Virus record (IMG/VR): IMGVR_UViG_3300021976_000010
Span: 1 to 64,000 of that record
DNA: 64,000 nucleotides
DNA from: a virus
Direction: 5' to 3' (one strand)
Within the stretch, counting starts at the first letter, position 1. The number at the start of each line of letters is the position of its first letter. The notes under the pieces were generated by a model. The model saw only the letters and a program-made list of their open reading frames with translations, searched no databases and was not told the origin of the DNA. Positions 1-64,000 of the stretch are shown piece after piece. Both the position numbers and the translations under genes were made by a program.

Positions 1-93
1 ATCTTCTCCCAGATGGCCCGGGCCATCTGGGAGAAGATGAACATCGTGGTCGCAAACGGCACGGTCATGCCGCGAATCAGCGAAGACTTCTGA
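1..93 (+). CDS. 3' end of a hypothetical early protein (partial)
   Basis: Open frame IFSQMARAIWEKMNIVVANG...EDF* from the window edge to TGA at 91-93. Confidence 0.45.
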   Translation: MFSQMARAIWEKMNIVVANGTVMPRISEDF

Positions 94-125
94 CCATCAT
101 CAACCTCAAAACTGTGGAGACTACC

Positions 126-731
126 ATGAAGAGCTTTCTACTGCACGAAGACGACGGTGAGCCGGCGGCATGCGTCAAGACCGACGAGCTGCACGCCTTT
201 CTGCATCCGATCTGCGATCAGGGCACGCCTCACGATTTCGATGGCGGCAATCACGGGCTGACCGTCTCGTTCGTCGTTCATGTCGGCGACACCATGATAA
301 TGCGTGACGACAACAGCTTCCGGGTGCTGCCCAAGGACAAGCCGGTCGCCATCACTCGCCACGCGTTCCCGATGACACACATGGCCATGCTCGTGGTCGA
401 GCATGACAACGGCGCGCATCACGTGAACCGCATCGCGGCCGCTGTCGGAGACGAGCAGGCCAAGATCAACCTCGAGCAGTTCGACATGCCATACGCATAC
501 GGTGTGGACAAGCTGGTCACCTGCGAGAACGCGCTCTACGCACTCATGCGAATGGGCATGCTGCACGCCTTCGAGGAGTTTGTGACCGGCGAGCAGAGCG
601 ACCAAGACGCACTGATCGAATCACTGTCGTCCGAGATCCCCGACCTGTCCATTGCGCACAAGCTGTTGAACGACTGGTTCAACGGATGGGAGGACGTTGA
701 GTTGCCGAAGGCTGGGAGGATGGAGCCGTGA
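126..731 (+). CDS. hypothetical early protein
   Basis: Long ORF; GGAG RBS before ATG at 126; stop overlaps the next start (GTGA). Confidence 0.75.
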   Translation: MKSFLLHEDDGEPAACVKTDELHAFLHPICDQGTPHDFDGGNHGLTVSFVVHVGDTMIMRDDNSFRVLPKDKPVAITRHAFPMTHMAMLVVEHDNGAHHVNRIAAAVGDEQAKINLEQFDMPYAYGVDKLVTCENALYALMRMGMLHAFEEFVTGEQSDQDALIESLSSEIPDLSIAHKLLNDWFNGWEDVELPKAGRMEP

Positions 732-1108
732 CGATCTACCTACCCTATCCAGACTTTCGCCGCTCGGCCAAGTGCCTCACCGACGAGCACCTCAGGTTAC
801 AGCGCAATTGGATACGCAGCGCCATTCACGCGCTGACGGTGCCCGGGCGGCTGTCGCTGCGTGTGTACGATATCGACATCGGCGCGTGGGACGGGCACAT
901 GCGCTCGCTCCTGTTCCTCTGCGAGGCCACGCTCGACGAGCGAAAGCGACGCGGGATCGACGAGCGCGGCGTTACACCGTGGATGCTCGACCATGGTGAG
1001 GAGCCGCCCGCGTGGCTCGGCGATCCCGCGTTTCACGACGAGCAGAAGCGCAAACTTCTTCACCTTGCACCTTCGCACTACGGCAAGATGGGATGGAGAC
1101 TGTCGTGA
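728..1108 (+). CDS. pyrimidine-dimer DNA glycosylase (DenV/MSMEG_6728-like) family protein, divergent
   Basis: N-terminal MTIYLPYPDFRRSAKCL and C-terminal PPAWLGDPAFH...L...HY match the MQTFLPYPDF/PPWLGD pattern of this family. Confidence 0.6.
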   Translation: MTIYLPYPDFRRSAKCLTDEHLRLQRNWIRSAIHALTVPGRLSLRVYDIDIGAWDGHMRSLLFLCEATLDERKRRGIDERGVTPWMLDHGEEPPAWLGDPAFHDEQKRKLLHLAPSHYGKMGWRLS

Positions 1109-1308
1109 GATACATGCTGATGAAGACCACGCGCGATGGTCAGTGGTTCTACAAGAACGGCGAGGGGCGCGGTTGGAAGACCTCTCGCCGCGAGGGCACC
1201 ACGTACAGCGGCGAGGACTTTGCGCTGCGCGACCGTGCCAATGCGTTCACGCGCGAGGAGCGCGTGCTCATCACTGTCATCACGATAAAGCCCTACGAGA
1301 AGAGGTAA
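1105..1308 (+). CDS. hypothetical protein
   Basis: GTG overlaps upstream TGA; GGAG upstream. Confidence 0.55.
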   Translation: MRYMLMKTTRDGQWFYKNGEGRGWKTSRREGTTYSGEDFALRDRANAFTREERVLITVITIKPYEKR

Positions 1309-1310
1309 CA

Positions 1311-1502
1311 ATGACGAATCGCTTCCAGAAGCATGTCATCTGCGCCCTGATATGGTTGCTGACACTATGGTTCATGGCGTGGCTCGTCGCCCTGCCTATC
1401 GACTGGCGCATCGGTCTCACATGCTGGGTTGGCATGGTCGTTGACGACGTGGCCAAGTCCGTGGCCGGTCTCGACAAGAGGGAGTCAGACGGTGCCCATT
1501 GA
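1311..1502 (+). CDS. small membrane protein
   Basis: GAGG RBS; hydrophobic ICALIWLLTLWFMAWLVAL segment. Confidence 0.6.
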   Translation: MTNRFQKHVICALIWLLTLWFMAWLVALPIDWRIGLTCWVGMVVDDVAKSVAGLDKRESDGAH

Positions 1503-1944
1503 CATGACGAAGCTGGTCAGGATCATGCGCATGACCGAGAGCAGCTCCGACGGCGAGGCGCTCAACGCGTTGCGCCTAGCCAATCGCATGCTGAAGGCCG
1601 AGGGCAAGACATGGGAGGATATCATCGGCGCACGCGTAGGCGCGGCCAATCCGCTATCCCCCGACTATCGCCAGCCTCCGAGCCAGCGACGAACGGGGGA
1701 TACCAGTCGATGGGGCAAGCCCCAGTCACAGGAGCGTCCCACCGAGAACAAGGCCAAGGTGTACGACGAGAACATAGCTTCGATGCTCAATGCTCTCAGT
1801 GAGCGCAGGCACGATGTCAGCACTCTCATGTTCCTTGCCAGCATACGGGAGTTCTATGAGAAGAACGACTTTCTCACGCAGGCTCAGTACGACGCAATCA
1901 AGCGCATGCACGCGCGCGGACCAACGGGAGGGTTCAGGTGGTGA
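1492..1944 (+). CDS. hypothetical protein with an S..DGEALNA helical N-terminus
   Basis: GGAG RBS before GTG 1492; SSSDGEALNALRLANRML..EG.TWEDII resembles a motif I recall from alphaproteobacterial phage proteins. Confidence 0.65.
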   Translation: MPIDMTKLVRIMRMTESSSDGEALNALRLANRMLKAEGKTWEDIIGARVGAANPLSPDYRQPPSQRRTGDTSRWGKPQSQERPTENKAKVYDENIASMLNALSERRHDVSTLMFLASIREFYEKNDFLTQAQYDAIKRMHARGPTGGFRW

Positions 1945-2078
1945 ACATTGAATCGAGAGAGGATGCGCTGGTAGCACAGGAGCGCGAGTCACGGAACATG
2001 GTGCTGCTCGCGGTGCTGATTGCGACAGTGTCAACAGCCGTGGCCGTCATCATCTTCATATTCGAGGGGGCACCATGA
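1941..2078 (+). CDS. small single-TM protein
   Basis: GTGA coupling; VLLAVLIATVSTAVAVIIFIF hydrophobic stretch. Confidence 0.45.
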   Translation: MNIESREDALVAQERESRNMVLLAVLIATVSTAVAVIIFIFEGAP

Positions 2079-2177
2079 ACAAGCAGATGCTCGAGCTGCT
2101 CGCCGAGGAGATCAGCCTCATGCGACAGCTCATCAGGGTGAAACAGCGGCTGCTCACCGTAGGAAAGAGGAGGCTCT

Positions 2178-2396
2178 ATGCCAAGCCGAAGCGAAGACGA
2201 CTTCAAGCGCCTGTATCAGCAGGAGTGGCCGCCCGCCACGATGAGCGCTGAACAGTGCTACGCCAATCGACGCTGCCCCTACGGCGGCGGTCGTCACGAC
2301 TGCACGTGCAATGGCGAGTGCCCTTGGCGCATCAACAGGGAACGCGAGCTGGCCGCACGCCAGCGCAAGGTGAGGAGAGACGGACGATGGCTCTAA
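2178..2396 (+). CDS. small Cys-rich hypothetical protein
   Basis: AGGAGG RBS before ATG; several Cys/His. Confidence 0.5.
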   Translation: MPSRSEDDFKRLYQQEWPPATMSAEQCYANRRCPYGGGRHDCTCNGECPWRINRERELAARQRKVRRDGRWL

Positions 2397-2578
2397 CAAT
2401 CGAGAACATGCCGCGCGTCGAGGCGGTTGCTCACACGCTGGCCGAGCAGGCCATGACGAAGGGCAAGGCGTTCGCCGACAAGACGTTCGACAAGTGCAGC
2501 GCCGACACGCGCGCTCGCATGGCCGCGGAGTACATGCGTTTCGTGTGTGCGGTCATGGTGGACGCGAACAGCCGATGA
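2387..2578 (+). CDS. hypothetical protein
   Basis: AGGAG upstream; coupled to neighbours. Confidence 0.55.
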   Translation: MALTIENMPRVEAVAHTLAEQAMTKGKAFADKTFDKCSADTRARMAAEYMRFVCAVMVDANSR

Positions 2579-2772
2579 TAACCTGCGACGATATCGAGGG
2601 CCGATGCTGCTCTAGCTGTCACGAGGATGCCCAAGAGGGCTTCGACGGCGGCGAGATGTCGATGATATATGAGAGCGACGCGATGAACGCGCCGTGCTTC
2701 GCTCACGTGTGCTGCGCCAAGGTGGACGATGCGAGACGCATGCTGGCGTCGTACCTCAGAATGAAGAACTAG
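2575..2772 (+). CDS. small Cys-rich hypothetical protein
   Basis: ATGA overlap; CCSSCH...HVCC. Confidence 0.55.
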   Translation: MITCDDIEGRCCSSCHEDAQEGFDGGEMSMIYESDAMNAPCFAHVCCAKVDDARRMLASYLRMKN

Positions 2773-3087
2773 AGACCCTCTGGAGTTGGTGTCGGGGGAC
2801 AGCTGGCTCCAGTGGTACGCGTGGCGACCATGCATCGTCAGCGCGGGGCCTGTCCCGGGTGACTAACCTCCTGCCCGGGGCAGGCCGATGAACAAGAGAC
2901 CCTCTGGATGCGCACGTGGCCGCGCGGCGCGTGGTGTCCAGAGCTACGCGCGGGCGGTACAGGCCAGCGCCTCACCGATGAGTGGGGCCTCCTGCGCACC
3001 AAGGCCGCCAGCGCGGGCAGGCGTTGCCCCGGGTGCCTTGCCAGCCCCGCACCCGGGGCCGCCTGTACGGGCCGCGCTGGCCCATGG

Positions 3088-3131
3088 CAGGGCAGGGCAG
3101 GGGCGGGCAGGGCAGGGGCGGGCAGGGCAGG
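3088..3131 (+). repeat. 5-bp-period (A/G)GGGC tandem repeat with eight G3+ tracts (G-quadruplex potential)
   Basis: GGGCAGGGCAGGGGCGGGCAGGGCAGGGGCGGGCAGGG read directly. Confidence 0.85.
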
Positions 3132-3226
3132 CGCTGGCGGGTATTGGGGGCTACCCTAGTAGCCCGGGCGGGCAAAAGCCGCTGTACGGGGCGGGCTGGG
3201 CCGCCGTAGGGGTGCCTGTAAACGGT

Positions 3227-3248
3227 GCCCGGGCCGCCCGGGGCCGCC
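3227..3248. repeat. GCCGCCCGGG repeat family, copy at convergent gene junction
   Basis: GCCCGGGCCGCCCGGGGCCGCC; same unit at 38620-38637, 38797-38817 and 61574-61626. Confidence 0.7.
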
Positions 3249-3259
3249 ATTGGCGCATC

Positions 3260-3535
3260 TTAGGTTGTGCGGTGCAGCCCGCGCACCCGGACCGCCTCAG
3301 CGGCGTTTGTACCATTGAGTACGATGCGCACGTTGCCCGCCGCATATGCGCCGCTGTCATTGTGTCGCGCCATGCACCATTGACCCTTGCGTGGTCCTCG
3401 GTCATGCAGATGACCGCTTTCCTGCCATATCTGCAGCCATTCCCAAAATTCAAGTTCAAATGCAACACCACGCGCCTTCGCATGTTGTCTGTGTTTCTTA
3501 TACGCTTCGCGGTGATTGCTGTCTCGCTTATCCAC
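3260..3535 (-). CDS. HNH-like (beta-beta-alpha-Me) endonuclease
   Basis: AK.RG..F.L.F.EW..IW, CMARHNDSGAY..GNV.I...N; GTG start at 3535 with GGAAGG upstream. Confidence 0.7.
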   Translation of the reverse strand: MDKRDSNHREAYKKHRQHAKARGVAFELEFWEWLQIWQESGHLHDRGPRKGQWCMARHNDSGAYAAGNVRIVLNGTNAAEAVRVRGLHRTT

Positions 3536-3995
3536 GGCGAACGATCCTTCCCAATAGCAACCGCTGCACCTCGCTCCAGTCCCAACCGCCCGGGCCGCCA
3601 GCGCCCATGCAGCGCGCGTGACCACACTCCAGCCCGTCGTCGCGAAGCTCAACGACGAAACAACCGGGCACCATGTAGAGCTCATCGACCGAAGGGCCGC
3701 TTCGAGGGCCGCCCTTCGTCTGTCGTCGCACGGCGATCCACGTTCTACCGCCCATTCGGTAGCGTCGCTGATGCCAGCCGACCTGCATCGGCTTGAAGAC
3801 CACCGCGTATCCGCTCGTGGCCTTGCACTCCACCCATCCCTCGTTTCCCCCATCGTGAAGATAGTTGAAGTCCGGAACACCCTGCGTGACCAGACCAGTC
3901 TCAACCGTTGTGATCCAGAACCCTCGCGGCTTGAGGTGATTGCGCATCTCGGGGCGCAGGCCGTTGTCTGCCTTCTGCCGTGTCTTGCGCCTCAT
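3528..3995 (-). CDS. VRR-NUC/PD-(D/E)xK nuclease (Holliday junction resolvase-like)
   Basis: VET...GVPD...WVECK...Q..W motif. Confidence 0.8.
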   Translation of the reverse strand: MRRKTRQKADNGLRPEMRNHLKPRGFWITTVETGLVTQGVPDFNYLHDGGNEGWVECKATSGYAVVFKPMQVGWHQRRYRMGGRTWIAVRRQTKGGPRSGPSVDELYMVPGCFVVELRDDGLECGHARCMGAGGPGGWDWSEVQRLLLGRIVRRG

Positions 3996-4138
3996 GTCTC
4001 GTCCTCGTCTACTATGCGGATCGTGACCGCGTGCAGCTTGGTGATGCGAAGCAGCGCCTCGCGGTGCTCCTCGAACGTCGCGCGTGGTATGTAGAACTCG
4101 CCGTGATAGAGCACCTCTACGATTTCGTCGTCTTTCAT
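3992..4138 (-). CDS. hypothetical protein (48 aa, MKDDEIVEVLYHGEF)
   Basis: Fills the gap with ATGA overlaps on both sides. Confidence 0.55.
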   Translation of the reverse strand: MKDDEIVEVLYHGEFYIPRATFEEHREALLRITKLHAVTIRIVDEDET

Positions 4139-4461
4139 CGGAAGAACTTTCGTCCGAGCGCGGTGATGCTGTCATTCGCATCAATGAGGCCCCTGTCACG
4201 CAGACGCTTCAGCACCGGCCACGGCACCGTTCGGGGTTTCTTGTTGAGGCAACGCAGCATTGCCTCTCGCTCGTCGCTGCTCAGCTTCTCGTCCGTTGGC
4301 GTGTGCCGGTACTCGGATGGATCGAGCGTGACAACCTTTCCCCACTGCTCAGGCTTCATCATGTGACTCTCATCGATATAGACAGATGTGAAGTTCGTCT
4401 TGCTTCGCAGTATCTCCATGATCTTCTCGTCGATGTTCATGATATGCACAAATGGACTCAT
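4135..4461 (-). CDS. hypothetical protein with a winged-helix-like C-terminus
   Basis: LKRLRDRGLID...ITALGR; coupled overlaps. Confidence 0.6.
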   Translation of the reverse strand: MSPFVHIMNIDEKIMEILRSKTNFTSVYIDESHMMKPEQWGKVVTLDPSEYRHTPTDEKLSSDEREAMLRCLNKKPRTVPWPVLKRLRDRGLIDANDSITALGRKFFR

Positions 4462-4685
4462 GATAGCGCACTCCACACCGCGTACAGGAAGAACATGAGG
4501 CCGAACACCACGAAGCCGAGCGCGGCGTTGTTGCGCCGCTTCTCGCGCCTGCGCCATCTAGTGTCGACGGCCCTGCGCAGGGTGCCCGCCTGCTCGCAGT
4601 ACGGGAAGAGACAGTTGTTCAGACTGCGCGTGCCGATGATGCAGTCTTTGCTGATTGCGTCGCGATATGCGTGTGGGTCTGTCAT
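4458..4685 (-). CDS. small membrane protein
   Basis: AGGAG RBS; C-terminal TM ALGFVVFGLMFFLYAVW. Confidence 0.6.
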   Translation of the reverse strand: MTDPHAYRDAISKDCIIGTRSLNNCLFPYCEQAGTLRRAVDTRWRRREKRRNNAALGFVVFGLMFFLYAVWSALS

Positions 4686-4695
4686 GCGGTTTCTC

Positions 4696-5079
4696 CTATC
4701 GCAGGTCGATGGAGGGGATGATGGTGGATGGCTTGAACGTGATGCGATAGAAGTACGTGCCCACCTTGGCCGGCTCCATCTGCTCCGAGAAGTACGTGAC
4801 GTTGTCGCTGAGCCCGAGAAAATGTTTCTTGTACTGTCCTTCACCTGTCTTGCAAGTGACGGCGAGTTTCTTGTCTGAATGTTCCTGCGAGCACAGGCCC
4901 TCGATCGTGAGCATGTAGTCGTTGGTGATGCCGTTGTAGAATACGATGCGCCGGTTGATGCCGAAGTTGTCTGCGGCCTGCGAGAGATTGTACGAGGCGA
5001 CCTGCGCATCGTTGGAGCAGGCACCAATTGAGAAGCCGACAGTGGCGAGTGCGAAGGCGGTGAGTGCAAATGTCTTCAT
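4696..5079 (-). CDS. conserved phage lipoprotein (beta-rich)
   Basis: Signal peptide plus IGA-C lipobox; ADNF.INRRIVFYNGIT...YKKHFLGLSDNVTYF family motif. Confidence 0.8.
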   Translation of the reverse strand: MKTFALTAFALATVGFSIGACSNDAQVASYNLSQAADNFGINRRIVFYNGITNDYMLTIEGLCSQEHSDKKLAVTCKTGEGQYKKHFLGLSDNVTYFSEQMEPAKVGTYFYRITFKPSTIIPSIDLR

Positions 5080-5291
5080 GCTGTTGTCCTCGGTTTGATA
5101 AACTCTTGTATGTGGGGCTTGGTCTTACGGTACTCACAGTTGAACACGAGCTGTTCGATGTCTTGTCGTCCGATGGCCTGCATCGTCATGCGAGCCGCCG
5201 CCTCCTGACACTGGTCGTACGTCTGGTCAACGGGGCCGAACACGTGAACGATAGAGCCGGCCATGTTGTAGATGATGAGAAATACTTTCAT
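5076..5291 (-). CDS. hypothetical protein
   Basis: ORF with coupled overlaps. Confidence 0.6.
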   Translation of the reverse strand: MKVFLIIYNMAGSIVHVFGPVDQTYDQCQEAAARMTMQAIGRQDIEQLVFNCEYRKTKPHIQEFIKPRTTA

Positions 5292-5659
5292 TCAGTGTCC
5301 ACCTTCTTGCCGTCTACGAACGTGAAGTTGCTGGTGATGTTCACCCAGCTACGGATGCGCTTGATCTCGACGCGCAGAATGCCGCCCGCGTCGCTCAGCT
5401 CCCGCGCATGATCGTACAGGTTACCGAACTTGTCGTGAATGAGCTTGACACGAGCGTGCGCCACGGCGTCGAGAAACTTCTGCCGATTGGCGGGACCGGC
5501 GAATCGCGGCTCGGGAAAGGGAATCAGCAGCCACTTGTCTATGGCCTGCGGTGGATCGGCGAGCAGTGCCTCCAGCGTGACGAGAGGATGCAGAACGCGG
5601 TCGTGCGGGTGCACCGTCGCCGGTGCCTTGGCCTTGGCCTTCTTGACTGCCTTCTTCAT
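5288..5659 (-). CDS. hypothetical protein, Lys/Ala-rich N-terminus
   Basis: AGGAG RBS before ATG 5659. Confidence 0.65.
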   Translation of the reverse strand: MKKAVKKAKAKAPATVHPHDRVLHPLVTLEALLADPPQAIDKWLLIPFPEPRFAGPANRQKFLDAVAHARVKLIHDKFGNLYDHARELSDAGGILRVEIKRIRSWVNITSNFTFVDGKKVDTE

Positions 5660-6117
5660 GCCCGTGCTCCTGTCATCTTGACCCAGCCGCGTTTCATCAC
5701 TCGGCGTATGTCCCCGTTGGACACGCCGCGCATTTTCAGCTGCTCGAGGGTACGACCGCACTTGAACTCCGGGAACGTGAGTGCAAGGCGGGTGCCCCTG
5801 CGCAGCAAGACTTCGTCGCTGACCCACGTGACCACGGGCTGCGTCCCGATGGAAGGGGTCTGCTTGTTATACGACCACGTGAGGCGACACGCTGGTAGTA
5901 TCGTGATAGGCTTGCCGATGAGGCTCTCGGCGATTGCTCGCGATCGTGGAGTGCCTATGCGCACCAGACAGAGGACCAAGTCCGCCTGCGACAGGCCAGC
6001 GCGTGGACATTCTGTGATGAGAAGTGTGCTGCCAAGCGCGAAGTATCTTCGCACTCGGTAGTCAAGCGCGGGTGTTCGTGAGATGGCGGCAATCGCAGGC
6101 AGGTGACTACGGAGCAT
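5656..6117 (-). CDS. hypothetical protein, first gene of the leftward block
   Basis: ATG 6117 after GAAGG; basic C-terminus, possibly DNA-binding. Confidence 0.6.
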   Translation of the reverse strand: MLRSHLPAIAAISRTPALDYRVRRYFALGSTLLITECPRAGLSQADLVLCLVRIGTPRSRAIAESLIGKPITILPACRLTWSYNKQTPSIGTQPVVTWVSDEVLLRRGTRLALTFPEFKCGRTLEQLKMRGVSNGDIRRVMKRGWVKMTGARA

Positions 6118-6209
6118 GGTTGTGGCCTTCGGTGTTGAGCAGCGTGGAAGTTGTGGCAGCGCGGGGCAGGTTAGCGCCCGGGGCGTCCGCGGGGCCAGCC
6201 CAAAAGCGG

Positions 6210-6230
6210 TTATTAACAGCCTGTGCATAA
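6210..6230. promoter_or_regulatory. inverted pair of DnaA-box-like 9-mers
   Basis: TTATTAACA (6210-6218) and TGTGCATAA (6222-6230, = TTATGCACA on the minus strand). Confidence 0.5.
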
Positions 6231-6406
6231 CTATTTTTGGGGCTCGGTGCAGCGTCCCATGAAGGTGCTCGTTGCGAATTGGATTGGAAGGTTGCAATGA
6301 GGCGGGGGAACAGCCGCTAAAAGTGAAAGCGACCTACAGTACCAAGAACAACGGCACTGCAACACAGGTTGTAAAAACGCCCCCATAGCGCGCGCGGCGG
6401 CGCGTG

Positions 6407-6444
6407 GCGCGTGTGCAACGTACACGAGCACACACCGACGAGCG
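6407..6444 (+). repeat. 38-bp element, copy 1 (divergent promoter region)
   Basis: GCGCGTGTGCAACGTACACG-N6-CACCGACGAGCG; 34/38 identical to 40458-40495. Confidence 0.85.
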
Positions 6445-6576
6445 GGCGATATTGCGCGAGCGGTATCTATATTCCTGCGATTGCGGCCTGGACGGCTGGC
6501 GTGGCACAAGCTTCAGCCATGGCCCCGGGCCGGTTGTGTTGGCAGGGCCTCGGGGTTCTCACTCAACCGGTTCCAC

Positions 6577-7101
6577 ATGGCACGCAAGCGCAAATCAAGC
6601 ACAAGCATCGCAGTCAAAGGTTGGCACGTCGTCGTGACGGGCGAGCAATGCGAGTTCGAGGCCAAGCGCGAGCTGTCCAAGGCCGGGTTCGAAGTGGAAA
6701 TGCCGATGATAAGGGCCGCGCACTTCAACTATCGTGGTGTTCGGAAGGTGACGCCTCTGTTCGAGGGCTACGTATTCGTTCGCGAGAGCAGCGAGTACTG
6801 GCGCATCAGGGGCACCCGTGGTGTCAGTCACGTCTTGGTGATCTGCGAGAGACCTGCCGTTCTGGCGGATGATGAGCTCCAGTTCTTCTTGACCGTGTCT
6901 GTCGATGACTGCGGTTACTACGTTGACCCCGTCCAGAAGCTGTTCGCGCGTGGGGACATTGCAGTCCCCCGCTCTGGCCGTTTCGCCGGCTTGACCGGCA
7001 AGCTGGAGCGCTTGAACAAGGACGGGAGAACGAAGATGCTCTTTAACATGCTCGGTCGTACGGTGAGCACTGAAGAGTATCGGGTGACTGAGCTGGCCTA
7101 G
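6577..7101 (+). CDS. NusG/RfaH-family transcription antitermination factor
   Basis: NGN motifs WHVV.T...E, PLFEGYVFV, I.GTRGV..V; KOW-like GDIAVPRSGRFAGLTG, MLGR. Confidence 0.85.
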   Translation: MARKRKSSTSIAVKGWHVVVTGEQCEFEAKRELSKAGFEVEMPMIRAAHFNYRGVRKVTPLFEGYVFVRESSEYWRIRGTRGVSHVLVICERPAVLADDELQFFLTVSVDDCGYYVDPVQKLFARGDIAVPRSGRFAGLTGKLERLNKDGRTKMLFNMLGRTVSTEEYRVTELA

Positions 7102-7202
7102 CGTCACGGCTCTAGTACATGCGGCCTGCCTCCCACCGCCCCGTCGGTGGTGCGCAGCGCGTGCCGATTTCCGTTTCCGTGAAAACAACATGAGGGGTTC
7201 AA

Positions 7203-7796
7203 GTGGCGAAACGAGCTGCGAAGGTGACTGTCAAGAAGGGACGTGGAGGGCAGAACAAGAAGCCCCTCAAGGCTCCAGCTGATAGACGCCCGCAGAAGGG
7301 ACGCAACACCACGGGTCTCGTCCCTTTCGCCAAGGGGAACAGCGGACGCAAGAAGGGCATCCCAAACAAGTTCACGCTGAAGCTCAAGGACGCTATCATG
7401 CAGGCCGCCGAGATGAGCGGGCGCAACGGCAAGGGCAAGGACGGCGCAGTTGGCTATCTGGTGTGGCTGTCGCGTGCTGAGCCCGCCGTCTTCGGTCGCA
7501 TGCTCGAGAAGGTCATGCCGCTCCAGATCGACGTCAAGGACAAGACGGATCACCGCATGAATGCGCAGGAGGCAGTCGAGCGGCTCAAGGAACGCGGGCT
7601 TCCTATTCCCCCGGCCTTGCTCTCGCTCGCAGAGGCTGTCGGCAGGGCCGTTGTCCATGCGCAGGAACGCGACGACGATGAGGCCCTCGACGCAGAGGGT
7701 ATCGACGTGGATAGCATCGACGACGATGCTGACGAAGAGACCGAGGACGAGGAGTCCGCGCGAGACGACAACGAGAAGGGAAGCGGTGATGCATAG
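7203..7796 (+). CDS. terS: terminase small subunit
   Basis: F.KGNSGRKKGIPNK...LKDAI..AA...G..GYL...A..P..F..L.KV.P; located upstream of TerL. Confidence 0.75.
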   Translation: MAKRAAKVTVKKGRGGQNKKPLKAPADRRPQKGRNTTGLVPFAKGNSGRKKGIPNKFTLKLKDAIMQAAEMSGRNGKGKDGAVGYLVWLSRAEPAVFGRMLEKVMPLQIDVKDKTDHRMNAQEAVERLKERGLPIPPALLSLAEAVGRAVVHAQERDDDEALDAEGIDVDSIDDDADEETEDEESARDDNEKGSGDA

Positions 7797-8046
7797 CATT
7801 GACAGTGAGACCGAGAAGCTGATTCAACAGCGCGTTCGTCTGATGCTCGAGCCGATCGCTCGGTCGGCGGCGCAGGGCGAGGGCACGTTTGACCCCGGTG
7901 TGGGGCGCGAGTCGCAGGCCGCCGCGCTCGACGTCGCCGTGGTGCTGATATCCAACATCATCATGGCGACAGACGCACTGCGCACCATTGCTCGCGTTCT
8001 CGAGGCCGAGCACGAGCGCGACAATGTCGACGGGGCGCGCGGGTAG
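7789..8046 (+). CDS. hypothetical protein
   Basis: ORF overlapping the terS stop. Confidence 0.55.
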   Translation: MHSIDSETEKLIQQRVRLMLEPIARSAAQGEGTFDPGVGRESQAAALDVAVVLISNIIMATDALRTIARVLEAEHERDNVDGARG

Positions 8047-8335
8047 CGTGCTCGACTATGTTCGCGAGAACTTTCCGCGTCTGTACTGGTACTTCCACGG
8101 TCCAGTCGGCAATCCGCAACCCAGAGCCAAGGGATATATCGACATGAGTGCAGGTGCTGTCGTACAGTTTCTGATCATCGAGGGTGTTCTGTTCTGCGTG
8201 CTGATGCTGGCATTGTGGGGCGTGCGCAAGCTCATCACAGACGCTGAGCTGGCCAAGTGGGTGAGCATCATCCTGATTCTCATCATCGGCGGTGCGATGC
8301 TGCTGAAGCTGCTCGGGTTCGCGGGCATCCTGTGA
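8024..8335 (+). CDS. membrane protein with two TM helices (alternative start 8144)
   Basis: Two hydrophobic segments. Confidence 0.6.
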   Translation: MSTGRAGSVLDYVRENFPRLYWYFHGPVGNPQPRAKGYIDMSAGAVVQFLIIEGVLFCVLMLALWGVRKLITDAELAKWVSIILILIIGGAMLLKLLGFAGIL

Positions 8336-8532
8336 CCACGCGACCGAGCTCACGTATCACGGTGTGCGGGCGCGTGCACCTTGGTCCCATCTGCGTGAAC
8401 GGGGCAGGCCCTCGACGCCCGACCTGCATGGCCTGCGGTGACGAGGTGAGTCAGGTGCAGCGCGACACGGTGCAGTCCATGTGGAACGTGGTGCGCGAGC
8501 TGCTCGCGCCGTATCGGAGGCCACTCGCATGA
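8332..8532 (+). CDS. small Cys-containing hypothetical protein
   Basis: GTGA and ATGA coupling; C..C motif. Confidence 0.45.
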   Translation: MTTRPSSRITVCGRVHLGPICVNGAGPRRPTCMACGDEVSQVQRDTVQSMWNVVRELLAPYRRPLA

Positions 8533-8714
8533 ACACTGACGCTATCTTCAAGCTGGTTCACGCGACCATCATCACGCTGGGATACGGTGCTATCCTGATC
8601 GTGTACATGATATGGGGACCGACCGAGGCCAATAGAGCGCTCGACGCGTTGCTGGGCGGCCTGAGCTCGGGATACCTCATCGTGCTGAACTCGCTGTATG
8701 GGAGCAAGTCATGA
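8529..8714 (+). CDS. small two-TM membrane protein (holin-like size)
   Basis: Hydrophobic 61-aa ORF, coupled. Confidence 0.55.
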   Translation: MNTDAIFKLVHATIITLGYGAILIVYMIWGPTEANRALDALLGGLSSGYLIVLNSLYGSKS

Positions 8715-8908
8715 CGTCAGCAACGTGGACCAACGCCAGCGCCGAGCACATCATGGCAGACCTCACGACCATTGCGAGGGCTCTGTGGGAGCAGCACATC
8801 GACGAGAGTCGCAGAGTACGCCTGCTCATGATGAGCACGTCACCGCTCGCGTTGTGGCAGGTGTATCGCGCACCTCGCACGGGCAAGTCTAGGATCGTCG
8901 TCACGTGA
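8711..8908 (+). CDS. hypothetical protein
   Basis: ATGA/GTGA coupling between neighbours. Confidence 0.5.
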   Translation: MTSATWTNASAEHIMADLTTIARALWEQHIDESRRVRLLMMSTSPLALWQVYRAPRTGKSRIVVT

Positions 8909-10440
8909 ACTTCCATCGCATGCCCGATGACTTCGGTGATCACGGCAAGCCCGGGCACAACTCGCAATACTACACGGAAGAGGATATCGACCTCATCGGG
9001 CAGAGCGCGGCCATCGAGGCTCGCTCGTCGCTGTGGGCATATCGACGGTTCATGGACCCCGAGCTGGTCATCGGCTGGTTCCCGCGCGCTATCAGCCTCG
9101 CTCTGCAAGAGTTCTATGACGACCTCGTCGCGGGCAAGCGGCCGAAGCTGATTCTCGAGGCACCACCTCAGCACGGCAAGACGCGCAACATACAGGACTT
9201 CCTTGCATGGGCAGCGGGGCAGAACCCTGACTTCAAGATGATATACGCCTCCTTCTCGTCCGATCTCGGTGTCGACGCGAACACCGCGATGCAGCGTCAG
9301 ATGGGAAGCGAGAAGTATGGGATGGTGTTCCCGGACACCATGATCGGTGCGCAGAACGTTGTCACGATCGCGAACCGCACCAAGCGTAATTCGAAGCTCA
9401 TCGAGTTCGACGGGCGCAAGGGCTACTTCCGCAACACCACGGTCAACGGGCAGATCACGGGTAAGACGCTGGACCTAGGCGTCATCGATGACCCTATCAA
9501 GGGCAGGGCCGAGGCCAGCTCGAAGCTCGTGCGCGACAAGGCATGGGCATGGCTCATGGACGACTTCTTCACGCGATTCACCGATCGCGCGGGAATGATA
9601 CTCATGGCTACTCGGTGGCACGTCGACGATCCCACGGGCAGGTTCATCAAGAAGTTTCCCGACGCCAAGGTGCTCAAGTTTCCGGCGCTGTCCACTCGCC
9701 TGAATCCCGAGCTCCCCCGCCCATACGACCTTCGACGGAAGCGGGGCGTGCCGCTGTTCCCGCAGTTCAAGTCCAAGACGTTCCTCATGGAGCGCAAGAA
9801 CGCGAGCACCATTGCTTCATGGGAGTCGCTCTACCAGCAATCGCCGATCATAGTCGGGGGAGGCATGTTCCCCCTCGACCGTATCAAGCTCACGAAGGTG
9901 ATGCCTGAGGACAAGCGTATCTTGAAGACGGTGCGATACTGGGACAAGGCGGGCACGCAAGACGGTGGAGCGTACACGGCTGGCATTCGCATGCACGTTA
10001 TCAAGGACGGTGGATGGCTCATCAGTGACGTCGTTCGCGATCAGTGGGGCGCGCTCGAGCGCGAGAATGTCATCAAGAACACTGCCGAGCAAGACGCGGC
10101 ACTGTTCGGCAAGATGAACGTTGAGATCTACACCGAGCAGGAGCCGGGTTCGGGCGGCAAGGAGAGCGCCGAGCGCACGATAGCGATGCTCGCGGGCTAT
10201 CTGGCGTATGCGAAGCGCGTGACTGGTTCAAAGGAGCTTCGTGCTGATCCGTATGCTGCGCAGTGGCAGGGCGGGAACATCAGCATGCTGGTGAGGCCGT
10301 GGAACGATGCTTTCCTCGACGAGCACGAGGCGTTTCCGAACTCGAAGTACAAAGATCAGGTTGACGGTGCGGCAGGTGCGTTCATGGAGTGCACCGGCAA
10401 TCAATACGCGTACGATACATCAATGGCATGGGCGGAGTAG
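8905..10440 (+). CDS. terL: terminase large subunit
   Basis: Walker A PPQHGKT, Walker B GVIDDP, TRWH.DD, RNase H-like WDKA.T, EQEPGSGGK, DQVD. Confidence 0.95.
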   Translation: MNFHRMPDDFGDHGKPGHNSQYYTEEDIDLIGQSAAIEARSSLWAYRRFMDPELVIGWFPRAISLALQEFYDDLVAGKRPKLILEAPPQHGKTRNIQDFLAWAAGQNPDFKMIYASFSSDLGVDANTAMQRQMGSEKYGMVFPDTMIGAQNVVTIANRTKRNSKLIEFDGRKGYFRNTTVNGQITGKTLDLGVIDDPIKGRAEASSKLVRDKAWAWLMDDFFTRFTDRAGMILMATRWHVDDPTGRFIKKFPDAKVLKFPALSTRLNPELPRPYDLRRKRGVPLFPQFKSKTFLMERKNASTIASWESLYQQSPIIVGGGMFPLDRIKLTKVMPEDKRILKTVRYWDKAGTQDGGAYTAGIRMHVIKDGGWLISDVVRDQWGALERENVIKNTAEQDAALFGKMNVEIYTEQEPGSGGKESAERTIAMLAGYLAYAKRVTGSKELRADPYAAQWQGGNISMLVRPWNDAFLDEHEAFPNSKYKDQVDGAAGAFMECTGNQYAYDTSMAWAE

Positions 10441-10442
10441 AG

Positions 10443-12680
10443 ATGGCGAAGAAATCAGGAGTTTCGCGCGTGGCCGCTGCGTCTACTCGCAGTGCCACAC
10501 GTGCAGCGGCCAAGACACTAGGCAACAGTCGCCCGCACAGCGCGACGAAGGACATGACCGACGGTCTGCAGAACCTCGTCACTGGCATGGGCACCGAGAA
10601 GGACAAGGCGTTCAGCACCACCTTCGCGTTCTCGCAGATGAACCGCGTCGAGCTCGACGCAGCGTATCGCTCCGACTGGATTGCGCGCAAGGCCGTTGAT
10701 ATCCCTGTCGACGACGCGACGCGTGAGTGGCGCGAGTGGCAGGCAGACCCCGACGAGGTCGAGGCGATCGAGACCATTGAGAAGGACCTCGCCATCCAGA
10801 TGAAGGTGCGAACGGCGATGCAGCGCGGCCGACTGTACGGGGGCGGCGGTCTCGTGCTCGGCATCAACGACGGGAAGCAGCCTGAAGAGGAGGTCGTGCT
10901 CGACGATCTCGATGAGGGCTGTCTCGAGTTCGTGCATGCGGTGTCGCGCTATGAGCTTCAGGCTGGCGAGATGGAGTGGGACGTACTCTCGCCCTACTAT
11001 GGTGAGCCGAAATACTACACGCAGAGCGGCAACGCGTCAGCGTCGCTGCGTCTGCACCCGTCGCGCGTGGTCCGCTTCATCGGAAACGAGATTCCTGATC
11101 CCGCGCTGGCGCAGGGCTGGGGCGACAGCATCATCCAGTCTGTGTACGACGCCATCATCGGGGCCGGCTCGGTTAACGCATCGCTCGTGCAGCTGATCGC
11201 CGAGGCCAAGCTCGACGTCATCAAGATACCGGGCCTGTCGCAGAACATCATGAACCCAGACTACGAGGCGAGGCTCAAGAAGCGTTTCAGCTTTGCCAAC
11301 GTATCGAAGTCCATCTTCGGTATTCTGCTGCTCGACAAGGAAGAAGAGTGGGAGCGCATCAAGGCCGAGTTCGCAGGCATGCCGGACGTGCAGAAGGTGT
11401 TCCTGCTCGTGGCGTGCGGTGCCGTCGACATACCTGCGACACGCTTCCTCGGTCAGTCGCCGGCAGGGCTGTCGTCTACCGGTGAAGGCGACCTTCGTAA
11501 CTACTACGACGGCGTCGGCTCCAAGCAGAAGAACGAGGTGCAGCCGACGCTCGTGCGGCTCGACGAGGTCCTCATTCGCAGTGCACTCGGCGCGATGCCG
11601 TCGTCTGGTGAGGGCGATCACGGTGACATCCACTACAATTGGCGGCCCCTGTGGCAGATGACGCCGGCAGAAAAGGCCACGGTTGCCAAGACCAAGGCAG
11701 AAACGTTCAAGGTTGATGTCGACGCGGGACTTATCAACGAGGTCGTGCTCAAGAAGGCTCGCGAGGCACAGCTCATCGAAGACGGCACCTATCCCGGGCT
11801 CCAAGCCATCATCGAAGACTTCGACGACGATCCCGATCTGGAGCAGGCCGCTATCGACGAGGAAGAGGCCGCCCGTCAGGCCGCCGAGATGCTGGCTCAA
11901 GGCGGCGCCCCCGCTTCAACCAACCCGGATGCATCAAATGCACAGAAGCAGATTGCAGGACCGCAGCCCAAGCTCCTCGCTTCGCCGACGAAGAAACCGC
12001 CGTCGAAGGGTGCGAAGAAGAGAGCGCCGAATGCCGCTGTTGACGCAATGGTGCGTCGCATGCAGGACGCGGTCACACCTCGCACGCTCTATGTTCGTCG
12101 CGACCTGATCAACCAGAAGGCGGTGAAGGCATGGGCCAAGAAGGCGGGCTTCAAGACGAGCCTCACTGACATGCACGTGACCATCGCGTACAGCAAGGAG
12201 CCGGTCGACTGGATTGCCATGGGCAACGACGGGTGGAGCGGCAACGAGAAGGGCACGCTCACGGTGAAAGCCGGGGGACCTCGCGTTCTCGAGAAGTTCG
12301 GCAGCGCAATTGTGCTGGCGTTCGCGAGCTCCGACTTGAGCTGGCGCTGGCGCGACATGAAGGACCGGGGTGCGTCGTGGTCATACGATGACTACACGCC
12401 ACACGTCACGATCACCTACGACGGTGGTGACATTGACTTCATGAGCCTCAAGGCGTACGACGGCGAGTTGGTGTTCGGCCCCGAGATCTTCGAGGAGATC
12501 AAGACCGGCTTCAACAACGAGGTTGACACCGTCGAGGACGGTCTGCACCACTCGCCTCGCGGGCAGTTCAGTGGCCGCTCGACCAGTGAGTTCGCACCAG
12601 ACGAGCATGATCAGGACGAGATGCATCGTCAGGCCAGCGGGCGCGCACGGCGTCCGCGCAAACCAGAGACGGAGGAATAG
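10443..12680 (+). CDS. portal protein (DUF1073-type) fused to a C-terminal Acb1-like 2H phosphodiesterase
   Basis: Portal motifs W.A.K.VDIP.DDATREW, RLYGGG, HPSRV, DIP.TRFLGQSP.GL..TGE.D..NYYD; then HVTIAYS...PHVTITY...L.FGPE.FEE at about 12075-12500. Confidence 0.9.
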   Translation: MAKKSGVSRVAAASTRSATRAAAKTLGNSRPHSATKDMTDGLQNLVTGMGTEKDKAFSTTFAFSQMNRVELDAAYRSDWIARKAVDIPVDDATREWREWQADPDEVEAIETIEKDLAIQMKVRTAMQRGRLYGGGGLVLGINDGKQPEEEVVLDDLDEGCLEFVHAVSRYELQAGEMEWDVLSPYYGEPKYYTQSGNASASLRLHPSRVVRFIGNEIPDPALAQGWGDSIIQSVYDAIIGAGSVNASLVQLIAEAKLDVIKIPGLSQNIMNPDYEARLKKRFSFANVSKSIFGILLLDKEEEWERIKAEFAGMPDVQKVFLLVACGAVDIPATRFLGQSPAGLSSTGEGDLRNYYDGVGSKQKNEVQPTLVRLDEVLIRSALGAMPSSGEGDHGDIHYNWRPLWQMTPAEKATVAKTKAETFKVDVDAGLINEVVLKKAREAQLIEDGTYPGLQAIIEDFDDDPDLEQAAIDEEEAARQAAEMLAQGGAPASTNPDASNAQKQIAGPQPKLLASPTKKPPSKGAKKRAPNAAVDAMVRRMQDAVTPRTLYVRRDLINQKAVKAWAKKAGFKTSLTDMHVTIAYSKEPVDWIAMGNDGWSGNEKGTLTVKAGGPRVLEKFGSAIVLAFASSDLSWRWRDMKDRGASWSYDDYTPHVTITYDGGDIDFMSLKAYDGELVFGPEIFEEIKTGFNNEVDTVEDGLHHSPRGQFSGRSTSEFAPDEHDQDEMHRQASGRARRPRKPETEE

Positions 12681-12684
12681 CAAC

Positions 12685-12810
12685 ATGTGGACGCTCGCAA
12701 TGATCGCGCTGGGCATTGTCATTGGATGGCAGATACCGCAGCCCGAATGGACCAAGCGGACCTTCGCGTCCATCTGGGCGTGGACTCGTGACAAGTTCGG
12801 CATGAACTAG
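12685..12810 (+). CDS. small membrane protein
   Basis: GGAGG RBS; G..IGW..PQP.W motif. Confidence 0.6.
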   Translation: MWTLAMIALGIVIGWQIPQPEWTKRTFASIWAWTRDKFGMN

Positions 12811-12820
12811 GGAGAATGAA

Positions 12821-13243
12821 ATGGCTTCGCTGATCTATAACAACGCACTCTGGAACCAAGTCAAGGGCGCTATCGACTTCGACACCGACTCGTTTAAGTG
12901 CATGCTGCTCACCAACGCATACACCGCGAACAAGGACACTGACAACTTCCTCAACGACGTCGAGACCCATCAGGTCACTGGCACGGGCTACACGGCAGGA
13001 GGCGCGGCCGCGACCGTGACAGTCGCTGCGATCGACGCGACGAATGACCGAATCGAGGTCACGCTTGGTGGCGTGTCGTGGGTCACGTCGACGATCACCG
13101 CACGATACGGTGTCTACTACAAGTCGCGAGGTGGTCTGTCGTCGGCTGACGAACTCATCGCGCTGGTAGACTTCGGCTCCGACATTGCATCCGCGGGCGG
13201 CACCTTCTCGCTGTCGGCGTCGATCATCAGGTATCAAAACTGA
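12821..13243 (+). CDS. virion structural protein
   Basis: GAIDFDTD.FK.ML...GTGYTAGG...DFG pattern common in phage structural proteins. Confidence 0.7.
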   Translation: MASLIYNNALWNQVKGAIDFDTDSFKCMLLTNAYTANKDTDNFLNDVETHQVTGTGYTAGGAAATVTVAAIDATNDRIEVTLGGVSWVTSTITARYGVYYKSRGGLSSADELIALVDFGSDIASAGGTFSLSASIIRYQN

Positions 13244-13244
13244 G

Positions 13245-13391
13245 ATGAACACCTTCTACGTCATCACAGGTCTGGCCGTTGTGTCGGGTGCAGCGTGGTT
13301 CCACGATGCCTTCTCAGGTACTGTCGTGACGATGGTCTGCTTCGTCATCGGGACCGCGTGGATTATGTGTGGGGAGAAGAGCAAGTGCTGA
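13245..13391 (+). CDS. small two-TM protein
   Basis: Hydrophobic short ORF filling the gap. Confidence 0.5.
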   Translation: MNTFYVITGLAVVSGAAWFHDAFSGTVVTMVCFVIGTAWIMCGEKSKC

Positions 13392-14377
13392 AATTTCACG
13401 GTCACCAGTTCGCGGCCGACAGCATCTGTTCGTGTTGCACCGGCGATGCGCGCGTGGTGTCGATCGATCCCACGGGCACGCGCCCGTTGCGCACCACGTT
13501 CAACTCGACGCTGGCAATCAAGTGGCGCGGACTACGGGTGCTCACGCGCACCATGATAGTGGATCAGGATATCCTGTCGATGGGGAGCAAGGGCTTGATG
13601 GCCATTGCCAATCCCTCGATACAGGGCGGGTCGACGAAGATACAGATGTTCCAGCGGTGGTTCGACCACATCGCGCAGGCACAGGTGCTCGCGGGCGACG
13701 GTTCGTGGATGCGCACCTTCATCGAGAGGGGATACAATGCGGGGCAGTCATTCGCGCAGGCGCAAGTCGGCGCAGCACATGTCTCCAGATATGCGGGTGA
13801 CAGGCAAGAAGCCCTATTCCAGCTTGCCGTGGTGGAACTCCAAGGGATCATCGAGGCAGTCAGTCAGCAGGCCGTTCGAGCCGTGGCGGCTGGGATACTC
13901 AATGGGCAGCGACCCTCCGCTATCGTTCGGTCAGTGTACCGCGTTATTGATCGTACTGGCGTCAGTCGCTCTGCTGCGTTGGTTGAGCTGATCGTCGTCA
14001 AGGCATTCAGCGAGGCGACACTCGACGTGTACGAGGCGGCGGGTGTGCGCAAGGTTGGTCTGCTGCCAGAACGCTTGCGTGCCCCCGCGCGCGTGGGAGA
14101 CGCGAAGCGCAAGAAGAAACTGGACCCGAGCGGCCCGGGCACGTCGCGCAGGTCGCGCAACAATCCCGAGGGGCCGAGTGGTCGCACGGTGCAGCGCATT
14201 CGGCGGTTCGAGCGCAATCTTGAGCGCAATCCGCTTGTCGCAGTGCAGACGGCGGGCGACGACGATGTCTGCAAGGTGTGCAACGGCATATCTGAGGACG
14301 GTCCGTACAAGATCAACACGGCACGAGCACTCATACCCGCGCATCCGCGCTGTCGGTGTGTCTTCGTTCCAGAGTAA
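13385..14377 (+). CDS. head morphogenesis protein (Mu gpF/SPP1 gp7-like)
   Basis: C-terminal TAGDDDVC..C...IPAHPRCRC; N-terminal DPT.T motif. Confidence 0.85.
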   Translation: MLKFHGHQFAADSICSCCTGDARVVSIDPTGTRPLRTTFNSTLAIKWRGLRVLTRTMIVDQDILSMGSKGLMAIANPSIQGGSTKIQMFQRWFDHIAQAQVLAGDGSWMRTFIERGYNAGQSFAQAQVGAAHVSRYAGDRQEALFQLAVVELQGIIEAVSQQAVRAVAAGILNGQRPSAIVRSVYRVIDRTGVSRSAALVELIVVKAFSEATLDVYEAAGVRKVGLLPERLRAPARVGDAKRKKKLDPSGPGTSRRSRNNPEGPSGRTVQRIRRFERNLERNPLVAVQTAGDDDVCKVCNGISEDGPYKINTARALIPAHPRCRCVFVPE

Positions 14378-14441
14378 CGCGACGGCAGGCCCCGCACCGT
14401 CCAGCATCACGCGAGGGGAACAGACACTGGAGAAGATGACG

Positions 14442-14945
14442 ATGTCCAAGACACCACATCCAACAGCTCATCCGGCACCTCACGGTGAATCGGATGCCGC
14501 CAACCTTGCCCGCACTGGCCACGCGTCAGGCGGGTATGTCGGCAGCGGAAAGCCTGAAGGCGAGACCGTCTCCGATCTCGGCAGGTCGCACGGTGAGAAC
14601 GAGGACGACCGTTCGCGCTATGCGCACGACGGCGATCGCCGCCCTCGCAGCGAAGGCCAGCGCGATCTGGGACTCAACGCACCGGAGGCTCGCGTCGAGG
14701 AAGCCCGTGACGCGGTGAAGCAGCGACAGGACAAGCTGTCTGCACAGAACGAGGAAGGCCACGCGCGCAACATGGCGCGCGAGGAAGAGCGACTCAAGGA
14801 TCGCAAGACCGTTGACGCTGAAGACGGCGAGATCGGCGCACCTGATCCGAAGCTGGGTCGCGAAGACAACGGCAACACTCCGCGTATCGCGGCCGACGGA
14901 ACCAAGTCCTGGCATCCCCCGGGCGTCGCCGGCGCAATTCGCTAA
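14442..14945 (+). CDS. hydrophilic, probably disordered protein (possible internal head protein)
   Basis: GGAGAAG RBS; highly charged, low-complexity sequence. Confidence 0.6.
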   Translation: MSKTPHPTAHPAPHGESDAANLARTGHASGGYVGSGKPEGETVSDLGRSHGENEDDRSRYAHDGDRRPRSEGQRDLGLNAPEARVEEARDAVKQRQDKLSAQNEEGHARNMAREEERLKDRKTVDAEDGEIGAPDPKLGREDNGNTPRIAADGTKSWHPPGVAGAIR

Positions 14946-14961
14946 CTGAAGAAAGCGCGTC

Positions 14962-15843
14962 ATGAAACTCTGGGCCTTCAACGACTCTCACGACTGGGGA
15001 ACCCAACTCGCGAGAGCTGCGCAGGCCCGGGGCCATGACGCGCACCTCTTCGAGAACCCGCGCGAACCAGACACTGGCAACGTGTTCATGCACATGCACC
15101 ATCAACCGCAGGTGCGTCTGCTTCACAAGCGGTGCATGGCCATCATGGCGATGCGCCCCGAGCTGAACCTGATACCGTCGTACCGTGCGTCGTGTCTGTT
15201 TGACGACAAGCTGGAACAGGCAAGGCAGCTCGCTCGATGGATGCCACGTACTCACGTGTTCTATTCACCGGGCGCGGCCAAGCGGTGGCTCGACCGTGGA
15301 ATGACGATACCGTTCGTGTCCAAGAGCTCAGAGGGAGAGAACTCGCACAATGTCCGGATCATCGCCAACCTCGAAGACGCGTACAAGGAAGTCCGATACG
15401 CCTTCAGCGACATCGGCATCAAGTGCCGTCACCAGCAAACGCAGCGCGGTTATCTGCTCTGGCAATCACACGTTGACAGCGAAGCTGAATACCGCGTTAT
15501 CGCTGTTGGACGTCAGCGTCTTATCCTCAGGCGAGAAGGTGGCGACGATCGGTCTGTGGCACAAGGTCAAGGGCAGCTTAGACCTGTCCTGAGGCTCGAC
15601 GTCGACGATCACACCGTCGAGCTGTACGCTCTCGCGAACCGCTTCTTCACCGAGGAGGGCATCAAGTGGGGTGCCGTCGACATGGTGCGCGGACCAGACG
15701 GCGGTTGGTTCGTGACCGGCTTCACGGTGCGATGGACGATGCACCACTACTACGAGTGTCCGTTTCTGTTCGACGAGCAGAAGCGGTGCGGCAACGATAT
15801 CTGGAATGTCCTACTGGACGAAATCGAAGCAGGAGCTATCTGA
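14962..15843 (+). CDS. ATP-grasp (RimK-like) ligase
   Basis: DDK..Q...L..WMP.T, PFVSK...G..S.NV, LWQ, YRV..VG, WGAVD. Confidence 0.7.
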   Translation: MKLWAFNDSHDWGTQLARAAQARGHDAHLFENPREPDTGNVFMHMHHQPQVRLLHKRCMAIMAMRPELNLIPSYRASCLFDDKLEQARQLARWMPRTHVFYSPGAAKRWLDRGMTIPFVSKSSEGENSHNVRIIANLEDAYKEVRYAFSDIGIKCRHQQTQRGYLLWQSHVDSEAEYRVIAVGRQRLILRREGGDDRSVAQGQGQLRPVLRLDVDDHTVELYALANRFFTEEGIKWGAVDMVRGPDGGWFVTGFTVRWTMHHYYECPFLFDEQKRCGNDIWNVLLDEIEAGAI

Positions 15844-16433
15844 TGGACCACTTCTACACGACGATACCGGGCTGGGCGGCGTTCAAGCAGACGTATATCG
15901 ACGTCGTGCGTGCGGCCCGGGGCGGCGAGCACTTCGTCGAGATCGGATCGTGGGCGGGCCGCAGTGCTGCGCTGATGGGCGTGGAAATCCACAATAGCGG
16001 CAAGCACATCACGTTCGACTGCATCGATCCATGGCTTGACGGCGGTGTGGACCTGCGCGACACTCAGCATCAAAAGCTGCTCAACACCGAGCAGGTGCCG
16101 CTGTTCGAGCAGTTCAAGCGCAACGTCGCGCCTGTGCTGCATCTGATCAATCCGATCCAGATGATGTCGCTGAACGCGGTCCAACTTTACTCCCCCGCTT
16201 CAATCGACTTCATCATGATCGACGGTGACCACACCTACGAAGCCGTGCGCGATGACATCGCGGCCTTCCTGCCAAAGATGAAGAAGGGCGGCATCATGGC
16301 AGGCGACGACTATGGATGGCCGGGGGTGCAGCGGGCCGTTCACGAGGTATTCGGCCCGCGCGTGCAGGTATTCGGTAAGGGTCATCCGAAGAACTACCGT
16401 CTGGGATCGCAGCATTGGCTGGTGAAGTTATGA
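15843..16433 (+). CDS. class I SAM-dependent methyltransferase (Methyltransf_24-like)
   Basis: VEIGSWAGRS, IDPW, IDGDHTYE.V..D, GG...GDDY. Confidence 0.9.
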   Translation: MDHFYTTIPGWAAFKQTYIDVVRAARGGEHFVEIGSWAGRSAALMGVEIHNSGKHITFDCIDPWLDGGVDLRDTQHQKLLNTEQVPLFEQFKRNVAPVLHLINPIQMMSLNAVQLYSPASIDFIMIDGDHTYEAVRDDIAAFLPKMKKGGIMAGDDYGWPGVQRAVHEVFGPRVQVFGKGHPKNYRLGSQHWLVKL

Positions 16434-17128
16434 TCGCGACAGCTATCATCACGGCACCGCGCCCGCGCAATACGCTGTACGAGTCCATTCAGTCGTGGCG
16501 TCACGACGGCGGCTTCACGGGACCGTTGCTCGTGTGCTCAGACGCGATGCCCGGTATTCGCGGCACGCTGCTGAGCGTGCACGAGAACGTTCCGGCGCTC
16601 GGCAACATGCGAAACTGGAAACTCGCTCTCAGTATGTTGGTCTCGCAGGGAGACGACGAGTGGCTGATGGTGTGCGAAGATGACATAGTCTGGGCCAAGG
16701 GCGCACGTGATGCTCTCGATCGGGAGTTGCCCGCACTCAAGGAGAGCGTGACATTCTCGAGGGCAGGCGGCCTGTCGTTGTATCTGCCTCGTCGCCACAC
16801 GAAGAAGATGATGAGACTGCGCCCGGGCTGGCATGGCAGCGGGCTTCAGCAGGCTCACAAGACATGGGGCGCGCAGTGCATGGTGTTCTCGCGCGGGCAG
16901 GCGCTGGAGTTGCTCGGTGACCTGAAGTTCGGAGAGCTCACGAGCGATCTCACTCGCGACAAGAACATCGACGCGGTGTTCGGGCGCTGTATCAACGCGC
17001 GCGGCAAGGAAATCCTGTATCGGGTCCCCTGCCTCGTGAACCACACGCTGGGCGACGGCAACTCGTCGCTGGGCTACAGTGCGGACAGGCCGGACCTGCG
17101 CACTGACTACTGGACGGGGCGCGCATGA
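16430..17128 (+). CDS. GT-A glycosyltransferase (GT25-like)
   Basis: WLMVCEDD, WGAQC..F, ID, PCLVNH.G..SSLG. Confidence 0.7.
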   Translation: MIATAIITAPRPRNTLYESIQSWRHDGGFTGPLLVCSDAMPGIRGTLLSVHENVPALGNMRNWKLALSMLVSQGDDEWLMVCEDDIVWAKGARDALDRELPALKESVTFSRAGGLSLYLPRRHTKKMMRLRPGWHGSGLQQAHKTWGAQCMVFSRGQALELLGDLKFGELTSDLTRDKNIDAVFGRCINARGKEILYRVPCLVNHTLGDGNSSLGYSADRPDLRTDYWTGRA

Positions 17129-17853
17129 AACAGGTAACGCTGGTCTACGCCTTCTACGACAATGAAGAGATGCTTCTCCGTCATCTGGCGGAGTGGCATG
17201 AGTATTCATCGTTTGTGAAGACGCTCATCAAGATCATCATCGTGGATGACGCCAGTCCCAACGTGGTCGCGTCGGAGGTGGTCAACTTCTTTGGCTACAC
17301 GGGCGTCGATATTGCGGTGTATCGCGTGCAGAAGGACATCCCGTGGAATCAGGACGGGGCGCGCAATCTGGCGATGCAGGAGGCGCAGACTGAGTGGGTA
17401 TACATGACCGACATGGACCATCTTGTTCCAAGTGATCAGGTTGGTCGCATGCTGGGCTTCGTCGAGTACTGTGCGGTGACTGGTCACTACTACATGCCGG
17501 ATCAGCGCCTGACCAGCGGCGAGAGTGTGCACAGGCCACACCCGAATTCGTTCTTGATGCGAGTCGATGATTTCTGGGCGATGGGTGGGTATGACGAAGA
17601 CTTCGCAGGCTGGTACGGCTCAGACGGTAACTTCCGCAAGTGTGCGCGTGGCGCTGGCCTTGTCGAGCTGCCCATCGACGCATTCTACACCACGGTCTTC
17701 CGTTCGGAGGACATATTCGACGCGAACACCAAGCTCTCTCGCAAGGAGGGCTCGTTCTACGCGCCGCTGAACCAGAAGCTGAACGCCAAGCGCAAGGGGC
17801 CGCCGTACAAGGCGGTCAATCCTGTTCGCTTCGAATGGAAGAGGGAGCTATGA
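17125..17853 (+). CDS. GT-A glycosyltransferase (GT2/GT7-like)
   Basis: IIVDDAS, GARN, TDMDH (DxD), GGYDEDF.GWYG.D. Confidence 0.85.
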   Translation: MKQVTLVYAFYDNEEMLLRHLAEWHEYSSFVKTLIKIIIVDDASPNVVASEVVNFFGYTGVDIAVYRVQKDIPWNQDGARNLAMQEAQTEWVYMTDMDHLVPSDQVGRMLGFVEYCAVTGHYYMPDQRLTSGESVHRPHPNSFLMRVDDFWAMGGYDEDFAGWYGSDGNFRKCARGAGLVELPIDAFYTTVFRSEDIFDANTKLSRKEGSFYAPLNQKLNAKRKGPPYKAVNPVRFEWKREL

Positions 17854-18593
17854 GAACGCACATCGTCCTGTGGAAGTGGGGACAGGACAATATGATCGGT
17901 GACAGGCGCTACACGTACGAGCACGTCAACGTCATGAACGCCATGCTCCTTCGCAACACCGCGACGATGCAGCGCTCCCCCGTTCGTGTGGTCTGCGTGA
18001 CCGATGAACCGGGCGGTATCGACTGTGATACCTTCAGACTTTGGAGGGACGGCGATAATCTGGTGAACGCGACGAAGCCGACACTACCCTCGTGCTATCG
18101 CCGGCTGAAGCTCTACGACAGGGCCACTCAGCGGGACATGGGCATTGAAGCGGGGGACCGTGTCGTCAGTCTGGACCTCGACACTATCGTGTGCGGGGAC
18201 ATGCGCAGGATACTCGAGACGCAGGGCAGGTTCGTCGGGTGGAAGCTCGCAGGCACCTACCATCCCGAGGTTTACAACGGTTCGTTCCAGATGTTTACCG
18301 CTGGTGACCTCCAGCACATCTGGTCGAGCTTCGATCCGCAGACGTCGCCGCTCGCGGCGAAGCAGGATGGATGGCTGGGTTCTGATCAGGCGTGGCTCTC
18401 CATGAATCTGGTGGGCAAGGAGGGGAGCGTCGACGTGCCCTTTCCCGAGTTCGCGTCATACCCGCTGCATCTACGGATCAGCAGGGCTTTCACCGGCAAG
18501 CATCGGCTTGTCTTCTTTCACGGCCGCGTCAAGCCGTGGTCCACGCAGGCACAGGCTGACTCATCGTGGGTTCAGCGATATTGGAGACAGTGA
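17850..18593 (+). CDS. GT-A glycosyltransferase (GT8-like)
   Basis: KWG..Y..EHVN, CVTD, LDLD, YNGS, SDQ.W, FHG..KPW. Confidence 0.8.
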   Translation: MRTHIVLWKWGQDNMIGDRRYTYEHVNVMNAMLLRNTATMQRSPVRVVCVTDEPGGIDCDTFRLWRDGDNLVNATKPTLPSCYRRLKLYDRATQRDMGIEAGDRVVSLDLDTIVCGDMRRILETQGRFVGWKLAGTYHPEVYNGSFQMFTAGDLQHIWSSFDPQTSPLAAKQDGWLGSDQAWLSMNLVGKEGSVDVPFPEFASYPLHLRISRAFTGKHRLVFFHGRVKPWSTQAQADSSWVQRYWRQ

Positions 18594-20008
18594 TGTTCCA
18601 CTTTACAGACATGGTCATGGAGCTCGACGACGGGGCCAAGGTGCGCAAGACACAGGACGGGTATCTCGCGGCAATGCCGCGCGTTGCCCGCACCGGCATC
18701 CAGCTCTATCGCGGCTCCGAGCTCGGCATCAAGGACAAGGACATTGTCCGTATCTACCGCGCCCCGGAGGAGGTGTTCAAGGCTGATGCGATGAAGTCGT
18801 TCGCGGGCAAGCCTTTCACCGACGACCATCCGAAGAAGCCCGTGGACTCGAAGAGCTGGAAGGATGTCAGTCGCGGCATTGCTGGCGAAGACGTGCTTCG
18901 AGATGGTGAGTACGTGCGAGTTCCCATGGTTCTCATGGACGCTGGCATGGTGCGCAAGGTCGAGGGCGGCAAGATCCAGCTCTCGGCGGGCTACACTTGC
19001 GACATCGCGTGGGGCGAGGGCACCACGCCGACGGGCGAGACCTATGACGGCCGTCAGATCGACATTCGCGTGAATCACATCGCGGTCGTGGATCAGGCGC
19101 GCGGGGGCAGGGTACTGTCCATCGGTGACGCAGCAAAAGTTTCCAACGCCATCATGCTTGGCGTGAAAGCAATTCGGGCGGGAGAGGTCAACGACCTTGA
19201 CCCTCTCGACGGAGGGGCGGGCGCGGTGTGCCTGCTCGACACGGACTACCCGTTCTTGAAGGATGGGAAAGTGCATACTCGCGCTCTGCGGGATGCGAGG
19301 ACGGCAGCACTAGCAGCGGATGACACGAGCGGCCTGCTCGCCATCGACATGCTGTTGGAGTTGATTTCTGACAATGGCAACCAACGGAGAAAACCTGCCA
19401 TGAAGACGATGATTGTTGACGGTATCACCTGCGAAATGTCCGACACCGCCGTCGAGGTGGTGACCCGGGCACTCGCCAAGGCCGCCGACGCCTTCAACTT
19501 CGAAAAGAAGAAGGGCGAGGAGGAGGAAGAGAAAAAGAAGAAGGTCGAAAAGGACAGCGGCGAGGCGATCGCCAAGCTGACCACCGAGAATGCGACCAAG
19601 GATGCGGAGATCGCAACCCTGAAGTCGCAGCTCAAGGATTCGGCCCTCACGCCGGACAAGCTGGACGCGATGGTCAAGGATCGTCAGATCGTGGCCGACA
19701 AGGCGAAGGCCCTGCTTTCGACCGTTGTGGTCGATGGCAAGACCGTCGACGAGGTGATGCGTCAGGTGGTCGACGCCAAGCTCGGCGCCGTTGCCAAGGA
19801 CTGGAAGCCGGAGCAGGTGAAGGTGTCGTTCGACACCCTGACCGCTGGCGTGCAGGCCAAGGACAGCTCGGGCTTTGACGCTACCGCCCGCGCGTTCTCC
19901 ACGCCGCCGATCGGTGATGCGGCTGCGCAGTCCGAAAAGCGGTACGACAGCTATGACGCCAAGATCTCCAACGCTTGGAAGACCCCCGAGCCGGCGACTC
20001 GTCAGTAA
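18593..20008 (+). CDS. prohead protease (DUF2213) fused to scaffold
   Basis: T.DGYL....ARTGIQ.Y, KP.T..HP, LSAGY.C, NHIAVV..ARGG; coiled-coil C-terminal half. Confidence 0.88.
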   Translation: MFHFTDMVMELDDGAKVRKTQDGYLAAMPRVARTGIQLYRGSELGIKDKDIVRIYRAPEEVFKADAMKSFAGKPFTDDHPKKPVDSKSWKDVSRGIAGEDVLRDGEYVRVPMVLMDAGMVRKVEGGKIQLSAGYTCDIAWGEGTTPTGETYDGRQIDIRVNHIAVVDQARGGRVLSIGDAAKVSNAIMLGVKAIRAGEVNDLDPLDGGAGAVCLLDTDYPFLKDGKVHTRALRDARTAALAADDTSGLLAIDMLLELISDNGNQRRKPAMKTMIVDGITCEMSDTAVEVVTRALAKAADAFNFEKKKGEEEEEKKKKVEKDSGEAIAKLTTENATKDAEIATLKSQLKDSALTPDKLDAMVKDRQIVADKAKALLSTVVVDGKTVDEVMRQVVDAKLGAVAKDWKPEQVKVSFDTLTAGVQAKDSSGFDATARAFSTPPIGDAAAQSEKRYDSYDAKISNAWKTPEPATRQ

Positions 20009-20102
20009 CACCCGGGCGCGCGGGCAGGCCCCGCGCGTTCGACCATCGTTTGCCTAACGGCACAGACTATCATCTTCAACATAGCCACAAGGGAAAACTT
20101 CA

Positions 20103-20561
20103 ATGGCTGTTCAGACTTCCTACTCCGAGCGCATGTCGCCTCCCGGTCCGGGCACGATCAGCGGCTCGGATTTCGACACTGTCACCGGTCTCTGCGAAAC
20201 CGCTTCCCCGGGCATTCCGTTCGGTCGCGCTGTCTCGCAGGGCACGCTGTCCGACAAGGGCGTCGTGCTCGGTGGCACCGCAGCCGCGTTCCGTGGCGTC
20301 TCCGTGCGTGACATCACGCTCGGTGCCGAACAGGACGCGTATCTGCCGCCGAACAACGTCGGCATTCTGAAGAAGGGTGAAGTTTGGCTGGAGCCGTCTG
20401 TCGCGGTTGCCGCCAACGACATCGTTCACTTTGACACTGCGACCGGTATCTTCAAGATCTCGGGCGGCATTCTTGTCAAGGGCGCGCGGTGGGTCACCTC
20501 GTGCGGCGTCGGCGGGCGCGCAATCGCCTACTTCGCCGGCTACGACCGCAACGCTACCTAA
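20103..20561 (+). CDS. head decoration/cement protein
   Basis: Lies between protease and MCP; IPFG.AV..G, F.GV.VRD, G.VW. Confidence 0.75.
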   Translation: MAVQTSYSERMSPPGPGTISGSDFDTVTGLCETASPGIPFGRAVSQGTLSDKGVVLGGTAAAFRGVSVRDITLGAEQDAYLPPNNVGILKKGEVWLEPSVAVAANDIVHFDTATGIFKISGGILVKGARWVTSCGVGGRAIAYFAGYDRNAT

Positions 20562-20641
20562 CACCTGACGCGGTCCCACGGGGCCGCGCCAGTCTACCGC
20601 GTTTCCCCTTCAACTCCAACCTCACATGAGGAAGACAAACT

Positions 20642-21601
20642 ATGCGACGTCATATGGTCACTGACCAGCAGGCCATGGGATTTCTCGTTTCCCAGACTGC
20701 TCACATCGAGAGTCAGGTCGTCGAGATCCAGTATCCCGACATCCAGTACCCTGCTCTCATCCCGGTGGATACCTCCGCCAACGAGTGGGCCAAGTCCGTC
20801 TCTTACTACTCGCTGGACAAGGTCGGCAAGGCGAACTGGTTCCACCACACCGCCAAGGACATCCACATCGCCGACGTCGAGCGTGCACAGCACGAAGTCG
20901 GCGTCGAGATGGCCGACATCGGCTATCGCTGGACGCTCGAAGAGCTGGGTCAGGCGATGATGATCCCGGGTATGAACCTGTCCGCCGATCGGGCAGGTGC
21001 GGCCCGCCGTGCCTACGAAGAGTTCGTCGATGACGTGGCTCTTCGCGGCAAGGCGGAGAAGTCGATCTACGGGATCATGAACTATCCCGGGATCACCGCT
21101 GTCCTTGCGTCCAACGTCGGTGGCAACACCACGTGGGATGCCAAGACCGCGGACGAGATCCTCAAGGATGTCAACGATGCACTGACTGGCATGTACGTCA
21201 GCTCGCTCACGGTCGAGATCGCGGATACGATCTTGCTGCCCGTCGGCGCAATGACCATCATCGCCACGAAGCGCATTCCCGACACCACGATGACCGTTCT
21301 CCAGTTCTTGCTGGCGAACAACGTCTACTCGCACCAGACCGGTCGTCCGCTCACCATCCGCACTCTTCGCGGCTTGGAGACGGCAGGCCAGAACGGTTCG
21401 GGCCGCATGATCGCGTATCGTCGGGACCCGCAGGTCCTGAAGATGCACATCCCGATGACTCACAGGTTCCTGCCCGTCTGGCAGACCGGCCCGTTGGTCT
21501 TCGACGTTCCCGGCATCTTCCGTCTCGCTGGACTGGAAGTTCGGCGCCCGGGTGCGGTACGCTACGTCGACGGCATCCTCACTTCGGATGAGCTGTCGTA
21601 A
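20642..21601 (+). CDS. major capsid protein (DUF2184, HK97 fold)
   Basis: Q..IE.......YP.I.Y..LIPV, GY.W..EE, G..N.P, GG-type L....P.A..Y.DGI C-terminus. Confidence 0.92.
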   Translation: MRRHMVTDQQAMGFLVSQTAHIESQVVEIQYPDIQYPALIPVDTSANEWAKSVSYYSLDKVGKANWFHHTAKDIHIADVERAQHEVGVEMADIGYRWTLEELGQAMMIPGMNLSADRAGAARRAYEEFVDDVALRGKAEKSIYGIMNYPGITAVLASNVGGNTTWDAKTADEILKDVNDALTGMYVSSLTVEIADTILLPVGAMTIIATKRIPDTTMTVLQFLLANNVYSHQTGRPLTIRTLRGLETAGQNGSGRMIAYRRDPQVLKMHIPMTHRFLPVWQTGPLVFDVPGIFRLAGLEVRRPGAVRYVDGILTSDELS

Positions 21602-21626
21602 AGCGTCCCTCGTAGCGTAACGCGGG

Positions 21627-21665
21627 CAGGCCGCTGGAGTGACACCCTCCGGCGGCCTGTTTCTT
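21627..21665 (+). terminator. Rho-independent terminator after the MCP gene
   Basis: CAGGCCGCTGGAG-7nt-CTCCGGCGGCCTG followed by TTTCTT. Confidence 0.8.
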
Positions 21666-21687
21666 CAATGGTGTCTGGGATAGGACA

Positions 21688-22296
21688 ATGGAAACCATGC
21701 GAGTAGACCTTATCAATCTCGGCAACGGCCCGCGCGTATTCTATGATCGCAGGAACCTGCCCGTGCTTGTCGGCATTGGCAAGATCGTGGCGGCAGACAT
21801 GGGCGACGAGGTACTCAAGTCACTTCGTGCACCCGGCGAGACTGTCATGGTCGCGGGAGCCGGCGAAGGCAAGATTCCGCAGCCCGTTCAGGAGGTCGTC
21901 AATCTCTTGGCAGTGCTGGCCTTCGAAGAGTACGACACGCTCCTGCGCAGGTTCCTCGCCATCGTGCCGACAAACGATAGCACAAAGATACGGCCCCATC
22001 GTCAGCAGATGCGCGTCGCTCTCACCAATTATGTTGAAGACTTCGTGCGACACGCCGCGCGCAAGGAAGTCCGCGACGACGTCGATCCGGCTCAGCTCGA
22101 GCGAGAGCAGGCTGAAGAAAAGGCGCGTCAGACTCCTCCTCCGCCCGTGCACGAGCCGGCTCCCCCGCCTCCTCCTCAGCACGCGCTGAAGGTGGCGCAG
22201 GCGGCACGCCAGCCCGTGGCCGCGCCCGCGACCGCGCCTGTGCCTGCACGCGCGCCCGCGCGCACGAAGACCGCCCGCAACAAGTCCCGCCGATAA
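21688..22296 (+). CDS. hypothetical head-associated protein with a Pro/Ala-rich tail
   Basis: RBS AGGA; position directly after MCP. Confidence 0.7.
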   Translation: METMRVDLINLGNGPRVFYDRRNLPVLVGIGKIVAADMGDEVLKSLRAPGETVMVAGAGEGKIPQPVQEVVNLLAVLAFEEYDTLLRRFLAIVPTNDSTKIRPHRQQMRVALTNYVEDFVRHAARKEVRDDVDPAQLEREQAEEKARQTPPPPVHEPAPPPPPQHALKVAQAARQPVAAPATAPVPARAPARTKTARNKSRR

Positions 22297-22307
22297 GGAC
22301 TCGATCC

Positions 22308-22694
22308 ATGGCATATGTCGTTCCAACGCTCGAGATATTCCGGGCGAGATTCCCCATCTTCGCCGACAAGGAAGACGCGGTGATCCAGATGATCATCGCT
22401 GAAGCCGCGAGCCGGATCGGTGAGACATGGATCGAGGCCGACTATCAGCCGGCGATTCTGTACCTGTCTGCACACATGCTGGCCACGGACAACAGTGGGG
22501 CGGGGGAGGCGGTGAACGTCGGTGACGGTGCCAACGGTGTCACGGCTGAGTCATTTGGTGGTATGTCCATCACGTATGGCAAGGCGTCATCTTCATCGTC
22601 GAGCGAGCTGGAAGCCGAGTACGGGCGAACCAGCTATGGTCGGCGGTTTCTCGGTCTACTCCGGGCCAACTTCCCCGCAATCGTGAGCATCTAG
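22308..22694 (+). CDS. head-tail adaptor (DUF4054-like)
   Basis: FRARFP.F, L.AH.L, T.YG..F. Confidence 0.8.
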   Translation: MAYVVPTLEIFRARFPIFADKEDAVIQMIIAEAASRIGETWIEADYQPAILYLSAHMLATDNSGAGEAVNVGDGANGVTAESFGGMSITYGKASSSSSSELEAEYGRTSYGRRFLGLLRANFPAIVSI

Positions 22695-22696
22695 CC

Positions 22697-23041
22697 ATGG
22701 ACTACAATCGATCGCGGCAGGTGTGGCACGGTCACATCGCCAAGTGGGGCAGGGGCGTCAACAACGGACTCCTCGTTCGCAACGGAACTCCGCGCCCCGC
22801 GACGATGGCGATGCTGGAGTACACGCCGAAAGAGCGCGGCCTGTTCGCAGACGGTGCCGTTCGCTTCTGGGTATCCGCACTGCACATCTACAATGTCGAG
22901 GCCAATTGGCCGGACAACGAGCTCGACGTTGTTGAATTCAGGCAGCGTCGATATCGCATTCTGCGCCCGCCGTCGGGACAGCAGCCAGACGGCTCGTGGA
23001 TCGCGTTCGATCTGTCCTGTATGTTCTACGAGAGGGTGTGA
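22697..23041 (+). CDS. head closure/stopper protein
   Basis: Position, size and beta-rich sequence. Confidence 0.55.
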   Translation: MDYNRSRQVWHGHIAKWGRGVNNGLLVRNGTPRPATMAMLEYTPKERGLFADGAVRFWVSALHIYNVEANWPDNELDVVEFRQRRYRILRPPSGQQPDGSWIAFDLSCMFYERV

Positions 23042-23766
23042 TGGCCTTCGCACCGAATATGGACATGCGGGTTACGGGTGTGAAGTGGACAAAGAACAAA
23101 GACATTCTGTTTCTTCGCGCCACGTGGGATATCAGTTCTAGGGATCCGCTTGCGCCCAAAGGCATCGCCAAGATTGCGGGCCTGCCATCCGTGTTCATGT
23201 CTGGTCTCGGCCCCCCAAATGCCACTCGTGGCAACATGTTTCTGGGGCCGTATCAAAAGGGCGACCCAGATAGTTCCACCATCGTGGCGAATACCACCGA
23301 ACCGATCAGCGACAAAGCCATGCAGAAGTTTCTGTACTGGACGAAGGCCCCTCCGTTCTTTTCCCGGGCTTACTCCACTGTCAATCACCACTCGGTGTTG
23401 ACAATCAACATAGGGAAGCTGAGGAAGTACGTGGTGAAGGAGGCACTGGACGCTAATCCAAATGCCACACCTCCGACGAGCGCCACGTTCGTGGTCACCG
23501 GCCTCGCGTATTTCAACATCGAGCCGTTCTCGGTCTCGGGATGGGAGCTTGCGGCTTGGGTCACTGGACGCAGGACGTTCCCGATCAATGAGTACACGCT
23601 CTATCCTAAGTGGGACTGGGTAGAGCCGCCCCCGGGGCCGCAGCAGTCTCCGGGCACGACACCTGATGCCGTCCAGTTCTTCTTTAATCCGACGTCGATC
23701 GTTCCGAAGGTTCAGGTCAAGTTGGTATTTGACCCCGTCAAGGTCACTATCACCAAAATCGGTTAG
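23041..23766 (+). CDS. hypothetical protein in the neck region
   Basis: TGATG coupling; 241-aa ORF. Confidence 0.65.
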   Translation: MAFAPNMDMRVTGVKWTKNKDILFLRATWDISSRDPLAPKGIAKIAGLPSVFMSGLGPPNATRGNMFLGPYQKGDPDSSTIVANTTEPISDKAMQKFLYWTKAPPFFSRAYSTVNHHSVLTINIGKLRKYVVKEALDANPNATPPTSATFVVTGLAYFNIEPFSVSGWELAAWVTGRRTFPINEYTLYPKWDWVEPPPGPQQSPGTTPDAVQFFFNPTSIVPKVQVKLVFDPVKVTITKIG

Positions 23767-23776
23767 GAAACGCAAC

Positions 23777-24181
23777 GTGCCCAAGTTCGTGTGGATTCTG
23801 GTGGCGCTGGCAATGACGATGGTTATCGCAGCGTCTGCCGTTCTCATCTGGCGTCACACTGTTGAAGTGGTCCCGCACGCAGCGCCCGCGCCAAAGCCGG
23901 AGCCGATGTCATCTCCAGTTCCAAAGGGTCCGGTGATATCGTACGTCCCGATCGGTTCACCGGCCCAACTGGTTCCCCCGCCTGTCCCCTCACCGGTCAC
24001 GGCGGCTCCCGAGCCTGTACCAGCGCACGCGCCCGCGAAGAAGCGGGCAAAGCCGAAGCCGAAGCCGAAGTCTACCGCCCGTGCAGTACTCCAAAAACAA
24101 TGGGGAGCTAAGCCGGGGGTCGCACCCGCACCTAGTCCGGGATTCTTGGAGGGAATAAGATGGCCGACACTAGGGAACTGA
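23777..24181 (+). CDS. single-TM, Pro-rich membrane protein
   Basis: AGGA RBS plus GTG; N-terminal TM followed by PAPKPEP-type linker. Confidence 0.6.
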   Translation: MPKFVWILVALAMTMVIAASAVLIWRHTVEVVPHAAPAPKPEPMSSPVPKGPVISYVPIGSPAQLVPPPVPSPVTAAPEPVPAHAPAKKRAKPKPKPKSTARAVLQKQWGAKPGVAPAPSPGFLEGIRWPTLGN

Positions 24182-24630
24182 TTCTGGTTCGCATCGCCGC
24201 TATCTGCGTGGCAGAGAAGACGAACGCGGGTATTGTGACAGCCGTGCGCAATCGGGGGCTGCTCAAGACGGAGGCCCGTCCCGCTTGTGTGTTGCTGGAT
24301 GGTGACGAGACGCCGAAGCTCGTGCACAACAATCGACGGCAGGGCCGCGCCATGCTTATGACTCCTCAGGTCATGATCATGCGACCCGAGTTGTACATCC
24401 TACTCGAAGAGAAGTCGCCCCTGCCCGATGATGTGGGGCCGCAGCTCAATGCGAAACGAATTGCCTTGGTCGCGGCTATCGCCGGGGACATGGCTCTGGC
24501 GACCCTGCTCGGGTCGAACGGCGGAATGGTCTACAACGGATGCGTGACCGACTTGAAGTCCGGGTCTTCGCTCACCGGCCAAATGCGATTGGACTTCGCA
24601 TACACCTACACGTTCTTCCCAACTGAATAG
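24160..24630 (+). CDS. tail terminator protein
   Basis: D.RE.IL.R, RN, P...LLDG.E; directly before the tail tube gene. Confidence 0.65.
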   Translation: MADTRELILVRIAAICVAEKTNAGIVTAVRNRGLLKTEARPACVLLDGDETPKLVHNNRRQGRAMLMTPQVMIMRPELYILLEEKSPLPDDVGPQLNAKRIALVAAIAGDMALATLLGSNGGMVYNGCVTDLKSGSSLTGQMRLDFAYTYTFFPTE

Positions 24631-24642
24631 GAGCTATTCCTA

Positions 24643-25191
24643 ATGCCCACTCCCACAATGGAATCCCCGAACGTCGGCAACCTTCAGGTCGGCAAGGGGA
24701 TTGTCACGTTTCACAAGACCGGCGACGCAGGCTTTCGCGACCTCGGCAACGTCACATCGCTTGTCGTCACGCCCGCGATTGAGACCCTTGAGCACTTCAG
24801 CTCGCGCGAGGGTGTTCGCAAGAAGGACCTTGTCATCACTCTCGAGCAGGGCGGCACAGTGACGATGGTGATGGAGGAATTCACCGCGTACAATCTCTCT
24901 ATCATGACGCTTGGTTCGATGGATGAGGCGGCTGTCGGTGGCCCGGAGGTAGAGATCTTTGCTGCCACGGCAATCACCGGCCACCTGCGTTTCGTCGGCA
25001 CCAATGACGTTGGTCCGAAGATCACGCTCGATCTTTGGAACGTGTCGTTTACTCCGACCGGCGATCTCCAGATGATCTCCGATGAGTGGAACAACATGGA
25101 AGTCGAGGGCGAGGTGCTCGTCGCTGCCGATGGTGCCAATGTTGGCAAGTTCGGCCTCGCCAAGTTTACGAACGTCACCGACGTCTCCTAA
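24643..25191 (+). CDS. major tail tube protein
   Basis: GKG......RDLGN....TP..E.LEHFSSR.G...KD...E.T..NL. Confidence 0.85.
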   Translation: MPTPTMESPNVGNLQVGKGIVTFHKTGDAGFRDLGNVTSLVVTPAIETLEHFSSREGVRKKDLVITLEQGGTVTMVMEEFTAYNLSIMTLGSMDEAAVGGPEVEIFAATAITGHLRFVGTNDVGPKITLDLWNVSFTPTGDLQMISDEWNNMEVEGEVLVAADGANVGKFGLAKFTNVTDVS

Positions 25192-25251
25192 GACGCCGGC
25201 TCACCCAACTCATGCGGCTCAGCCCGCCAAGGTAACAGGAACACCATTCCA

Positions 25252-25734
25252 ATGGTCAGTCTAGTCGATATTGCAAACGTCAAGCTTCCCACGGTGCCCG
25301 TTCGCGGGCAAGACGTGGACGTCAATGGTCTCACCGCAGACCATATCGCGGCCATCATGTTCGAAATGCCGGAGATCCGCAAGATCATGTCCATGAAAGT
25401 GGCTGATCATGAGATTGTGGTCGCTCTCGTGGCTCGATTGCCCGAGGCCGTCGCCTTGATCATTGCGGCGGGCACTGGTCACGCTGGTGAAAAGCCGCAC
25501 ATCGACGCCGCAAGAGGCCTCGGGATCGGCGAGCAGTACTCGCTGCTCGAGGGCATTCTCAGTGCGACATTCCCCCAAGGTGTAAAGTCTTTCATGGACG
25601 GGGTCGCCGCGCTCGTCAACCAGTCCGGCGCGCGTGGATGGGTTCCGGGTATGAAATCGCCCGAGCCATCCAGCGGTGCGTCGCCGCAGGCCGCTCAGAG
25701 CGAGACTGTTGGAACAGTACACCCCGACAGCTGA
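25252..25734 (+). CDS. tail assembly chaperone (gpG-like)
   Basis: Lies between tail tube and TMP genes; overlapped by a -1 frame ORF. Confidence 0.7.
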   Translation: MVSLVDIANVKLPTVPVRGQDVDVNGLTADHIAAIMFEMPEIRKIMSMKVADHEIVVALVARLPEAVALIIAAGTGHAGEKPHIDAARGLGIGEQYSLLEGILSATFPQGVKSFMDGVAALVNQSGARGWVPGMKSPEPSSGASPQAAQSETVGTVHPDS

Positions 25735-25871
25735 GTGCGTGGATGGAGCTCATCGCGCGTGAAGAATCCCGTCGAAACGCTGTGATGCTCGATCTCATGC
25801 GAGCGGCAGAGCATGGCAGTTCCCGGGGCTTCAAGGAGTTTAGCAAGAAACTCACGGAGATGGGCGCGTGA
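25638..25871 (+). CDS. tail assembly chaperone -1 frameshift extension (gpT-like)
   Basis: Open -1 frame carrying the W..TPRQ motif, ending at the next gene start. Confidence 0.55.
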   Translation: MGSGYEIARAIQRCVAAGRSERDCWNSTPRQLSAWMELIAREESRRNAVMLDLMRAAEHGSSRGFKEFSKKLTEMGA

Positions 25872-26413
25872 CAATCACTCTGAAGTACACAGACGGCAAG
25901 CAAATCGGACGCCGGTTCAAGACGAAAGTCAAGGTGTTCGACGAGTCGCGTATTCTGGCGGTGCAGGCCGCCGCGAAGCGTGCGTCTGAAGAAATGGTTG
26001 ACGAGGGGCGGGCGGATATCAGGGCCGGAGGAAACTTCGGCTCTGCCCGCTGGCAAGACGGTCTCGAGGCCCGGGTATCTTACGAGAGCCGGCAGGACAT
26101 CAACATCCGCATTACTCACGCGGTGTTTTATTGGCGTGTCTTCGAGGAGGGGGCTGTCATACACGGCAAGCCCCTCCTCTGGATTCCACTGTCGTTTGGA
26201 GATTCCGACGGTGTTCGCGCACGCGACTACCCGGGGCAATTGTTCCGCGTCGATCGCGCGGGCAAGGCTCCACTCTTGATGAGCGACAGCGGCCCGCAGT
26301 ATTTCGGCAAGGAGTCGGTCACGATTCCGAAGAAGTGGCACTTGCGTGATGTCGTAGCGAAGGTTAGCCGCAGACTCGGCAGATACTACAGAGAGGCGTT
26401 TCGAAATGGCTGA
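25868..26413 (+). CDS. neck/tail completion protein (HK97 gp10-like)
   Basis: FE.G..I.GKP.LWIPL; position in the tail operon. Confidence 0.55.
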   Translation: MTITLKYTDGKQIGRRFKTKVKVFDESRILAVQAAAKRASEEMVDEGRADIRAGGNFGSARWQDGLEARVSYESRQDINIRITHAVFYWRVFEEGAVIHGKPLLWIPLSFGDSDGVRARDYPGQLFRVDRAGKAPLLMSDSGPQYFGKESVTIPKKWHLRDVVAKVSRRLGRYYREAFRNG

Positions 26414-28430
26414 CGAAGACAAAGACCTTGTATCAGAAGTCAAGATCGAGGGCATCGAGGTCACTACTGACCAGCTCAAGAAGATGGGCGACGATGGTGC
26501 GGACGCTTTCGAGAAGATTGGTGATGCGGCTGATAATGCTGGCAAGAAGATCGCACCGGCCGCGAAGGAAGTTGACAAGTTCACCGACTCATCCGAGAAG
26601 GCGGGCAGGGCTGCCAAGGACATGTCGAAGGATATCAGCGCGGGGCTGACGAACTTCGACCTCCTGAAGATTGCCGCGACTGCCACGGGCAGCGCGCTCG
26701 CCACGTTCGCAACTCGCTCAGCCGCTCTGGGTGCGGCCTTGGCTGCGAGCGTCGTTGGTATTGCCAAGTTTGCCAGTTCCACGACTCACGCGTACCGTGA
26801 ACTCTTCGAGCAACAGAACCGCAACGTTCAGCAGGTCGCGGCACAGGGCAAGGCTCAGGTAAAGGCTGTCGGCGAGACCAATCAGTACAACGACGCTCTT
26901 GATGACCTGACGAAGCAGCTCGCGCAGGGCAAGATTGGATACGCCGAGTACGGTCACGCGCTCACCGCGCTGAATGAGGACTTCAAGCGTCAAGAGGCCA
27001 ACATCAGGCGTGTCCAGCAGGCACAGGAAGAAGCCGCGAAGAAGAATGAGCTAGCTCAAAGGGCCGAGCAACAGCGCGTCGCGCTGAAGGCGCTGACCGA
27101 CATGTACGGCGTCGAACTGACGGGCAGCCTCATCAAGCTGGGGGGAGCTTACAAAGACGTAGCCGACGAAGCGAAAGAGGCATTCGGCCCGGGCCTCTCT
27201 AAGCTCGTCGACCTGATCAGTGGGGCTATCGACAAAAACAGCGAGGCCATCTCCTCGTTTCTTGACGACGCAGGTGAGGCACTGACAAAGTTCGTCGAGC
27301 AGAACGGCCCGAGCATTGAGAAGTTCTTCACAAAGATGATCGAGGTGGTGCGCGGTCTCGGTATCGTGATCACGCAGTACATTCTTCCGAAGCTCGAGCT
27401 GATAGTCGACATTGCGGACCAAATCGCGATCGAGATCAACAAGGCGTTCGGCACTGAACTGACAGGCGGTATTCTGCTGGCCTATGTGGCAATCACAAAG
27501 CTGACCGGTGGACTAAACCTGTTCATGACGATCGGGCGCGTGCTCGTATTGTTGGTCGGCTCGCTCATCACTACGTTCGGCATTCTTCCGGTGCTGATCG
27601 GTGCCGTTGCGATAGCTCTCGCGGCGTGGCTCTATACCGTAGACTGGGCCAAGCTGGGAGCGGACATCTCGGCCGCGTTCGCCGCGTTCATCAAGTTCTT
27701 CACTGACATGCCAGCCAAGATCGGAGCGGGATTCACCAAGCTCTGGGAGAACATCCAGGCTGGCGTGGATGTGGCCACGACTTGGGTCACCGAGAAGTGG
27801 ACCGCTGTCGTCGAGTTCTTCTCTACCATTGTCGGGCAAATCGGGCAGTTCTTCATCGACCTGTGGGAGGGAGTCAAGCAGAAGGCGCAGGACGCGTTCG
27901 ACTATGTCGCTGGCATTGTGCAGGGCTGGGTGAACAAGGTGCTGGGATGGCTCAAGCCTATTCTTGATCTTATCGACAAGATCAAGAAGGGAATGGCCGA
28001 TGTTCCGGCTGGTGGAGGCGGCGGCGACACGGTGACGGCAGCGGGCGGCGGTCACATACGCGGGGCAGGCACCTCAACGTCGGACTCGATTCTGGCGCGG
28101 CTGTCCAACAACGAGTACGTCATTCGCGCGCGTGCGGTGGCAAAGTATGGTGTCGGCTTCATGAACGCGGTCAACAGTGGTCGGTTCAAGATGCCTCAGT
28201 TCGCCATGGGTGGTTTGAACATGATCGCACCATCGCCGTCTGCTAGGTTCAGTGGTGAAGAGCGACCAAGCGCGAGCAACATGCGTCCGCTGGATCTGAC
28301 TCTGTTCGGCGAGACGTTCGAGGGGCTGATGATGCCCGACGATGTCGCCGGGCGCATGACCAAGTTTGCTATCTCTAGACAGACACGCTCGGCGGGCCGC
28401 AAGCCCTCTTGGGTCGGAGGAACACGCTAA
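26406..28430 (+). CDS. tape measure protein
   Basis: Helical, Ala-rich, TM segments, 11-aa W/F repeats, C-terminal GG.I.G.GT.TSDSI.ARLS..EYV. Confidence 0.9.
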   Translation: MADEDKDLVSEVKIEGIEVTTDQLKKMGDDGADAFEKIGDAADNAGKKIAPAAKEVDKFTDSSEKAGRAAKDMSKDISAGLTNFDLLKIAATATGSALATFATRSAALGAALAASVVGIAKFASSTTHAYRELFEQQNRNVQQVAAQGKAQVKAVGETNQYNDALDDLTKQLAQGKIGYAEYGHALTALNEDFKRQEANIRRVQQAQEEAAKKNELAQRAEQQRVALKALTDMYGVELTGSLIKLGGAYKDVADEAKEAFGPGLSKLVDLISGAIDKNSEAISSFLDDAGEALTKFVEQNGPSIEKFFTKMIEVVRGLGIVITQYILPKLELIVDIADQIAIEINKAFGTELTGGILLAYVAITKLTGGLNLFMTIGRVLVLLVGSLITTFGILPVLIGAVAIALAAWLYTVDWAKLGADISAAFAAFIKFFTDMPAKIGAGFTKLWENIQAGVDVATTWVTEKWTAVVEFFSTIVGQIGQFFIDLWEGVKQKAQDAFDYVAGIVQGWVNKVLGWLKPILDLIDKIKKGMADVPAGGGGGDTVTAAGGGHIRGAGTSTSDSILARLSNNEYVIRARAVAKYGVGFMNAVNSGRFKMPQFAMGGLNMIAPSPSARFSGEERPSASNMRPLDLTLFGETFEGLMMPDDVAGRMTKFAISRQTRSAGRKPSWVGGTR

Positions 28431-28891
28431 TGGATCCGAGCTATGACGACATTGACCAGCCGAACTCGCACACGCTGCTTCGCCTGTCCGGGTTCGGCGT
28501 TCCACCATACTCGGCGCGCGGGTTATCACAGTCCTATGCGCCGATAGCACAGGCCGCGCAGAACAAGCGAACGGTGAACGGCGCACTCAAGGACATCTCG
28601 TTTCCGGGCTTTCGCAAGTACGCGTCCAGCATCTCGGGGTCCGACCAACTTCCCCCGGCTGTTGATGGTGTCTGGCCGGGGCTCGAGGTCACCGTTCACT
28701 GCCTGTTCGAGCTGCAATACCTGACAGTCGGGGGATCACCCGCGCGCCCGGTGGTGCCCGGTAGCTCGCGTGTCGAGGGCAGCTTCACGCTGTACCGCCC
28801 CATCCTCGTTTGTCGTATCAACAACTTCAGTGTGAATACTGACGAGTACGGCGCTCGGATCAGCTGGTCCATGGAACTGGAAGAAATCTGA
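28430..28891 (+). CDS. distal tail protein-like
   Basis: Follows TMP; SARGL.Q, RTVNG.L.D, W...LEE. Confidence 0.65.
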   Translation: MDPSYDDIDQPNSHTLLRLSGFGVPPYSARGLSQSYAPIAQAAQNKRTVNGALKDISFPGFRKYASSISGSDQLPPAVDGVWPGLEVTVHCLFELQYLTVGGSPARPVVPGSSRVEGSFTLYRPILVCRINNFSVNTDEYGARISWSMELEEI

Positions 28892-30759
28892 TGGCAAAGA
28901 ATTTCTACTTCGCATGGGTGGACCCGGGCACGGCGTTCAATCCAGCGGTGCACAATGTCGAGGATGAGGACGTGTTCTCGCACGAGTTCTCTCATGAGGA
29001 GGGCAGCATTGCCGGGCTGAACCTTGTCATCAGGAATCCGCGCATCGGCCTGTTGAACCCGGGCCGCAAGCTCTGGTGTTACTACTCGTTCAATCGTGCG
29101 GGCGGTGGTGAGCCAGATGATATCGTGCCGCTGTTCTACGGTCGGCTCATGGGCGTACCGCAGAACGTGTTCAGCACGCTTGTCACGCTGACGTTCACCG
29201 CGCGTCCGACTGACTTCGTAGCGCAGAAGATCGCGCTGGCGAACACGCTCAAGGTTCTTCCGTACTGGGACCCCATCTTCGTCAGTCCCGACGCGTGGGA
29301 AGATCCCGATACGGTTCTGGAGTCGAGGTCGGCACTGTGGCACATTGATCCGGTGACACACGTCGTCACGTTGTCCGACATTCTCACGGCGGAGGATGGC
29401 GTCGTTGACCTGCCCGCCGCAGATATGGACTATGATTCATTGGAGTTGACGCTCGAGACCGTGCCTCTGCGCTCGATCACAATGCAGGTCACGATCCCGT
29501 GGACGCAGAGTGCGCAGGGTTCGATAGATCTTTCTTATCGCATTCTCAACGCCTTCGGTGGAGGATATGGAAAACAGCTAGTCACATCGTTCACTATGTC
29601 TGGATTGGTGTCGTCGTGGCCGAAGGACGGCGCAAACATCGGCAATGGCTGGCAGGTTGTAACCGGCAGTCTGGTCGATGTGTCGTTTCTATCTGTCAAG
29701 CATCTGACCATTCATCCGATCTTCAATCAGGGCTCGATTCCCGTGCTCGCAGAAGGGTCCATCCTTTTCCCGGTCAAGACGACAGGAAAAATATGGGGTG
29801 GCATTGATGGTGCGGGCTACGATCTTCAGTACGAAATCGTGGGCGTGGCGCTGGGCTACGCGGTGCCCACGCTGACCGTGACCTACACAGCGGGCCGCGA
29901 GTTTGCACAGATCGTGAACTTCACGCTCTATACGGATCAACAGCCAATTGCCACGGACGCCGGTGAAGATGAGACCATGGTGGTCGCGATGACAGCGAAC
30001 ATGGTGTCAGATCAAACGTTTGGTGGTTCTGTCCCAATTGTTGATGTTCGGCGCCGCTCGTACCTACACACACCGCGCGGAATGCAGAGCATCGAGCACC
30101 TGATACTCATCGCACGCGCGCACCTAGTCGGGCGCTCGCGCGCGGTGCGCATAACATTCCAGACTGACTTCGAGACGGCGCTTCAGTATTCGCTGCGCAA
30201 GGCGGGCACCGTGCACGACGAACGTCTACCGGGCGGCGAGGCGACAGGCAAGGTGGTGGTCATCACGCACTCACTCGACGGTAGCGCAGGCGACCCGACG
30301 TCATCCATCACCATTGCCTGTGCCATTGGATACGGCGGCGCTTACGAGCCAGAGTCCGGTGTTCCCATGTACGTCGACGAGGGATACGTCGATCGAGAGT
30401 ATCAAGAGTATTCAGGCGACAAGGCAGTGCTGGAGACCAATGATGTCCAGTGGTTCATGCCGCCGTTTGCTGCGTTCGACGACAACCTCGACTTCATCAA
30501 GGGGTTGACACCGATCAATGCAATCACGTATCTCTCTGTCACCAACAAAGAGGCTGACCAGCGCGTGGCCATCATGGCCGCGAGTGCGGGCGAACTCACG
30601 GATCAAGCCGCCATTTCTTCGGTTCTGCAGGCAATACCTACTCAGGTGACGTTGCAGCTCGTACCAATGGACGGCGGCCCATTCACTCAGGTGGTCAACA
30701 TCGCGGTGTCTGACCTCGTCATTCCACAGCAGATAGACTTGGAGGCTCCCAGTGTCTAA
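28891..30759 (+). CDS. tail tip/baseplate hub protein
   Basis: 622 aa; position; PLF.GRL.G.P. Confidence 0.65.
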   Translation: MAKNFYFAWVDPGTAFNPAVHNVEDEDVFSHEFSHEEGSIAGLNLVIRNPRIGLLNPGRKLWCYYSFNRAGGGEPDDIVPLFYGRLMGVPQNVFSTLVTLTFTARPTDFVAQKIALANTLKVLPYWDPIFVSPDAWEDPDTVLESRSALWHIDPVTHVVTLSDILTAEDGVVDLPAADMDYDSLELTLETVPLRSITMQVTIPWTQSAQGSIDLSYRILNAFGGGYGKQLVTSFTMSGLVSSWPKDGANIGNGWQVVTGSLVDVSFLSVKHLTIHPIFNQGSIPVLAEGSILFPVKTTGKIWGGIDGAGYDLQYEIVGVALGYAVPTLTVTYTAGREFAQIVNFTLYTDQQPIATDAGEDETMVVAMTANMVSDQTFGGSVPIVDVRRRSYLHTPRGMQSIEHLILIARAHLVGRSRAVRITFQTDFETALQYSLRKAGTVHDERLPGGEATGKVVVITHSLDGSAGDPTSSITIACAIGYGGAYEPESGVPMYVDEGYVDREYQEYSGDKAVLETNDVQWFMPPFAAFDDNLDFIKGLTPINAITYLSVTNKEADQRVAIMAASAGELTDQAAISSVLQAIPTQVTLQLVPMDGGPFTQVVNIAVSDLVIPQQIDLEAPSV

Positions 30760-31138
30760 CCATCTCGAGCAAATCGTTCGTCCGTCGCAGGCTCCAACCA
30801 TTCGGCCGGGGCCTGCGGTCCAGATCTACGCCACACCAAAGATTGTCGAGAATGAGCCTATCACGTGGGGCAGTGCTGGCAACTCTGTCTTCCAGCTCAG
30901 TGCATCTGCCAGCGGTGAGGCACCTGAGGCCACGTGGCCGGAGTCCGATCGCACCTACGACGTCGTCAAGGTCTACAATAAGGACGACCGTGAACAGTTC
31001 ATCGAGACCGAGGTGATGACCGAGTATCAGGGTCGAAACAAGATCTCGCAGGACCGAATCACTATCAGGTTCGCGGCGACCAAGGATTCTCCGAACGTCG
31101 AGGTCGTCTCGCGTGGTAACAAGCGCACGAACAAATAG
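30752..31138 (+). CDS. minor tail protein
   Basis: LEQIVRP N-terminus; position. Confidence 0.6.
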   Translation: MSNHLEQIVRPSQAPTIRPGPAVQIYATPKIVENEPITWGSAGNSVFQLSASASGEAPEATWPESDRTYDVVKVYNKDDREQFIETEVMTEYQGRNKISQDRITIRFAATKDSPNVEVVSRGNKRTNK

Positions 31139-31150
31139 GGATAACGGACC

Positions 31151-31945
31151 ATGGACGGCATTGACTACAAAACAACGGACGTCACCAAGTGGGGCGCGGG
31201 CTCGGGCGCGGGCACCGCTGGCAATCTCTCGCCACTTCAGCTCGACCTCAACTTCTGGGAGCTCTACTCTCGCCTGAAGAATCTCGAGGACAATCCGCCG
31301 ACCGCCATCAACATAACCGGAATGACGGTTGTCGGGTCGCAGTGGGAAGTGAATATGTCAGACGGCTCCAGCTTCGGGCCGTTCACGCTGCCCATTGCCA
31401 CGTTCGAGCTCAAGGGCGACTGGGTCAACGACATGACCTACTACGAACTGGACATGGTGTCGGCTCCAGGCTTCGGCCTGTACCTCGTTCGCATCCAGCA
31501 CGTTACTCCCCCGGCTCCTGCGACGTTCGATCCGGCGGCGACCGATGACGACGATAACCCGCTGTACCTCTTGCTGTACGGTGAGAATACCTATATCTAC
31601 GATCTAGGATTCTTCTTTCCGGGCAGGCCGGGTATCGGCATCGAGGACGGGGCCGCTATCGCAGGCCACGTGCTAGTTCATCCAGTGACAGCACTCACTG
31701 GTCTACCGGGTTCGATTGCGAAGCTCAAGGTTGCACCCGCGTCCGATCTGTCATTTTCGATTGAACACGACGACGTTGAAATCGGGTCTGTAGACTTTGA
31801 AGCGGGGGATGCGGATGGCACCTTCACGTTCCTCGCTGACATCGATCTGCCGGTCGATGCCGTGTTGACTCTCATGAAACCGGCGGCAGTCGACGTTGAT
31901 GCTCGCGAGCTCAAGGTTACATTCAAGATGACAAGGGTCATATAA
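31151..31945 (+). CDS. tail fibre/adaptor protein
   Basis: L...LD.NF..L N-terminus; G.W...Y...D.V carbohydrate-binding-like repeat. Confidence 0.6.
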   Translation: MDGIDYKTTDVTKWGAGSGAGTAGNLSPLQLDLNFWELYSRLKNLEDNPPTAINITGMTVVGSQWEVNMSDGSSFGPFTLPIATFELKGDWVNDMTYYELDMVSAPGFGLYLVRIQHVTPPAPATFDPAATDDDDNPLYLLLYGENTYIYDLGFFFPGRPGIGIEDGAAIAGHVLVHPVTALTGLPGSIAKLKVAPASDLSFSIEHDDVEIGSVDFEAGDADGTFTFLADIDLPVDAVLTLMKPAAVDVDARELKVTFKMTRVI

Positions 31946-33093
31946 TGCCGACTGTCAAGCAATTCGGCTTCGCACCGGGAGCCGGCGCACTGGCCAATCT
32001 TGTCGATGGAAACGACGCGACGTCGTGGACTCCTCTCGCCACGAACTTCAGCGCCTACCCAGCGCAGTTCATGACTCCAGACGGCGCGTCGCTGAACTAT
32101 GGGTCGTCGTTCCCGGCGATTGAATGGGACTTTGGCGAGCCGACACGAGCGGTTTCGCTTAACATCCTTGTCGAATCACCACTGACATTGGGGCCTGCGG
32201 TCTTGATCGGTTCGGACAATCCCGCAACGTCTACTGCGAACACGTTGCAGTCAGGTGACGTACTCCTCGCAACGTACAATGCGCAAGAGATTGTCAGTAA
32301 CAATGTGTTGACCATCGCGTTGACGACCAACTCAGATGTGAGGTTTCGCTACTATCGGTTGCTACAGCGATCGGCGCTGCCCTCGGTGGCTGTACCCGCC
32401 CCAACGAACTCGAAGCCTTATGAGTCAGGGGCTGGCAGTCATGAGGTCGGTCCATATACCGACAAGTTCATCATTGAGTTGTGGGGCGCAGGAGCATCGG
32501 GTGGTGTATCGGACAATGCGCAGGATGGCGGGAATTCAACGTGCTCGACATACTCGCTAACGGCCGAGGGTGGTAACAAGGCGACAGCGACGGTTCCGAA
32601 CGCGGGCACGGGCGCGGGCACAGGTGGCGCAGCATCTGGTGGGAATACTGCCAACATACCGGGCGGTGATGGATCACCTCCGTCTCCTGTGAGTCCTTTG
32701 CCGGGGTTCTCTGGTAAGGGAGGTGACTGCCCGAACGGGAGTCCCGGCGGGGCGGGGGTCGGCAACAACGGTCACCTGAAATACGGCGACAGCCCGTGGG
32801 GCTCGAAGGCCAGTAGCGTGGTTATCGGAGGGAGTGATCTGCCCGGCGGCACTGTGACGGGCGCACCGGGCGGCGGTGGTTCAGGAATGAACCTTTTCAG
32901 CGACACCGTACTGCCATCTTGGTACAAGTACCCGGGCGGTGGCGCGGGCGGCTATGTCAAGCATGTCTTGACGAAAGGCATCGACGGTCCCGACGAAGGC
33001 GACTTGATCGCGTTCACGGTCGGAGTTGGTGGTGTCTCTACACAACCTGACGGCGGTGGCGCGAATGGTCGCGCCCGTTTTAGCTGGACATAA
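31945..33093 (+). CDS. glycine-rich tail fibre protein with an N-terminal discoidin-like domain
   Basis: DG...T.W, DFG, RYYRL; WGAG.SG...GGGAGGY...VG.GG. Confidence 0.7.
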   Translation: MPTVKQFGFAPGAGALANLVDGNDATSWTPLATNFSAYPAQFMTPDGASLNYGSSFPAIEWDFGEPTRAVSLNILVESPLTLGPAVLIGSDNPATSTANTLQSGDVLLATYNAQEIVSNNVLTIALTTNSDVRFRYYRLLQRSALPSVAVPAPTNSKPYESGAGSHEVGPYTDKFIIELWGAGASGGVSDNAQDGGNSTCSTYSLTAEGGNKATATVPNAGTGAGTGGAASGGNTANIPGGDGSPPSPVSPLPGFSGKGGDCPNGSPGGAGVGNNGHLKYGDSPWGSKASSVVIGGSDLPGGTVTGAPGGGGSGMNLFSDTVLPSWYKYPGGGAGGYVKHVLTKGIDGPDEGDLIAFTVGVGGVSTQPDGGGANGRARFSWT

Positions 33094-33096
33094 AGC

Positions 33097-35277
33097 ATGG
33101 CGACGGTCTGGACTACGATTAGCGGCGGGCTCACGCTATCCGACTCTGATCACATAGCAACATCCACGTCGGGCATTCAAGGGGCGATCGCAGGACCCGT
33201 CAAGTTAGTCGCGGGTGGCGGCAAGTGGTACTTGGAGTTCCAGGTTGAGTTCGCCACTGACACCTGCGTTCTCGCCATTGCTGACGCGCGATACACGACG
33301 GCGGCCGTTGGGCCGCCCGTCGCCGAGACCTATCTGTTCGTGAACAACGGCTTCACCGCGTGCTTTGGTACAACTGCTACGAACGGAGCGGTGACAACGG
33401 CTCAAGTCGATTTCGCGGTTGATCTTTCTGTGACTCCCAACAGATTTTATCACCGCATCAACAATGGAGCTTGGCAGTTCGCCGGTAATCCCGCCGCTGG
33501 CACTGGAGGCATGACACCGGGCGGCGGCGGTCCGCCGCAGACGCATCTAAAGCCTGTCGTCTATCTGGGCGCGACGGGGCGTGACTGCACGATCAATTGC
33601 GGTGATCGTCCTTTCGTCAACACGCCACCAGTCGGCTTTTCTGCATGGGACTCGGTGTCACCCGATGGAAACGCGGTAGGCACCACTCAGACCGTGACGG
33701 CCTCGCTGATCGCGGGAAGCGCATCGATCGACGGCGTGATCCCCGGAGCGGTGTTGACTGTGACCGTCAGCTTCGTGGACGGCGGCACGGGTGCAAGCAT
33801 TCTAGGCGCGACGCTGACAACGACGGTCTCCCTCATTGCGGGCGAGACCAAAACGCAAGCGATCGACGGCACTCCAATCTACGAGACTACTTTTGGTGTT
33901 GCTGTTATCAACCGATACCAAGAAGCAGACTACGATTCGATGTTCTCGAAGGGTCGTCGTCTGCAAAGCGGTCTCATCACGGCTGGAGATTACGGTTGGA
34001 CCCTTGGGTCTGGTTCAGGTGTATCTGCGTTCGACAATAATCTGGGCGCAGCCGCAGGCAACGGTCCGGCATGGGGAGGTCCATACGGCGGTACACTTTG
34101 GTTCCACGCGATCGTGCCTCTTGACATTCAAGGGTTCAGGCTCATTGGTACAGAAGATATCGCCGCCGAGTCGACGGGCATATGGGAGTTCAAGGGTGCG
34201 TTTGGTGTAGGCAATGCCGCCCCGGAGTCATTCGCTGAAGAGTTTGACGCCTTTGTCGCGCAACAGGGGCCGGACGTAACGTCATCAGGAATGTCTTTCA
34301 CTGAATTCTTGATGACCCCACGATCGCCGGTCCTGTACGAATACTGGGAGATGACCTATGTTGCGGGCACGCGAAGCGGTGCACGCTTCTGCAATGAAAT
34401 CGAACTCAAGATCAGCCACTCGAACCTTGATGGTGGCGACCGGCGGTCAACGAACGGCAGACCAGAGAAGCGTTGCGTCTTCACGATGTCGACGGATTGG
34501 GCGTACTCTACTGCCTCTCTCATCATCAATCCACAAGATGCGCTGTTCGATGGACGGCACTTCTACGATAACGCAGGCGACTCATCGAAGGTTGGTCACC
34601 AAGCTGCGATTGGTAGAGCGGTCGGTGTGCCAATCGGTAATCCCTTGTCAGTCGTCGGTGCGTGGCTCCAGTTCGTGTTCCCACGGCCCGTGATCATGCA
34701 GCGACTCATGTTCGTGACGTTCAACACGGATGGTGAAGTCTATGACTCCGGAGACGAGCCGACAATGTTCGGCAGATGGCATTGGGAGATCTCGAAGAAC
34801 GAGGGTACGACATGGGCACAGGTCGGCTCGTCGTGGTCGTTTTGCGAGGGTGCCGACATGGTGGCCCCGCGCGATCTGTCGCCGTTCGATATCGACCGGT
34901 CAGACGCGGGCACAGGAGCGGACGGTGTGTCGCACTGGCGCATGGTCCTCGAGGAGGGGCCAGCGTTCGGGTTCAGCGAGATACTGGATCAAATCGTGTT
35001 CGATCTGTACGACGCCACGGGGCTCGCACCTCTCTACACTGTCGACTTCACGGATGACGTTGATGGGGAGCCAGTCGTATTTATCCCGGGTGCCGCCGGC
35101 TCAGAATATGAAGTCGCATTCTCCGATGGGTCCGATGACAAGTTGACGTTCGTGTTTGAGAACACACCTAATCCCGTGTTGACCGTTCACTTTGACGACG
35201 GAGCAACATTCGACACGTGGTCTGACCTGTATCCATCGGTGGTGGTGCAGACAATCTTGGTAACGACAGGAAGATGA
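33097..35277 (+). CDS. tail fibre/receptor-binding protein (SPRY/ConA-like N-terminal domain)
   Basis: GKWY.E, AVDL, N.G..PF...PP.GF..W; discoidin-like modules downstream. Confidence 0.7.
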   Translation: MATVWTTISGGLTLSDSDHIATSTSGIQGAIAGPVKLVAGGGKWYLEFQVEFATDTCVLAIADARYTTAAVGPPVAETYLFVNNGFTACFGTTATNGAVTTAQVDFAVDLSVTPNRFYHRINNGAWQFAGNPAAGTGGMTPGGGGPPQTHLKPVVYLGATGRDCTINCGDRPFVNTPPVGFSAWDSVSPDGNAVGTTQTVTASLIAGSASIDGVIPGAVLTVTVSFVDGGTGASILGATLTTTVSLIAGETKTQAIDGTPIYETTFGVAVINRYQEADYDSMFSKGRRLQSGLITAGDYGWTLGSGSGVSAFDNNLGAAAGNGPAWGGPYGGTLWFHAIVPLDIQGFRLIGTEDIAAESTGIWEFKGAFGVGNAAPESFAEEFDAFVAQQGPDVTSSGMSFTEFLMTPRSPVLYEYWEMTYVAGTRSGARFCNEIELKISHSNLDGGDRRSTNGRPEKRCVFTMSTDWAYSTASLIINPQDALFDGRHFYDNAGDSSKVGHQAAIGRAVGVPIGNPLSVVGAWLQFVFPRPVIMQRLMFVTFNTDGEVYDSGDEPTMFGRWHWEISKNEGTTWAQVGSSWSFCEGADMVAPRDLSPFDIDRSDAGTGADGVSHWRMVLEEGPAFGFSEILDQIVFDLYDATGLAPLYTVDFTDDVDGEPVVFIPGAAGSEYEVAFSDGSDDKLTFVFENTPNPVLTVHFDDGATFDTWSDLYPSVVVQTILVTTGR

Positions 35278-35278
35278 G

Positions 35279-36298
35279 ATGAAAGAGAACCGACACAAGG
35301 CACTGGCCATCGAACTGAAGTTCGAGGGCGGCAAGGATGACGATCCGATCGATCCCGGTGGACGCACCAATCAGGGCGTTATCCAGCGAGTCTATGCGGC
35401 GTGGCGCAGGAAGAAGGGTCTGCCAGCGCGCGACGTGTTCTTGATGGAGAACGCCGAGCGTGACGAGATCTACTTCGACAACTACTTCGCCAAGGTCCGG
35501 TTCGACGAGCTACCGCCCGGTGTTGACGTAGTCGTCGTCGACGGTGCGATCAACAGCGGACCGGCTCAGTCGATCAAGTGGGTTCAGCGCGCGCTGGGCA
35601 TTCAGGCAGACGGTGTTCTCGGTGATGTCACCATGGAGCGCATTCTGTCGCACGAGAACCACGACGCGCTCATCGCTGGTATTCTCGAGCGGCGCATGGC
35701 GTTTCTCCGCGCACTCAAGACGTTCTATCACTTCGGCAAGGGCTGGACATCGCGTGTCAACCAGCTCAGGCAGGTTGGTCAGTCTTGGGCCATGGGCAAC
35801 GTCGGGCCTCCGGTCGTGTTCGTCGCGAACGGTAACAAGAAGGCGACCATCGTGGACGCCAAGAAGATCCCGTCCACGGCACCGGCCGATGCGACGGCAG
35901 CGGGCGGCACCGTCTCGACGGGCCTGTCCACTGCGCAGTCCGTGTTCGAGCCGCTGTCTGGCCGGTCCGACACTATCGACACCATTCTCATGGTGCTGAT
36001 CGTAGTGGGTATCGCACTGACCGCGTTCGGTCTCGCGTATGGATATTGGGTCCGCAGCAAGCGCAGCGAGCTCAACGACGTTCTCGATCTGCAGCCCATG
36101 AACCCGGGCGTGGCAGACAACGACAACCTGCCCGCGGAAGTTCTCCGCGAGTACAAGGACCCATACGCGCGGGGCAGCGAGACCGGCAACATGGCACCGG
36201 GCACTGTCACCGCGTCTGGTCGCACTGAAGGCGACACGGAAGTTCGTGTCAACGCTCCACAGCCTGTTCCCGAGATCAAGCAGGACAAGGCCGCGTAA
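35279..36298 (+). CDS. endolysin, GH108 muramidase with PG-binding domain and C-terminal TM
   Basis: EGG..DDP.DPGG.TN.GV, D.A.NSG, DG..G..T, FGKGW..RV; TM ILMVLIVVGIALTAFGL. Confidence 0.9.
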   Translation: MKENRHKALAIELKFEGGKDDDPIDPGGRTNQGVIQRVYAAWRRKKGLPARDVFLMENAERDEIYFDNYFAKVRFDELPPGVDVVVVDGAINSGPAQSIKWVQRALGIQADGVLGDVTMERILSHENHDALIAGILERRMAFLRALKTFYHFGKGWTSRVNQLRQVGQSWAMGNVGPPVVFVANGNKKATIVDAKKIPSTAPADATAAGGTVSTGLSTAQSVFEPLSGRSDTIDTILMVLIVVGIALTAFGLAYGYWVRSKRSELNDVLDLQPMNPGVADNDNLPAEVLREYKDPYARGSETGNMAPGTVTASGRTEGDTEVRVNAPQPVPEIKQDKAA

Positions 36299-36364
36299 CG
36301 CAGTCGCAATCGCGAGGGGCTCGGCTTCAACTCCGAGTCCCCCGCTTCACCGGAGGATATCACG

Positions 36365-36706
36365 ATGGACTGGTTCGGCCTGTTTCTGGGATGGGTGCCG
36401 TTATGGGTGTGGATCACGCTCACTGTTCTAGCTGCTATCCCCACTCTATATTTCTTTGGACCGATTCTTCTACCGATATGGCGCATGCTGCCGACGTGGC
36501 TTCAGGCGTTGCTACTTGGCATTGGAGCCGCGCTGCTCGCATGGGCCGGGGGACGCTACACGGGCGCGAAGACTGAGCGAGACGAGCAGAAGCGGCGCGA
36601 CGCCAACGCGCTGCGCAACAGAGCAGAGGTGGATCGAGATGTCGGGAACTTATCGAACAAGGATCTTCGCGATCGGCTTAATCGTTGGAATCGCCCTGAT
36701 GACTAG
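36365..36706 (+). CDS. inner-membrane spanin (Rz-like)
   Basis: N-terminal TM segments plus charged helical C-terminus; overlapped by a lipoprotein gene. Confidence 0.65.
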   Translation: MDWFGLFLGWVPLWVWITLTVLAAIPTLYFFGPILLPIWRMLPTWLQALLLGIGAALLAWAGGRYTGAKTERDEQKRRDANALRNRAEVDRDVGNLSNKDLRDRLNRWNRPDD

Positions 36707-36845
36707 CGGGTGCGGTCACTTCTCGTGCGCGGGTTTCCATGAATTTCGTCCGTCACCAAAAGACGTACTCACCGACGGCACAGCACAGCAGATGCTTGCT
36801 CACAATGAGTACGGTGCAAAGCAGGGATGCTGGAAGGCTAGATAG
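36639..36845 (+). CDS. outer-membrane spanin lipoprotein (Rz1-like)
   Basis: Signal peptide plus TSG-C lipobox; QML.HNE.G...C.W. Confidence 0.7.
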   Translation: MSGTYRTRIFAIGLIVGIALMTSGCGHFSCAGFHEFRPSPKDVLTDGTAQQMLAHNEYGAKQGCWKAR

Positions 36846-36847
36846 AA

Positions 36848-37417
36848 ATGCCAGAGTGGATCACTCACCTCCTGAAAGAGATGGGAGTGCCCGGTGGAAT
36901 CATATTCGTACTGATGAGCGTCGTGGGCATAGAGTCGGAGATCATTCGTCGACTCATTGCGCACGCGAGCAAGGTGTACGGCTATCGACTGACTGAGCGC
37001 GATACGCTGAACAAGGCCCTGACCGACACCGCTAAGGTGCTGGCTGACATGCTGGAGGCGACGAAGGATCGCAACGACCTGACCGAAGATCAGGCCGAGC
37101 TCATCGCGAAGCAGAGCGCGGCGTTTGAATTATTGAAAGTTACGATTCTCGCTCAGTATGAGAACATCAAGGATAATAACCACGTGGTCGCGCAGTCTGT
37201 TTCTGCAATGGCCGAAGCGATTCGGTCACTCAGCGCCATGGTGGTGGACAACCGAAACACGACAGCTCACCAAGTCACAGAGCTGAAGGCGGCGGTTGCT
37301 AATGCCACGGCTGAGATTCGCGAGGCTGTCCGCGTGGCCAATCAGGCACAGATCGTCGAGATACGCACTATTCTCGGGGCTGAAATAACAGTAGTCAGGA
37401 GAGTGCCTCGCAAATGA
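36848..37417 (+). CDS. membrane-anchored coiled-coil protein (holin/antiholin candidate)
   Basis: N-terminal TM plus long helix, within the lysis cassette. Confidence 0.6.
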   Translation: MPEWITHLLKEMGVPGGIIFVLMSVVGIESEIIRRLIAHASKVYGYRLTERDTLNKALTDTAKVLADMLEATKDRNDLTEDQAELIAKQSAAFELLKVTILAQYENIKDNNHVVAQSVSAMAEAIRSLSAMVVDNRNTTAHQVTELKAAVANATAEIREAVRVANQAQIVEIRTILGAEITVVRRVPRK

Positions 37418-37683
37418 TATGGATGGACAAGATCCTCAAGAAACTCGGCTTCATGCCCAAGTTCACCGAGGATGACATAATCAACGCGTCGACAGAGGAC
37501 GCGGCCCGTGTGCACGAGACGGCGGTGAGCCGGCTGCACGAGGCAACGCAGCGACGGATGAAGGGCAATGATGCCCTCCGTCAATCTTTGATAATCGCGA
37601 AGATTCGGACAAATTCGTTCGAAGACTTTGAGCGGCAGGTGCAGCAGAGGGAACCAAAACGAAATGTACGACGCAGTGACTAA
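37414..37683 (+). CDS. hypothetical protein
   Basis: Coupled ORF. Confidence 0.55.
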   Translation: MIWMDKILKKLGFMPKFTEDDIINASTEDAARVHETAVSRLHEATQRRMKGNDALRQSLIIAKIRTNSFEDFERQVQQREPKRNVRRSD

Positions 37684-38107
37684 CAATCTACTCATACGAG
37701 AATGGTTGAATGGTTCGCTGTTTCCGTTGTGTGGAAATCTGGCATTCATCATTCTTGTGTTTTTGGTGCACAGTTTCCGCTATCGAGATCAGAGATCGTG
37801 GTGGAAAATGCCGGGTGTTCCGACGGGGTGTGCTCTGTTCTGGGTCTTCGCAATGGAGACAGTCCGGGCGGGCTGGATCTGGTGGATACTCCGCGAGACC
37901 AATGACGGCAATCAGGTCGCACAGTGGGTTCGCGAGTTCTCCAACTATTCATTCGTCGCTGCGGCGACGGTGCTGGCCGCGACGATCTTGCGGTGCACCT
38001 ATCTCTGGTCGCCGCCCAAGTGGCAGCGCGGTTTCTGGATCTACTCTGCCGCGTCTACGATCATCTTTCTTTTCATCTCGCACTACTCACCTCAGACAGG
38101 AAACTAA
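37664..38107 (+). CDS. four-TM membrane protein (holin candidate)
   Basis: Four hydrophobic segments. Confidence 0.6.
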   Translation: MYDAVTNNLLIREWLNGSLFPLCGNLAFIILVFLVHSFRYRDQRSWWKMPGVPTGCALFWVFAMETVRAGWIWWILRETNDGNQVAQWVREFSNYSFVAAATVLAATILRCTYLWSPPKWQRGFWIYSAASTIIFLFISHYSPQTGN

Positions 38108-38110
38108 AAG

Positions 38111-38521
38111 ATGGCTTCTGATCTCTCTGCCTACTTCGGCAACAAAATCACACGGTGGTTGAACGGCAATGCCATGCCGACCGCCCCGACAAACCTCTAC
38201 ATCGCGTTGTTCAACGGCAACCCAAAGACGTCTGGGGTAGAAGTTGGAGGCACGGTCAATTCTGGTTCGCCACGTATCGAGGTCACGTTTGCTGACGTGG
38301 CCTTGGGTGCCGCGCATCTGCTGACGTCGGACATTGCTGTCGACTTCGGCAACGCCGAGGCAGCTGCGACGTTCTCCCACATCGCGCTGATGGACGATGA
38401 TACGGCGGGGAATCTACTGGCCTCGAAGCCGACGTCGGGCGGCCCCGTCAGCGTGCTCATCAACTCGCTCGTGAAGTTTCAGGCGGGCGGTATCACGTTC
38501 AACGTGGGCTCCGACGCCTAG
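38111..38521 (+). CDS. virion structural/tail-fibre-associated protein
   Basis: S.Y..N........PT..Y.ALF..P..G.EV...R...F, H..L.D...GN.L. Confidence 0.7.
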   Translation: MASDLSAYFGNKITRWLNGNAMPTAPTNLYIALFNGNPKTSGVEVGGTVNSGSPRIEVTFADVALGAAHLLTSDIAVDFGNAEAAATFSHIALMDDDTAGNLLASKPTSGGPVSVLINSLVKFQAGGITFNVGSDA

Positions 38522-38619
38522 CGCGCTCACCGGCGCGCGGCGGGCAGGCGCGCACCCGCACGCGTAGCGCCCGCGCGTGCGCGAGGGCTGGGGGCGGCCT
38601 GCCAGCCCGGGGCACCTTG

Positions 38620-38817
38620 CCCCGGGGCCGCCCGGGCGGGCTAGGGGCGGGGCTGGCAGGGCCGCCAGAGCCCGTTTCCGGGGCGCGTGGTGCGCGCAAT
38701 TGGCCCGGGGGCTGGCCTAGTACCGGGCATTCCCAGCACTGAATCCCTTGCCAGCCTAATGTGATCCTAGAAGGGTGCGGCAAACCGCCACACTTGGCCG
38801 CCCGGGGCCGCCCGGGC
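38620..38817. repeat. GCCGCCCGGG repeat family copies in the convergent intergenic region
   Basis: CCCCGGGGCCGCCCGGGC (38620-38637) and GCCGCCCGGGGCCGCCCGGGC (38797-38817). Confidence 0.65.
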
Positions 38818-38828
38818 GCAACCTAACG

Positions 38829-40349
38829 TTATATCCAAGCCCGCATACGCTCACCCGTTACCTGCGTCGCCAAGTCATACTTATTGCGCAGGGCCGTCAC
38901 GAAACGATAGTCGATAGTTCCCTCTGTCATCAGGTCCATGTACGTGACTCGATGAAGCTGCCCCTTGCGATGAGTGCGGTCCTCAGATTGTTGCCGCTGC
39001 TCCAAGTCGTAAGTGTTTGAGTCGTAGATGTTGAGGTTCGCGTTGACCCAAGTGTTGCCACGCATGCCCGCACCCTGCGACGCTATCATTATCACGCACT
39101 CGGGATCACCGAGGAACCGCGCCTCTTCCAGATGGCGCGTCGACCGATTCTGGCCGTAGAATTTTGCTACCGCCTTCGGTCCATACTCCTTCTTCAACTT
39201 CTTTTCCAGCATCTCTATCCGGTGAATGAACGGGCTCCAGATAATCACCTTGCCCGTGTGCTCGTCGATGATATTGATGATCTCCTGCGTGCGGTTCTCC
39301 GGCAGGTCACGTATGACGCCCTCGTCGTCCATGACGTAGCCCAGATTGATCTGATGCAGTCGTATCATCATCTGGAGCATCATGTCAACGGAGACGTAGT
39401 GACCGCGCGCAATCTCTGTCGTCGCATTCTCCTTCAGCTCCTTGTACGCCCGAGCCTGCTCCTTGGTGTGCTGCACGTCGCGCGTCATGAACATCTTCGG
39501 CTCGAGGTCGAGGCACTCCTCCTTGAGCACGCGATAACTGTACGGCGCGATGCGCTCGTGTATCTCCTCGATGTTCTTGTAGCCGACGATCACCTCGATC
39601 TTGCGCCCGGTGCCCTCGACCTGCTCGCCGCCGTCGTCATAGTCCGCATCGACGATCATCTTCTTCGTGATGGCGTATTTCTTCTTGAAGCCGAAGAACG
39701 AGGGGCTACCTAAAATTTTCCAATCCAAAAAGTTGAATTGACCCCACGCGTCGAGTGGTGATCGAGGGGTGAGCAGCCCGGTGAGAATTCGTCGGCACGC
39801 CGCGCGCTTCCCAACGTTGGTGATGTAGCGCCCGCGCAGACTGTCGCCGTTCTTGATCGTGGTGCTCTCGTCGACAGCCATGTAGACGTCGCCGCTCTCG
39901 AGATACGCCTCCACTAGGTCCTGCGCCTTCTCGACGGTGGACAGTGCCTCGACATTGACGAACAGCGCCCGGGGCCTGTCGCGTACGCGCAGGAACTCCG
40001 AGAGGCTGTCGCGGTGCGCAACACCCGCACCGCTTCGCCAGTGATTGACGAGCATGCGCTCGCGCAGCTCGTCGGGCAGGTGCACGTCCAGCTCCGAGTT
40101 TGCCAGTCCATTCTTGCCCGCGAACCAGTTACGATACGAGCCGGCAGGCGCTATCACCAGCAGATTTGGCAGCTCGGCATTCACAGCCCCCGCTCCCCAC
40201 TCATCCAGAACGACCTTCGACTTGCCGGTGCCCATGTCCATGAGATACGCGAAGTTGTCGTCTCGTGACGGCTTCGATGGTGCGTTGTACGCCGCGAGTC
40301 GAGCCTTCACCTGATGTGCCATCGGCACGGTCTTGGGAACGTAGAGCAT
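38829..40349 (-). CDS. SNF2-family (SF2) helicase
   Basis: DMGTGKS, VDES, LTG.....PLD.W.QF.FL, QSEDR.HR.GQ. Confidence 0.92.
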   Translation of the reverse strand: MLYVPKTVPMAHQVKARLAAYNAPSKPSRDDNFAYLMDMGTGKSKVVLDEWGAGAVNAELPNLLVIAPAGSYRNWFAGKNGLANSELDVHLPDELRERMLVNHWRSGAGVAHRDSLSEFLRVRDRPRALFVNVEALSTVEKAQDLVEAYLESGDVYMAVDESTTIKNGDSLRGRYITNVGKRAACRRILTGLLTPRSPLDAWGQFNFLDWKILGSPSFFGFKKKYAITKKMIVDADYDDGGEQVEGTGRKIEVIVGYKNIEEIHERIAPYSYRVLKEECLDLEPKMFMTRDVQHTKEQARAYKELKENATTEIARGHYVSVDMMLQMMIRLHQINLGYVMDDEGVIRDLPENRTQEIINIIDEHTGKVIIWSPFIHRIEMLEKKLKKEYGPKAVAKFYGQNRSTRHLEEARFLGDPECVIMIASQGAGMRGNTWVNANLNIYDSNTYDLEQRQQSEDRTHRKGQLHRVTYMDLMTEGTIDYRFVTALRNKYDLATQVTGERMRAWI

Positions 40350-40384
40350 TTGAAACTCGCAGTGAGCGGGGGGACTGGCTGCAC

Positions 40385-40413
40385 AGCATGCCAGCCTTCC
40401 GGGGCCAGAACAA
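40385..40413 (-). promoter_or_regulatory. sigma70-like promoter for the SNF2 gene
   Basis: TTGTTC-TGG..N17-CATGCT on the minus strand; same family as 40533, 40703 and 55373. Confidence 0.55.
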
Positions 40414-40457
40414 GGGTAGCGGTTTGAAAACCCCTAACGCGGGCGCGCGCCCTCTAT

Positions 40458-40495
40458 GCGCGTGTGCAACGTACACGGATACGCACCGACGAGCG
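40458..40495 (+). repeat. 38-bp element, copy 2 (divergent promoter region)
   Basis: 34/38 identical to 6407-6444. Confidence 0.85.
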
Positions 40496-40532
40496 CGCGT
40501 ATAGGCCCCCGTTGTTCTGTTTTGCTGGGGGC

Positions 40533-40561
40533 TTGTTCTGGCGCGCGGTGCGTGGCACATT
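40533..40561 (+). promoter_or_regulatory. sigma70-like promoter
   Basis: TTGTTC-TGGCGCGCGGTGCGTGG-CACATT. Confidence 0.45.
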
Positions 40562-40677
40562 GGTTTCGCGGCATTGGGTTGAGCGCCAATGTGGTAGCGA
40601 GCAGGGGTCGCACGGCATGTTTCCACAGGTGCCGCTGCGGCCCCTGTTTTATTGGGCCGCCCGCACCGCTGCGTCTG

Positions 40678-40731
40678 TTATGCACAGGGCAAACACTCCA
40701 GGTTTTTCTGGTGCGTGTCTTGTGGCATACT
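40678..40731 (+). promoter_or_regulatory. DnaA-box-like site plus sigma70-like promoter of the replication operon
   Basis: TTATGCACA (40678-40686) then TTTTTC-N17-CATACT (40703-40731). Confidence 0.55.
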
Positions 40732-40777
40732 ATGCGCCCGGTTTGCATTGGCACCCGGCGCTCACTGTGGAGATCAA

Positions 40778-41434
40778 ATGGCAAAGGCAGGCGAAGACGT
40801 ACTCGCGTTGATGCGCGCGAGCGCTACGAAACCGGCATCAGCTGACAAACTCGACAAGCTCCGTATCAAGATAGCCGAGCTGCGCGAAATTGAGGTGGAG
40901 CGCGTGTCGCTCGCCGAGCGGAGTGCGGAGTTAGGCAAGCGTGTCTTCGAGATTCAGACCAAGGAGCTGGTCGATCTGTTCGACGCGGCGAAGGTCGATA
41001 ACGTCGGCATCCCAGAGGAGGGCAACCTGCCCGCCTACAACATGGAGGTCGGCTGGAACTACAAGGCGAACATCGGCACGCCAGCCGATCCAAAGGTGGA
41101 TGACTTCAACAAGGCCATCGCCTACATAAAGAAACACGAACCGGACATGGTGAAGACCACGTATGTCATCGAGTTCGGTCTTGGTGAGGAGGACAAGCGC
41201 AAGAAGTTTGAAGACCTGCTCAAGAAGCAGAAATACGAGTACTCGTCAAGTTTCGGCGTGCCGTGGAACACCCTCACGGCATGGGTGAGAGAGCAGATTG
41301 AGGTTCACAAGAAATCACCGCCCCTCAAGCTGCTCGGTGCGACGGTCGAGCGTACAGCGCGACTGATCAAGCCAAAGGCCACTAGGGCCAAGAAGGCGGT
41401 TTCAGACGCAAGATCAACCCCGAAGAAAGGCTAG
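40778..41434 (+). CDS. conserved replication-module protein
   Basis: GGAG RBS; D.VK......FG.GE, V.W.TL.AWVREQ.E pattern, typically found upstream of SSB in YuA-like phages. Confidence 0.7.
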   Translation: MAKAGEDVLALMRASATKPASADKLDKLRIKIAELREIEVERVSLAERSAELGKRVFEIQTKELVDLFDAAKVDNVGIPEEGNLPAYNMEVGWNYKANIGTPADPKVDDFNKAIAYIKKHEPDMVKTTYVIEFGLGEEDKRKKFEDLLKKQKYEYSSSFGVPWNTLTAWVREQIEVHKKSPPLKLLGATVERTARLIKPKATRAKKAVSDARSTPKKG

Positions 41435-41438
41435 TAAG

Positions 41439-42332
41439 ATGGCGAAGGCAAGTGTGCAGACAGGCAAGAAGACCGCAGCTCCACCGCCGAAAGGCAAGGC
41501 GGTAGCCGTGGCGGACAAGAAGAAAGCGGGCGCTGTCACCGAGGCCGCCAGCGACGACGTTCTTGCTCTTATGCGGAAGAACGCTGGCAAGGGTGTTTCG
41601 ACGGCGATGGAAGACAACGTCGTACCGCTCGTATACATCTTGCAGGCTCTGTCGCCGCAGGTGCAGCGGAAAAAGGAGGAGTACATCGACGGCGCCGAAG
41701 CGGGCATGATCTGGTTCCGCGGCACCAAAGACGTGGTCGCCGGCGAGGAAGGCATTCCGGTGGTCCTGTGCCACTGGAACAAGTGCTGGATCGAGTGGCT
41801 CCCTGATCGCGGTGGTTATGTTGGCCGTCATGCCGAGCGTCCCGAGGCCGCAACGCTGGTCACTGACGCGCAGAACCCGAAGAAAAAGTTCTGGCGCATG
41901 CCCAACGGCAACACCGTCGTCGAGACACGCGAGCACGTTGTTCTCGTTCTCGATGTCTTCGATCGACCAACTCCGTTCGTCATCCCGATGAGCGGCAGCA
42001 ACCATCAGTCGTCCAAGGAGTGGATGACTGCGGCCAATCGCAAGATCATCCCGGGCACGGACCTCAAGGCACCGCTGTACGGCTACATCTACCGCATGAA
42101 GCTGAAGTTCCGCACCAATGATCAAGGTGACTGGTTCATGTGGGACATCCAGGACGAGAACGGTGAACCCACTATCCTCACCGATTTCGCCACCATGCAG
42201 CTCGCCAATCAGATGTCGGATGACTTCGAGAAGGGCGCGTTGCGGGCGGACAACATGACGAGCGATCAGGTTGACGACACCGCGAACGCTGGCGGTGGAA
42301 AGGGCGGCGCGAAGGCGAAAGAGCACATCTAG
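41439..42332 (+). CDS. single-stranded DNA-binding/annealing protein
   Basis: P...ILQ.LSPQV....YI.GA..G, EW.P.RGG, N..G.W..W; acidic tail. Confidence 0.7.
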   Translation: MAKASVQTGKKTAAPPPKGKAVAVADKKKAGAVTEAASDDVLALMRKNAGKGVSTAMEDNVVPLVYILQALSPQVQRKKEEYIDGAEAGMIWFRGTKDVVAGEEGIPVVLCHWNKCWIEWLPDRGGYVGRHAERPEAATLVTDAQNPKKKFWRMPNGNTVVETREHVVLVLDVFDRPTPFVIPMSGSNHQSSKEWMTAANRKIIPGTDLKAPLYGYIYRMKLKFRTNDQGDWFMWDIQDENGEPTILTDFATMQLANQMSDDFEKGALRADNMTSDQVDDTANAGGGKGGAKAKEHI

Positions 42333-42351
42333 GCACTTTCGCTCGCTCCAC

Positions 42352-42386
42352 GGGGCCGCTGTAACAGGCGGCCCCTCCTCTTTCTC
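42352..42386 (+). terminator. hairpin terminator after the SSB gene
   Basis: GGGGCCGCT-GTAACA-GGCGGCCCC followed by a pyrimidine run. Confidence 0.55.
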
Positions 42387-42394
42387 ACTGTGGA

Positions 42395-44023
42395 ATGCCA
42401 ATGACACCGCTTAAACGACTAATGGCGCTGTTCGAGGGCAACGATACTCACTACGGGACGCATGGCCAGCCGAGTCGCGATCCGACAGGCGAGTCTCTCA
42501 AGTGGGTCATCAAGCCGACAGCCAAGACCCTCAAGGGGCCGACGACGGAGTCAATGTGGACGGCACATATCGAGGGAAAGAAACCGCTCGGCGTGGTGCC
42601 AATTCGCACTGACGACACCACCATATGGGGCAGCATTGACTACGACGTCTATGGGCAGGACCTCACCGATCTCATCAAGAAGGTGGAGGCCGCAAAGTTT
42701 CCGCTCGTGCCCGGGCGCTCGAAGTCCGGCGGCCTGCATCTGTTCTGCTTCACGACCGAGCCGGTGCCAGCCAAGCAGATGCAGGAGGTTCTTCGCGATC
42801 TGGCCGCCGCGCTGGGCATTGCGGGCAGCGAGATATTCCCGAAGCAGAGCACGCTGCTCACCGATCGAGGCGATCAGGGCTCGTGGATGATCATGCCGTA
42901 TTTCGGCGACACCTACGACGGCAAGCTGGAGCGACAGGTTGGTCTGCGCAAGAACGGCAGCGAGATCGGCCTTCCCGAGTTCGTGCGCATCGCGGAGAAA
43001 ATGCGCGTCTCGGCAGCTCAACTCGACGAGATCAAGATTCGCAACATCGCGGCTTCCCCCGGCTCCAAGCTCAACGGGAAGGCCAAGGGTGGCAAGAAGC
43101 GGGGGAGCGCTGATGATCCGAGCATACCGTTCGGCGACGGACCGCCGTGTCTCGTGCACCTAATCGCAGACGGCGGCATCAAGCAGGGCGGCCAGAACAA
43201 CACTCTCTTTCACATGGGCGTGTACTTCAAGAAGAAATTTCCCGAGGGATGGGAGGCTGAACTTGAGCGAGCGAACGTGCTGTACTGCAATCCTCCTCAT
43301 CCTGAGCAGGGCATGTCGTCCATCATCAAGAGCCTGCGCAAGAAGGACTACGAGTACAAGTGCAAGGACGAGCCGATGCGTTCGCACTGCGACAGCATAC
43401 TGTGTCGTCGCAAGAAGCACGGGGTTACGGGCGGCAGCGGCGCAATCATGCCGACGATAACGTCGATAAAGAAGATGAACTCTGATCCGCCGGTGTGGTT
43501 TCTGGACGTGGAGGGTGTCAAGATCGAGTGTTCGACGGATGACCTGCAAGACTGGCGTCGCTTTCAGAAGCTGCTCATCAACAACCTTCACAACCCGTTC
43601 GGAGTAATACCGCAAGCCGAGTGGCTGTTCACCATTCAGGAGGCCCTGTCGCGTATGACCGAGACGATCGAGGTCGGCGAGGACGCGGGTGCCAAGGGTG
43701 AGTTTCACGAGCTTCTCGAGACGTACCTCACCAACCGACAGCGCGGGCTCAAGGAGGAAGATCTCCTGTCTGGGCGGCCATGGGAGAATCCTGAGGACGG
43801 CAGGTATTATTTCTCGCTAGGCAGGTTGTCGCGCTTTCTCGAGCGAGAGGGGCTGAAGGGACTGAACAAGCCACAGATCGTGTCGCGTATTCACGATCTC
43901 GGCGGCAACCATGCAACGCGGGTGATAAAGAACAAGAAGCTAAATCTACACTGGATTCCGGCGAACGTGGTGCAGGCCACGCCGTCGGTTAGCACGCCGA
44001 CTCTCAATGAGCGGCCCATCTGA
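42395..44023 (+). CDS. AEP-family primase (prim-pol) with PriCT-like domain
   Basis: WG.ID.D, SKSGGLH, EIFPKQ, PPCL...G.QNN.LF. Confidence 0.85.
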   Translation: MPMTPLKRLMALFEGNDTHYGTHGQPSRDPTGESLKWVIKPTAKTLKGPTTESMWTAHIEGKKPLGVVPIRTDDTTIWGSIDYDVYGQDLTDLIKKVEAAKFPLVPGRSKSGGLHLFCFTTEPVPAKQMQEVLRDLAAALGIAGSEIFPKQSTLLTDRGDQGSWMIMPYFGDTYDGKLERQVGLRKNGSEIGLPEFVRIAEKMRVSAAQLDEIKIRNIAASPGSKLNGKAKGGKKRGSADDPSIPFGDGPPCLVHLIADGGIKQGGQNNTLFHMGVYFKKKFPEGWEAELERANVLYCNPPHPEQGMSSIIKSLRKKDYEYKCKDEPMRSHCDSILCRRKKHGVTGGSGAIMPTITSIKKMNSDPPVWFLDVEGVKIECSTDDLQDWRRFQKLLINNLHNPFGVIPQAEWLFTIQEALSRMTETIEVGEDAGAKGEFHELLETYLTNRQRGLKEEDLLSGRPWENPEDGRYYFSLGRLSRFLEREGLKGLNKPQIVSRIHDLGGNHATRVIKNKKLNLHWIPANVVQATPSVSTPTLNERPI

Positions 44024-44038
44024 GGAAAGGACTGTGGA

Positions 44039-44623
44039 ATGTCTAGAGAATATCTGGGTGACGAGGTGCACATGCTCACCTCGGACATCGCGATACTGCG
44101 CAACGAGAATGAGTTGCTCAAGATGGTCAGTGAGCGCAAAGCGGAGGAGAACCGCATTCTACGCGAAGAGCTCATGAGTCTTCGCGTCGCATATGAGGAG
44201 AGGGTCACCGAAGTCGCAGCGATCCGAACCTGCCTCGAGAGCGTCGGTCTCAATATCACGAGTACGCTCCAGCGGTACATGGAACGTCGCGCACTAAAGA
44301 AAGAGACCTTGGCCACAAACACAGAGCCACCACCCAAGGAGCGAGAGTTCAGGCACCACGCAGCGGTCACGTTCAAGGAACCAGAGCTCACCGCGCCACG
44401 CTCGCGACCGCTGGCGGACGAGGTCACGCGCACCTTACCGCCCGCCGCCCGCGTGCCCGTGGCGCGCACCGATGAACCGGTTCCGCCCGCGCCCGCATTC
44501 CTGCGCGCGGGCGGCATGCGCAACGACATTGTTGACAGTCGGCTGCCGAAAGCCGATATCGTCAGTGACGACGATGAGATGCGCAACATGCACGAGAGTC
44601 TTGATAGCAGGAGGAAGGCATGA
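44039..44623 (+). CDS. hypothetical coiled-coil protein
   Basis: RBS; heptad-rich N-terminus. Confidence 0.65.
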   Translation: MSREYLGDEVHMLTSDIAILRNENELLKMVSERKAEENRILREELMSLRVAYEERVTEVAAIRTCLESVGLNITSTLQRYMERRALKKETLATNTEPPPKEREFRHHAAVTFKEPELTAPRSRPLADEVTRTLPPAARVPVARTDEPVPPAPAFLRAGGMRNDIVDSRLPKADIVSDDDEMRNMHESLDSRRKA

Positions 44624-45069
44624 GCGAGGAGCACCGGAAGTATGTCGCCGGTTTCCTGTTTCTCAGGGGTCGGGTCTTGCTCGTGCGCAAGACTCACCCT
44701 AAGTGGCAGGCCGGTATGATGAACGCCGTCGGCGGTGAGATCGAGGGAATCGAAAGCCCACGCGACGCGATGGTGCGTGAGTTCAATGAGGAGGCGAGGC
44801 TGCTCACCACCGACTGGTTTCAGTTCGCGTCTGAACACGGCCCGGGCTACGAGGTGCACTTCTTCAGACACGCGCTTTCAAACGACTCGTCATACAGGCC
44901 GCCGAGAGAAAATGACAAGGGTGAGGAGCTAGAGTGGTGCGACCCGAACGGTGTCAAGTATCCCGTCATCGGCAATCTGCACTGGCTCCTTCCACTGGCA
45001 GAGGATCCGCGCCCGATCCACTGCATGGTTGAAACAACGGGCGACATAAGGAAACTGGTAACATGGTAA
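44620..45069 (+). CDS. Nudix hydrolase
   Basis: Nudix box GGEIEGIESPRDAMVREFNEEA. Confidence 0.9.
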   Translation: MSEEHRKYVAGFLFLRGRVLLVRKTHPKWQAGMMNAVGGEIEGIESPRDAMVREFNEEARLLTTDWFQFASEHGPGYEVHFFRHALSNDSSYRPPRENDKGEELEWCDPNGVKYPVIGNLHWLLPLAEDPRPIHCMVETTGDIRKLVTW

Positions 45070-45524
45070 AGACGCAGGGACCGCAGGGCTGGATCGCGGT
45101 CGATTGGGACGGGACGGTCGTGGAGTACCACGGCTGGACCAAGTGGAACGAGTTCGGTCCACCTATCATACCGATGGTGGACCGTATCAAGCAGTGGCTC
45201 GCCGAGGGCAAGGACGTGCGCATTTTCACGGCGCGCGTTGGCCTGCCTCACGAGGACACCAAGGAGGAGACGTGCTTCAAGACCGGCGAGAAATTCACGA
45301 GCGTCATGATGAAGCACGCCATCGCGTCGCACTGTGAGAAGATCATCGGTCAGCGCCTGCGGGTGCAGTGCTACAAGGACCTCCACACGATCGAGATATG
45401 GGATGATCGGGCGGTCGGCGTGGTCGCGAACACCGGGCGGACGCTGGTTGAGGCGGGTATCGCCGAAGCCGTTGCGCGACACGGCAAGACGTGGCTCGCA
45501 GATGAAACCGACGGGAGAGACTGA
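45063..45524 (+). CDS. HAD-superfamily phosphatase
   Basis: IAVDWDGT, FTAR, K, WDD. Confidence 0.85.
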   Translation: MVKTQGPQGWIAVDWDGTVVEYHGWTKWNEFGPPIIPMVDRIKQWLAEGKDVRIFTARVGLPHEDTKEETCFKTGEKFTSVMMKHAIASHCEKIIGQRLRVQCYKDLHTIEIWDDRAVGVVANTGRTLVEAGIAEAVARHGKTWLADETDGRD

Positions 45525-45808
45525 TGGGCTGGAAATACATAATGATCCAGAGCAAGCACGGCGACGTGACGTACAACTGGCCAATCATCTTTCCGGACAA
45601 GATGATTCACAGCGAAGTGGCAGGTTGCGCGCGCATGATGGTGCCTGTCAAGGGTTCTGTCACGGGCATCGTGTCGGCTGGCAAGATCGAGCATCTCGAG
45701 GTCAACGGGCTGGGCGGCGACAGCGAGACACTCAGTCTTGACTCGCGGCCCGAGCAGGACAGTGCAATCATCGAGATGTACAGCTATCTGCATGGGATCG
45801 AAACATGA
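45524..45808 (+). CDS. conserved hypothetical phage protein
   Basis: KYIM...PIIFP...H..VA...SAG...G.SETL.L.SR..D. Confidence 0.7.
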   Translation: MGWKYIMIQSKHGDVTYNWPIIFPDKMIHSEVAGCARMMVPVKGSVTGIVSAGKIEHLEVNGLGGDSETLSLDSRPEQDSAIIEMYSYLHGIET

Positions 45809-47367
45809 GCTTCTACCCAGACATCATGCTCGGTCCACCGGGCACCGGCAAGACGACCACGCTCCTCAATATCCTTGATGAGGAGCTGACGAAGGGGACG
45901 AAGCCGAATCGTATCGGCTACGTCTCGTTCACGCAGCGGGCCGCCGACGAGGCACGCACGCGCGCCATGAAACGGTTCAACCTCGAGAAGGACGACCTGC
46001 CGTACTTCCAGACCATCCACAGTCTGTGCTTTCGTCAGCTCGGCCTTCGCAGCGCCATGGTGCTCGCAGGCACCAAGCTGAACGAGTTTGCGGACTGGTG
46101 CGGCATACGCGTGACCGGGCGCGCGTGGTCGAGCGACGGGACCATGTCGCAGTTCGAGGCTGGTGACCGCATACTATTCATGGAGAACCTGTCTAGGGTG
46201 CGAGGTGTCGAACTACGAACGCTCTTTAATGAGGACGACGATGAACAGTCGTGGGAAGAAGTGGACCGCGTTGCCCGGGCGCTGGCCAAGTACAAAAAGG
46301 AGCATCACCTCGTAGACTACACCGACATGCTCTCGCAGTTCGTCAGGAGCGGCATCAAGCTCAACCTCGACGTACTGCTCGTCGACGAGGCGCAGGATCT
46401 CAGCTTTCTTCAGTGGCGCGTGGTGTTCCAGCTTGCCAATGACTGTCGCCGCGTTGTCGTAGCAGGTGACGACGATCAGGCCATCTACCGCTGGGCAGGG
46501 GCTGACGTCGAGCAGTTCATCAATCTCGAGGGCAATGTGTCGGTGCTCGGGCAGTCGTGGCGCTGCCCGCCGCAAATTCAGGACGTCAGCGCGGGCGTCA
46601 TAGGTGGCGTGGTGCACAGGCGTACGAAAAAGTGGGAGCCGCGCAAGGGCAAGGGCGTGGTGGACAGGGTCGTGGACTTCGATGAAGCTGACGTCAACGA
46701 CAAGTGGCGCGAAGATTCTGCCACGTCCCCCGTTCTCGTGCTCGCGAGGAACCAGTACATTCTTCAGGAGCACGTTGAACCGCTCCTGCGCGAGCGGGGG
46801 ATTGTGTATGAGATGAACGGCAGATCGTCGATCCCGATGAAGGCGCTACAGGCGGCAGAGGCGTGGGAGTTGCTGAAGAAGGGCAAGAAGGTGTCGCTCG
46901 GTGACTGCCGGCTCATGTACGATATGATGAATCCGAAGAACAACGCGGGGCAGGCCGCTGTCAAGCACGGGTTCAAGGGTCTGCGGGGCTTCGGCGAGGA
47001 TACCGAGTTGGCTCTCAGCATGCGCGACCTGATTCAGCACGGCGGGCTTCTCGTGAACACGAAGCTGTTATGGCACGAAGCACTCGATCGCATGCCAGCC
47101 GATGATCTATCCTACATGCTGGCGGCACGGCGCAGGGGCGAGAAGCTGCGCAGTGCTCCGCGCGTGCGACTGAGCACTATTCACAGCGCCAAGGGTGCAG
47201 AGGCGGACCACGTTGTTCTCATGACCGAGATGGCGTGGCGTACTGCACGCGAGGCTGAACAGAATCCGGATGATGAACGGCGTGTTTGGTACGTCGGCGT
47301 CACGAGGGCACGGCAGCGACTCACGATCGTGAGTTCGCAAACTCAAAACGAATGTCAATGGGTGTGA
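45805..47367 (+). CDS. UvrD/Rep-like SF1 helicase
   Basis: GPPGTGKT, TIHS, DEAQD, GDDDQAIY.W.GA, STIHSAKG.E, YV..TRA. Confidence 0.93.
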   Translation: MSFYPDIMLGPPGTGKTTTLLNILDEELTKGTKPNRIGYVSFTQRAADEARTRAMKRFNLEKDDLPYFQTIHSLCFRQLGLRSAMVLAGTKLNEFADWCGIRVTGRAWSSDGTMSQFEAGDRILFMENLSRVRGVELRTLFNEDDDEQSWEEVDRVARALAKYKKEHHLVDYTDMLSQFVRSGIKLNLDVLLVDEAQDLSFLQWRVVFQLANDCRRVVVAGDDDQAIYRWAGADVEQFINLEGNVSVLGQSWRCPPQIQDVSAGVIGGVVHRRTKKWEPRKGKGVVDRVVDFDEADVNDKWREDSATSPVLVLARNQYILQEHVEPLLRERGIVYEMNGRSSIPMKALQAAEAWELLKKGKKVSLGDCRLMYDMMNPKNNAGQAAVKHGFKGLRGFGEDTELALSMRDLIQHGGLLVNTKLLWHEALDRMPADDLSYMLAARRRGEKLRSAPRVRLSTIHSAKGAEADHVVLMTEMAWRTAREAEQNPDDERRVWYVGVTRARQRLTIVSSQTQNECQWV

Positions 47368-47368
47368 T

Positions 47369-47911
47369 ATGCAAGACGTGATGGTTGATATGGAAACATG
47401 GGGTAAGCGCCCGGGCTGCATGATGCGCAGTCTTGGCGCGGTGTTCTTCGATCCCGAGACCGGGGCACTCGGTGACGAGTTCTACTGCAACATCAGCGAC
47501 GCATCGTGCAAGAAGCTGAAGATGCACAAGGACCCGGACACCGTGGAGTGGTGGGGAAAACCAGACATGGCACTCGCAAACAAGCAACTCGCCGAGGGGC
47601 AGGAGCCTATCGACGAGGTCCTGAAGAAGTTCAACGCCTTCTGGCGTGCGGGCAAGGGCATTCACTTCTGGTCGCAGGGTCTGAACTTCGACGAGCCTCT
47701 GCTGAGCTGGGCATATCACGCGGCCGGATGGCAGGATAAACCCTGGAACTTCAGCAAGGCGCAGGACACGCGAACAGCGTACAGGTTGGCACAGTTCAAC
47801 CCGTACAATATCAAGCGCAACGGCACCTATCACAACGCGCTCGACGACGCCAAGCATCAGGTCGTATGTGTTTCGATGGCAGTGCGCAAGATTCGGGGCA
47901 AGCTGGTATGA
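47369..47911 (+). CDS. DEDDh 3'-5' exonuclease
   Basis: MVDMET, G.NFD, DTRT, HNALDDA..Q. Confidence 0.9.
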   Translation: MQDVMVDMETWGKRPGCMMRSLGAVFFDPETGALGDEFYCNISDASCKKLKMHKDPDTVEWWGKPDMALANKQLAEGQEPIDEVLKKFNAFWRAGKGIHFWSQGLNFDEPLLSWAYHAAGWQDKPWNFSKAQDTRTAYRLAQFNPYNIKRNGTYHNALDDAKHQVVCVSMAVRKIRGKLV

Positions 47912-48093
47912 GGCGCTCACCTGCAGAAGGTGGAATCATGAACGGCGGCCCATTGTCGGGCCGCCGTATGGCGTGGGGCGGGCCTGTCATGCCGATGCAC
48001 GATGATACGGGCCTTGTCATTGGTGCATACTTCTGGATCGAGGATCACTGGGAGTATGAAGCGGAGAGGAGAGGAAATGAACACCAAGAATGA
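47908..48093 (+). CDS. hypothetical protein
   Basis: ATGA coupling; GGPL.G motif. Confidence 0.45.
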   Translation: MRRSPAEGGIMNGGPLSGRRMAWGGPVMPMHDDTGLVIGAYFWIEDHWEYEAERRGNEHQE

Positions 48094-48520
48094 ACAGGAC
48101 GCCTTGCTCAGCCAGTGTCTGGTGGAATTGGGATTTCGGTTGTTCACCGTTCCATCAATGCTTTCTACGGACACGAACATGCAATACTATGTCGTCTATC
48201 CTGCTGTCGAATTTTATATGCACACGAACGGTGATGTATTCGTGTACGACCAGAGTAGACCATGGGATAGTCTAGCCGTGTCTTTCTGGCATAAGACAAC
48301 GACCCGGCATGTTCACAGCGCAGTGCGCACGTGTCGAATGAGCTATCTAGGCTATCTTGATAGAATGCGGCGACGTCGTGCATCTGGGAGCAGTCAGCGT
48401 CGAACGCAGGCGATAGCGTATTACAAGTTGGAACGTGAACTAAGAAGATTCACTGGAGAAAAGGCTATGACAACCGCAGAGCTGCGCAAGTTTGAAAGGG
48501 ATGCAGACGATGCCGCGTAA
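48077..48520 (+). CDS. hypothetical protein
   Basis: GGAGAGG RBS; lower GC. Confidence 0.6.
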   Translation: MNTKNEQDALLSQCLVELGFRLFTVPSMLSTDTNMQYYVVYPAVEFYMHTNGDVFVYDQSRPWDSLAVSFWHKTTTRHVHSAVRTCRMSYLGYLDRMRRRRASGSSQRRTQAIAYYKLERELRRFTGEKAMTTAELRKFERDADDAA

Positions 48521-48671
48521 CTGCTCAAAGTGCGACGCTCTCATGGAGCAGCAAGAGGACGACCCATCAGTCGGTATCACTGGCTGCTGGACATGTACCA
48601 ACTGTGACCACGTCGAGCCTCTCGAGGACGACGATCACTATCTCGACGATTGCTCAAGGGAGGACAGGTGA
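48510..48671 (+). CDS. small zinc-ribbon protein
   Basis: MPRNCSKC...WTCTNC; coupled to the kinase gene via TGATG. Confidence 0.55.
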   Translation: MPRNCSKCDALMEQQEDDPSVGITGCWTCTNCDHVEPLEDDDHYLDDCSREDR

Positions 48672-49663
48672 TGTCTAGACGAGTTACCAAGGCACAGCAG
48701 AAGGGACTCGACGCGTTCTTCGAGTACGCGCGCAAGCGTCATCTGTGCTATATCATGAAGAACGCAGACCCAAGCTGGAAGATCGACGACGATATTCTCA
48801 GTCACTTCAGTTTCTGCAACGTGTTTCGCGAGCTCGACAAGACCACCATCTGGTTTGCCGAGAACGTGCGCAAGCCGCTCGACAAGGAGAAGCACCCGGG
48901 CCTGATACTGGCCACGGTGCTGTTTCGCATGTTCAACCGGATCGAGACCGGCGAGGCCATGTTCTGCGATGATAATCTGCTTGGCGACGCCAGCGCGTTT
49001 CACGAGTTCTACGCGACCGGCAAGACCGCACCGCTGCGCAGGGCCATCATCAACCGGCTCGGCAAGAAGGGACCATATGTCACGGGCTCGTACATCATCG
49101 CAGGCCCGGGCGGCATGTCGAAGCTCGACGGCATGCTAAAGGTGGTCAAGGACTTCCATGACTCGACGGCCGAGTTAGACCTTGTCCAGTCCGACTGGAC
49201 ACTCGCCAACGAACGTATGGAGCTACACAAGTTCTCACTCCAGCAGGCGCATTCGTGGCTTCGTCAGTTCAGCTTCATGGGCACGTTCCACGCATACGAG
49301 ATAGTCACCGATCTGCGGTGGACACACCTGCTTCGCCGCGCCCCCGATATCCATTCGTGGGCGAATCCAGGCCCGGGGTGCAGGCGGGGGTTGAACGTGC
49401 TCATGGGTCGTGATAAGGACGCGCGGGAGTGGACAAACAACGATGAGCTGCTCAACGAGATGAACATAATTCTTGAGGAGTCGACGACGAAACGGCAATG
49501 GCAGGCGTTCGCCGGGCAGATGAATGCCAAGTATCCAAAGCTGAGTACACCATTCTCATGGGAAATGCGTGACGTCGAGCACACGCTATGCGAATTCGAC
49601 AAGTACGAGCGAACGCGGCACGGTGAGGGCAGGCCGCGCGGACGTTATCGGGGACACGAGTAG
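48671..49663 (+). CDS. 5-hydroxymethyluridine DNA kinase (5-HMUDK, aGPT-Pplase1 family)
   Basis: D.IL..F.FCNV.RE.D.TT, LFR.FN..ET, TG.YI, G.F.AYE..TDL, PGPG..RGL, D.EH.LCEFDKY.R...G.GRPR. Confidence 0.88.
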   Translation: MSRRVTKAQQKGLDAFFEYARKRHLCYIMKNADPSWKIDDDILSHFSFCNVFRELDKTTIWFAENVRKPLDKEKHPGLILATVLFRMFNRIETGEAMFCDDNLLGDASAFHEFYATGKTAPLRRAIINRLGKKGPYVTGSYIIAGPGGMSKLDGMLKVVKDFHDSTAELDLVQSDWTLANERMELHKFSLQQAHSWLRQFSFMGTFHAYEIVTDLRWTHLLRRAPDIHSWANPGPGCRRGLNVLMGRDKDAREWTNNDELLNEMNIILEESTTKRQWQAFAGQMNAKYPKLSTPFSWEMRDVEHTLCEFDKYERTRHGEGRPRGRYRGHE

Positions 49664-49744
49664 CACAGGGAGTAGCGTCATGAGTTTCTATGGAGCACTG
49701 TTCATGGGTGTAGTCGTGATACACGTGGCCGCGAGGTACATCGC

Positions 49745-50047
49745 ATGAACGACACGCATGACCCGACGAACGCCACGTTCTACGCGTTCAAGGGCTATAG
49801 CCTCAGCCGCAAATACTACACGCTCGGTCGAGGTCACCTATCGAAGACGGTGTTCGATCCGCGCACGCCTGACAGGCTCGCACAGATACTTCTCGACAAT
49901 GACAATTGCTGGCCCGGTCTGTCTGGTCCGGGTGAGAGTTTCTTTCGCATCGTAATAGGTGACGAGTCTATCGACCATGGGTATCCACTCATGTTCGACC
50001 CTTCACACGGAATGGTGTTTAACACCGAGTCAACCAAGGAGAAGTGA
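49745..50047 (+). CDS. hypothetical protein
   Basis: GAGG RBS; 100 aa. Confidence 0.55.
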   Translation: MNDTHDPTNATFYAFKGYSLSRKYYTLGRGHLSKTVFDPRTPDRLAQILLDNDNCWPGLSGPGESFFRIVIGDESIDHGYPLMFDPSHGMVFNTESTKEK

Positions 50048-50049
50048 CC

Positions 50050-50895
50050 ATGCTGCCCATTTTCATACCGAGCATGGACAGGGCGGGTGCCCTGTTCGGC
50101 AAGATTTCCACGCTCACGCAGATCAAGAAGGTGAAGAATGACGTTCACCTCGTCGTGCCACCGGATCAGGCCACGCGCTACCGCAACGCGCTGTTCAACG
50201 CGGGTCGCGAGGACGTCGTGGTTCTCGAGTGTCCCGAGAAGGGCATCGCCAAGACGCGGCACTGGATCGGCATGCTGTGCAAGAAAAAGAAGTGGGACAA
50301 GTTCGCGATGTTCGACGACGATCTCAACTTCGCGGTGCGCAAGGACACCACTGGCAACGGGCTGCGCATTCAGGAGAACAAGGACGTCGTCGAGATGCTG
50401 GCGTGGATCGACAAGGCGCTCGACAAGTATGCGCATGTCGGCATATCGCCGCGTGATGCGGCCAAGACCGAGAGTGTTCAGACCGGTGACAGGCCGCTCA
50501 TCCTGCTGAACAAGCGCACGCTGCGAACACTGTGCTACCGCACGGATGATTTCCTGTCGGTGAAGCACGGGCGCGTCGACGTCATGGAAGACTTCGACGT
50601 GAATCTGCAACTCATCGAGAAGGGACTGTGGAATGCTCAGACGTACTGGTGGACCAACGACCAGCGCCAGACGGGCAGCCCGGGCGGGTGTGCCAGCTAT
50701 CGCAGTCACGAGGTTCACGAGGCCAGCGCCCGCAAACTGGCCGAGCTGCACGCGCCATTCGTCACGTTGCGCGAGAAGGTCAACAAGGCTCAGGTCGTTA
50801 AGTCCGCAGAGGCATTTCAGAAGCGCACCGAGGTCACCATCTACTGGGAAAAGTGCGCGATGAATGCGGGCTGGAAGAAGGGAGCGGCGAAGTGA
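50050..50895 (+). CDS. GT-A glycosyltransferase of the TET-associated (TAGT/GREB1-like) type
   Basis: IFIPS..R, V..Q...Y, GI..TR.WI, MFDDD, ED....LQL...G, GGC...R. Confidence 0.78.
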   Translation: MLPIFIPSMDRAGALFGKISTLTQIKKVKNDVHLVVPPDQATRYRNALFNAGREDVVVLECPEKGIAKTRHWIGMLCKKKKWDKFAMFDDDLNFAVRKDTTGNGLRIQENKDVVEMLAWIDKALDKYAHVGISPRDAAKTESVQTGDRPLILLNKRTLRTLCYRTDDFLSVKHGRVDVMEDFDVNLQLIEKGLWNAQTYWWTNDQRQTGSPGGCASYRSHEVHEASARKLAELHAPFVTLREKVNKAQVVKSAEAFQKRTEVTIYWEKCAMNAGWKKGAAK

Positions 50896-51911
50896 GCACC
50901 ATCGCACTGTTCTTCTTTCGACCGACGCTAGGCGGCGGCTCGACCACGTTCACGGCACACCTGTACGAAGCGTTGAAGGCGGTTGGCGAAGACCCCATCA
51001 TTCTGCGCGTCGGCAGGACGAGCAGCGGCAAGCGCAAGACGTTCGGCGAATATGCTGGCGTCGAGTACATGAAGGTGGACGTTGCCACGGCAAAGGAGTA
51101 TGTCAAGAGCATGCCCACGCTGATGACAGCGCCTATCGGGGCCAAGGACCTGCCCGAGCCGGATCTCATTCAGCAGCTCATCGCGTTGGGAATGCGGGTG
51201 GTCATCCACGACCCCAACGAGTTTGACATCTTCGACTATCTCGAGGGCGGCAAGTTCAAGTTCAAGAGGCCGCCGTTCTGCATACGACCGACGATGCACC
51301 GCTTCTACCCAGAGGCGGTGTTCATCCATCACCCGTACAAGCCGGTGACTGCTGACATGAGAATCCAGCGCTCGAAGCTGGCCTGCTCAACAGCCCGCAT
51401 CGCGTCGGTGAAGCGGTCGCGAATGCTGCTCGACGCGAACATGGAGGTGCCCAAGGTGCGTCGCATCGAGCTTCGCGGTGCGGAGTACAGGATGTACACC
51501 TACAATCTCATGAAGAAGTATCCACCGGAAATCTTCAAGCAGTCCGGCGGTGAGTTCCAGTTTCCAAAGTCATTCGAGGCACCTGTGCTCGTGGCCGCGG
51601 AATACGAACTCAACTTCGACATGACGCGCTTCCCTGACGACGGCGGCGGAACGCAGTACGCTCAGATGGAGGCGATGAACGCGGGCACCGTCAACGTCAT
51701 GCACGAAGATTGGTGGCGATTCGGCAAGGGCGAGATGGTCCCGGGCAAGCATGTCTTGACGGTCGATGGAATTTCTGCTATCATCGCTCTGCTGAAGAAC
51801 CCACCGTCCAACCATAGGCGCGACGAAATCAACGCCAACTGCGCCACGCTGCTCAAGCGACACGCGCCGAAGCTCATCGGCGGTGCATACCTACAGGAGT
51901 TGAAGCGATGA
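50892..51911 (+). CDS. GT-B-like glycosyltransferase, paralog 1
   Basis: GGG.TT.T.HL, IHDP.E, HPY, STAR...K, DGGGTQY..MEA..AG. Confidence 0.65.
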   Translation: MSTIALFFFRPTLGGGSTTFTAHLYEALKAVGEDPIILRVGRTSSGKRKTFGEYAGVEYMKVDVATAKEYVKSMPTLMTAPIGAKDLPEPDLIQQLIALGMRVVIHDPNEFDIFDYLEGGKFKFKRPPFCIRPTMHRFYPEAVFIHHPYKPVTADMRIQRSKLACSTARIASVKRSRMLLDANMEVPKVRRIELRGAEYRMYTYNLMKKYPPEIFKQSGGEFQFPKSFEAPVLVAAEYELNFDMTRFPDDGGGTQYAQMEAMNAGTVNVMHEDWWRFGKGEMVPGKHVLTVDGISAIIALLKNPPSNHRRDEINANCATLLKRHAPKLIGGAYLQELKR

Positions 51912-52882
51912 AAGAGGTCGCGCTGTTCTCGTGCAATTGGCCGGCTCAGTCAGGGCCTGCCACCTATACCGCCGAGCTGTATCGCGGGCTCAAGCTCGCT
52001 GGGTATACACCCGTCATCTATCGCGTGCGGGATCACGACGAGCAGAAGTTCCGCGCGTATGGTCACTATCGCGACGTCACGTACAAAATTGTGTCCCCCG
52101 CTTCTGCCTTCGGAATTATCAAGCGCATGCCATCGCTTCTCGTGTCGTCTTGCAATCCGAAGGACTTCAACAAGGAGGTTCTGCGCGAGATGCTCAAGCG
52201 GGGGATGCGCGTGGTGATACATGACCCACGCGAGGAGGAGAACTTTGCCTATGGGGTGCCCGAGCGGCCCATCATCATACGACCAGCGGTGAAGAAGCAC
52301 TTCAAGGACGCGGTGTTCATCCCGCACCCGTACACGCCGCGGAACGTGCAGAACGAGGGCAAGCATATCGCCACCTCCACTGCTCGCACCACGTTCATCA
52401 AGCGTACCACGATGATTCTCGAGGCTAATCGCGTTCTCAAGCGCGCGCGGCTTGGCACCGTACAGATCATGGGAGCCGAGAATCGCATGTACGTTCACCA
52501 CGTGCTGCGAGTCAAGTTTCCAGAGTACAAGTCGCCGCCGTTTCAGTGGTTCGACAAGGGAGCCGAGGTCGCCGCGCTAGGTCGCTTCAACGTCGACTTC
52601 ACGGGTGTGAAGGCGGACGGCGGTGGAACGCAGTACACAACGCTTGAGGCCTGGGATGCCGGCTCTATTCCCATCATCCATGAAGACTGGATGCGCTTCA
52701 AGGGCGAAATGGAGCCGGGCAAGAACTGCTATGCCGTGGACGGCGCGAAGGGCTTGGCGGAGTTGCTACAGCACGGCGAAAAGAAGTATAATGCAGCGAT
52801 GGTGAAGCGCGGGCGCGAGGGCCTCACCATTCACGACAGTCGCACCATAGCGCGTAGAACAATGAAAGAGGTCACACGATGA
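51908..52882 (+). CDS. GT-B-like glycosyltransferase, paralog 2
   Basis: Shares GMRVVIHDP, AVFI.HPY.P, STAR, GAE.RMY and DGGGTQY..LEA..AG with the upstream gene. Confidence 0.65.
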   Translation: MKEVALFSCNWPAQSGPATYTAELYRGLKLAGYTPVIYRVRDHDEQKFRAYGHYRDVTYKIVSPASAFGIIKRMPSLLVSSCNPKDFNKEVLREMLKRGMRVVIHDPREEENFAYGVPERPIIIRPAVKKHFKDAVFIPHPYTPRNVQNEGKHIATSTARTTFIKRTTMILEANRVLKRARLGTVQIMGAENRMYVHHVLRVKFPEYKSPPFQWFDKGAEVAALGRFNVDFTGVKADGGGTQYTTLEAWDAGSIPIIHEDWMRFKGEMEPGKNCYAVDGAKGLAELLQHGEKKYNAAMVKRGREGLTIHDSRTIARRTMKEVTR

Positions 52883-53916
52883 AGTATCCAAGGCAAGAGC
52901 CGCCGAACGCGGTGCAGATCGAGCTCGTCGAGGGCTGCAATCTGCGCTGCGCAGTGTGCGGGCTGAACGGCATTCGTGGCAAGGCCAACGACTACAAGGC
53001 CATGGAAACCGCCACGCTCAAGTCCGCTATCGAGCAGATGGTTGCGCTCGACTGGAATCCACGCATCGAGTTTGCCATGCACGGCGAGCCCTCGATGCAC
53101 CCGGATTTCAACGCGATGGTAAGAGTCGCGCGCGAGGTGGGTCCGCGCTTCCAGATCATGATGACATCGAACGGCGGCGGCTTCTTGAGTAAGCCCGGGC
53201 CGCTCGCAAAGGTGAGGGGCTTCTTCGAGGCCGGGGGCAACGTGCTTGCGTTCGACGACTATGAGAACGCCAATCTCGTACCAAAGATTCGCAAGGCACT
53301 GGAGCCCTACACGGAACAGGCGATAGACTCGGCCTGCGCCGCGATACTCTCGTTCAAGGGTGGTCCGGCTGTTGATGTCTACGAATATCCACAGATGAGG
53401 GAGGGTAATCCTCACACGCGCGGCCACGTGAGCGAGAGTAGGCTCGTGTTCATCCAAGACCTGATCACCGCCAGCAAGGGCACACATTCCCACGTGAACA
53501 ATCACGCGGGCGCGGGCGGGCCGCCGAACGAGAAGGGGCAGGGCAAGCGGTGTGCGAAACCGTTCCGAGAGCTGAGCATTCGCTGGGACGGCAACGTCGC
53601 GGTGTGCTGCAACGATTGGCGCGGCATCTACCAGTGCGGCAACGTAGTCAAGGACGGGCTCGACGCGGTGTGGAACGGCAGGGCCATGGGTGCAGCGCGC
53701 GTGAAACTGTATCACCGCGAACGCGACTTCGGCCCGTGCGAGGGCTGCGACGCGCTCAGCACGCGAGTTGGCCTGCTTCCCGACAAGCTGGGGAAAGAGG
53801 AAATGCCGAAGCCTGACGCTGGCGTCAAGCGCGATATCGCGGCGGCCTTGGCCAAGGGGCCGTTCACCAAACCCGTGCTCCGACCGTGGGAGGTGACCAG
53901 TGGTAAATCGAAGTGA
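52879..53916 (+). CDS. radical SAM protein with SPASM/twitch domain
   Basis: CNLRCAVC, GEP..HP, TSNG; C.KPF.E..I.WDG.V..CC.D...GN...W...C..C. Confidence 0.9.
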   Translation: MKYPRQEPPNAVQIELVEGCNLRCAVCGLNGIRGKANDYKAMETATLKSAIEQMVALDWNPRIEFAMHGEPSMHPDFNAMVRVAREVGPRFQIMMTSNGGGFLSKPGPLAKVRGFFEAGGNVLAFDDYENANLVPKIRKALEPYTEQAIDSACAAILSFKGGPAVDVYEYPQMREGNPHTRGHVSESRLVFIQDLITASKGTHSHVNNHAGAGGPPNEKGQGKRCAKPFRELSIRWDGNVAVCCNDWRGIYQCGNVVKDGLDAVWNGRAMGAARVKLYHRERDFGPCEGCDALSTRVGLLPDKLGKEEMPKPDAGVKRDIAAALAKGPFTKPVLRPWEVTSGKSK

Positions 53917-54256
53917 GACCAGCGATACCCGAGTGGTCTACGGGTTCTTCTGCTCGTGGTGGGGCGGCATCGAGGAGATTGGCAGGCACCACACTGCCAA
54001 GGAGGGAGATCCACACCCGCTGCCCGGGTGTCCGCACTGTCGCAACGGATTGTTGCAAGTGGACAGCGCCGAGGTGTGGTGGACCGGCGTCGAGAAGGTG
54101 AACGCTAAAACACCGGGCTACAAGGACTTCATCTCGTGGCTCAAGGGCAAGTGCTACCGCGACGAGGGCGGCGTGTCTGGCTTCAGACGCGCGCTCGCCG
54201 CGTATAACGAGAATGAGGCCAATCGGCCCGGTCGCGTGAAGGTGGTGCTGCCATGA
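53900..54256 (+). CDS. hypothetical Cys-containing protein (start uncertain)
   Basis: C.WW...P.CPHC...L; coupled to the next gene. Confidence 0.6.
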   Translation: MVNRSETSDTRVVYGFFCSWWGGIEEIGRHHTAKEGDPHPLPGCPHCRNGLLQVDSAEVWWTGVEKVNAKTPGYKDFISWLKGKCYRDEGGVSGFRRALAAYNENEANRPGRVKVVLP

Positions 54257-54507
54257 GTATGAGCTTCTACGAGGGCAAGGTCGTCGAGTTCATGTACATC
54301 AACCATCGCGGCGTCGAGGAGATTCGTCGCGTGGTGCCGCGCTACATATTCCACGGGAACTCCAAGTGGCACCCGATGGAGCCGAAGCAGTGGTTTCTCG
54401 TGGCAACCTGCCTCGACCGGCAGGCTGACCGGCACTTCAAGTTCTCGGCCGACAACATGAAGGGCTGGGATATCAGCGAAGATCAGACCCTGCCGTGGAG
54501 GGCGTGA
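54253..54507 (+). CDS. stand-alone WYL-domain protein
   Basis: F.Y.N.RG....R.V.P..I..G...WH....WFL.A.C.DRQA.R.F. Confidence 0.7.
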   Translation: MSMSFYEGKVVEFMYINHRGVEEIRRVVPRYIFHGNSKWHPMEPKQWFLVATCLDRQADRHFKFSADNMKGWDISEDQTLPWRA

Positions 54508-54510
54508 TGA

Positions 54511-54828
54511 ATGGCAAAGAAGGTAGTCGCAAAGAAGAAATCCGCAGTGTCGGCAAAGAAGGCCGCCCCAAAGGCCGCCACATCACGCTCTGGGTCCTCG
54601 ACGACCCAGTCACGACCTACACCACGAGCAGCCGCGTCCTCGCCGGAAAAGATATCTACGAAGAGTTTATCCGCCGAAACAATGAGCACGTGGCACAAGA
54701 GCGTCGCGCGCGCAGCCGGGCAAATCTCCTTGACACTGTCTCGGCGGCGTCGCTCCGCAACATTCGTTGATGATCTGCTGGAGCTGCTCGCTCCAGTAGT
54801 GGAAGAAATGCGCACGTATCAACAATAG
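54511..54828 (+). CDS. basic Lys/Ala/Ser-rich protein
   Basis: MAKKVVAKKKSAVSAKKAAPKAA; an overlapping alternative frame (54495-54770) exists. Confidence 0.5.
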   Translation: MAKKVVAKKKSAVSAKKAAPKAATSRSGSSTTQSRPTPRAAASSPEKISTKSLSAETMSTWHKSVARAAGQISLTLSRRRRSATFVDDLLELLAPVVEEMRTYQQ

Positions 54829-54838
54829 GGAGGCCATC

Positions 54839-55072
54839 ATGGCTGGAAGCTACGGACATGTTACGAACGCTGACGGAACCTATCGCGGAGTTGCTCTGCT
54901 CGAGAACATGGGCGACATGCACGAGGCGGTCGAGGAGATGTGGTTCATGATCCATAACCTCGCTGGCGGCGATCAGACGAAGATCAAGGCAGCGAGCGAC
55001 GCATATTTCATGTGTCTGCGCGGGGAGACGCCTTGGCCGGTAGCCATGTTGGAGACGAAGAGCAATGAGTAA
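54839..55072 (+). CDS. hypothetical protein
   Basis: GGGAGG RBS. Confidence 0.65.
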   Translation: MAGSYGHVTNADGTYRGVALLENMGDMHEAVEEMWFMIHNLAGGDQTKIKAASDAYFMCLRGETPWPVAMLETKSNE

Positions 55073-55325
55073 CATCGGGCTCACCGAGTGGGAAGTCGAA
55101 GAGATACGCAGGGAGGCGGCGGCAAGCGAAATGAACATCATCACGATCTACCTCAAGGGAAACTACGCGCGGCTCGGGCCGCATAGTGGTGCAGACTGGG
55201 ACAGGGGCTATCTCGCCAACGAGACCAACGTCGCTGTCACAATAGCCGACAACGAGTACGGGCTCAATCAACGATGCTACATGCGCAACGACATCGCACG
55301 AATCGAGCACACCGGGCACTGGTGA
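55065..55325 (+). CDS. hypothetical protein
   Basis: Overlapping start; GGAG upstream. Confidence 0.55.
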   Translation: MSNIGLTEWEVEEIRREAAASEMNIITIYLKGNYARLGPHSGADWDRGYLANETNVAVTIADNEYGLNQRCYMRNDIARIEHTGHW

Positions 55326-55338
55326 CGCTCGCAGTCGG

Positions 55339-55401
55339 TTATACAAAGTTATACACAGGCGCGCACCGGGGCTTGTTCTGGTGCGGCCTGTGCGGGAGAA
55401 T
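55339..55401 (+). promoter_or_regulatory. tandem DnaA-box-like sites plus sigma70-like promoter
   Basis: TTATACAAA (55339-55347), TTATACACA (55349-55357), TTGTTC-N17-GAGAAT (55373-55401). Confidence 0.6.
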
Positions 55402-55430
55402 AGGGCTTCACAAGCGAACAGGGTATATCC

Positions 55431-55877
55431 ATGCGTCCAGTATTGATTGGGATGAACAATCCAGTGAGCAGCGAGCCGGAGCACGCGCTGTTCCCGTATC
55501 CAGAGGGCTGCACCGGGCACCGTCTTCTAGCGATGCTTCAATCGCGCGTTCCGAAGGCCACTCGTCGCGAGTATTGCGCGCGGTTCGACCGGCGCAACGT
55601 GGTCAGCGCCAAGGTGTTCGACAGCAAGATGGCGCAGAAAGGAGCGGCAGACCTGTTCAATGAGTTCTTCGGCTCTGGACGCACGGTCGTTCTGCTCGGG
55701 GCTGACACCGTGGCGGCATTCGGCATCCCCCGGCTGCTGATTCACCCGCAGATGATCGGGGGAGCCACGTATCGGCAGATACCACACCCGAGCGGGCGCA
55801 ATCTTTGGTACAACGTTGACGAGAACAAGGTGCTCGTCTCAATGCTCTTGGAGGATCTCTACAATGGCGCAGTCTGA
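55431..55877 (+). CDS. uracil-DNA glycosylase superfamily protein
   Basis: LIG.N.P, G.RL, N, VVLLG...A.AF, PHPSGRN.WYN. Confidence 0.7.
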   Translation: MRPVLIGMNNPVSSEPEHALFPYPEGCTGHRLLAMLQSRVPKATRREYCARFDRRNVVSAKVFDSKMAQKGAADLFNEFFGSGRTVVLLGADTVAAFGIPRLLIHPQMIGGATYRQIPHPSGRNLWYNVDENKVLVSMLLEDLYNGAV

Positions 55878-56196
55878 TGATGAATGTTCGTGCATCGGTG
55901 AACTGGAACAGCTCCATCTTGCTGACCAGTACGCCGAGCAGGTTGCCTGCGAATTCGTAGAGACTTTTGGTGGAGTGTGCCCATCGATGCTGGACTACGT
56001 GACCGAGAGAATCATTGCTCGACTCGTGCACGTGGCCGTCATGAATCGCGACGAGAACCTGATCGTCAGCGAGCGCAAGACGCTCGATGCGACAGCCGAC
56101 TATATCTTCAGGCTCAGCAAGACTGCACCGGCTACCCTGAAGATTATCATGGACGATGCAGCACGAAAAGGAGAACCGGCGAATGCGAGTAATTGA
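55864..56196 (+). CDS. hypothetical protein
   Basis: GGAGG RBS; fills the gap. Confidence 0.55.
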   Translation: MAQSDDECSCIGELEQLHLADQYAEQVACEFVETFGGVCPSMLDYVTERIIARLVHVAVMNRDENLIVSERKTLDATADYIFRLSKTAPATLKIIMDDAARKGEPANASN

Positions 56197-57265
56197 AGTC
56201 GAAGACGTGAACGAGGCGTACTGGCGAGGTATGAACATACTGCGCACGGATGGTATCGACGAGGACAGCCGCAACGGGCCGGTTCGCGTTATGCCTGAGC
56301 CGGTGACCACGGTGTACCGCAAGCCGCGTCAGCGCGTGCTTTTCGACATGAAGCGTGCGGCCAATCCGTTCTTCCACCTGTTCGAGTCGCTGTGGATGCT
56401 GGCCGGTCGTGACGACGTGGGAGCGTTGAACCGCTACATCACCGACTTCGGCACGCGCTTCGCCGAGTCCGACGGCACTGTTCACGGCGCATACGGGCAC
56501 CGCTGGCGCAAGGCGTTCGGCTTCGACCAGCTCGACGCCATCGTCGCGCGGTTGCGCGCCAATCCGCGAGACCGGCAATGTGTTCTGCAGATGTGGGACG
56601 CGCGGATGGAGGACGGTTCTGACGCTGGGACTGACTACTTTGGTGAGAACGATCTGCTCGGCGTCTGGAAGGACAGGCCGTGCAATACGCAGGTCTACTT
56701 CCGCGTTCGCGAGAATGCACCGGAGGAGAAATGGGCGGCGGGCGGCGCAGTGCCAGAGCCAGTACTCGACATGATGGTCACGTGTCGCAGCAACGACATT
56801 GTCTACGGTGCATACGGCGCGAACGCGGTGCACTTCAGTATCCTTCAGGAGTACATGGCAGGTCGCATCGGCGTGCGCGTCGGGAACATGGAACAGGTCT
56901 CGTTCAACTACCATGCCTATCACGACGTTCTCGCGCGCGTGGGGTGCCCCGCGTATCTCGAGACCTACACCGGGCATAAGCTGAAGGCGCTCCCGATCGG
57001 GAACGCCTGGGAAGCGTGGGACGCTGATCTCATGTATTTCATGTCGTGGCACAAGACCATGACCGAGACCGGCGTCACCGAGGCTGGCACATATATCAAC
57101 AAGTGGTTCAAGTTCACAGCTGAGCCGCTGTTCATTGCTCACTACAAGTGGAAGAGCGCCATGCACAAGGAGGCGAAGACAATGGCGCAGCTCATCGAGT
57201 CCGAAGACTGGCGCTTCGCGGCGCTCATGTGGTTCGAGACTCGTACGAATGCGAGGAGCCGATGA
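56183..57265 (+). CDS. thymidylate synthase homolog, probable dUMP hydroxymethylase
   Basis: SRNG, ANPFFH..E..WMLAGR, GAYG.RWR, KD.PCN, RSND..YG..GAN.VHF (Asn indicates dUMP specificity), H.Y. Confidence 0.85.
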   Translation: MRVIEVEDVNEAYWRGMNILRTDGIDEDSRNGPVRVMPEPVTTVYRKPRQRVLFDMKRAANPFFHLFESLWMLAGRDDVGALNRYITDFGTRFAESDGTVHGAYGHRWRKAFGFDQLDAIVARLRANPRDRQCVLQMWDARMEDGSDAGTDYFGENDLLGVWKDRPCNTQVYFRVRENAPEEKWAAGGAVPEPVLDMMVTCRSNDIVYGAYGANAVHFSILQEYMAGRIGVRVGNMEQVSFNYHAYHDVLARVGCPAYLETYTGHKLKALPIGNAWEAWDADLMYFMSWHKTMTETGVTEAGTYINKWFKFTAEPLFIAHYKWKSAMHKEAKTMAQLIESEDWRFAALMWFETRTNARSR

Positions 57266-57834
57266 ATCTCGCGGAAGACCCACGCGCGGCGGGCGAGATC
57301 CGTCGCTATCACACATGGGCCGTGCACTCCGACCAGACTGTCGGGCTGCACACGTGGCAGATACTGCGCATTCTGCTGACGGTGTGGCCGAACTGCCCTC
57401 GCAACGTGATAGTGTACGGCATCATTCACGACGCCGGTGAGATGAGTGGTGACATTCAGTATCCATTCAAGATCCTGTTTCCTGAACTGCGAGCCGGCGC
57501 CGACAAGGCCGAGAATCACGTCCGCGACATGCAGAGAAAGGGCATCGGCGCACCACCAGAACCACACCCGCTGTCAGTCTTCGAGAAAGCGGTGTTCAAG
57601 TGCTGTGATAACCTCGACATGTGGGAATATGGCCTGCGCGAAATGAACATGGGCAACCTGTACGCCGGTATCATCGTCGAGCGAATGGCGGCGGCGGTTG
57701 CCGAGAACGTGTCGTCGATCAGCGGCATGTTCAACTCTAACAATCGTCAGGCCCTCCAGAATCCTGACGTCAACGCGAACATCCACAAGTACATGCAAAC
57801 CCGTTTGAAAATGGAGACTATCGATGGCAAGTGA
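57262..57834 (+). CDS. HD-domain 5'-deoxynucleotidase (YfbR-like)
   Basis: RYHT...Q.V..H, HD..E..GD...P.K, K..D.L. Confidence 0.85.
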   Translation: MNLAEDPRAAGEIRRYHTWAVHSDQTVGLHTWQILRILLTVWPNCPRNVIVYGIIHDAGEMSGDIQYPFKILFPELRAGADKAENHVRDMQRKGIGAPPEPHPLSVFEKAVFKCCDNLDMWEYGLREMNMGNLYAGIIVERMAAAVAENVSSISGMFNSNNRQALQNPDVNANIHKYMQTRLKMETIDGK

Positions 57835-59257
57835 CGACATGAACCACATGGAACATCTCGAGAGCGTGGCGCTCTCAGACTGTGCAGTGCTGCAATCGAA
57901 GGAGGCGACCTATCAAGGGTCGTGGAAGCGAGCGGGTGGCGTCAGCGCGTGGTTCATGGCACGGCGCAATCTCGATCGGTTGATAACGATGATGGCGCCG
58001 AAACAGTTTCCGGATCATATCACGACGCAGCAGAACGTCATGGATACGCTGAGTGCCGTGGACAACATCGTTCACTACGCTGGTAACGTGCGCGGCCTGC
58101 CCGGTAGCATCGAGGCCACGCGTCAGATCCTCGCGATGCTCGGTGATCGCTTCACTGCCAATGACATCTTCGCCAAGATCAGAGCGAACCCGGGCGGCGA
58201 AGATGGCACCGTGCTCGCCATTGTCCGAGACGCGCGGCGCTACTTCATGCTCGTCGAGGCTGAGATGATCGCCGAGGGCGTCGTAGAGCCCGAGTCCAAG
58301 ACGTACGAGCAAGAGGCCAATGTCTACGTCACACCGGAGACGGACATCTACCAACTCATCGCGGACGAGAAGAGCATACCGCGCGAGGAGGTCAAGCGAC
58401 TCATCCACGAGCTGTTCTACAATACACCGCCGGCTCCCCCGCCTCCTCTTACCACTCCAATCGACGTCACAATTTGCGTTGCGGTGGGTAATGACGGTGA
58501 GCCTGCTCACGAGTACGTGTTTCAGAAATGTACGAGTGTGAGTCTGGACAGTGAACCGGGCAAGCTTCGTGTCTCGATCACACCGCAGCGATCGTTAGGC
58601 GGGGGATACGCAGTGGAACAGGCCGCGCGTCACAAGGAGGGACCGCCGTGGCTCGATAAGATTGGCGGACGGCTACAAATTGGTGACTTGTGCACGTGGA
58701 TGCGGCCTGAGGATGGTGCCACGTTCGTCGTCGAGCTTCACGCTGTGGAAGGGGGCCTGCCCGTGGTGAAGGGTGAGCCAGCGGTGCCAGCAGAGGGGCG
58801 CAGGCTGTCGAGCTGGTCGCAGCTACGCTATGCGGTAGAGAACAAGCGTCGAAGGTTCTTCGCTGACGGTGGTAGTCAGCACTCGTCGATGATACCGTGG
58901 GAGATCCCGGGGTCTTATCACGAGACGATCAAGGCTCGCATCGGCGACGAGATCGATCTGTGGTGGAGGCAGATGACACCCGGCATGTGGCGTCTGTATC
59001 CAGTTGTTCTGACGCGAAGCATACCGCGGGAACTACGGGACATCTTCGAACTTGCGCCTGGAATCAGCAGCACTTGGGTTCTACGTCTCAGCCTTCTACC
59101 GCCCGGCTTGCGTGATGAGTTCCCACGCATACAGGTCGAGATGAATGACAAGGAGTATGATCTGTCGCCATCCGATTTCAAGTTCATGTATCGGCGCGTC
59201 GGTGACAAGTGGGTCGTACGCGACGAGTACCGCGAAGAATGGGGTGTCGAGGCGTGA
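57824..59257 (+). CDS. nucleotide-modification-associated domain 1 (Nmad1, MazG-like) protein with a long C-terminal extension
   Basis: K...Y..SWK..GG..A.....R..DRL...D.RRY..LVEAE in the first ~150 aa. Confidence 0.65.
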   Translation: MASDDMNHMEHLESVALSDCAVLQSKEATYQGSWKRAGGVSAWFMARRNLDRLITMMAPKQFPDHITTQQNVMDTLSAVDNIVHYAGNVRGLPGSIEATRQILAMLGDRFTANDIFAKIRANPGGEDGTVLAIVRDARRYFMLVEAEMIAEGVVEPESKTYEQEANVYVTPETDIYQLIADEKSIPREEVKRLIHELFYNTPPAPPPPLTTPIDVTICVAVGNDGEPAHEYVFQKCTSVSLDSEPGKLRVSITPQRSLGGGYAVEQAARHKEGPPWLDKIGGRLQIGDLCTWMRPEDGATFVVELHAVEGGLPVVKGEPAVPAEGRRLSSWSQLRYAVENKRRRFFADGGSQHSSMIPWEIPGSYHETIKARIGDEIDLWWRQMTPGMWRLYPVVLTRSIPRELRDIFELAPGISSTWVLRLSLLPPGLRDEFPRIQVEMNDKEYDLSPSDFKFMYRRVGDKWVVRDEYREEWGVEA

Positions 59258-59439
59258 CACAGGTCATATTCGCATGGCTCTACTACGGCACGGCGGTCTT
59301 TTTCCTGCTCGTCGTGCCGTACTTCGTCTATGAAAAGAACGGGAGCCAGACAGCGGCCTTGCTCTCGTTCTTTGTTGTTCTTCTGATATCGCTGCAATAC
59401 TATCAAGCACTGAGAAAGTTGATATGGTCAAGTCTGTAA
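59254..59439 (+). CDS. small two-TM protein
   Basis: GTGA coupling; hydrophobic. Confidence 0.55.
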   Translation: MTQVIFAWLYYGTAVFFLLVVPYFVYEKNGSQTAALLSFFVVLLISLQYYQALRKLIWSSL

Positions 59440-61568
59440 AACCGCGGCGACAGGTGATGAACCCGGATCAGATACCACTCATCACACCAGACAGCGCGTG
59501 GACGGTGCCGACGGAGCTCCCGGATCTCAGTCGCATCGACGCCATCGCCATTGACACTGAGGACTACGATCAAGGGCTGCTCGATGGGCGCGGCCCGGGC
59601 TGGGCATTCAAGTCCAAGTCTTCCGGGGGCTACTTGGCAGGCGTGAGCGCGGCGTGGTGGCAGGATGGCGAGGTGCGCAGCATCTATGTTCCCATCAACC
59701 ACCCTGATACCAACTGCATCGATCTATCACGGGCGAAGAAGTGGGTCGCGCATCTACTGAACCGCAAGAAGGGACAGCGAGCTATCTTCTGCAATGCCGA
59801 CTTTGATCTTGGCTGGATCGAGAATTCAATCAGCGGCCTTGGCATCGCACTTCCCGACGGCGAATTCATCGACGATGTCGGTGCGCAGGCCATGCTCATC
59901 GACGAGAATCGCAGGGCCAAGAAGGGGCAGACATCGGCCTATTCCCTCGACGCGATCGCTGAATGGTGCGGCGTCGAGATGAAGGACGAAGTGGCGCTTC
60001 GCGAGGCCGCCGCCGCGTATGGATACAAGGGAAAGGATGTCAAGAGGTTCATCGCGAAGCTGCCCGCGCGCTACGTTGGTCCATACGCGGAACAGGACGC
60101 CCGCTCCACGCTGCTCGCGCACGAAGTAATGGTGCCAATCATCGATGAACAGGAACTCAACGACGCATACGACCTCGAGATGGGGCTCGTGCCAGTAGTA
60201 CACGCCATGCGGAAGCGTGGCATACGTGTCAACGAAGACCGGCTCTGGCAGCTTCACGATAACCTCATGGATCAGCACCAGAAAGCGTGCGACAAGATAT
60301 ACGACATCACGAAGATGCGTGTATCCATTGATGAAATCAGGCAGAAAGACTGGCTCATCAGGGTCTGTGATATGCACGGCATCACCGAGTATATCACTGG
60401 AGAAAACGCGCTCGGTGAGAACGAGACCGAGTTCACCAAGAACTGGATGCGCGCGTCGCAGCATCCGCTGCCCCGGGCAATCGCAGAGGCAAAGCAGTGT
60501 CACGAGGCCGCCACGAAGTTCGTGAAGACCTACCTCATCGACTCTATCGTGGACGGGCGCATCCACGCGAACATCAACCAGTTCAAGACGGAAGACGGCG
60601 GCACCAAGACGCACCGTTTCTCCTATTCCGATCCACCATTGCAGCAGATGCCGAGCCGGCCAGACCCTGTCGAGGGCTGGTTCATCACTGAATTCATCGC
60701 GGCGGCAATCCGCACCGCATTCGAGCCCGAGCCGGGGGAGCTATGGTTCGCCCCCGATTATTCGCAGCAGGAATACAGGCTCATCGTTCACTACGCATAT
60801 CTCATGGAATGTGCCAAGGCCGACGACGCCGTGCGAATGTATCTCGAGGACCCGAACACCGACTTCCACAATCTGGTGGTCGCTCTCACTGGCCTAACGC
60901 GGCGCAGGGCAAAGGACGTGAACTTCGCCAAGGCGTATGGAGCCGGCATTAAGAAGTTTGCGTTGATGACAGGAATGTCACTAGAAGAAGCCGAGAAGGT
61001 GATGGGGCAGTACGATAGGGAAATGCCGTTCGTCAAGGAGCTCAACGATATTTGCGATCGCAGCGCGGCCGAGCGTGGTTACATACGCATGATCGACAAG
61101 GCGCGTTCGCACTTCGACGAATGGGAGCCGCGTTGGTTGGACCGCTCCGAGCGTCAGCGTGGGTACGCCGAGTACTTCGCGATGAACCCGTGTCGCCACG
61201 AAGAAGCGCTCGAACGCTGCGAAACGAAGAATCACCCGTGGTTCAAGAAGGCACTGCGCCGCGCAGATACACGCAAGGCGATGAATCGTCTCATTCAGGG
61301 CAGTGCAGCGAGACAGACGAAGCGCGCGATGCTGTCGTGTTGGCGCGCGGGATATCTCGCGATGCTGCAAATGCACGATGAACTCGCATTCTCTCTGATG
61401 AAAGAGAAAGACGGAAAGATCATCGGTGAAATAATGCGCAACGCTATCAAGATCAGTGTGCCGATGCGCGTCGACGAAGAATATGGCGAGACTTGGGGAA
61501 CGGCAAAATACGCGTTCGCAGACGCGCGCAGGGCGGGCAAGGGTGCCGCGCCCGCGCTGGCGGCCTAG
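59424..61568 (+). CDS. polA: family A DNA polymerase with 3'-5' exonuclease domain
   Basis: IDTE, N..FD, YA..DA; T.RFS...P.LQQ.P, DYSQQE.R, R..AK..NF...YG, IQGSAA..K, HDE. Confidence 0.95.
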   Translation: MVKSVKPRRQVMNPDQIPLITPDSAWTVPTELPDLSRIDAIAIDTEDYDQGLLDGRGPGWAFKSKSSGGYLAGVSAAWWQDGEVRSIYVPINHPDTNCIDLSRAKKWVAHLLNRKKGQRAIFCNADFDLGWIENSISGLGIALPDGEFIDDVGAQAMLIDENRRAKKGQTSAYSLDAIAEWCGVEMKDEVALREAAAAYGYKGKDVKRFIAKLPARYVGPYAEQDARSTLLAHEVMVPIIDEQELNDAYDLEMGLVPVVHAMRKRGIRVNEDRLWQLHDNLMDQHQKACDKIYDITKMRVSIDEIRQKDWLIRVCDMHGITEYITGENALGENETEFTKNWMRASQHPLPRAIAEAKQCHEAATKFVKTYLIDSIVDGRIHANINQFKTEDGGTKTHRFSYSDPPLQQMPSRPDPVEGWFITEFIAAAIRTAFEPEPGELWFAPDYSQQEYRLIVHYAYLMECAKADDAVRMYLEDPNTDFHNLVVALTGLTRRRAKDVNFAKAYGAGIKKFALMTGMSLEEAEKVMGQYDREMPFVKELNDICDRSAAERGYIRMIDKARSHFDEWEPRWLDRSERQRGYAEYFAMNPCRHEEALERCETKNHPWFKKALRRADTRKAMNRLIQGSAARQTKRAMLSCWRAGYLAMLQMHDELAFSLMKEKDGKIIGEIMRNAIKISVPMRVDEEYGETWGTAKYAFADARRAGKGAAPALAA

Positions 61569-61573
61569 CACCT

Positions 61574-61626
61574 GCCCGGGGCCGCCCGGGGCCGCCCGGG
61601 GCCGCCCGGGGCCGCCCGGGGGCCGC
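61574..61626. repeat. tandem 10-mer GCCGCCCGGG, four perfect copies plus partial flanks
   Basis: Perfect units at 61581-61620, immediately after the polA stop. Confidence 0.9.
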
Positions 61627-61776
61627 TCCCAGCTGCCCCGGCACCCCTTGATACCAGTGCGACGACCCTCCGGCGGCCCATATTTGGCCAGCCATGCGTC
61701 CAGCCTCCAGCCTAGTACCCTACAGCCTCCAGTCCACGGACCGGCCCTACGGCCCTCTGGAGGGCTCCATGGACTG

Positions 61777-61837
61777 TTTACTATTTGTTAACCATATTTG
61801 GTTGTAGGCTGCACAAGCGCGCGTGCGCGTATATAGT
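61777..61837 (+). promoter_or_regulatory. CtrA-like binding site upstream of a sigma70-like early promoter
   Basis: TTTA-CTATTTG-TTAACCAT (61777-61795; consensus TTAA-N7-TTAAC); CTGCAC-N17-TATAGT (61809-61837). Confidence 0.6.
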
Positions 61838-62190
61838 GTCCATAGGTTACTCCACCGGCCTTGGTTTGCAGCCCCCTAGTTTTGGGCATGGCCCTAACGG
61901 CAACGCCAGCCGCTAGCCTTGTGGCCCCTAGCGGGCTCCACTCAGACGCGGCTCCGCGCATGTGGCAAGGCAAAACGGTGGCGCGGCGGGTAGAACGGCT
62001 CCCCAACAGTTTATTGCGCAAGCATAACGTTGGCCCCTAGCAAGGGCCACGGCGCATGCAAGGGGCCGCGCTGGTTTCCCGGGTCGTTAGTAGCAAGCCG
62101 CATCCTGTAGGACAGTGGCTTGCCGAAGGCATCACAACATCAAGGCAGCGCCGTCATATACCGCGCTGGCATATTGCAAGTTCACCACGG

Positions 62191-62217
62191 AGCGGCCCGG
62201 TCATACACCGGGCCGCT
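62191..62217 (+). other. perfect 11-bp stem-loop in the early leader
   Basis: AGCGGCCCGGT-CATAC-ACCGGGCCGCT. Confidence 0.75.
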
Positions 62218-62259
62218 TGATGGTGCACTATCGCACCGCGTCGAAGAGGAGTACACGCA

Positions 62260-62544
62260 ATGGCCAAGGCTAAACGCAAACGAAAAATGCTAATTCGAGA
62301 TGAACATCACCAATCTATGAAGAACACCGCAATGAGCTTCAAGCAAATCGACAAGCAAATCGCCGACCTCAGCAAGTCGGTGACGGTCATACGCCGCAAG
62401 CTTGACACGCTGTATCGACGCTATGACAACGATCTCGGCGATGTAGCGGTGCTTGAACACGAAATTTGGCTTTACGAACGCCGCGTTCACAAGATCGTCG
62501 ATCTCGGCATGCGGCTCGGCGACTACGGCAGCGACTTTTCGTAG
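62260..62544 (+). CDS. early hypothetical protein
   Basis: ATG lies within the repeat leader. Confidence 0.75.
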   Translation: MAKAKRKRKMLIRDEHHQSMKNTAMSFKQIDKQIADLSKSVTVIRRKLDTLYRRYDNDLGDVAVLEHEIWLYERRVHKIVDLGMRLGDYGSDFS

Positions 62545-62634
62545 TTCATCGACACTGCGCAGTTCGCTGCGCAGCACGATGCACTCACAGAGGCATCCGA
62601 CGGCAATCACGCCGTTCGTGTAATGGAGAGTACC

Positions 62635-62937
62635 ATGTCTGCTAAGAAAACCGTTGCCAAGTCCGCCGCCCGCACCTCGAAGAAGGTTGCGAAGGTTGCC
62701 AAGAAGGCCGCAGCGAAGAAGGCCGCCGCGACCAATGCTCGTCGCCTGATCACCGATGACTTCGCGATCAAGGTGCTCAGCAAGGTGAACCCCTTCACCG
62801 GCGAAGTGCAGAAGAAACATGCCGCCGCTGTGCTGGCGTCAAAGACGGTTGCCGAAGCCAAGAAGAAGGGTGCCGATTCGTGGACGGTTCGCGAGCTCGT
62901 CAACCGCAAGATCATCAGCGTGGCCAAGGCCGCCTGA
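62635..62937 (+). CDS. histone-H1-like Lys/Ala-rich DNA-binding protein
   Basis: GGAG RBS; AKKTVAKSAA..KKVAKVAKKAAAKKAAA followed by a small globular domain. Confidence 0.7.
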   Translation: MSAKKTVAKSAARTSKKVAKVAKKAAAKKAAATNARRLITDDFAIKVLSKVNPFTGEVQKKHAAAVLASKTVAEAKKKGADSWTVRELVNRKIISVAKAA

Positions 62938-62960
62938 TCACCAAGCGTCTCTATCAACTT

Positions 62961-62994
62961 GGGCGGCCCGCGAATGGGCCGCCCGCGATCTTTC
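62961..62994 (+). terminator. GC stem-loop (possible terminator or processing site)
   Basis: GGGCGGCCC-GCGAAT-GGGCCGCCC; weak T tail. Confidence 0.5.
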
Positions 62995-63020
62995 AACCGC
63001 GTCGAAGAGGAGTACACGCA

Positions 63021-63317
63021 ATGTCTACCAGCTATCCCACACTACAACGCGTTCTCGAGATGATGCTCAATGATCAGGGCATGGATACATCGTCTGTCAC
63101 ATTCGACAGTATCGATTGGACCGATGAGCGTGCACCTAGCAACGATTTCGTGCAGCTCGACCGTGTCGAGGCCGCGCTGGCCACGCTGTCGAACGAAGAA
63201 CTCGAGACCCTCGCCATCGGCGATCAAGAAGACTGGCCCGTCATCATGGTCAAGTTTCCCGATGAAGCTGAAATGGTGCACATCGCCCTCGAGTGCATGT
63301 TCGGGGCAACTGCCTAA
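63021..63317 (+). CDS. acidic early hypothetical protein
   Basis: ATG within the repeat leader; Asp/Glu-rich. Confidence 0.75.
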   Translation: MSTSYPTLQRVLEMMLNDQGMDTSSVTFDSIDWTDERAPSNDFVQLDRVEAALATLSNEELETLAIGDQEDWPVIMVKFPDEAEMVHIALECMFGATA

Positions 63318-63347
63318 TATCAACCGCGTCGAAGAGGAGTACACGCA

Positions 63348-63578
63348 ATGTCTGCATCGCAACACGCCAAGTTCGAGAATGTCAAGGGTTACGCCACCTA
63401 CGAAAACGCAATGAAGCGCGGACAGGCTGTCGCCGACGCGCGCAAGGACATCAGCTATCGCTGGGTCGTCATCGCGCTGCCCAATGGTAGGTTCACACCA
63501 TGCGTCATCTGCAATAACAACGTGCCCGGCGGCCCGGGCAACTTCATCGGTGAAGTCAACGTCTGCATCATCAACTGA
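63348..63578 (+). CDS. early hypothetical protein
   Basis: ATG within the repeat leader; K.YAT.ENA...GRF.P. Confidence 0.75.
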   Translation: MSASQHAKFENVKGYATYENAMKRGQAVADARKDISYRWVVIALPNGRFTPCVICNNNVPGGPGNFIGEVNVCIIN

Positions 63579-63663
63579 GGAGGTAGTTGAGTTTATCCAC
63601 GGTGCGGCCTGCGGGCCGCACAAGGATGCACTCATGCATCAGCCTCGAAGAGGAGTACAGGCA

Positions 63664-63954
63664 ATGTCAAACCGTCAAGAGAATCCGCACCACAAGCAGA
63701 GCGACGGCGCAGGCTTCAACCGTCTACGCGCCGAACAAGAAAAGCGCGTCGAGTTCACGCGTCTGTGTCAGCAGTCGCACCCGTCGTGCGCCATTCACAT
63801 CGATCAGGTGCGTGAATACGCTGGCGTTCAGATCGCGTTCTACCGCGTTGTCAGCACCGGGCAGTTCAAGTTCGAGCATGCCCGTATCGCCGTGTTCAAG
63901 TTCGGCGGTAGCAAGTGGATCAAGGAAACCGATATCATCGCAGCACAAGCCTGA
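63664..63954 (+). CDS. early hypothetical protein
   Basis: ATG within the partial repeat leader. Confidence 0.7.
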   Translation: MSNRQENPHHKQSDGAGFNRLRAEQEKRVEFTRLCQQSHPSCAIHIDQVREYAGVQIAFYRVVSTGQFKFEHARIAVFKFGGSKWIKETDIIAAQA

Positions 63955-63964
63955 GGAGGGCACC

Positions 63965-64000
63965 ATGTCACGGAAAAATTCCACCCGCACCAATGCCGTC
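63965..64000 (+). CDS. 5' end of an early hypothetical protein (partial)
   Basis: GAGGAGG RBS plus ATG; open to the window edge. Confidence 0.55.
   Translation, partial: MSRKNSTRTNAV

What the first reader, a model, noticed from the sequence alone, without database searches (positions are those of the whole stretch)
2992..3257. TC/GA dinucleotides are purged from regulatory DNA: a possible footprint of the modified context
Seen (manual count): 2992-3257 (266 bp) has no TC or GA at all despite dozens of A/T bases. The same holds for 6188-6243, 61523-61626, 61774-61838 (CtrA box plus promoter), 61853-61936 and 62002-62076. In 61774-62076 I count only about 8, mostly TCC, whereas a typical coding line (9121-9180) has 9 in 60 bp. 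Known: hypermodification in 5hmdU phages is partial and depends on sequence context. Inference: the bulky modification goes on T in 5'-TC (perhaps not TCC). Sites read by host proteins on incoming DNA avoid it, while coding DNA is rich in it for restriction protection.
Basis: partly seen in the sequence, partly recalled or inferred. Interest (0 to 1): 0.8.

Follow-up and report, generated by a model that had tools for sequence, protein, structure and literature searches.

The report
TC/GA-free islands at phage operon junctions
An uncultured soil phage that chemically decorates its thymines keeps the DNA between its operons almost free of the two-letter step TC (GA on the other strand), and so do its relatives; this suggests that something in the infected cell reads or marks that step, most plausibly the phage's own DNA modification, but no modification has been measured.

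Summary
After correction for local composition, the TC/GA-free runs are extreme: the longest is 268 bp against a shuffle maximum of 101, z≈15. No other dinucleotide behaves this way apart from the universal TA deficit.

The purge is not general to regulatory DNA. It is confined to the five junctions between transcription units. Twenty-seven other gaps are normal, and a recurring promoter-like word (TTGTTCTGG) keeps its TC.

Relatives at 52-75% PolA identity keep TC/GA-free blocks at the same junctions, although the sequences there no longer align. The trait fades with distance. It is absent from six cultured hmU-modifying phages and from SH-Ab 15599, whose modified context (TG) has been mapped.

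The window does encode an hmU synthase and tailoring enzymes, but no recognisable 5-hmdU kinase. My initial kinase call was wrong: that protein is a Pplase2-type transferase.

The coding-side TC excess is strand-asymmetric and ordinary, so "enriched for protection" is not supported.

Best reading (about 40%): selection keeps the junctions free of the context that receives the bulky thymine adduct. This is unproven because only contigs exist for the sample.

Earlier notes of this scan describe similar TC/GA-free islands in several other uncultured phages.

The parts
2991..3258 (.). Main TC/GA-free block (268 bp, 59 A/T bases). It lies in the convergent junction between the rightward operon ending at 2772 and the leftward operon ending at about 3260. 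It contains an 11-bp perfect hairpin (3026-3059) and a 15-nt G-run tandem (3083-3141).
   Evidence: The TC-free run (2991-3258) and the GA-free run (2981-3290) coincide. The block folds no better than shuffles.
5965..6576 (.). Divergent junction between the leftward operon B and the structural operon C. TC/GA O/E is 0.71. Free runs lie at 6187-6244 and 6347-6426, and a top-strand TC-only-free run lies at 6270-6466.
38522..38834 (.). Convergent junction between the structural operon and the SNF2 gene. TC/GA O/E is 0.37. Four adjacent free runs of 56, 85, 54 and 64 bp are present. It carries copies of the gap-specific word GCCGCCCGGGGC.
40350..40777 (.). Divergent junction between SNF2 and the replication/modification operon. 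TC/GA O/E is 0.52. Free runs lie at 40623-40674 and 40719-40762, and a GA-only-free run at 40600-40770. The surviving TCs lie in the promoter-like word TTGTTCTGG/TTTTTCTGG (40385-40413 minus strand, 40533, 40703).
61522..62077 (.). Junction after PolA, at the head of the small-gene (early-like) operon. Free runs lie at 61522-61627, 61773-61839, 61852-61937, 61954-61993 and 62001-62077. They are interrupted by a TCC-rich 145-bp segment (61628-61772).
   Evidence: A block at the syntenic position recurs in seven relatives.
61575..61625 (+). Tandem GGCCGCCCGG repeat immediately after the PolA stop. It is the densest copy of a junction-specific GC-rich word: 8 of 9 genomic copies lie in the five junctions.
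61810..61837 (+). The only sigma-70-like promoter match in the junctions (TGCACA-16-TATAGT). It lies inside a TC/GA-free run and is preceded by TGTTAACCAT.
56156..57265 (+). Thymidylate-synthase homolog, the presumed dUMP hydroxymethylase (source of 5-hmdU).
   Evidence: Pfam PF00303, E 3.5e-17. PHROG 5131, E 9e-89. 39% identity to the M6 enzyme.
48650..49663 (+). PF18723 protein, homolog of M6 gp55 (aG/PT-PPlase2, the DADT type of DNA transferase). It is the only DNA-level tailoring enzyme shared with the relative that also has the islands. It is not the kinase.
   Evidence: Table 3 of PMC5889632.
50044..53916 (+). TAGT-like glycosyltransferase (50044-50895), two proteins without family matches (50853-51911 and 51908-52882), and a radical SAM/SPASM enzyme (52879-53916). 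These are the lineage-specific part of the modification cassette.
   Evidence: They are absent from relative G001.

Best explanation
The five inter-operon junctions are kept free of the dinucleotide that serves as the sequence context for this phage lineage's bulky thymine adduct, i.e. T followed by C on either strand. As a result they stay as plain hmU/T DNA in an otherwise heavily decorated genome. About 36% of T+A positions in the window lie in TC/GA.

The likely reason is that these junctions are where DNA must be read or reshaped: promoter and regulator sites, and GC-rich hairpin or G-run elements at gene ends.

Shown: the islands themselves, their duplex symmetry, their restriction to junctions, their conservation in position without conservation of sequence, and the presence of an hmU-based modification cassette.

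Inferred: that TC is the modified context, that the context reader is a shared DNA-level enzyme (the PF18723 transferase is the only candidate common to both island-bearing genomes), and that the adduct would interfere at the junctions.
For: 1. TC/GA-free runs are extreme after correction for local composition. z is 14.5-16 here and 9.7-11.8 in the 75%-PolA relative G001, while the composition twin CT/AG gives z about 0-1.
2. Only the five junctions are affected. Intra-operon gaps are normal: GA 125 observed against 140 expected, TC 131 against 123.
3. The junction sequences of G001 do not align with ours, yet they carry TC/GA-free runs of 160, 157, 77 and 69 bp at syntenic places. Seven relatives at 49-75% PolA identity have their longest runs just after PolA, some in A/T-rich, unrelated sequence. 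Whole-genome z declines with distance: 16, 9.7, 7.4, 5.3, 4.0, 1.0, 0.6. This pattern indicates ongoing selection rather than inheritance of one sequence.
4. TC-free and GA-free runs share boundaries at the convergent junctions, so the property belongs to the duplex.
5. There is no genome-wide TC mutational pressure. NTC codons are preferred (C3 fraction 0.77) and T|C is the most enriched codon junction.
6. The cassette is present: hmU synthase plus PF18723 transferase, with different downstream tailoring enzymes in the two phages.
7. Precedent from papers: thymidine modification in phages depends on the 3' neighbour. TG/TC in M6, ViI and PhiW-14 (PMC6449724); TG nearly fully occupied in SH-Ab 15599 (PMC13458397); NTC preferred by the phage T-dioxygenase 5mYOX97 (PMC13229309).
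Against: - No modification has been measured. The source is a 2018 soil metagenome held only as contigs.
- No 5-hmdU DNA kinase (PF18748) is detectable here or in G001, so the enzyme that sets the context in the characterised systems is missing or unrecognisable.
- Phages with the same core enzymes show no islands for any dinucleotide: PhiJL001, PaMx11, M6, Ab18, FP1 and Epa5. SH-Ab 15599 does not purge its known TG context. Purging is therefore not a general consequence of context-specific modification.
- The largest islands lie at convergent gene ends, where it is unclear why an adduct would matter.
- A recurring promoter-like word keeps a TC in its -35-like hexamer.
- No gene's presence tracks the trait across seven clade genomes.
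- The palindrome-avoidance test was uninformative.
Confidence: 0.4

Rival explanations
1. Another duplex-level reader of TC/GA, not thymine modification, imposes the avoidance. Candidates are a host or phage nuclease or nickase, a defence system, a DNA-binding factor with a two-base specificity, or a modification of the G in 5'-GA-3' (as 7-deazaguanine insertion by DpdA does in phage CAjan).
For: The data show only that the duplex step TC/GA is selected against at the junctions; they do not say which base or which agent is involved. GA is a mapped modification motif for preQ0 in CAjan (PMC7544227). The absence of islands in other hmU-modifying phages fits an agent that is specific to this lineage or its host.
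Against: This genome has no DpdA/TGT, QueC or QueD, and the same profiles hit 10-14 of the 14 control genomes. It has no TET/JBP dioxygenase. No candidate nuclease or methyltransferase was identified. A nuclease or defence that reads TC/GA should select genome-wide, yet coding DNA is TC/GA-rich, including at synonymous and codon-junction sites.
Confidence: 0.2
2. The constraint acts through transcription rather than on resting duplex DNA. Either TC is avoided on the template strand where RNA polymerase initiates and terminates, or GA is avoided in untranslated RNA (leaders and trailers) that ribosomes do not protect from a GA-preferring ribonuclease. At convergent junctions both strands are transcribed, which would produce the symmetric islands.
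For: Upstream of all five operons, sense-strand GA is more depleted than sense-strand TC (O/E 0.37 against 0.59). The same direction is seen in all seven relatives examined. Four long single-dinucleotide runs next to operon starts are all GA-free on the sense strand: 61773-61945, 40600-40770, 6492-6636, and 6270-6466 on the minus strand.
Against: The asymmetry is modest, and TC is depleted too. Transcribed but untranslated intra-operon gaps are not depleted. The islands include promoter DNA upstream of the likely transcription start, such as 61773-61839, which lacks both TC and GA. Transcript ends are unknown.
Confidence: 0.12
3. The islands are a by-product of what the junctions are built from, namely GC-rich palindromic words, G-run tandems and a few promoter words that happen to lack TC/GA. 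No agent that reads TC/GA is involved.
For: The junctions share a small vocabulary. Eight of the nine copies of GGCCGCCCGG, and CCCGGG at about eight times its genomic density, lie in the five junctions. The main block contains a 15-nt tandem. With the composition-matched event test, only one block is individually significant. Large gaps of control phages also drift toward fewer TC/GA.
Against: Shuffles that preserve local composition never approach the observed runs (null maximum 101 against 268 observed). A/T-rich islands without the GC words are equally free of TC/GA: 61773-62077 and 6187-6426 here, a 149-bp block in L033 and a 90-bp block in L042. The property persists in relatives whose junction sequences are unalignable. 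CT/AG, built from the same four bases, is present at normal levels: 81 occurrences against 0 TC/GA in the free blocks.
Confidence: 0.08
4. The islands are a local mutational footprint of a TC-specific cytosine deaminase (TC to TT, GA to AA) acting where DNA is transiently single-stranded, by analogy with APOBEC3 footprints in animal viruses.
For: Inside the free blocks TT and AA are enriched (O/E 1.92 and 1.71) while TC and GA are absent.
Against: The genome encodes no CDA-type deaminase. NTC codons and T|C codon junctions are enriched, not depleted. The largest islands are 74-77% GC. A mutational process would not spare the 27 other gaps.
Confidence: 0.05

Closest known systems
Context-dependent thymidine hypermodification from 5-hmdU in phages M6, ViI, PhiW-14, PaMx11 and SH-Ab 15599 (PMC5889632, PMC8989533, PMC6449724, PMC13458397)
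   Same: It shares the ThyA-like dUMP hydroxymethylase and a PF18723 (aG/PT-PPlase2, DADT-type) DNA transferase. In those systems only part of the T is hypermodified, and the choice depends on the 3' neighbour (TG or TC).
   Different: No PF18748 kinase is found here. The downstream enzymes differ: glycosyltransferase-like proteins and a radical SAM/SPASM enzyme here, a UbiE-type methyltransferase in relative G001. None of the seven characterised or cultured phages tested has context-free islands. No paper in the library describes such islands.
Phage T-dioxygenase 5mYOX97 with NTC preference (PMC13229309)
   Same: It is a phage enzyme that modifies thymine in DNA and reads C as the 3' neighbour, which is the context inferred here.
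   Different: It belongs to a different enzyme family (TET/JBP), and no such gene is present in this genome. It makes hmU after replication, whereas here hmU is expected to enter through the nucleotide pool.
7-Deazaguanine (preQ0) DNA modification at GA and GGC motifs by DpdA in phage CAjan (PMC7544227)
   Same: It is a bulky phage DNA modification whose motif is the same duplex step (GA/TC).
   Different: The modified base is G. This genome has no DpdA/TGT, QueC or QueD.
Restriction-site and palindrome avoidance in phage genomes
   Same: Both are selection-driven under-representation of short words, read as a footprint of enzymes that act on DNA.
   Different: Classical avoidance is genome-wide and concerns 4-6-bp palindromes. 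Here a dinucleotide is removed only from five junctions and is abundant elsewhere. For comparison, M6 and FP1 show the classical genome-wide pattern.
Base J (glucosyl-hmU) at strand-switch regions of kinetoplastid polycistronic units (from general knowledge, not checked in a paper here)
   Same: Both involve an hmU-derived bulky base and a link to the boundaries of polycistronic transcription units, including convergent and divergent junctions.
   Different: In kinetoplastids the modified base is concentrated at the boundaries. Here the presumed target context is missing from them. The comparison is an analogy between eukaryotic chromatin and a phage.
APOBEC3 TC-depletion footprints in animal virus genomes (from general knowledge)
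   Same: The same dinucleotide is depleted and TT is enriched.
   Different: Those footprints are mutational and genome-wide. Here synonymous NTC sites are enriched, and the depletion is local and conserved in position.

Membership tests
5-HMUDK-dependent thymidine hypermodification system (Lee 2018/2021) | ThyA-family dUMP hydroxymethylase that supplies 5-hmdU | tested here: met
   The protein at 56156-57265 matches PF00303 (E 3.5e-17) and PHROG 5131 (E 9e-89). It is 39% identical to the M6 enzyme. Its activity has not been assayed.
5-HMUDK-dependent thymidine hypermodification system (Lee 2018/2021) | 5-hmdU DNA kinase (PF18748, as in M6 gp54) | tested here: not met
   A six-frame search of the complete genome and of relative G001 finds no hit at E<=1. 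tblastn with M6 gp54 finds nothing. The only Walker A motifs are in the terminase, UvrD and one 153-aa ORF. Caveat: the profile also misses SH-Ab 15599 and scores PaMx11 below the cut-off, so this negative result is weak.
5-HMUDK-dependent thymidine hypermodification system (Lee 2018/2021) | aG/PT-PPlase-type (HhH) DNA transferase | tested here: met
   The protein at 48650-49663 matches PF18723 with E 6e-41 across its whole length. It is 34% identical to M6 ORF055 (gp55), which matches the same family with E 8e-56.
5-HMUDK-dependent thymidine hypermodification system (Lee 2018/2021) | Partial, context-dependent replacement of T by a hypermodified base in virion DNA | not testable with these tools
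   Only Logan contigs of a 2018 soil metagenome hold this DNA. No isolate, raw signal or LC-MS data exist.
Motif avoidance as a footprint of a DNA-modifying or DNA-cutting enzyme | Depletion beyond what base composition and coding explain | tested here: met
   Local-composition shuffles give z=14.5-16 and the CT/AG twin gives z about 1. In junctions defined by gene calls, TC/GA:CT/AG is 0.70, against 1.18 in small gaps (p=4e-5).
Motif avoidance as a footprint of a DNA-modifying or DNA-cutting enzyme | Strand symmetry (both the word and its reverse complement are avoided) | tested here: met
   TC-free and GA-free runs coincide at the convergent junctions in both genomes. A mild sense-strand GA bias appears near operon starts.
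Motif avoidance as a footprint of a DNA-modifying or DNA-cutting enzyme | Avoidance co-varies with presence of the enzyme across relatives | tested here: inconclusive
   All island-bearing genomes carry the hmU synthase and PF18723, but so do seven genomes without islands. No gene tracks the trait. No clade member lacking the cassette was available.
7-Deazaguanine (DpdA) DNA modification at GA | DpdA/TGT-family transglycosylase and preQ0 synthesis genes | tested here: not met
   PF01702, PF06508 and PF01242 give no hit at E<=1 in the complete genome. The same profiles hit 10-14 of the 14 control genomes.
TC-specific deaminase mutational footprint | TC depletion at neutral sites genome-wide, including synonymous positions | tested here: not met
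   The C3 fraction is 0.77 after T, against 0.67-0.71 after other bases. The T|C codon-junction O/E is 1.58. No CDA-family deaminase is present.

The most novel reading that the evidence does not exclude
A lineage of hmU-hypermodifying soil phages has evolved 'modification-free islands'. Selection has erased the adduct's target dinucleotide (TC) from every boundary between transcription units. On this reading the raw sequence alone reveals both the modification motif and the DNA that must stay unmodified, which would be a genome-encoded, epigenetic-like partition of a viral chromosome into decorated and plain DNA.
Probability: 0.35. Interest if true: 0.8.

Novelty: new variant of a known kind. 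Interest (0 to 1): 0.6.

Why it matters
The sequence contexts of phage thymidine hypermodifications are known only roughly, from restriction panels on a few cultured phages. Current sequencing platforms do not map them well (PMC13458397).

If the TC/GA-free islands are footprints of the modified context, plain genome sequence could be used to predict modification motifs in uncultured phages. It could also locate the sites where bulky adducts are not tolerated, such as promoters, operators and structured gene-end elements. That would make the question of how host RNA polymerase and regulators cope with hypermodified DNA directly testable.

Even if the agent turns out to be something else, a conserved, position-specific ban on one dinucleotide implies an unrecognised factor with two-base specificity in these infections.

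Tried and rejected
- **Geometric run-length E-values**. I dropped them as a measure because they are badly calibrated for heterogeneous composition and for rare dinucleotides. Local-bin shuffles replaced them.
- **Fixed 500-bp window after PolA** across 70 loci. It was too crude because gap offsets differ between relatives.
- **Event-label permutation, TC/GA against CT/AG**. It is valid but has low power in GC-rich DNA. Only one block passes.
- **My initial label of 48650-49663 as 5-HMUDK.** I took it from the Pfam name HMUDK_hel, and it was wrong. The protein is the M6 gp55 / Pplase2 type; the kinase family is PF18748.
- **Palindrome avoidance split by TC/GA content**. It was uninformative, because control phage PhiJL001 shows the same small difference.
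- **Gene presence/absence against trait strength**. There was no signal.
- **One large structured RNA in 2985-3262**. Folding z-scores are about 0. Rfam and tRNA scans of the window are empty.
- **Spurious Shine-Dalgarno avoidance.** Rejected because CGA and GAC are more depleted than GGA and GAG.
- **Read-level test of modification.** It was not possible. The two runs that hold this DNA are a 2018 soil metagenome kept as contigs, so I did not use read laying.
- **The look-up of encoding contigs.** I reached relatives through the search for related loci and the fetch from genomes instead.
- **Megablast of the window against GenBank phages.** No match.
Full report
**What the window is.** The window is the first 64 kb of a single 76,974-bp contig, which CheckV rates as 100% complete. 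It came from a 2018 soil metagenome. GC content is 59.5%. The contig is a tailed phage. It has a large terminase at 8905-10440, a portal fused to an Acb1 domain at 10389-12680, a family A DNA polymerase at 59454-61568, and SNF2 and UvrD helicases.

A codon-usage gene map shows six transcription modules:
- A: 114-2772, plus strand
- B: 3260-5964 (possibly to about 6297), minus strand
- C: 6577-38521, plus strand, structural genes
- D: SNF2, 38829-40349, minus strand
- E: 40778-61568, plus strand, replication and DNA modification
- F: 62317 onward, plus strand, many small genes

The five junctions between these modules are 2773-3259 (convergent), 5965-6576 (divergent), 38522-38828 (convergent), 40350-40777 (divergent) and 61569-62316 (tandem).

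**The observation.** The 268-bp stretch 2991-3258 has 59 A/T bases and no TC or GA. Over the whole window, TC/GA is the commonest non-CpG step at 14.6% of positions.

Simple run-length statistics overstate the case, because several blocks are 74-77% GC. I therefore used three better-controlled tests.

1. Shuffling within 40-bp bins preserves local composition. The longest TC/GA-free run is 268 bp against a null mean of 69 and a null maximum of 101. The sum of the five longest runs gives z=14.5, and 16.0 in a repeat run. Among the ten symmetrised dinucleotides, the only other outlier is TA, which is depleted in all the phage genomes tested.
2. CT/AG has exactly the same mononucleotide expectation as TC/GA. 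It shows nothing (z about 1). Inside the free blocks there are 81 CT/AG and 0 TC/GA.
3. A strict event-permutation test passes only 2992-3217 on its own: 0 against 25 events, score 19.7, null maximum 15.6.

With gaps defined by gene calls alone, TC/GA:CT/AG is 0.70 in large gaps, 1.18 in small gaps and 1.35 in coding DNA (Fisher p=4e-5). Control phages drift mildly in the same direction (0.79-1.10). The distinctive feature is therefore the clustering into stretches of complete absence, not the average depletion.

**Where it is and is not.** The depletion is not a property of noncoding or regulatory DNA in general. Only the five inter-operon junctions are depleted relative to their own composition (O/E 0.37-0.71, each P<=0.001). 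The 27 other gaps of 44-407 bp have O/E of about 1. Pooled intra-operon gaps are normal: GA 125 observed against 140 expected, TC 131 against 123.

All four TCN trinucleotides are depleted in the junctions (0.42-0.73). TCG falls most relative to coding and TCC least. The few TCs that survive in the divergent junctions are not random. At least one class of protein-read site therefore keeps a TC.

**Symmetry.** At the convergent junctions, the TC-free and GA-free runs have nearly the same boundaries:
- here, 2991-3258 and 2981-3290
- in the relative, 59526-59686 and 59530-59697
- in the relative, 24563-24722 and 24535-24763

This indicates a property of the duplex. Near operon starts there is a modest asymmetry. 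Sense-strand GA has O/E 0.37 against 0.59 for TC over the 250 nt upstream of the five operons, and all seven relatives examined show the same direction.

**Anatomy of the islands.** The junctions share a GC-rich vocabulary. Eight of the nine genomic copies of GGCCGCCCGG lie in them, each next to a gene end, and there is a tandem array at 61575-61625. The main block has an 11-bp perfect hairpin (3026-3059) and a 15-nt G-run tandem (3083-3141) with G-quadruplex potential. As a whole it folds no better than dinucleotide shuffles (z -0.3 and -0.1).

Rfam and tRNA scans of the window are empty. Only one sigma-70-like promoter match is found in the junctions, at 61810-61837, and no canonical intrinsic terminators are found in the islands. 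The canonical -35 hexamer TTGACA itself contains GA.

The A/T-rich islands (61773-62077 and 6187-6426) contain none of the GC words, yet they are equally free of TC/GA. A repeat-vocabulary by-product therefore cannot be the whole explanation.

**Relatives.** GenBank phages hold no close relative. IMG/VR holds a 73,980-bp contig (G001) with 65-76% nucleotide identity in coding blocks. Its junction sequences do not align with ours. It nevertheless has TC/GA-free runs of 160, 157, 77, 69, 67, 64, 61, 55 and 54 bp at the syntenic junctions, with z=9.7-11.8.

A PolA profile recovered 79 loci. Seven independent relatives at 49-75% PolA identity have their longest TC/GA-free runs directly after PolA. 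These include a 149-bp block in L033 and a 90-bp block in L042 that are A/T-rich and unrelated in sequence.

Whole-genome z falls with distance: 16.0, 9.7 (G001), 7.4 (G002), 5.3 (G006), 4.0 (G003), 1.0 (G004) and 0.6 (G005). Six cultured outgroup phages give -5.0 to -0.7. The CT/AG control stays between -3 and +2 in all of them. The trait is thus real, lineage-restricted, and maintained through sequence turnover.

**The modification machinery.** The window encodes the following:
- a ThyA-family enzyme, the presumed dUMP hydroxymethylase (56156-57265)
- a PF18723 protein (48650-49663)
- a TAGT-like glycosyltransferase (50044-50895)
- two proteins without family matches
- a radical SAM/SPASM enzyme (52879-53916)
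- a NUDIX protein (44620-45069)

I first read PF18723 ('HMUDK_hel') as the 5-hmdU DNA kinase. That was wrong. The protein has no Walker A motif and is homologous to M6 ORF055, which is gp55, the aG/PT-PPlase2 of Table 3 in PMC5889632. The M6 kinase gp54 belongs to PF18748.

PF18748 is not found in this genome or in G001. The profile also misses SH-Ab 15599, however, so the negative result is weak.

G001 shares the hmU synthase and the PF18723 protein (51% identity). It replaces the glycosyltransferase and radical SAM genes with other genes, including a UbiE-type methyltransferase. The two genomes with the strongest islands therefore probably make different adducts from a common first step.

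**Testing the interpretation.** Papers support the general principle that phage thymidine modification depends on the 3' neighbour:
- TG/TC was inferred for M6, ViI and PhiW-14 (PMC6449724) and for the commercial kinase on SP8 DNA (PMC7653180).
- TG is nearly fully occupied in SH-Ab 15599 (PMC13458397).
- NTC is preferred by the phage T-dioxygenase 5mYOX97 (PMC13229309).

I found no paper that describes context-free regulatory islands.

- The phages with the same core enzymes show no islands for any dinucleotide: PhiJL001, PaMx11, M6, Ab18, FP1 and Epa5. SH-Ab 15599 does not purge TG (z=-3.6).
- The largest islands lie at convergent gene ends.
- A promoter-like word keeps its TC.
- The claim that coding DNA is enriched in TC for protection fails. 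Coding TC/GA frequency is like that of the controls. At codon junctions T|C is enriched (1.58 here, 2.04 in G001) but its complement G|A is not (0.95 and 1.08). The excess is thus strand-specific and looks like a codon-pair effect.
- The palindrome-avoidance test was uninformative.

**Rivals.**
- A G-in-GA modification of the CAjan type (PMC7544227) has no enzymatic basis here. There is no DpdA/TGT, QueC or QueD, and the control genomes were positive for these profiles.
- A TET/JBP dioxygenase is absent.
- A TC-specific deaminase footprint is contradicted by the preference for NTC codons and by the absence of a deaminase gene.
- A transcription-level or RNA-level constraint is suggested by the mild sense-GA bias. 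It does not explain promoter DNA that lacks both steps, or the normal intra-operon gaps.
- An unidentified duplex-level reader of TC/GA cannot be excluded.

**Verdict.** TC/GA-free islands are confined to the five inter-operon junctions, are conserved in position across a clade of uncultured soil phages, and are beyond what composition explains.

Its claim about coding enrichment is not supported, and the kinase it implicitly relies on is not detectable.

Earlier notes of this scan report similar TC/GA-free islands in several other uncultured phages, most of them with thymine-modification genes. I treat those notes as leads, not as evidence.

Noticed in passing
window 61786-61795; L032 about 12683-12692; L037 about 12473-12483: The word TGTTAACCAT recurs in the post-PolA junction of this phage and two relatives whose junctions otherwise do not align. 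It contains TTAACCAT, which I recall as a CtrA half-site. This hints at an alphaproteobacterial host and a conserved regulator site at the head of the early-like operon.
   Followed up: partly
window 3083-3141: Three tandem 15-nt units of the type GGGCAGGGCAGGGGC lie on the plus strand at the convergent junction, giving strong G-quadruplex potential. A shorter copy of the same word occurs in the relative's syntenic junction (L001, about 11720-11745).
   Followed up: partly
window 48650-49663: The Pfam name PF18723 'HMUDK_hel (5-hmdU DNA kinase, helical domain)' is misleading for stand-alone proteins. This family covers M6 gp55 / aG/PT-PPlase2 (DADT type), whereas the actual kinase (M6 gp54) is PF18748. 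The name can cause false 'kinase present' calls.
   Followed up: yes
window 10389-12680: The portal protein (PF06381) is fused in frame to an Acb1 anti-CBASS phosphodiesterase domain (PF23474, E 6e-37, residues 565-709).
   Followed up: no
whole coding DNA of the genome and of G001: At codon junctions, T|C is the most over-represented pair (O/E 1.58 here, 2.04 in G001) while T|A and T|T are strongly avoided. In PaMx11, Ab18 and Epa5 the favoured partner of a third-position T is G (1.26-1.43). The cause is unknown. It is strand-specific, because G|A is not enriched.
   Followed up: partly
M6 (L018-L020) and FP1 (L024-L027) genomes: Both cultured phages avoid 6-bp palindromes strongly, and those containing TC/GA most of all (pooled O/E 0.23-0.26, with 13-16 sites absent despite expectations of 4-36). 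PaMx11 instead lacks GC-only palindromes. In the present genome only GGGCCC (expected 17) and GGTACC are absent.
   Followed up: no
window 48094-48500: This is the one large gap (407 bp, GC 0.50) that is not TC/GA-depleted (O/E 1.08). It lies inside the replication/modification operon, just upstream of the PF18723 gene. It may hold an unrecognised small gene or an element of different origin.
   Followed up: no
L105 (about 10-22 kb) and L108: Two distant PolA-bearing viral contigs show other extreme dinucleotide-free runs: a 324-bp AC/GT-free run in L105 (z about 17) and a 282-bp AA/TT-free run in L108. I did not examine them, and they may be simple repeats.
   Followed up: no
L077 (about 15659 and 21458-21700) and L068/L069 (about 9269 and 21928): More distant clade members (42-43% PolA identity, GC 0.47-0.49) also have significant TC/GA-free runs (z 5-6.3), but not next to PolA. 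The trait may be wider than the close lineage and differently placed.
   Followed up: no

Follow-up and report, generated by a model that had tools for sequence, protein, structure and literature searches.

Introduction

The locus analysed here has homologs in the 5hmdU phages M6 and PaMx11. Both phages encode a kinase (gp54 and gp49, respectively), and to our knowledge all characterised thymine-hypermodifying phages use a DNA kinase. The proven kinase, M6 gp54, matches Pfam profile PF18748, and M6 gp55 matches PF18723 (HMUDK_hel). The amino-acid:DNA transferase (AADT) needs its Cys and Glu for activity (Lee et al. 2021, PMC8989533), and N-alpha-GlyT forms in lysate reactions without M6 gp55 (PMC8989533). 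In the literature searched, proteins of the aG/PT-PPlase type are associated with thymidine-hypermodifying phages (PMC5889632).

The locus belongs to a 77-kb uncultured phage genome (100% complete according to CheckV), of which a stretch of 64,000 nucleotides, here called the window, was the subject of the original prediction. Unlike the characterised thymine-hypermodifying phages, this phage has no recognisable DNA kinase, and whereas M6 and PaMx11 encode one, it has only an HMUDK_hel protein of the gp55/gp50 type. We propose that it carries a kinase-independent, glycosylating pathway of thymidine hypermodification, a reading to which we assign a probability of roughly 0.6. Most likely, thymine is replaced by hydroxymethyluracil, up to three sugars are attached in DNA, and one sugar is oxidised.

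Gene content of the cluster

The cluster and its surroundings contain the following features:

44620-45069: NUDIX protein
48671-49663, + strand: HMUDK_hel / aGPT-Pplase clade-1 protein (PF18723, E 6e-41)
49745-50047, + strand: 100-aa ORF between the HMUDK_hel and TAGT genes
50044-50895, + strand: TAGT-type GT-A glycosyltransferase (PF20691, E 3e-18; phrog_842, 2e-35)
50892-51911, + strand: predicted GT-B (GT4-like) glycosyltransferase, paralog 1 (AF2 and Foldseek)
51908-52882, + strand: predicted GT-B glycosyltransferase, paralog 2 (37% identity to paralog 1, E 1e-60)
52879-53916, + strand: BtrN-like radical SAM + SPASM protein (PF04055 and PF13186)
53900-54256, + strand: 118-aa ORF overlapping the radical SAM stop
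56183-57265, + strand: thymidylate synthase (TS) homolog, putative dUMP hydroxymethylase type (phrog_5131, 9e-89)
57262-57834, + strand: HD-domain phosphohydrolase, M6 gp59-like (phrog_6047, 1.6e-21)
57824-59257, + strand: 477-aa protein
59424-61568, + strand: family A DNA polymerase (PolA), M6/PaMx11-like (PF00476, 2.6e-41)

The genes of the original prediction are real and correctly positioned, and its TAGT GT-A, two tandem paralogs, radical SAM + SPASM protein, TS homolog, HD protein and PolA are all present on the + strand. Two names were wrong: 5-HMUDK for the gene at 48671, and Nmad1 for that at 57824-59257, which we were unable to confirm. Neither was the description of the cluster as one operon borne out, as the promoter and terminator scans gave background levels. 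From the TAGT gene through the ORF at 53900, the genes overlap start to stop throughout, and a Shine-Dalgarno-like run is found close 5' of several likely starts in the cluster. The head module also holds a GT2/methyltransferase cassette, the second such cassette, so that not every glycosyltransferase of the phage need act on DNA.

Several ORFs of the cluster have no assignment. The ORF at 49745-50047 has no Pfam, PHROG or NCBIfam match and is not conserved, tblastn finding none in a synteny set of 46 IMG/VR viral loci that contain the GT-B family. The ORF at 53900-54256 has no family match and is absent from the same 46 loci. The 57824-59257 protein is without a match in Pfam, PHROG, NCBIfam or the PDB; nothing but the Atlas gave a lead, and a weak one (score 0.78), and the protein's conservation is limited to the N-terminal ~160 aa, which match small ORFs 5' of PolA in relatives. 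PF07659 (DUF1599), which is the family of the Atlas clusters labelled 'nucleotide modification associated domain', had no match anywhere in the genome.

Nucleotide supply and replication

With PaMx11 gp51 and with M6 gp58, the TS homolog shares 39% identity (E about 1e-70). The catalytic Cys of the PCN motif and the Asn of RSND..GAN are common to all three proteins, and the Asn lines up with the Asp of the CMP hydroxymethylase MilA. By these residues, the enzyme can be assigned to the dUMP type, like M6 gp58, as originally predicted, and it is the predicted source of 5hmdUMP. The HD protein, which also matches phrog_7076 'dATP triphosphohydrolase' and M6 gp59 (2e-7), probably shapes the nucleotide pool. 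PolA shows 28-30% identity to the polymerases PaMx11 gp55 and M6 gp62.

The HMUDK_hel protein and the missing kinase

As an encoded 5-HMUDK that phosphorylates 5hmdU, the role originally given to it, the 48671 gene had to be rejected. Its product lacks a P-loop and does not match PF18748, HMUDK_hel being its sole Pfam match, and it is the homolog of PaMx11 gp50 (tblastn 3e-60) and M6 gp55 (8e-36), not of the kinases gp49 and gp54. The protein is all-helical and HhH-glycosylase-like, and it is not a kinase. The top structural match of its AF2 model (pLDDT 84) was PaMx11 gp46, with a Z of 10.4 that is reachable by chance among helical proteins, followed by HhH DNA glycosylases. Residues C307, E308, K311 and R314 are invariant across 24 homologs (motif LCExDKYxR, E-x3-C), and the E-x3-C motif aligns with E243..C247 of PaMx11 gp46. 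At the sequence level, the resemblance to AADT is weak (hhalign probability 1.5%), and the Pfam ADDT profile weakly matches PhiJL001 gp19 (E 7.8e-4). Alignment and model point to remote paralogy with the amino-acid:DNA transferases, the Glu-x3-Cys motif having been retained. HMUDK_hel had no matches in 14 control cellular genomes.

No PF18748 kinase was found in the complete genome by BLAST, with the Pfam profile at E<=10 or in a Walker A scan. The only convincing Walker A motifs belong to the terminase and the UvrD helicase; two extra pattern matches lie in a short out-of-frame ORF and in the C-terminal area of a 153-aa ORF. BLAST and the Pfam profile likewise detected no AADT/aGPT-Pplase2 (PF18724) anywhere in the complete genome, where no PLP enzyme of the M6 type was recognisable either. 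Kinase and AADT are missing from four complete relatives, too. The original prediction had noted the lack of an aGPT-Pplase2/PLP pair in the window and had called for a search of the rest of the genome; its observation extends to the complete genome, and its idea that the cluster hypermodifies thymidine by something other than the amino-acid route is supported. The phage thus appears to lack an encoded 5hmdU kinase pathway, a kinase from the host or among the unassigned ORFs being a possible alternative. As there is no encoded P-loop kinase and the 48671 product is a helical paralog, a phospho-linked sugar has no support in the gene content.

Glycosyltransferases and the radical SAM enzyme

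The TAGT GT-A carries a DxD motif (FDDDL), is 35% identical to PhiJL001 gp22 and probably adds a second sugar; phrog_842 is annotated as 'beta-glucosyl-HMC-alpha-glucosyltransferase'. For paralog 1, which has 84 homolog clusters, the AF2 model reached a pLDDT of 95.4, and Foldseek matched it to HepE (5e-11), T4 alpha-glucosyltransferase (TMq 0.70), BshA, PimA and MshA, with DNA-bound T4 AGT among the top matches. Paralog 2 groups with P0077/P0079 in a clade apart from paralog 1 within the same family. Its best conserved part is the C-terminal segment 241-300 (51%), which contains an invariant DGGGTQY..EA motif. These results agree with the fold originally proposed and identify both paralogs as GT-B/GT4 glycosyltransferases.

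The radical SAM enzyme has a CX3CX2C motif at C20/C24/C27 and auxiliary-cluster cysteines at C225, C243, C287 and C290. When its family profile was compared with the PDB, BtrN scored E 1e-23 and the runner-up 1e-6. Both core and C-terminal domain are covered by the BtrN match, which brings the auxiliary-cluster cysteines into register, and the closest Atlas clusters are 97-100% viral. By homology, we regard the protein as a BtrN-like, dehydrogenase-type enzyme, a likeness that concerns the enzyme class and not the substrate; the 5-hydroxymethyl group itself could be the other candidate target.

Related loci and cultured phages

In the synteny set, GT-B is accompanied by HMUDK_hel in 36 of the 46 loci (usually adjacent), by TS in 34, by HD in 29, by the same radical SAM enzyme in 20 and by TAGT in 14; HMUDK_hel and TS are both missing in ~10. 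In most loci, the phage GT-B clade lies between HMUDK_hel and the TS homolog, within the replication module. The islands of relatives hold FkbM methyltransferases, NTP transferases, a cytidylyltransferase/PMI-cupin protein and an APH-like protein, which fits a sugar product. With such NDP-sugar synthesis and methyltransferase genes in related islands, the sugar decoration of the original prediction is still the best reading. In the cultured phages PhiJL001, LuckyBarnes and RSL1, HMUDK_hel adjoins TAGT glycosyltransferases and a TS homolog, and the PF18748 kinase is absent. As originally stated, no characterised base made by such a combination of enzymes was found in the literature searched; the gene combination itself is, however, widespread. 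In one locus (L010), HMUDK_hel and GT-B are followed by M6-type gp53 radical SAM and gp52 PLP genes, with neither kinase nor AADT in view in a record that is 48% complete. This layout hints that HMUDK_hel and a glycosyltransferase may replace kinase and AADT.

Proposed pathway and its alternatives

Before replication, the TS homolog would convert dUMP to 5-hydroxymethyl-dUMP. Tuning of the nucleotide pool would fall to the HD hydrolase, perhaps together with the NUDIX protein, and the phage PolA would incorporate 5hmdUTP, roles that homology suggests. After replication, a GT-B that structurally resembles T4 alpha-glucosyltransferase would take a sugar from an NDP-sugar of the host and place it directly on the 5-hydroxymethyl oxygen of 5hmdU, similar to the direct glycosylation in base J and glucosyl-hmC. 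The other GT-B paralog and the TAGT enzyme may lengthen or diversify the glycan to at most three sugars, and the BtrN-like enzyme may turn one secondary hydroxyl of an attached sugar into a ketone. The scheme contains no encoded phosphorylation step. HMUDK_hel would pair with the first 5hmdU-acting enzyme, a glycosyltransferase in the present phage and a kinase in M6 and PaMx11. Its own reaction is probably Cys-C6 chemistry with 5hmdU or a derivative as substrate, and one possibility is that it returns unglycosylated 5hmdU to thymine. The identity, linkage and number of the sugars in the predicted base are guesses.

Direct O-glycosylation leaves the retention of a Cys-bearing HMUDK_hel beside a glycosyltransferase unexplained. 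In an unlikely alternative, the glycosyltransferase (or acid catalysis) makes the 5-hydroxymethyl oxygen a leaving group, the HMUDK_hel Cys attacks C6 to give an AADT-like exocyclic methylene, and another nucleophile (a sugar hydroxyl, an amine or a hydride) follows. HMUDK_hel and the glycosyltransferase would then be equivalent to kinase and AADT, and the base might not be a simple O-glycoside. The alignment of the invariant E-x3-C with the catalytic Glu/Cys of AADT, PaMx11 gp46 as the nearest fold, the ADDT match of PhiJL001 gp19, the frequent pairing of HMUDK_hel with GT-B and the L010 gene order all speak for such a substitution. However, a glycoside is a poorer leaving group than phosphate, N-alpha-GlyT is made without M6 gp55, and the L010 record is incomplete. 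Moreover, a sugar transferred by a GT4-like enzyme normally stays on its acceptor, and the sugar-tailoring genes of related islands suggest that it is retained.

It is quite improbable that the glycosyltransferases act on protein, lipid or a small molecule and that the phage DNA contains 5hmdU or T only. The position of GT-B in the replication module, its similarity to DNA-bound T4 AGT, the TAGT family name, which reflects a link to the DNA-base-modifying TET/JBP enzymes, and the lack of HMUDK_hel in the control cellular genomes argue against it, despite the head-gene cassette, the viral loci without HMUDK_hel and TS, and distant GT-B relatives (22-31% identity) on ~45 Nitrososphaerales/Thermoproteota MAG contigs, also without HMUDK_hel or TS. 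The route of the original prediction, in which the 48671 product or another kinase phosphorylates 5hmdU and sugars are placed on or through the phosphate as in an SP-15-type phospho-linked glycan, is very improbable. The Pfam name of PF18723 does refer to a 5-hmdU DNA kinase, SP10 gp186 is reported to be a kinase domain fused to an aG/PT-PPlase domain (Lee et al. 2018, PMC5889632), and there are the unassigned ORFs; but the family at 48671 is helical, the PF18748 and Walker A searches were negative as described, and the kinase is also absent from the four complete relatives and the three cultured phages of the same layout. We give least credence to a cytosine derivative (5hmC or 5-hydroxycytosine, then glycosylated), as in T-even phages, RB69 and DLP3. 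Some TS homologs are dCMP hydroxymethylases or 5-hydroxy-dCMP synthases (PMC13326640), and the best PDB sequence match of the present one, albeit weak (E 5e-8), is CMP hydroxymethylase. Its specificity position, however, holds the dUMP-like Asn, its aG/PT-PPlase-type neighbour belongs, in the literature searched, with thymidine-hypermodifying phages, and RSND..GAN is present in 34/34 TS homologs of related loci, as in M6 gp58 and PaMx11 gp51.

Gene content of the cluster

The window covers the first 64 kb of an IMG/VR record of 76,974 bp, which is rated 100% complete by CheckV and has a GC content of ~60% along its whole sequence. Its 42-62 kb region is a + strand module for replication and nucleotide metabolism with the following gene order.

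Upstream of HMUDK_hel, +: AEP primase-like protein, NUDIX protein, UvrD helicase and Rv2179c-like exonuclease, in this order
48671-49663, +: PF18723 protein, here called HMUDK_hel
Between HMUDK_hel and TAGT, +: ORF of 100 aa
50044-50895, +: TAGT GT-A glycosyltransferase
50892-51911 and 51908-52882, +: paralogous proteins of 339 aa and 324 aa (GT-B1 and GT-B2)
52879-53916, +: radical SAM/SPASM protein
After the radical SAM gene, +: a number of short ORFs, among them that of a WYL-domain protein
56183-57265, +: thymidylate synthase (TS) homolog
57262-57834, +: HD protein
After the HD protein, +: 477-aa protein, then PolA

The inventory of the original prediction, which saw here an operon for a new thymidine hypermodification, was essentially right: apart from two names, the genes it listed are present, and those from TAGT through the ORF at 53900 are joined by start-to-stop overlaps. 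Promoter and terminator scans of the cluster gave background-level results, and its DNA had no megablast match in 50,697 phage records. The WYL-domain protein (54253-54507, 84 aa; PF13280, 1.4e-5) lies within this run of modification and replication genes.

Search for a kinase and an amino-acid:DNA transferase

To our knowledge, all thymidine hypermodifications solved so far (M6, ViI, PhiW-14, PaMx11 and SH-Ab 15599) begin with phosphorylation by a 5-HMUDK, which is followed by the transfer of an amine or amino acid by an amino-acid:DNA transferase (AADT, or aGPT-Pplase2). The gene at 48671 had been named as the 5-HMUDK. Its product matched only PF18723, its cultured-phage relatives are M6 gp55 and PaMx11 gp50, and there is no Walker A motif ([AG]x4GK[ST]) in 48650-49663. 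The experimentally proven 5-hmdU DNA kinases are M6 gp54 and PaMx11 gp49 (PMC8989533), P-loop proteins of about 190 aa whose genes adjoin those of gp55 and gp50, respectively; the kinase profile PF18748 matches M6 gp54, and PaMx11 gp49 weakly, under the cut-off.

At E ≤ 10, the PF18748 profile and the AADT profile PF18724 remained without a match anywhere in the genome. The best E value in the genome in tblastn searches with M6 gp54 and PaMx11 gp49 was no better than 0.3, and BLAST against the M6/PaMx11 kinase, AADT, PLP, FAD and acetyltransferase proteins left the whole genome without a match. Genome-wide, the convincing Walker A motifs are those of the terminase and the UvrD helicase only; of two other matches to the pattern, one lies in a short ORF that is out of frame and the other close to the C-terminal end of an ORF of 153 aa. 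In the 13 kb beyond the window, Pfam gave no relevant match for the ten longest ORFs of the + strand. Four relatives rated 100% complete carry neither PF18748 nor PF18724. Hence, the premise of a phosphorylated 5hmdU intermediate finds no support in this genome, given the lack of a PF18748 match and of a BLAST match to the M6/PaMx11 kinases. Nor did PF18724, BLAST or Pfam reveal, in the rest of the genome, the AADT/PLP pair that could have yielded a known base. The ORF at 48002-48520, which occupies the slot held by the kinases in M6 and PaMx11, was considered as a kinase and rejected, as it has neither similarity to them nor a P-loop.

The HMUDK_hel protein

The protein matches PF18723 at 141 bits (cut-off 25) over profile positions 4-278 of 281. 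Membership in the family is confirmed by M6 gp55, itself a PF18723 protein, and by tblastn (3e-60 and 8e-36 for PaMx11 gp50 and M6 gp55); the best cultured-phage match is PhiJL001 gp19 (41%). An AlphaFold2 model (pLDDT 84) is all-helical and resembles helix-hairpin-helix (HhH) DNA glycosylases in its predicted fold. VIA-align placed PaMx11 gp46 on top with a Z-score of 10.4 (225 residues aligned, rmsd 4.4), followed by DUF2419 and then Mag1, NTHL1, MUTYH, EndoIII and AlkA with Z-scores of 8-9.5, values which, being below 13, are by themselves not decisive for a helical protein. Foldseek gave no match to the model at E ≤ 0.001.

The alignment of 24 homologs contains an invariant C307-E308..K311..R314 segment and a glutamate four residues ahead of the cysteine. 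This E303-x3-C307 motif aligns to E243-x3-C247 of PaMx11 gp46, and the AADTs M6 gp51 and ViI gp247, which depend on this cysteine and on a glutamate close to it, were proposed by Lee et al. to use an attack on C6 and an exocyclic methylene intermediate (PMC8989533). We read the E-x3-C of HMUDK_hel as a motif shared with AADTs and not as membership in the AADT family. In hhalign, the HMUDK_hel alignment and gp46/gp51 gave 20 aligned columns at a probability of 1.5%, and the Pfam ADDT profile matches PhiJL001 gp19 weakly (E = 7.8e-4). These signs are consistent with a distant homology to AADTs, each being weak on its own.

We found no function assigned to the HMUDK_hel family in the literature, and M6 gp55 was dispensable for N-alpha-GlyT synthesis in lysate reactions (PMC8989533). 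The search brought up no longer proteins in which HMUDK_hel is fused to another domain, which is itself weak evidence, and two runs of complex prediction with GT-B1 gave a score of 0.00, which speaks neither for nor against binding. Judged by its conserved residues, the protein looks catalytic. Because its partner is a kinase or a glycosyltransferase depending on the phage, and because the AADT-type Cys/Glu pair is kept, we suspect that it performs C6-thiol chemistry on 5hmdU or a derivative. One candidate reaction is the conversion of unmodified 5hmdU to thymine, an activity that exists in SP10, PhiW-14, M6 and ViI and to which we found no enzyme assigned in the literature.

Three glycosyltransferases

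The TAGT protein matches PF20691 at 66.9 bits (cut-off 27.5) over profile positions 2-205 of 205, contains an FDDDL (DxD) motif and, among PHROG families, matches that of the T6 second-sugar transferase. GT-B1 and GT-B2 are 37% identical to each other (E = 1e-60), and their sequences had no match in Pfam, PHROG, NCBIfam or the PDB, so that their fold was recognised through structure prediction alone. The AlphaFold2 model from a 46-sequence alignment (pLDDT 95.4, pTM 0.93) has two Rossmann-like domains, in line with the predicted GT-B character of the paralogs. Foldseek found 444 matches in the PDB at E ≤ 0.001, and among the matches listed, whose TMq reaches 0.70, all are GT-B enzymes. The GT4-type ones include HepE (5e-11), BshA, PimA, MshA and the DNA-bound T4 alpha-glucosyltransferase (TMq 0.70 at a sequence identity of about 12%).

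The family consists of 84 clusters, all metagenome-derived, and tblastn in 50,697 phage records gave no match, hence no cultured phage there carries it. It has an invariant DGGGTQY..EA segment; the invariant residues R132, K174, D243, G251-G253, Q255, Y256 and E260 appear, by eye, to resemble the GT4 C-terminal motif. GT-B1 and GT-B2 fall into separate subclades, and their sequences indicate that the pair is not a recent duplication; the two probably differ in acceptor or donor. Distant relatives (22-31% identity) occur on about 45 Nitrososphaerales/Thermoproteota MAG contigs (L057-L107) with no HMUDK_hel or TS nearby, and this branch is either cellular or of archaeal viruses, with another role.

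The radical SAM enzyme

The enzyme has a radical SAM CX3CX2C motif at C20/C24/C27 and further conserved cysteines at C225, C243/C244, C287 and C290. BtrN is the radical SAM 2-deoxy-scyllo-inosamine dehydrogenase of butirosin biosynthesis, which oxidises a secondary alcohol of an aminocyclitol. A profile built from 12 phage homologs of the window enzyme matched BtrN (PDB 4m7t) at E = 1e-23, with the next PDB match at 1e-6. The match comprises two segments, one in the AdoMet radical core and the other in the C-terminal domain of the auxiliary cluster, and the cysteines of the AdoMet cluster and the four of the auxiliary 4Fe-4S cluster are in register with those of BtrN. By this likeness, we infer that the enzyme catalyses a two-electron oxidation of a secondary alcohol. 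Unlike BtrN, it belongs to a phage-specific family (the nearest Atlas clusters are 97-100% viral), stands in a DNA-modification context and is about 75 residues longer. Furthermore, whereas BtrN acts on a free aminocyclitol, the substrate here is presumably a DNA-linked sugar or hydroxymethyl group; by analogy with BtrN, the target is presumably a sugar hydroxyl, the 5-hydroxymethyl group being less probable.

The TS homolog and the 477-aa protein

The TS homolog is 39% identical to M6 gp58 and PaMx11 gp51. Its catalytic PCN cysteine and its RSND..GAN asparagine are conserved in both and in 34 homologs from related loci, and the asparagine aligns with an Asp of the CMP hydroxymethylase MilA. 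The predicted dUMP-type enzyme was thus borne out in that the catalytic cysteine and the uracil-specifying asparagine are both present. We take the M6 and PaMx11 proteins to be dUMP hydroxymethylases and, at 39% identity, expect the same reaction of the window protein. A cytosine-based pathway of the RB69 kind (PMC13326640) appears unlikely, because of this asparagine and because the PCN and RSND..GAN motifs are shared with M6 gp58 and PaMx11 gp51.

The 477-aa protein (57824-59257) had been called Nmad1, a name that could not be upheld: the protein had no match in Pfam, PHROG, NCBIfam or the PDB, and an Atlas score of 0.78 is the sole lead. Neither the whole protein nor its residues 1-170 matched Pfam at E ≤ 1, and PF07659 (DUF1599), the family of the Atlas clusters named "nucleotide modification associated domain", had no match in the genome at E ≤ 10. 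Conservation is confined to the first ~160 residues. This part (57824-58333) is homologous to ORFs of 104-148 aa in seven related loci (L012, L016, L017, L019-L021 and L023), which are invariably placed between the TS homolog and PolA as a conserved small partner.

Related loci and cultured phages

Gene neighborhoods were compared across 46 IMG/VR loci with genes of the GT-B family.

Table. Genes found in the 46 loci encoding the GT-B family
HMUDK_hel, usually immediately adjacent to GT-B: 36/46
TS homolog: 34/46
HD protein: 29/46
PolA: 24/46
Radical SAM protein of the same family as in the window: 20/46
TAGT: 14/46
M6/PaMx11-type kinase or AADT, by BLAST: 0/46

The minimal recurrent module is composed of HMUDK_hel, GT-B, TS, a small ORF, PolA and HD, and the window is an elaborated form of it that has the radical SAM enzyme and, in all, three glycosyltransferases. 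The accessory genes of related islands point to a sugar product: FkbM-type methyltransferases (L019, L035), MobA-like NTP transferases (L013, L014), a cytidylyltransferase/PMI-cupin protein (L030), an APH-like protein (L013) and a weakly matching sulfotransferase (L014).

Simpler versions of the cluster occur in cultured phages, which makes the predictions testable now. HMUDK_hel lies beside TAGT glycosyltransferases and a TS homolog in Brevibacterium phage LuckyBarnes (gp38, gp39/40, gp41), Ralstonia phage RSL1 (ORF231 to ORF237) and PhiJL001 (gp19, gp22, gp24). As in the window, the PF18748 kinase is absent from all three. However, they lack the GT-B family, and tblastn with the window radical SAM enzyme found no match in them. 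The searchable literature yielded no report on the DNA composition of these phages, although the clusters are annotated there. The RSL1 cluster (162908-177237) comprises ORF231 (HMUDK_hel), three TAGT-type glycosyltransferases, a galactose-3-O-sulfotransferase, an APS kinase, two nucleotidyltransferases and the TS homolog. It differs from the window in the genes for sulfotransferase, APS kinase and NDP-sugar pyrophosphorylase, and suggests a sulfated glycan on a pyrimidine.

A proposed kinase-free route to a modified thymine

The window shares a backbone and gene order with M6/YuA and PaMx11 (PMC5889632, PMC8989533) at identities of 28-40%: HMUDK_hel (gp55/gp50), TS (gp58/gp51), HD and PolA. 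The core of those systems, namely the P-loop 5-HMUDK, the AADT, the PLP decarboxylase and the FAD lyase or acetyltransferase, is missing, and in its place the window has one GT-A, two GT-B enzymes and the BtrN-like radical SAM protein. In the metavirome survey of Lee et al. the kinase served as bait (PMC5889632, PMC8989533), and kinase-less clusters therefore fell outside it. In our reading, the cluster is most likely a relatively elaborate version of a 5hmdU-based hypermodification that dispenses with the kinase.

Taking as observed the gene identities, folds, conserved motifs, synteny and absence of kinase and AADT, we propose the following order of events. The TS homolog would convert dUMP to 5hmdUMP, and PolA would build 5hmdU into DNA. 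One GT-B enzyme may then place a sugar straight on the oxygen of 5hmdU in DNA, the other GT-B and TAGT may lengthen the glycan, and the BtrN-like enzyme may oxidise one sugar hydroxyl. Alternatively, HMUDK_hel and a glycosyltransferase could stand in for the kinase and the AADT in a substitution at the base. The main hint in this direction is the gene set of one related locus (L010:8933-16839), where HMUDK_hel and GT-B are followed by an M6 gp53-like radical SAM protein, an M6 gp52-like PLP enzyme, TS and HD; this record, 45 kb long and 48% complete, yielded neither a kinase nor an AADT. The gp53-like protein of the locus contains about 400 inserted aa, which may be an intein. A more specific proposal joins several parts: HMUDK_hel, as an active Cys-C6 enzyme, would share unphosphorylated 5hmdU as a substrate with the glycosyltransferases and either turn its unglycosylated form into thymine or create the base-glycan link via an exocyclic methylene, and the BtrN-like enzyme would make a keto-sugar on DNA. 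That all of it holds together is rather improbable. If it does, the product would be an oligosaccharide-bearing thymine of a new class, and the phosphate-free activation of 5hmdU would be new as well.

Direct glycosylation, which we prefer, has precedents. Base J is the beta-D-glucosyl-hydroxymethyluracil of kinetoplastids, and the glucosyl-hmC of T-even phages is produced by the T4 alpha- and beta-glucosyltransferases. The predicted chemistry is the same: an NDP-sugar is the direct donor, and the acceptor is the hydroxymethyl oxygen of a 5-hydroxymethylpyrimidine in DNA. In contrast to base J, 5hmU would be made before replication by the TS homolog and not by a JBP dioxygenase; in contrast to the T-even phages, the base would be derived from uracil and not from cytosine; and neither system has three glycosyltransferases, a radical SAM enzyme and HMUDK_hel. 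As far as the accessible text of Pyle et al. goes (bioRxiv 10.1101/2023.12.21.572611), metavirome pathways with GT-B enzymes are often near ThyS homologs and sugar-activating genes, and those characterised concern cytosine (5hmC) glycans in methyltransferase/TET clusters; that text mentions neither HMUDK_hel as a partner nor a BtrN-like enzyme nor a product derived from thymine.

The window cluster and many of its relatives thus carry neither 5-HMUDK nor AADT and pair HMUDK_hel with glycosyltransferases instead, which leads us to predict that phage DNA contains thymines that resemble base J or bear oligosaccharides, that the GT-B enzymes form a new family acting on DNA, and that the radical SAM dehydrogenase has a DNA-linked sugar as its substrate. 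Such bases would bear on restriction and CRISPR evasion, on environmental phage sequencing and on enzymatic labelling of 5hmU. With no kinase involved, these clusters also offer an uncluttered setting in which to establish the role of HMUDK_hel, a question left by the dispensability of M6 gp55 in vitro.

Other genes of the window

A second sugar-type cassette is found among the head genes (15666-17853), with a Methyltransf_24 protein (15666-16433; 8e-18) and a GT2 glycosyltransferase (17125-17853; 1e-10); three neighboring ORFs had no Pfam match. This cassette is probably for virion glycosylation. In the portal protein (10389-12680; PF06381, 2.5e-96), residues 565-709 form a C-terminal domain of the Acb1 anti-CBASS type (PF23474, E = 5.9e-37).
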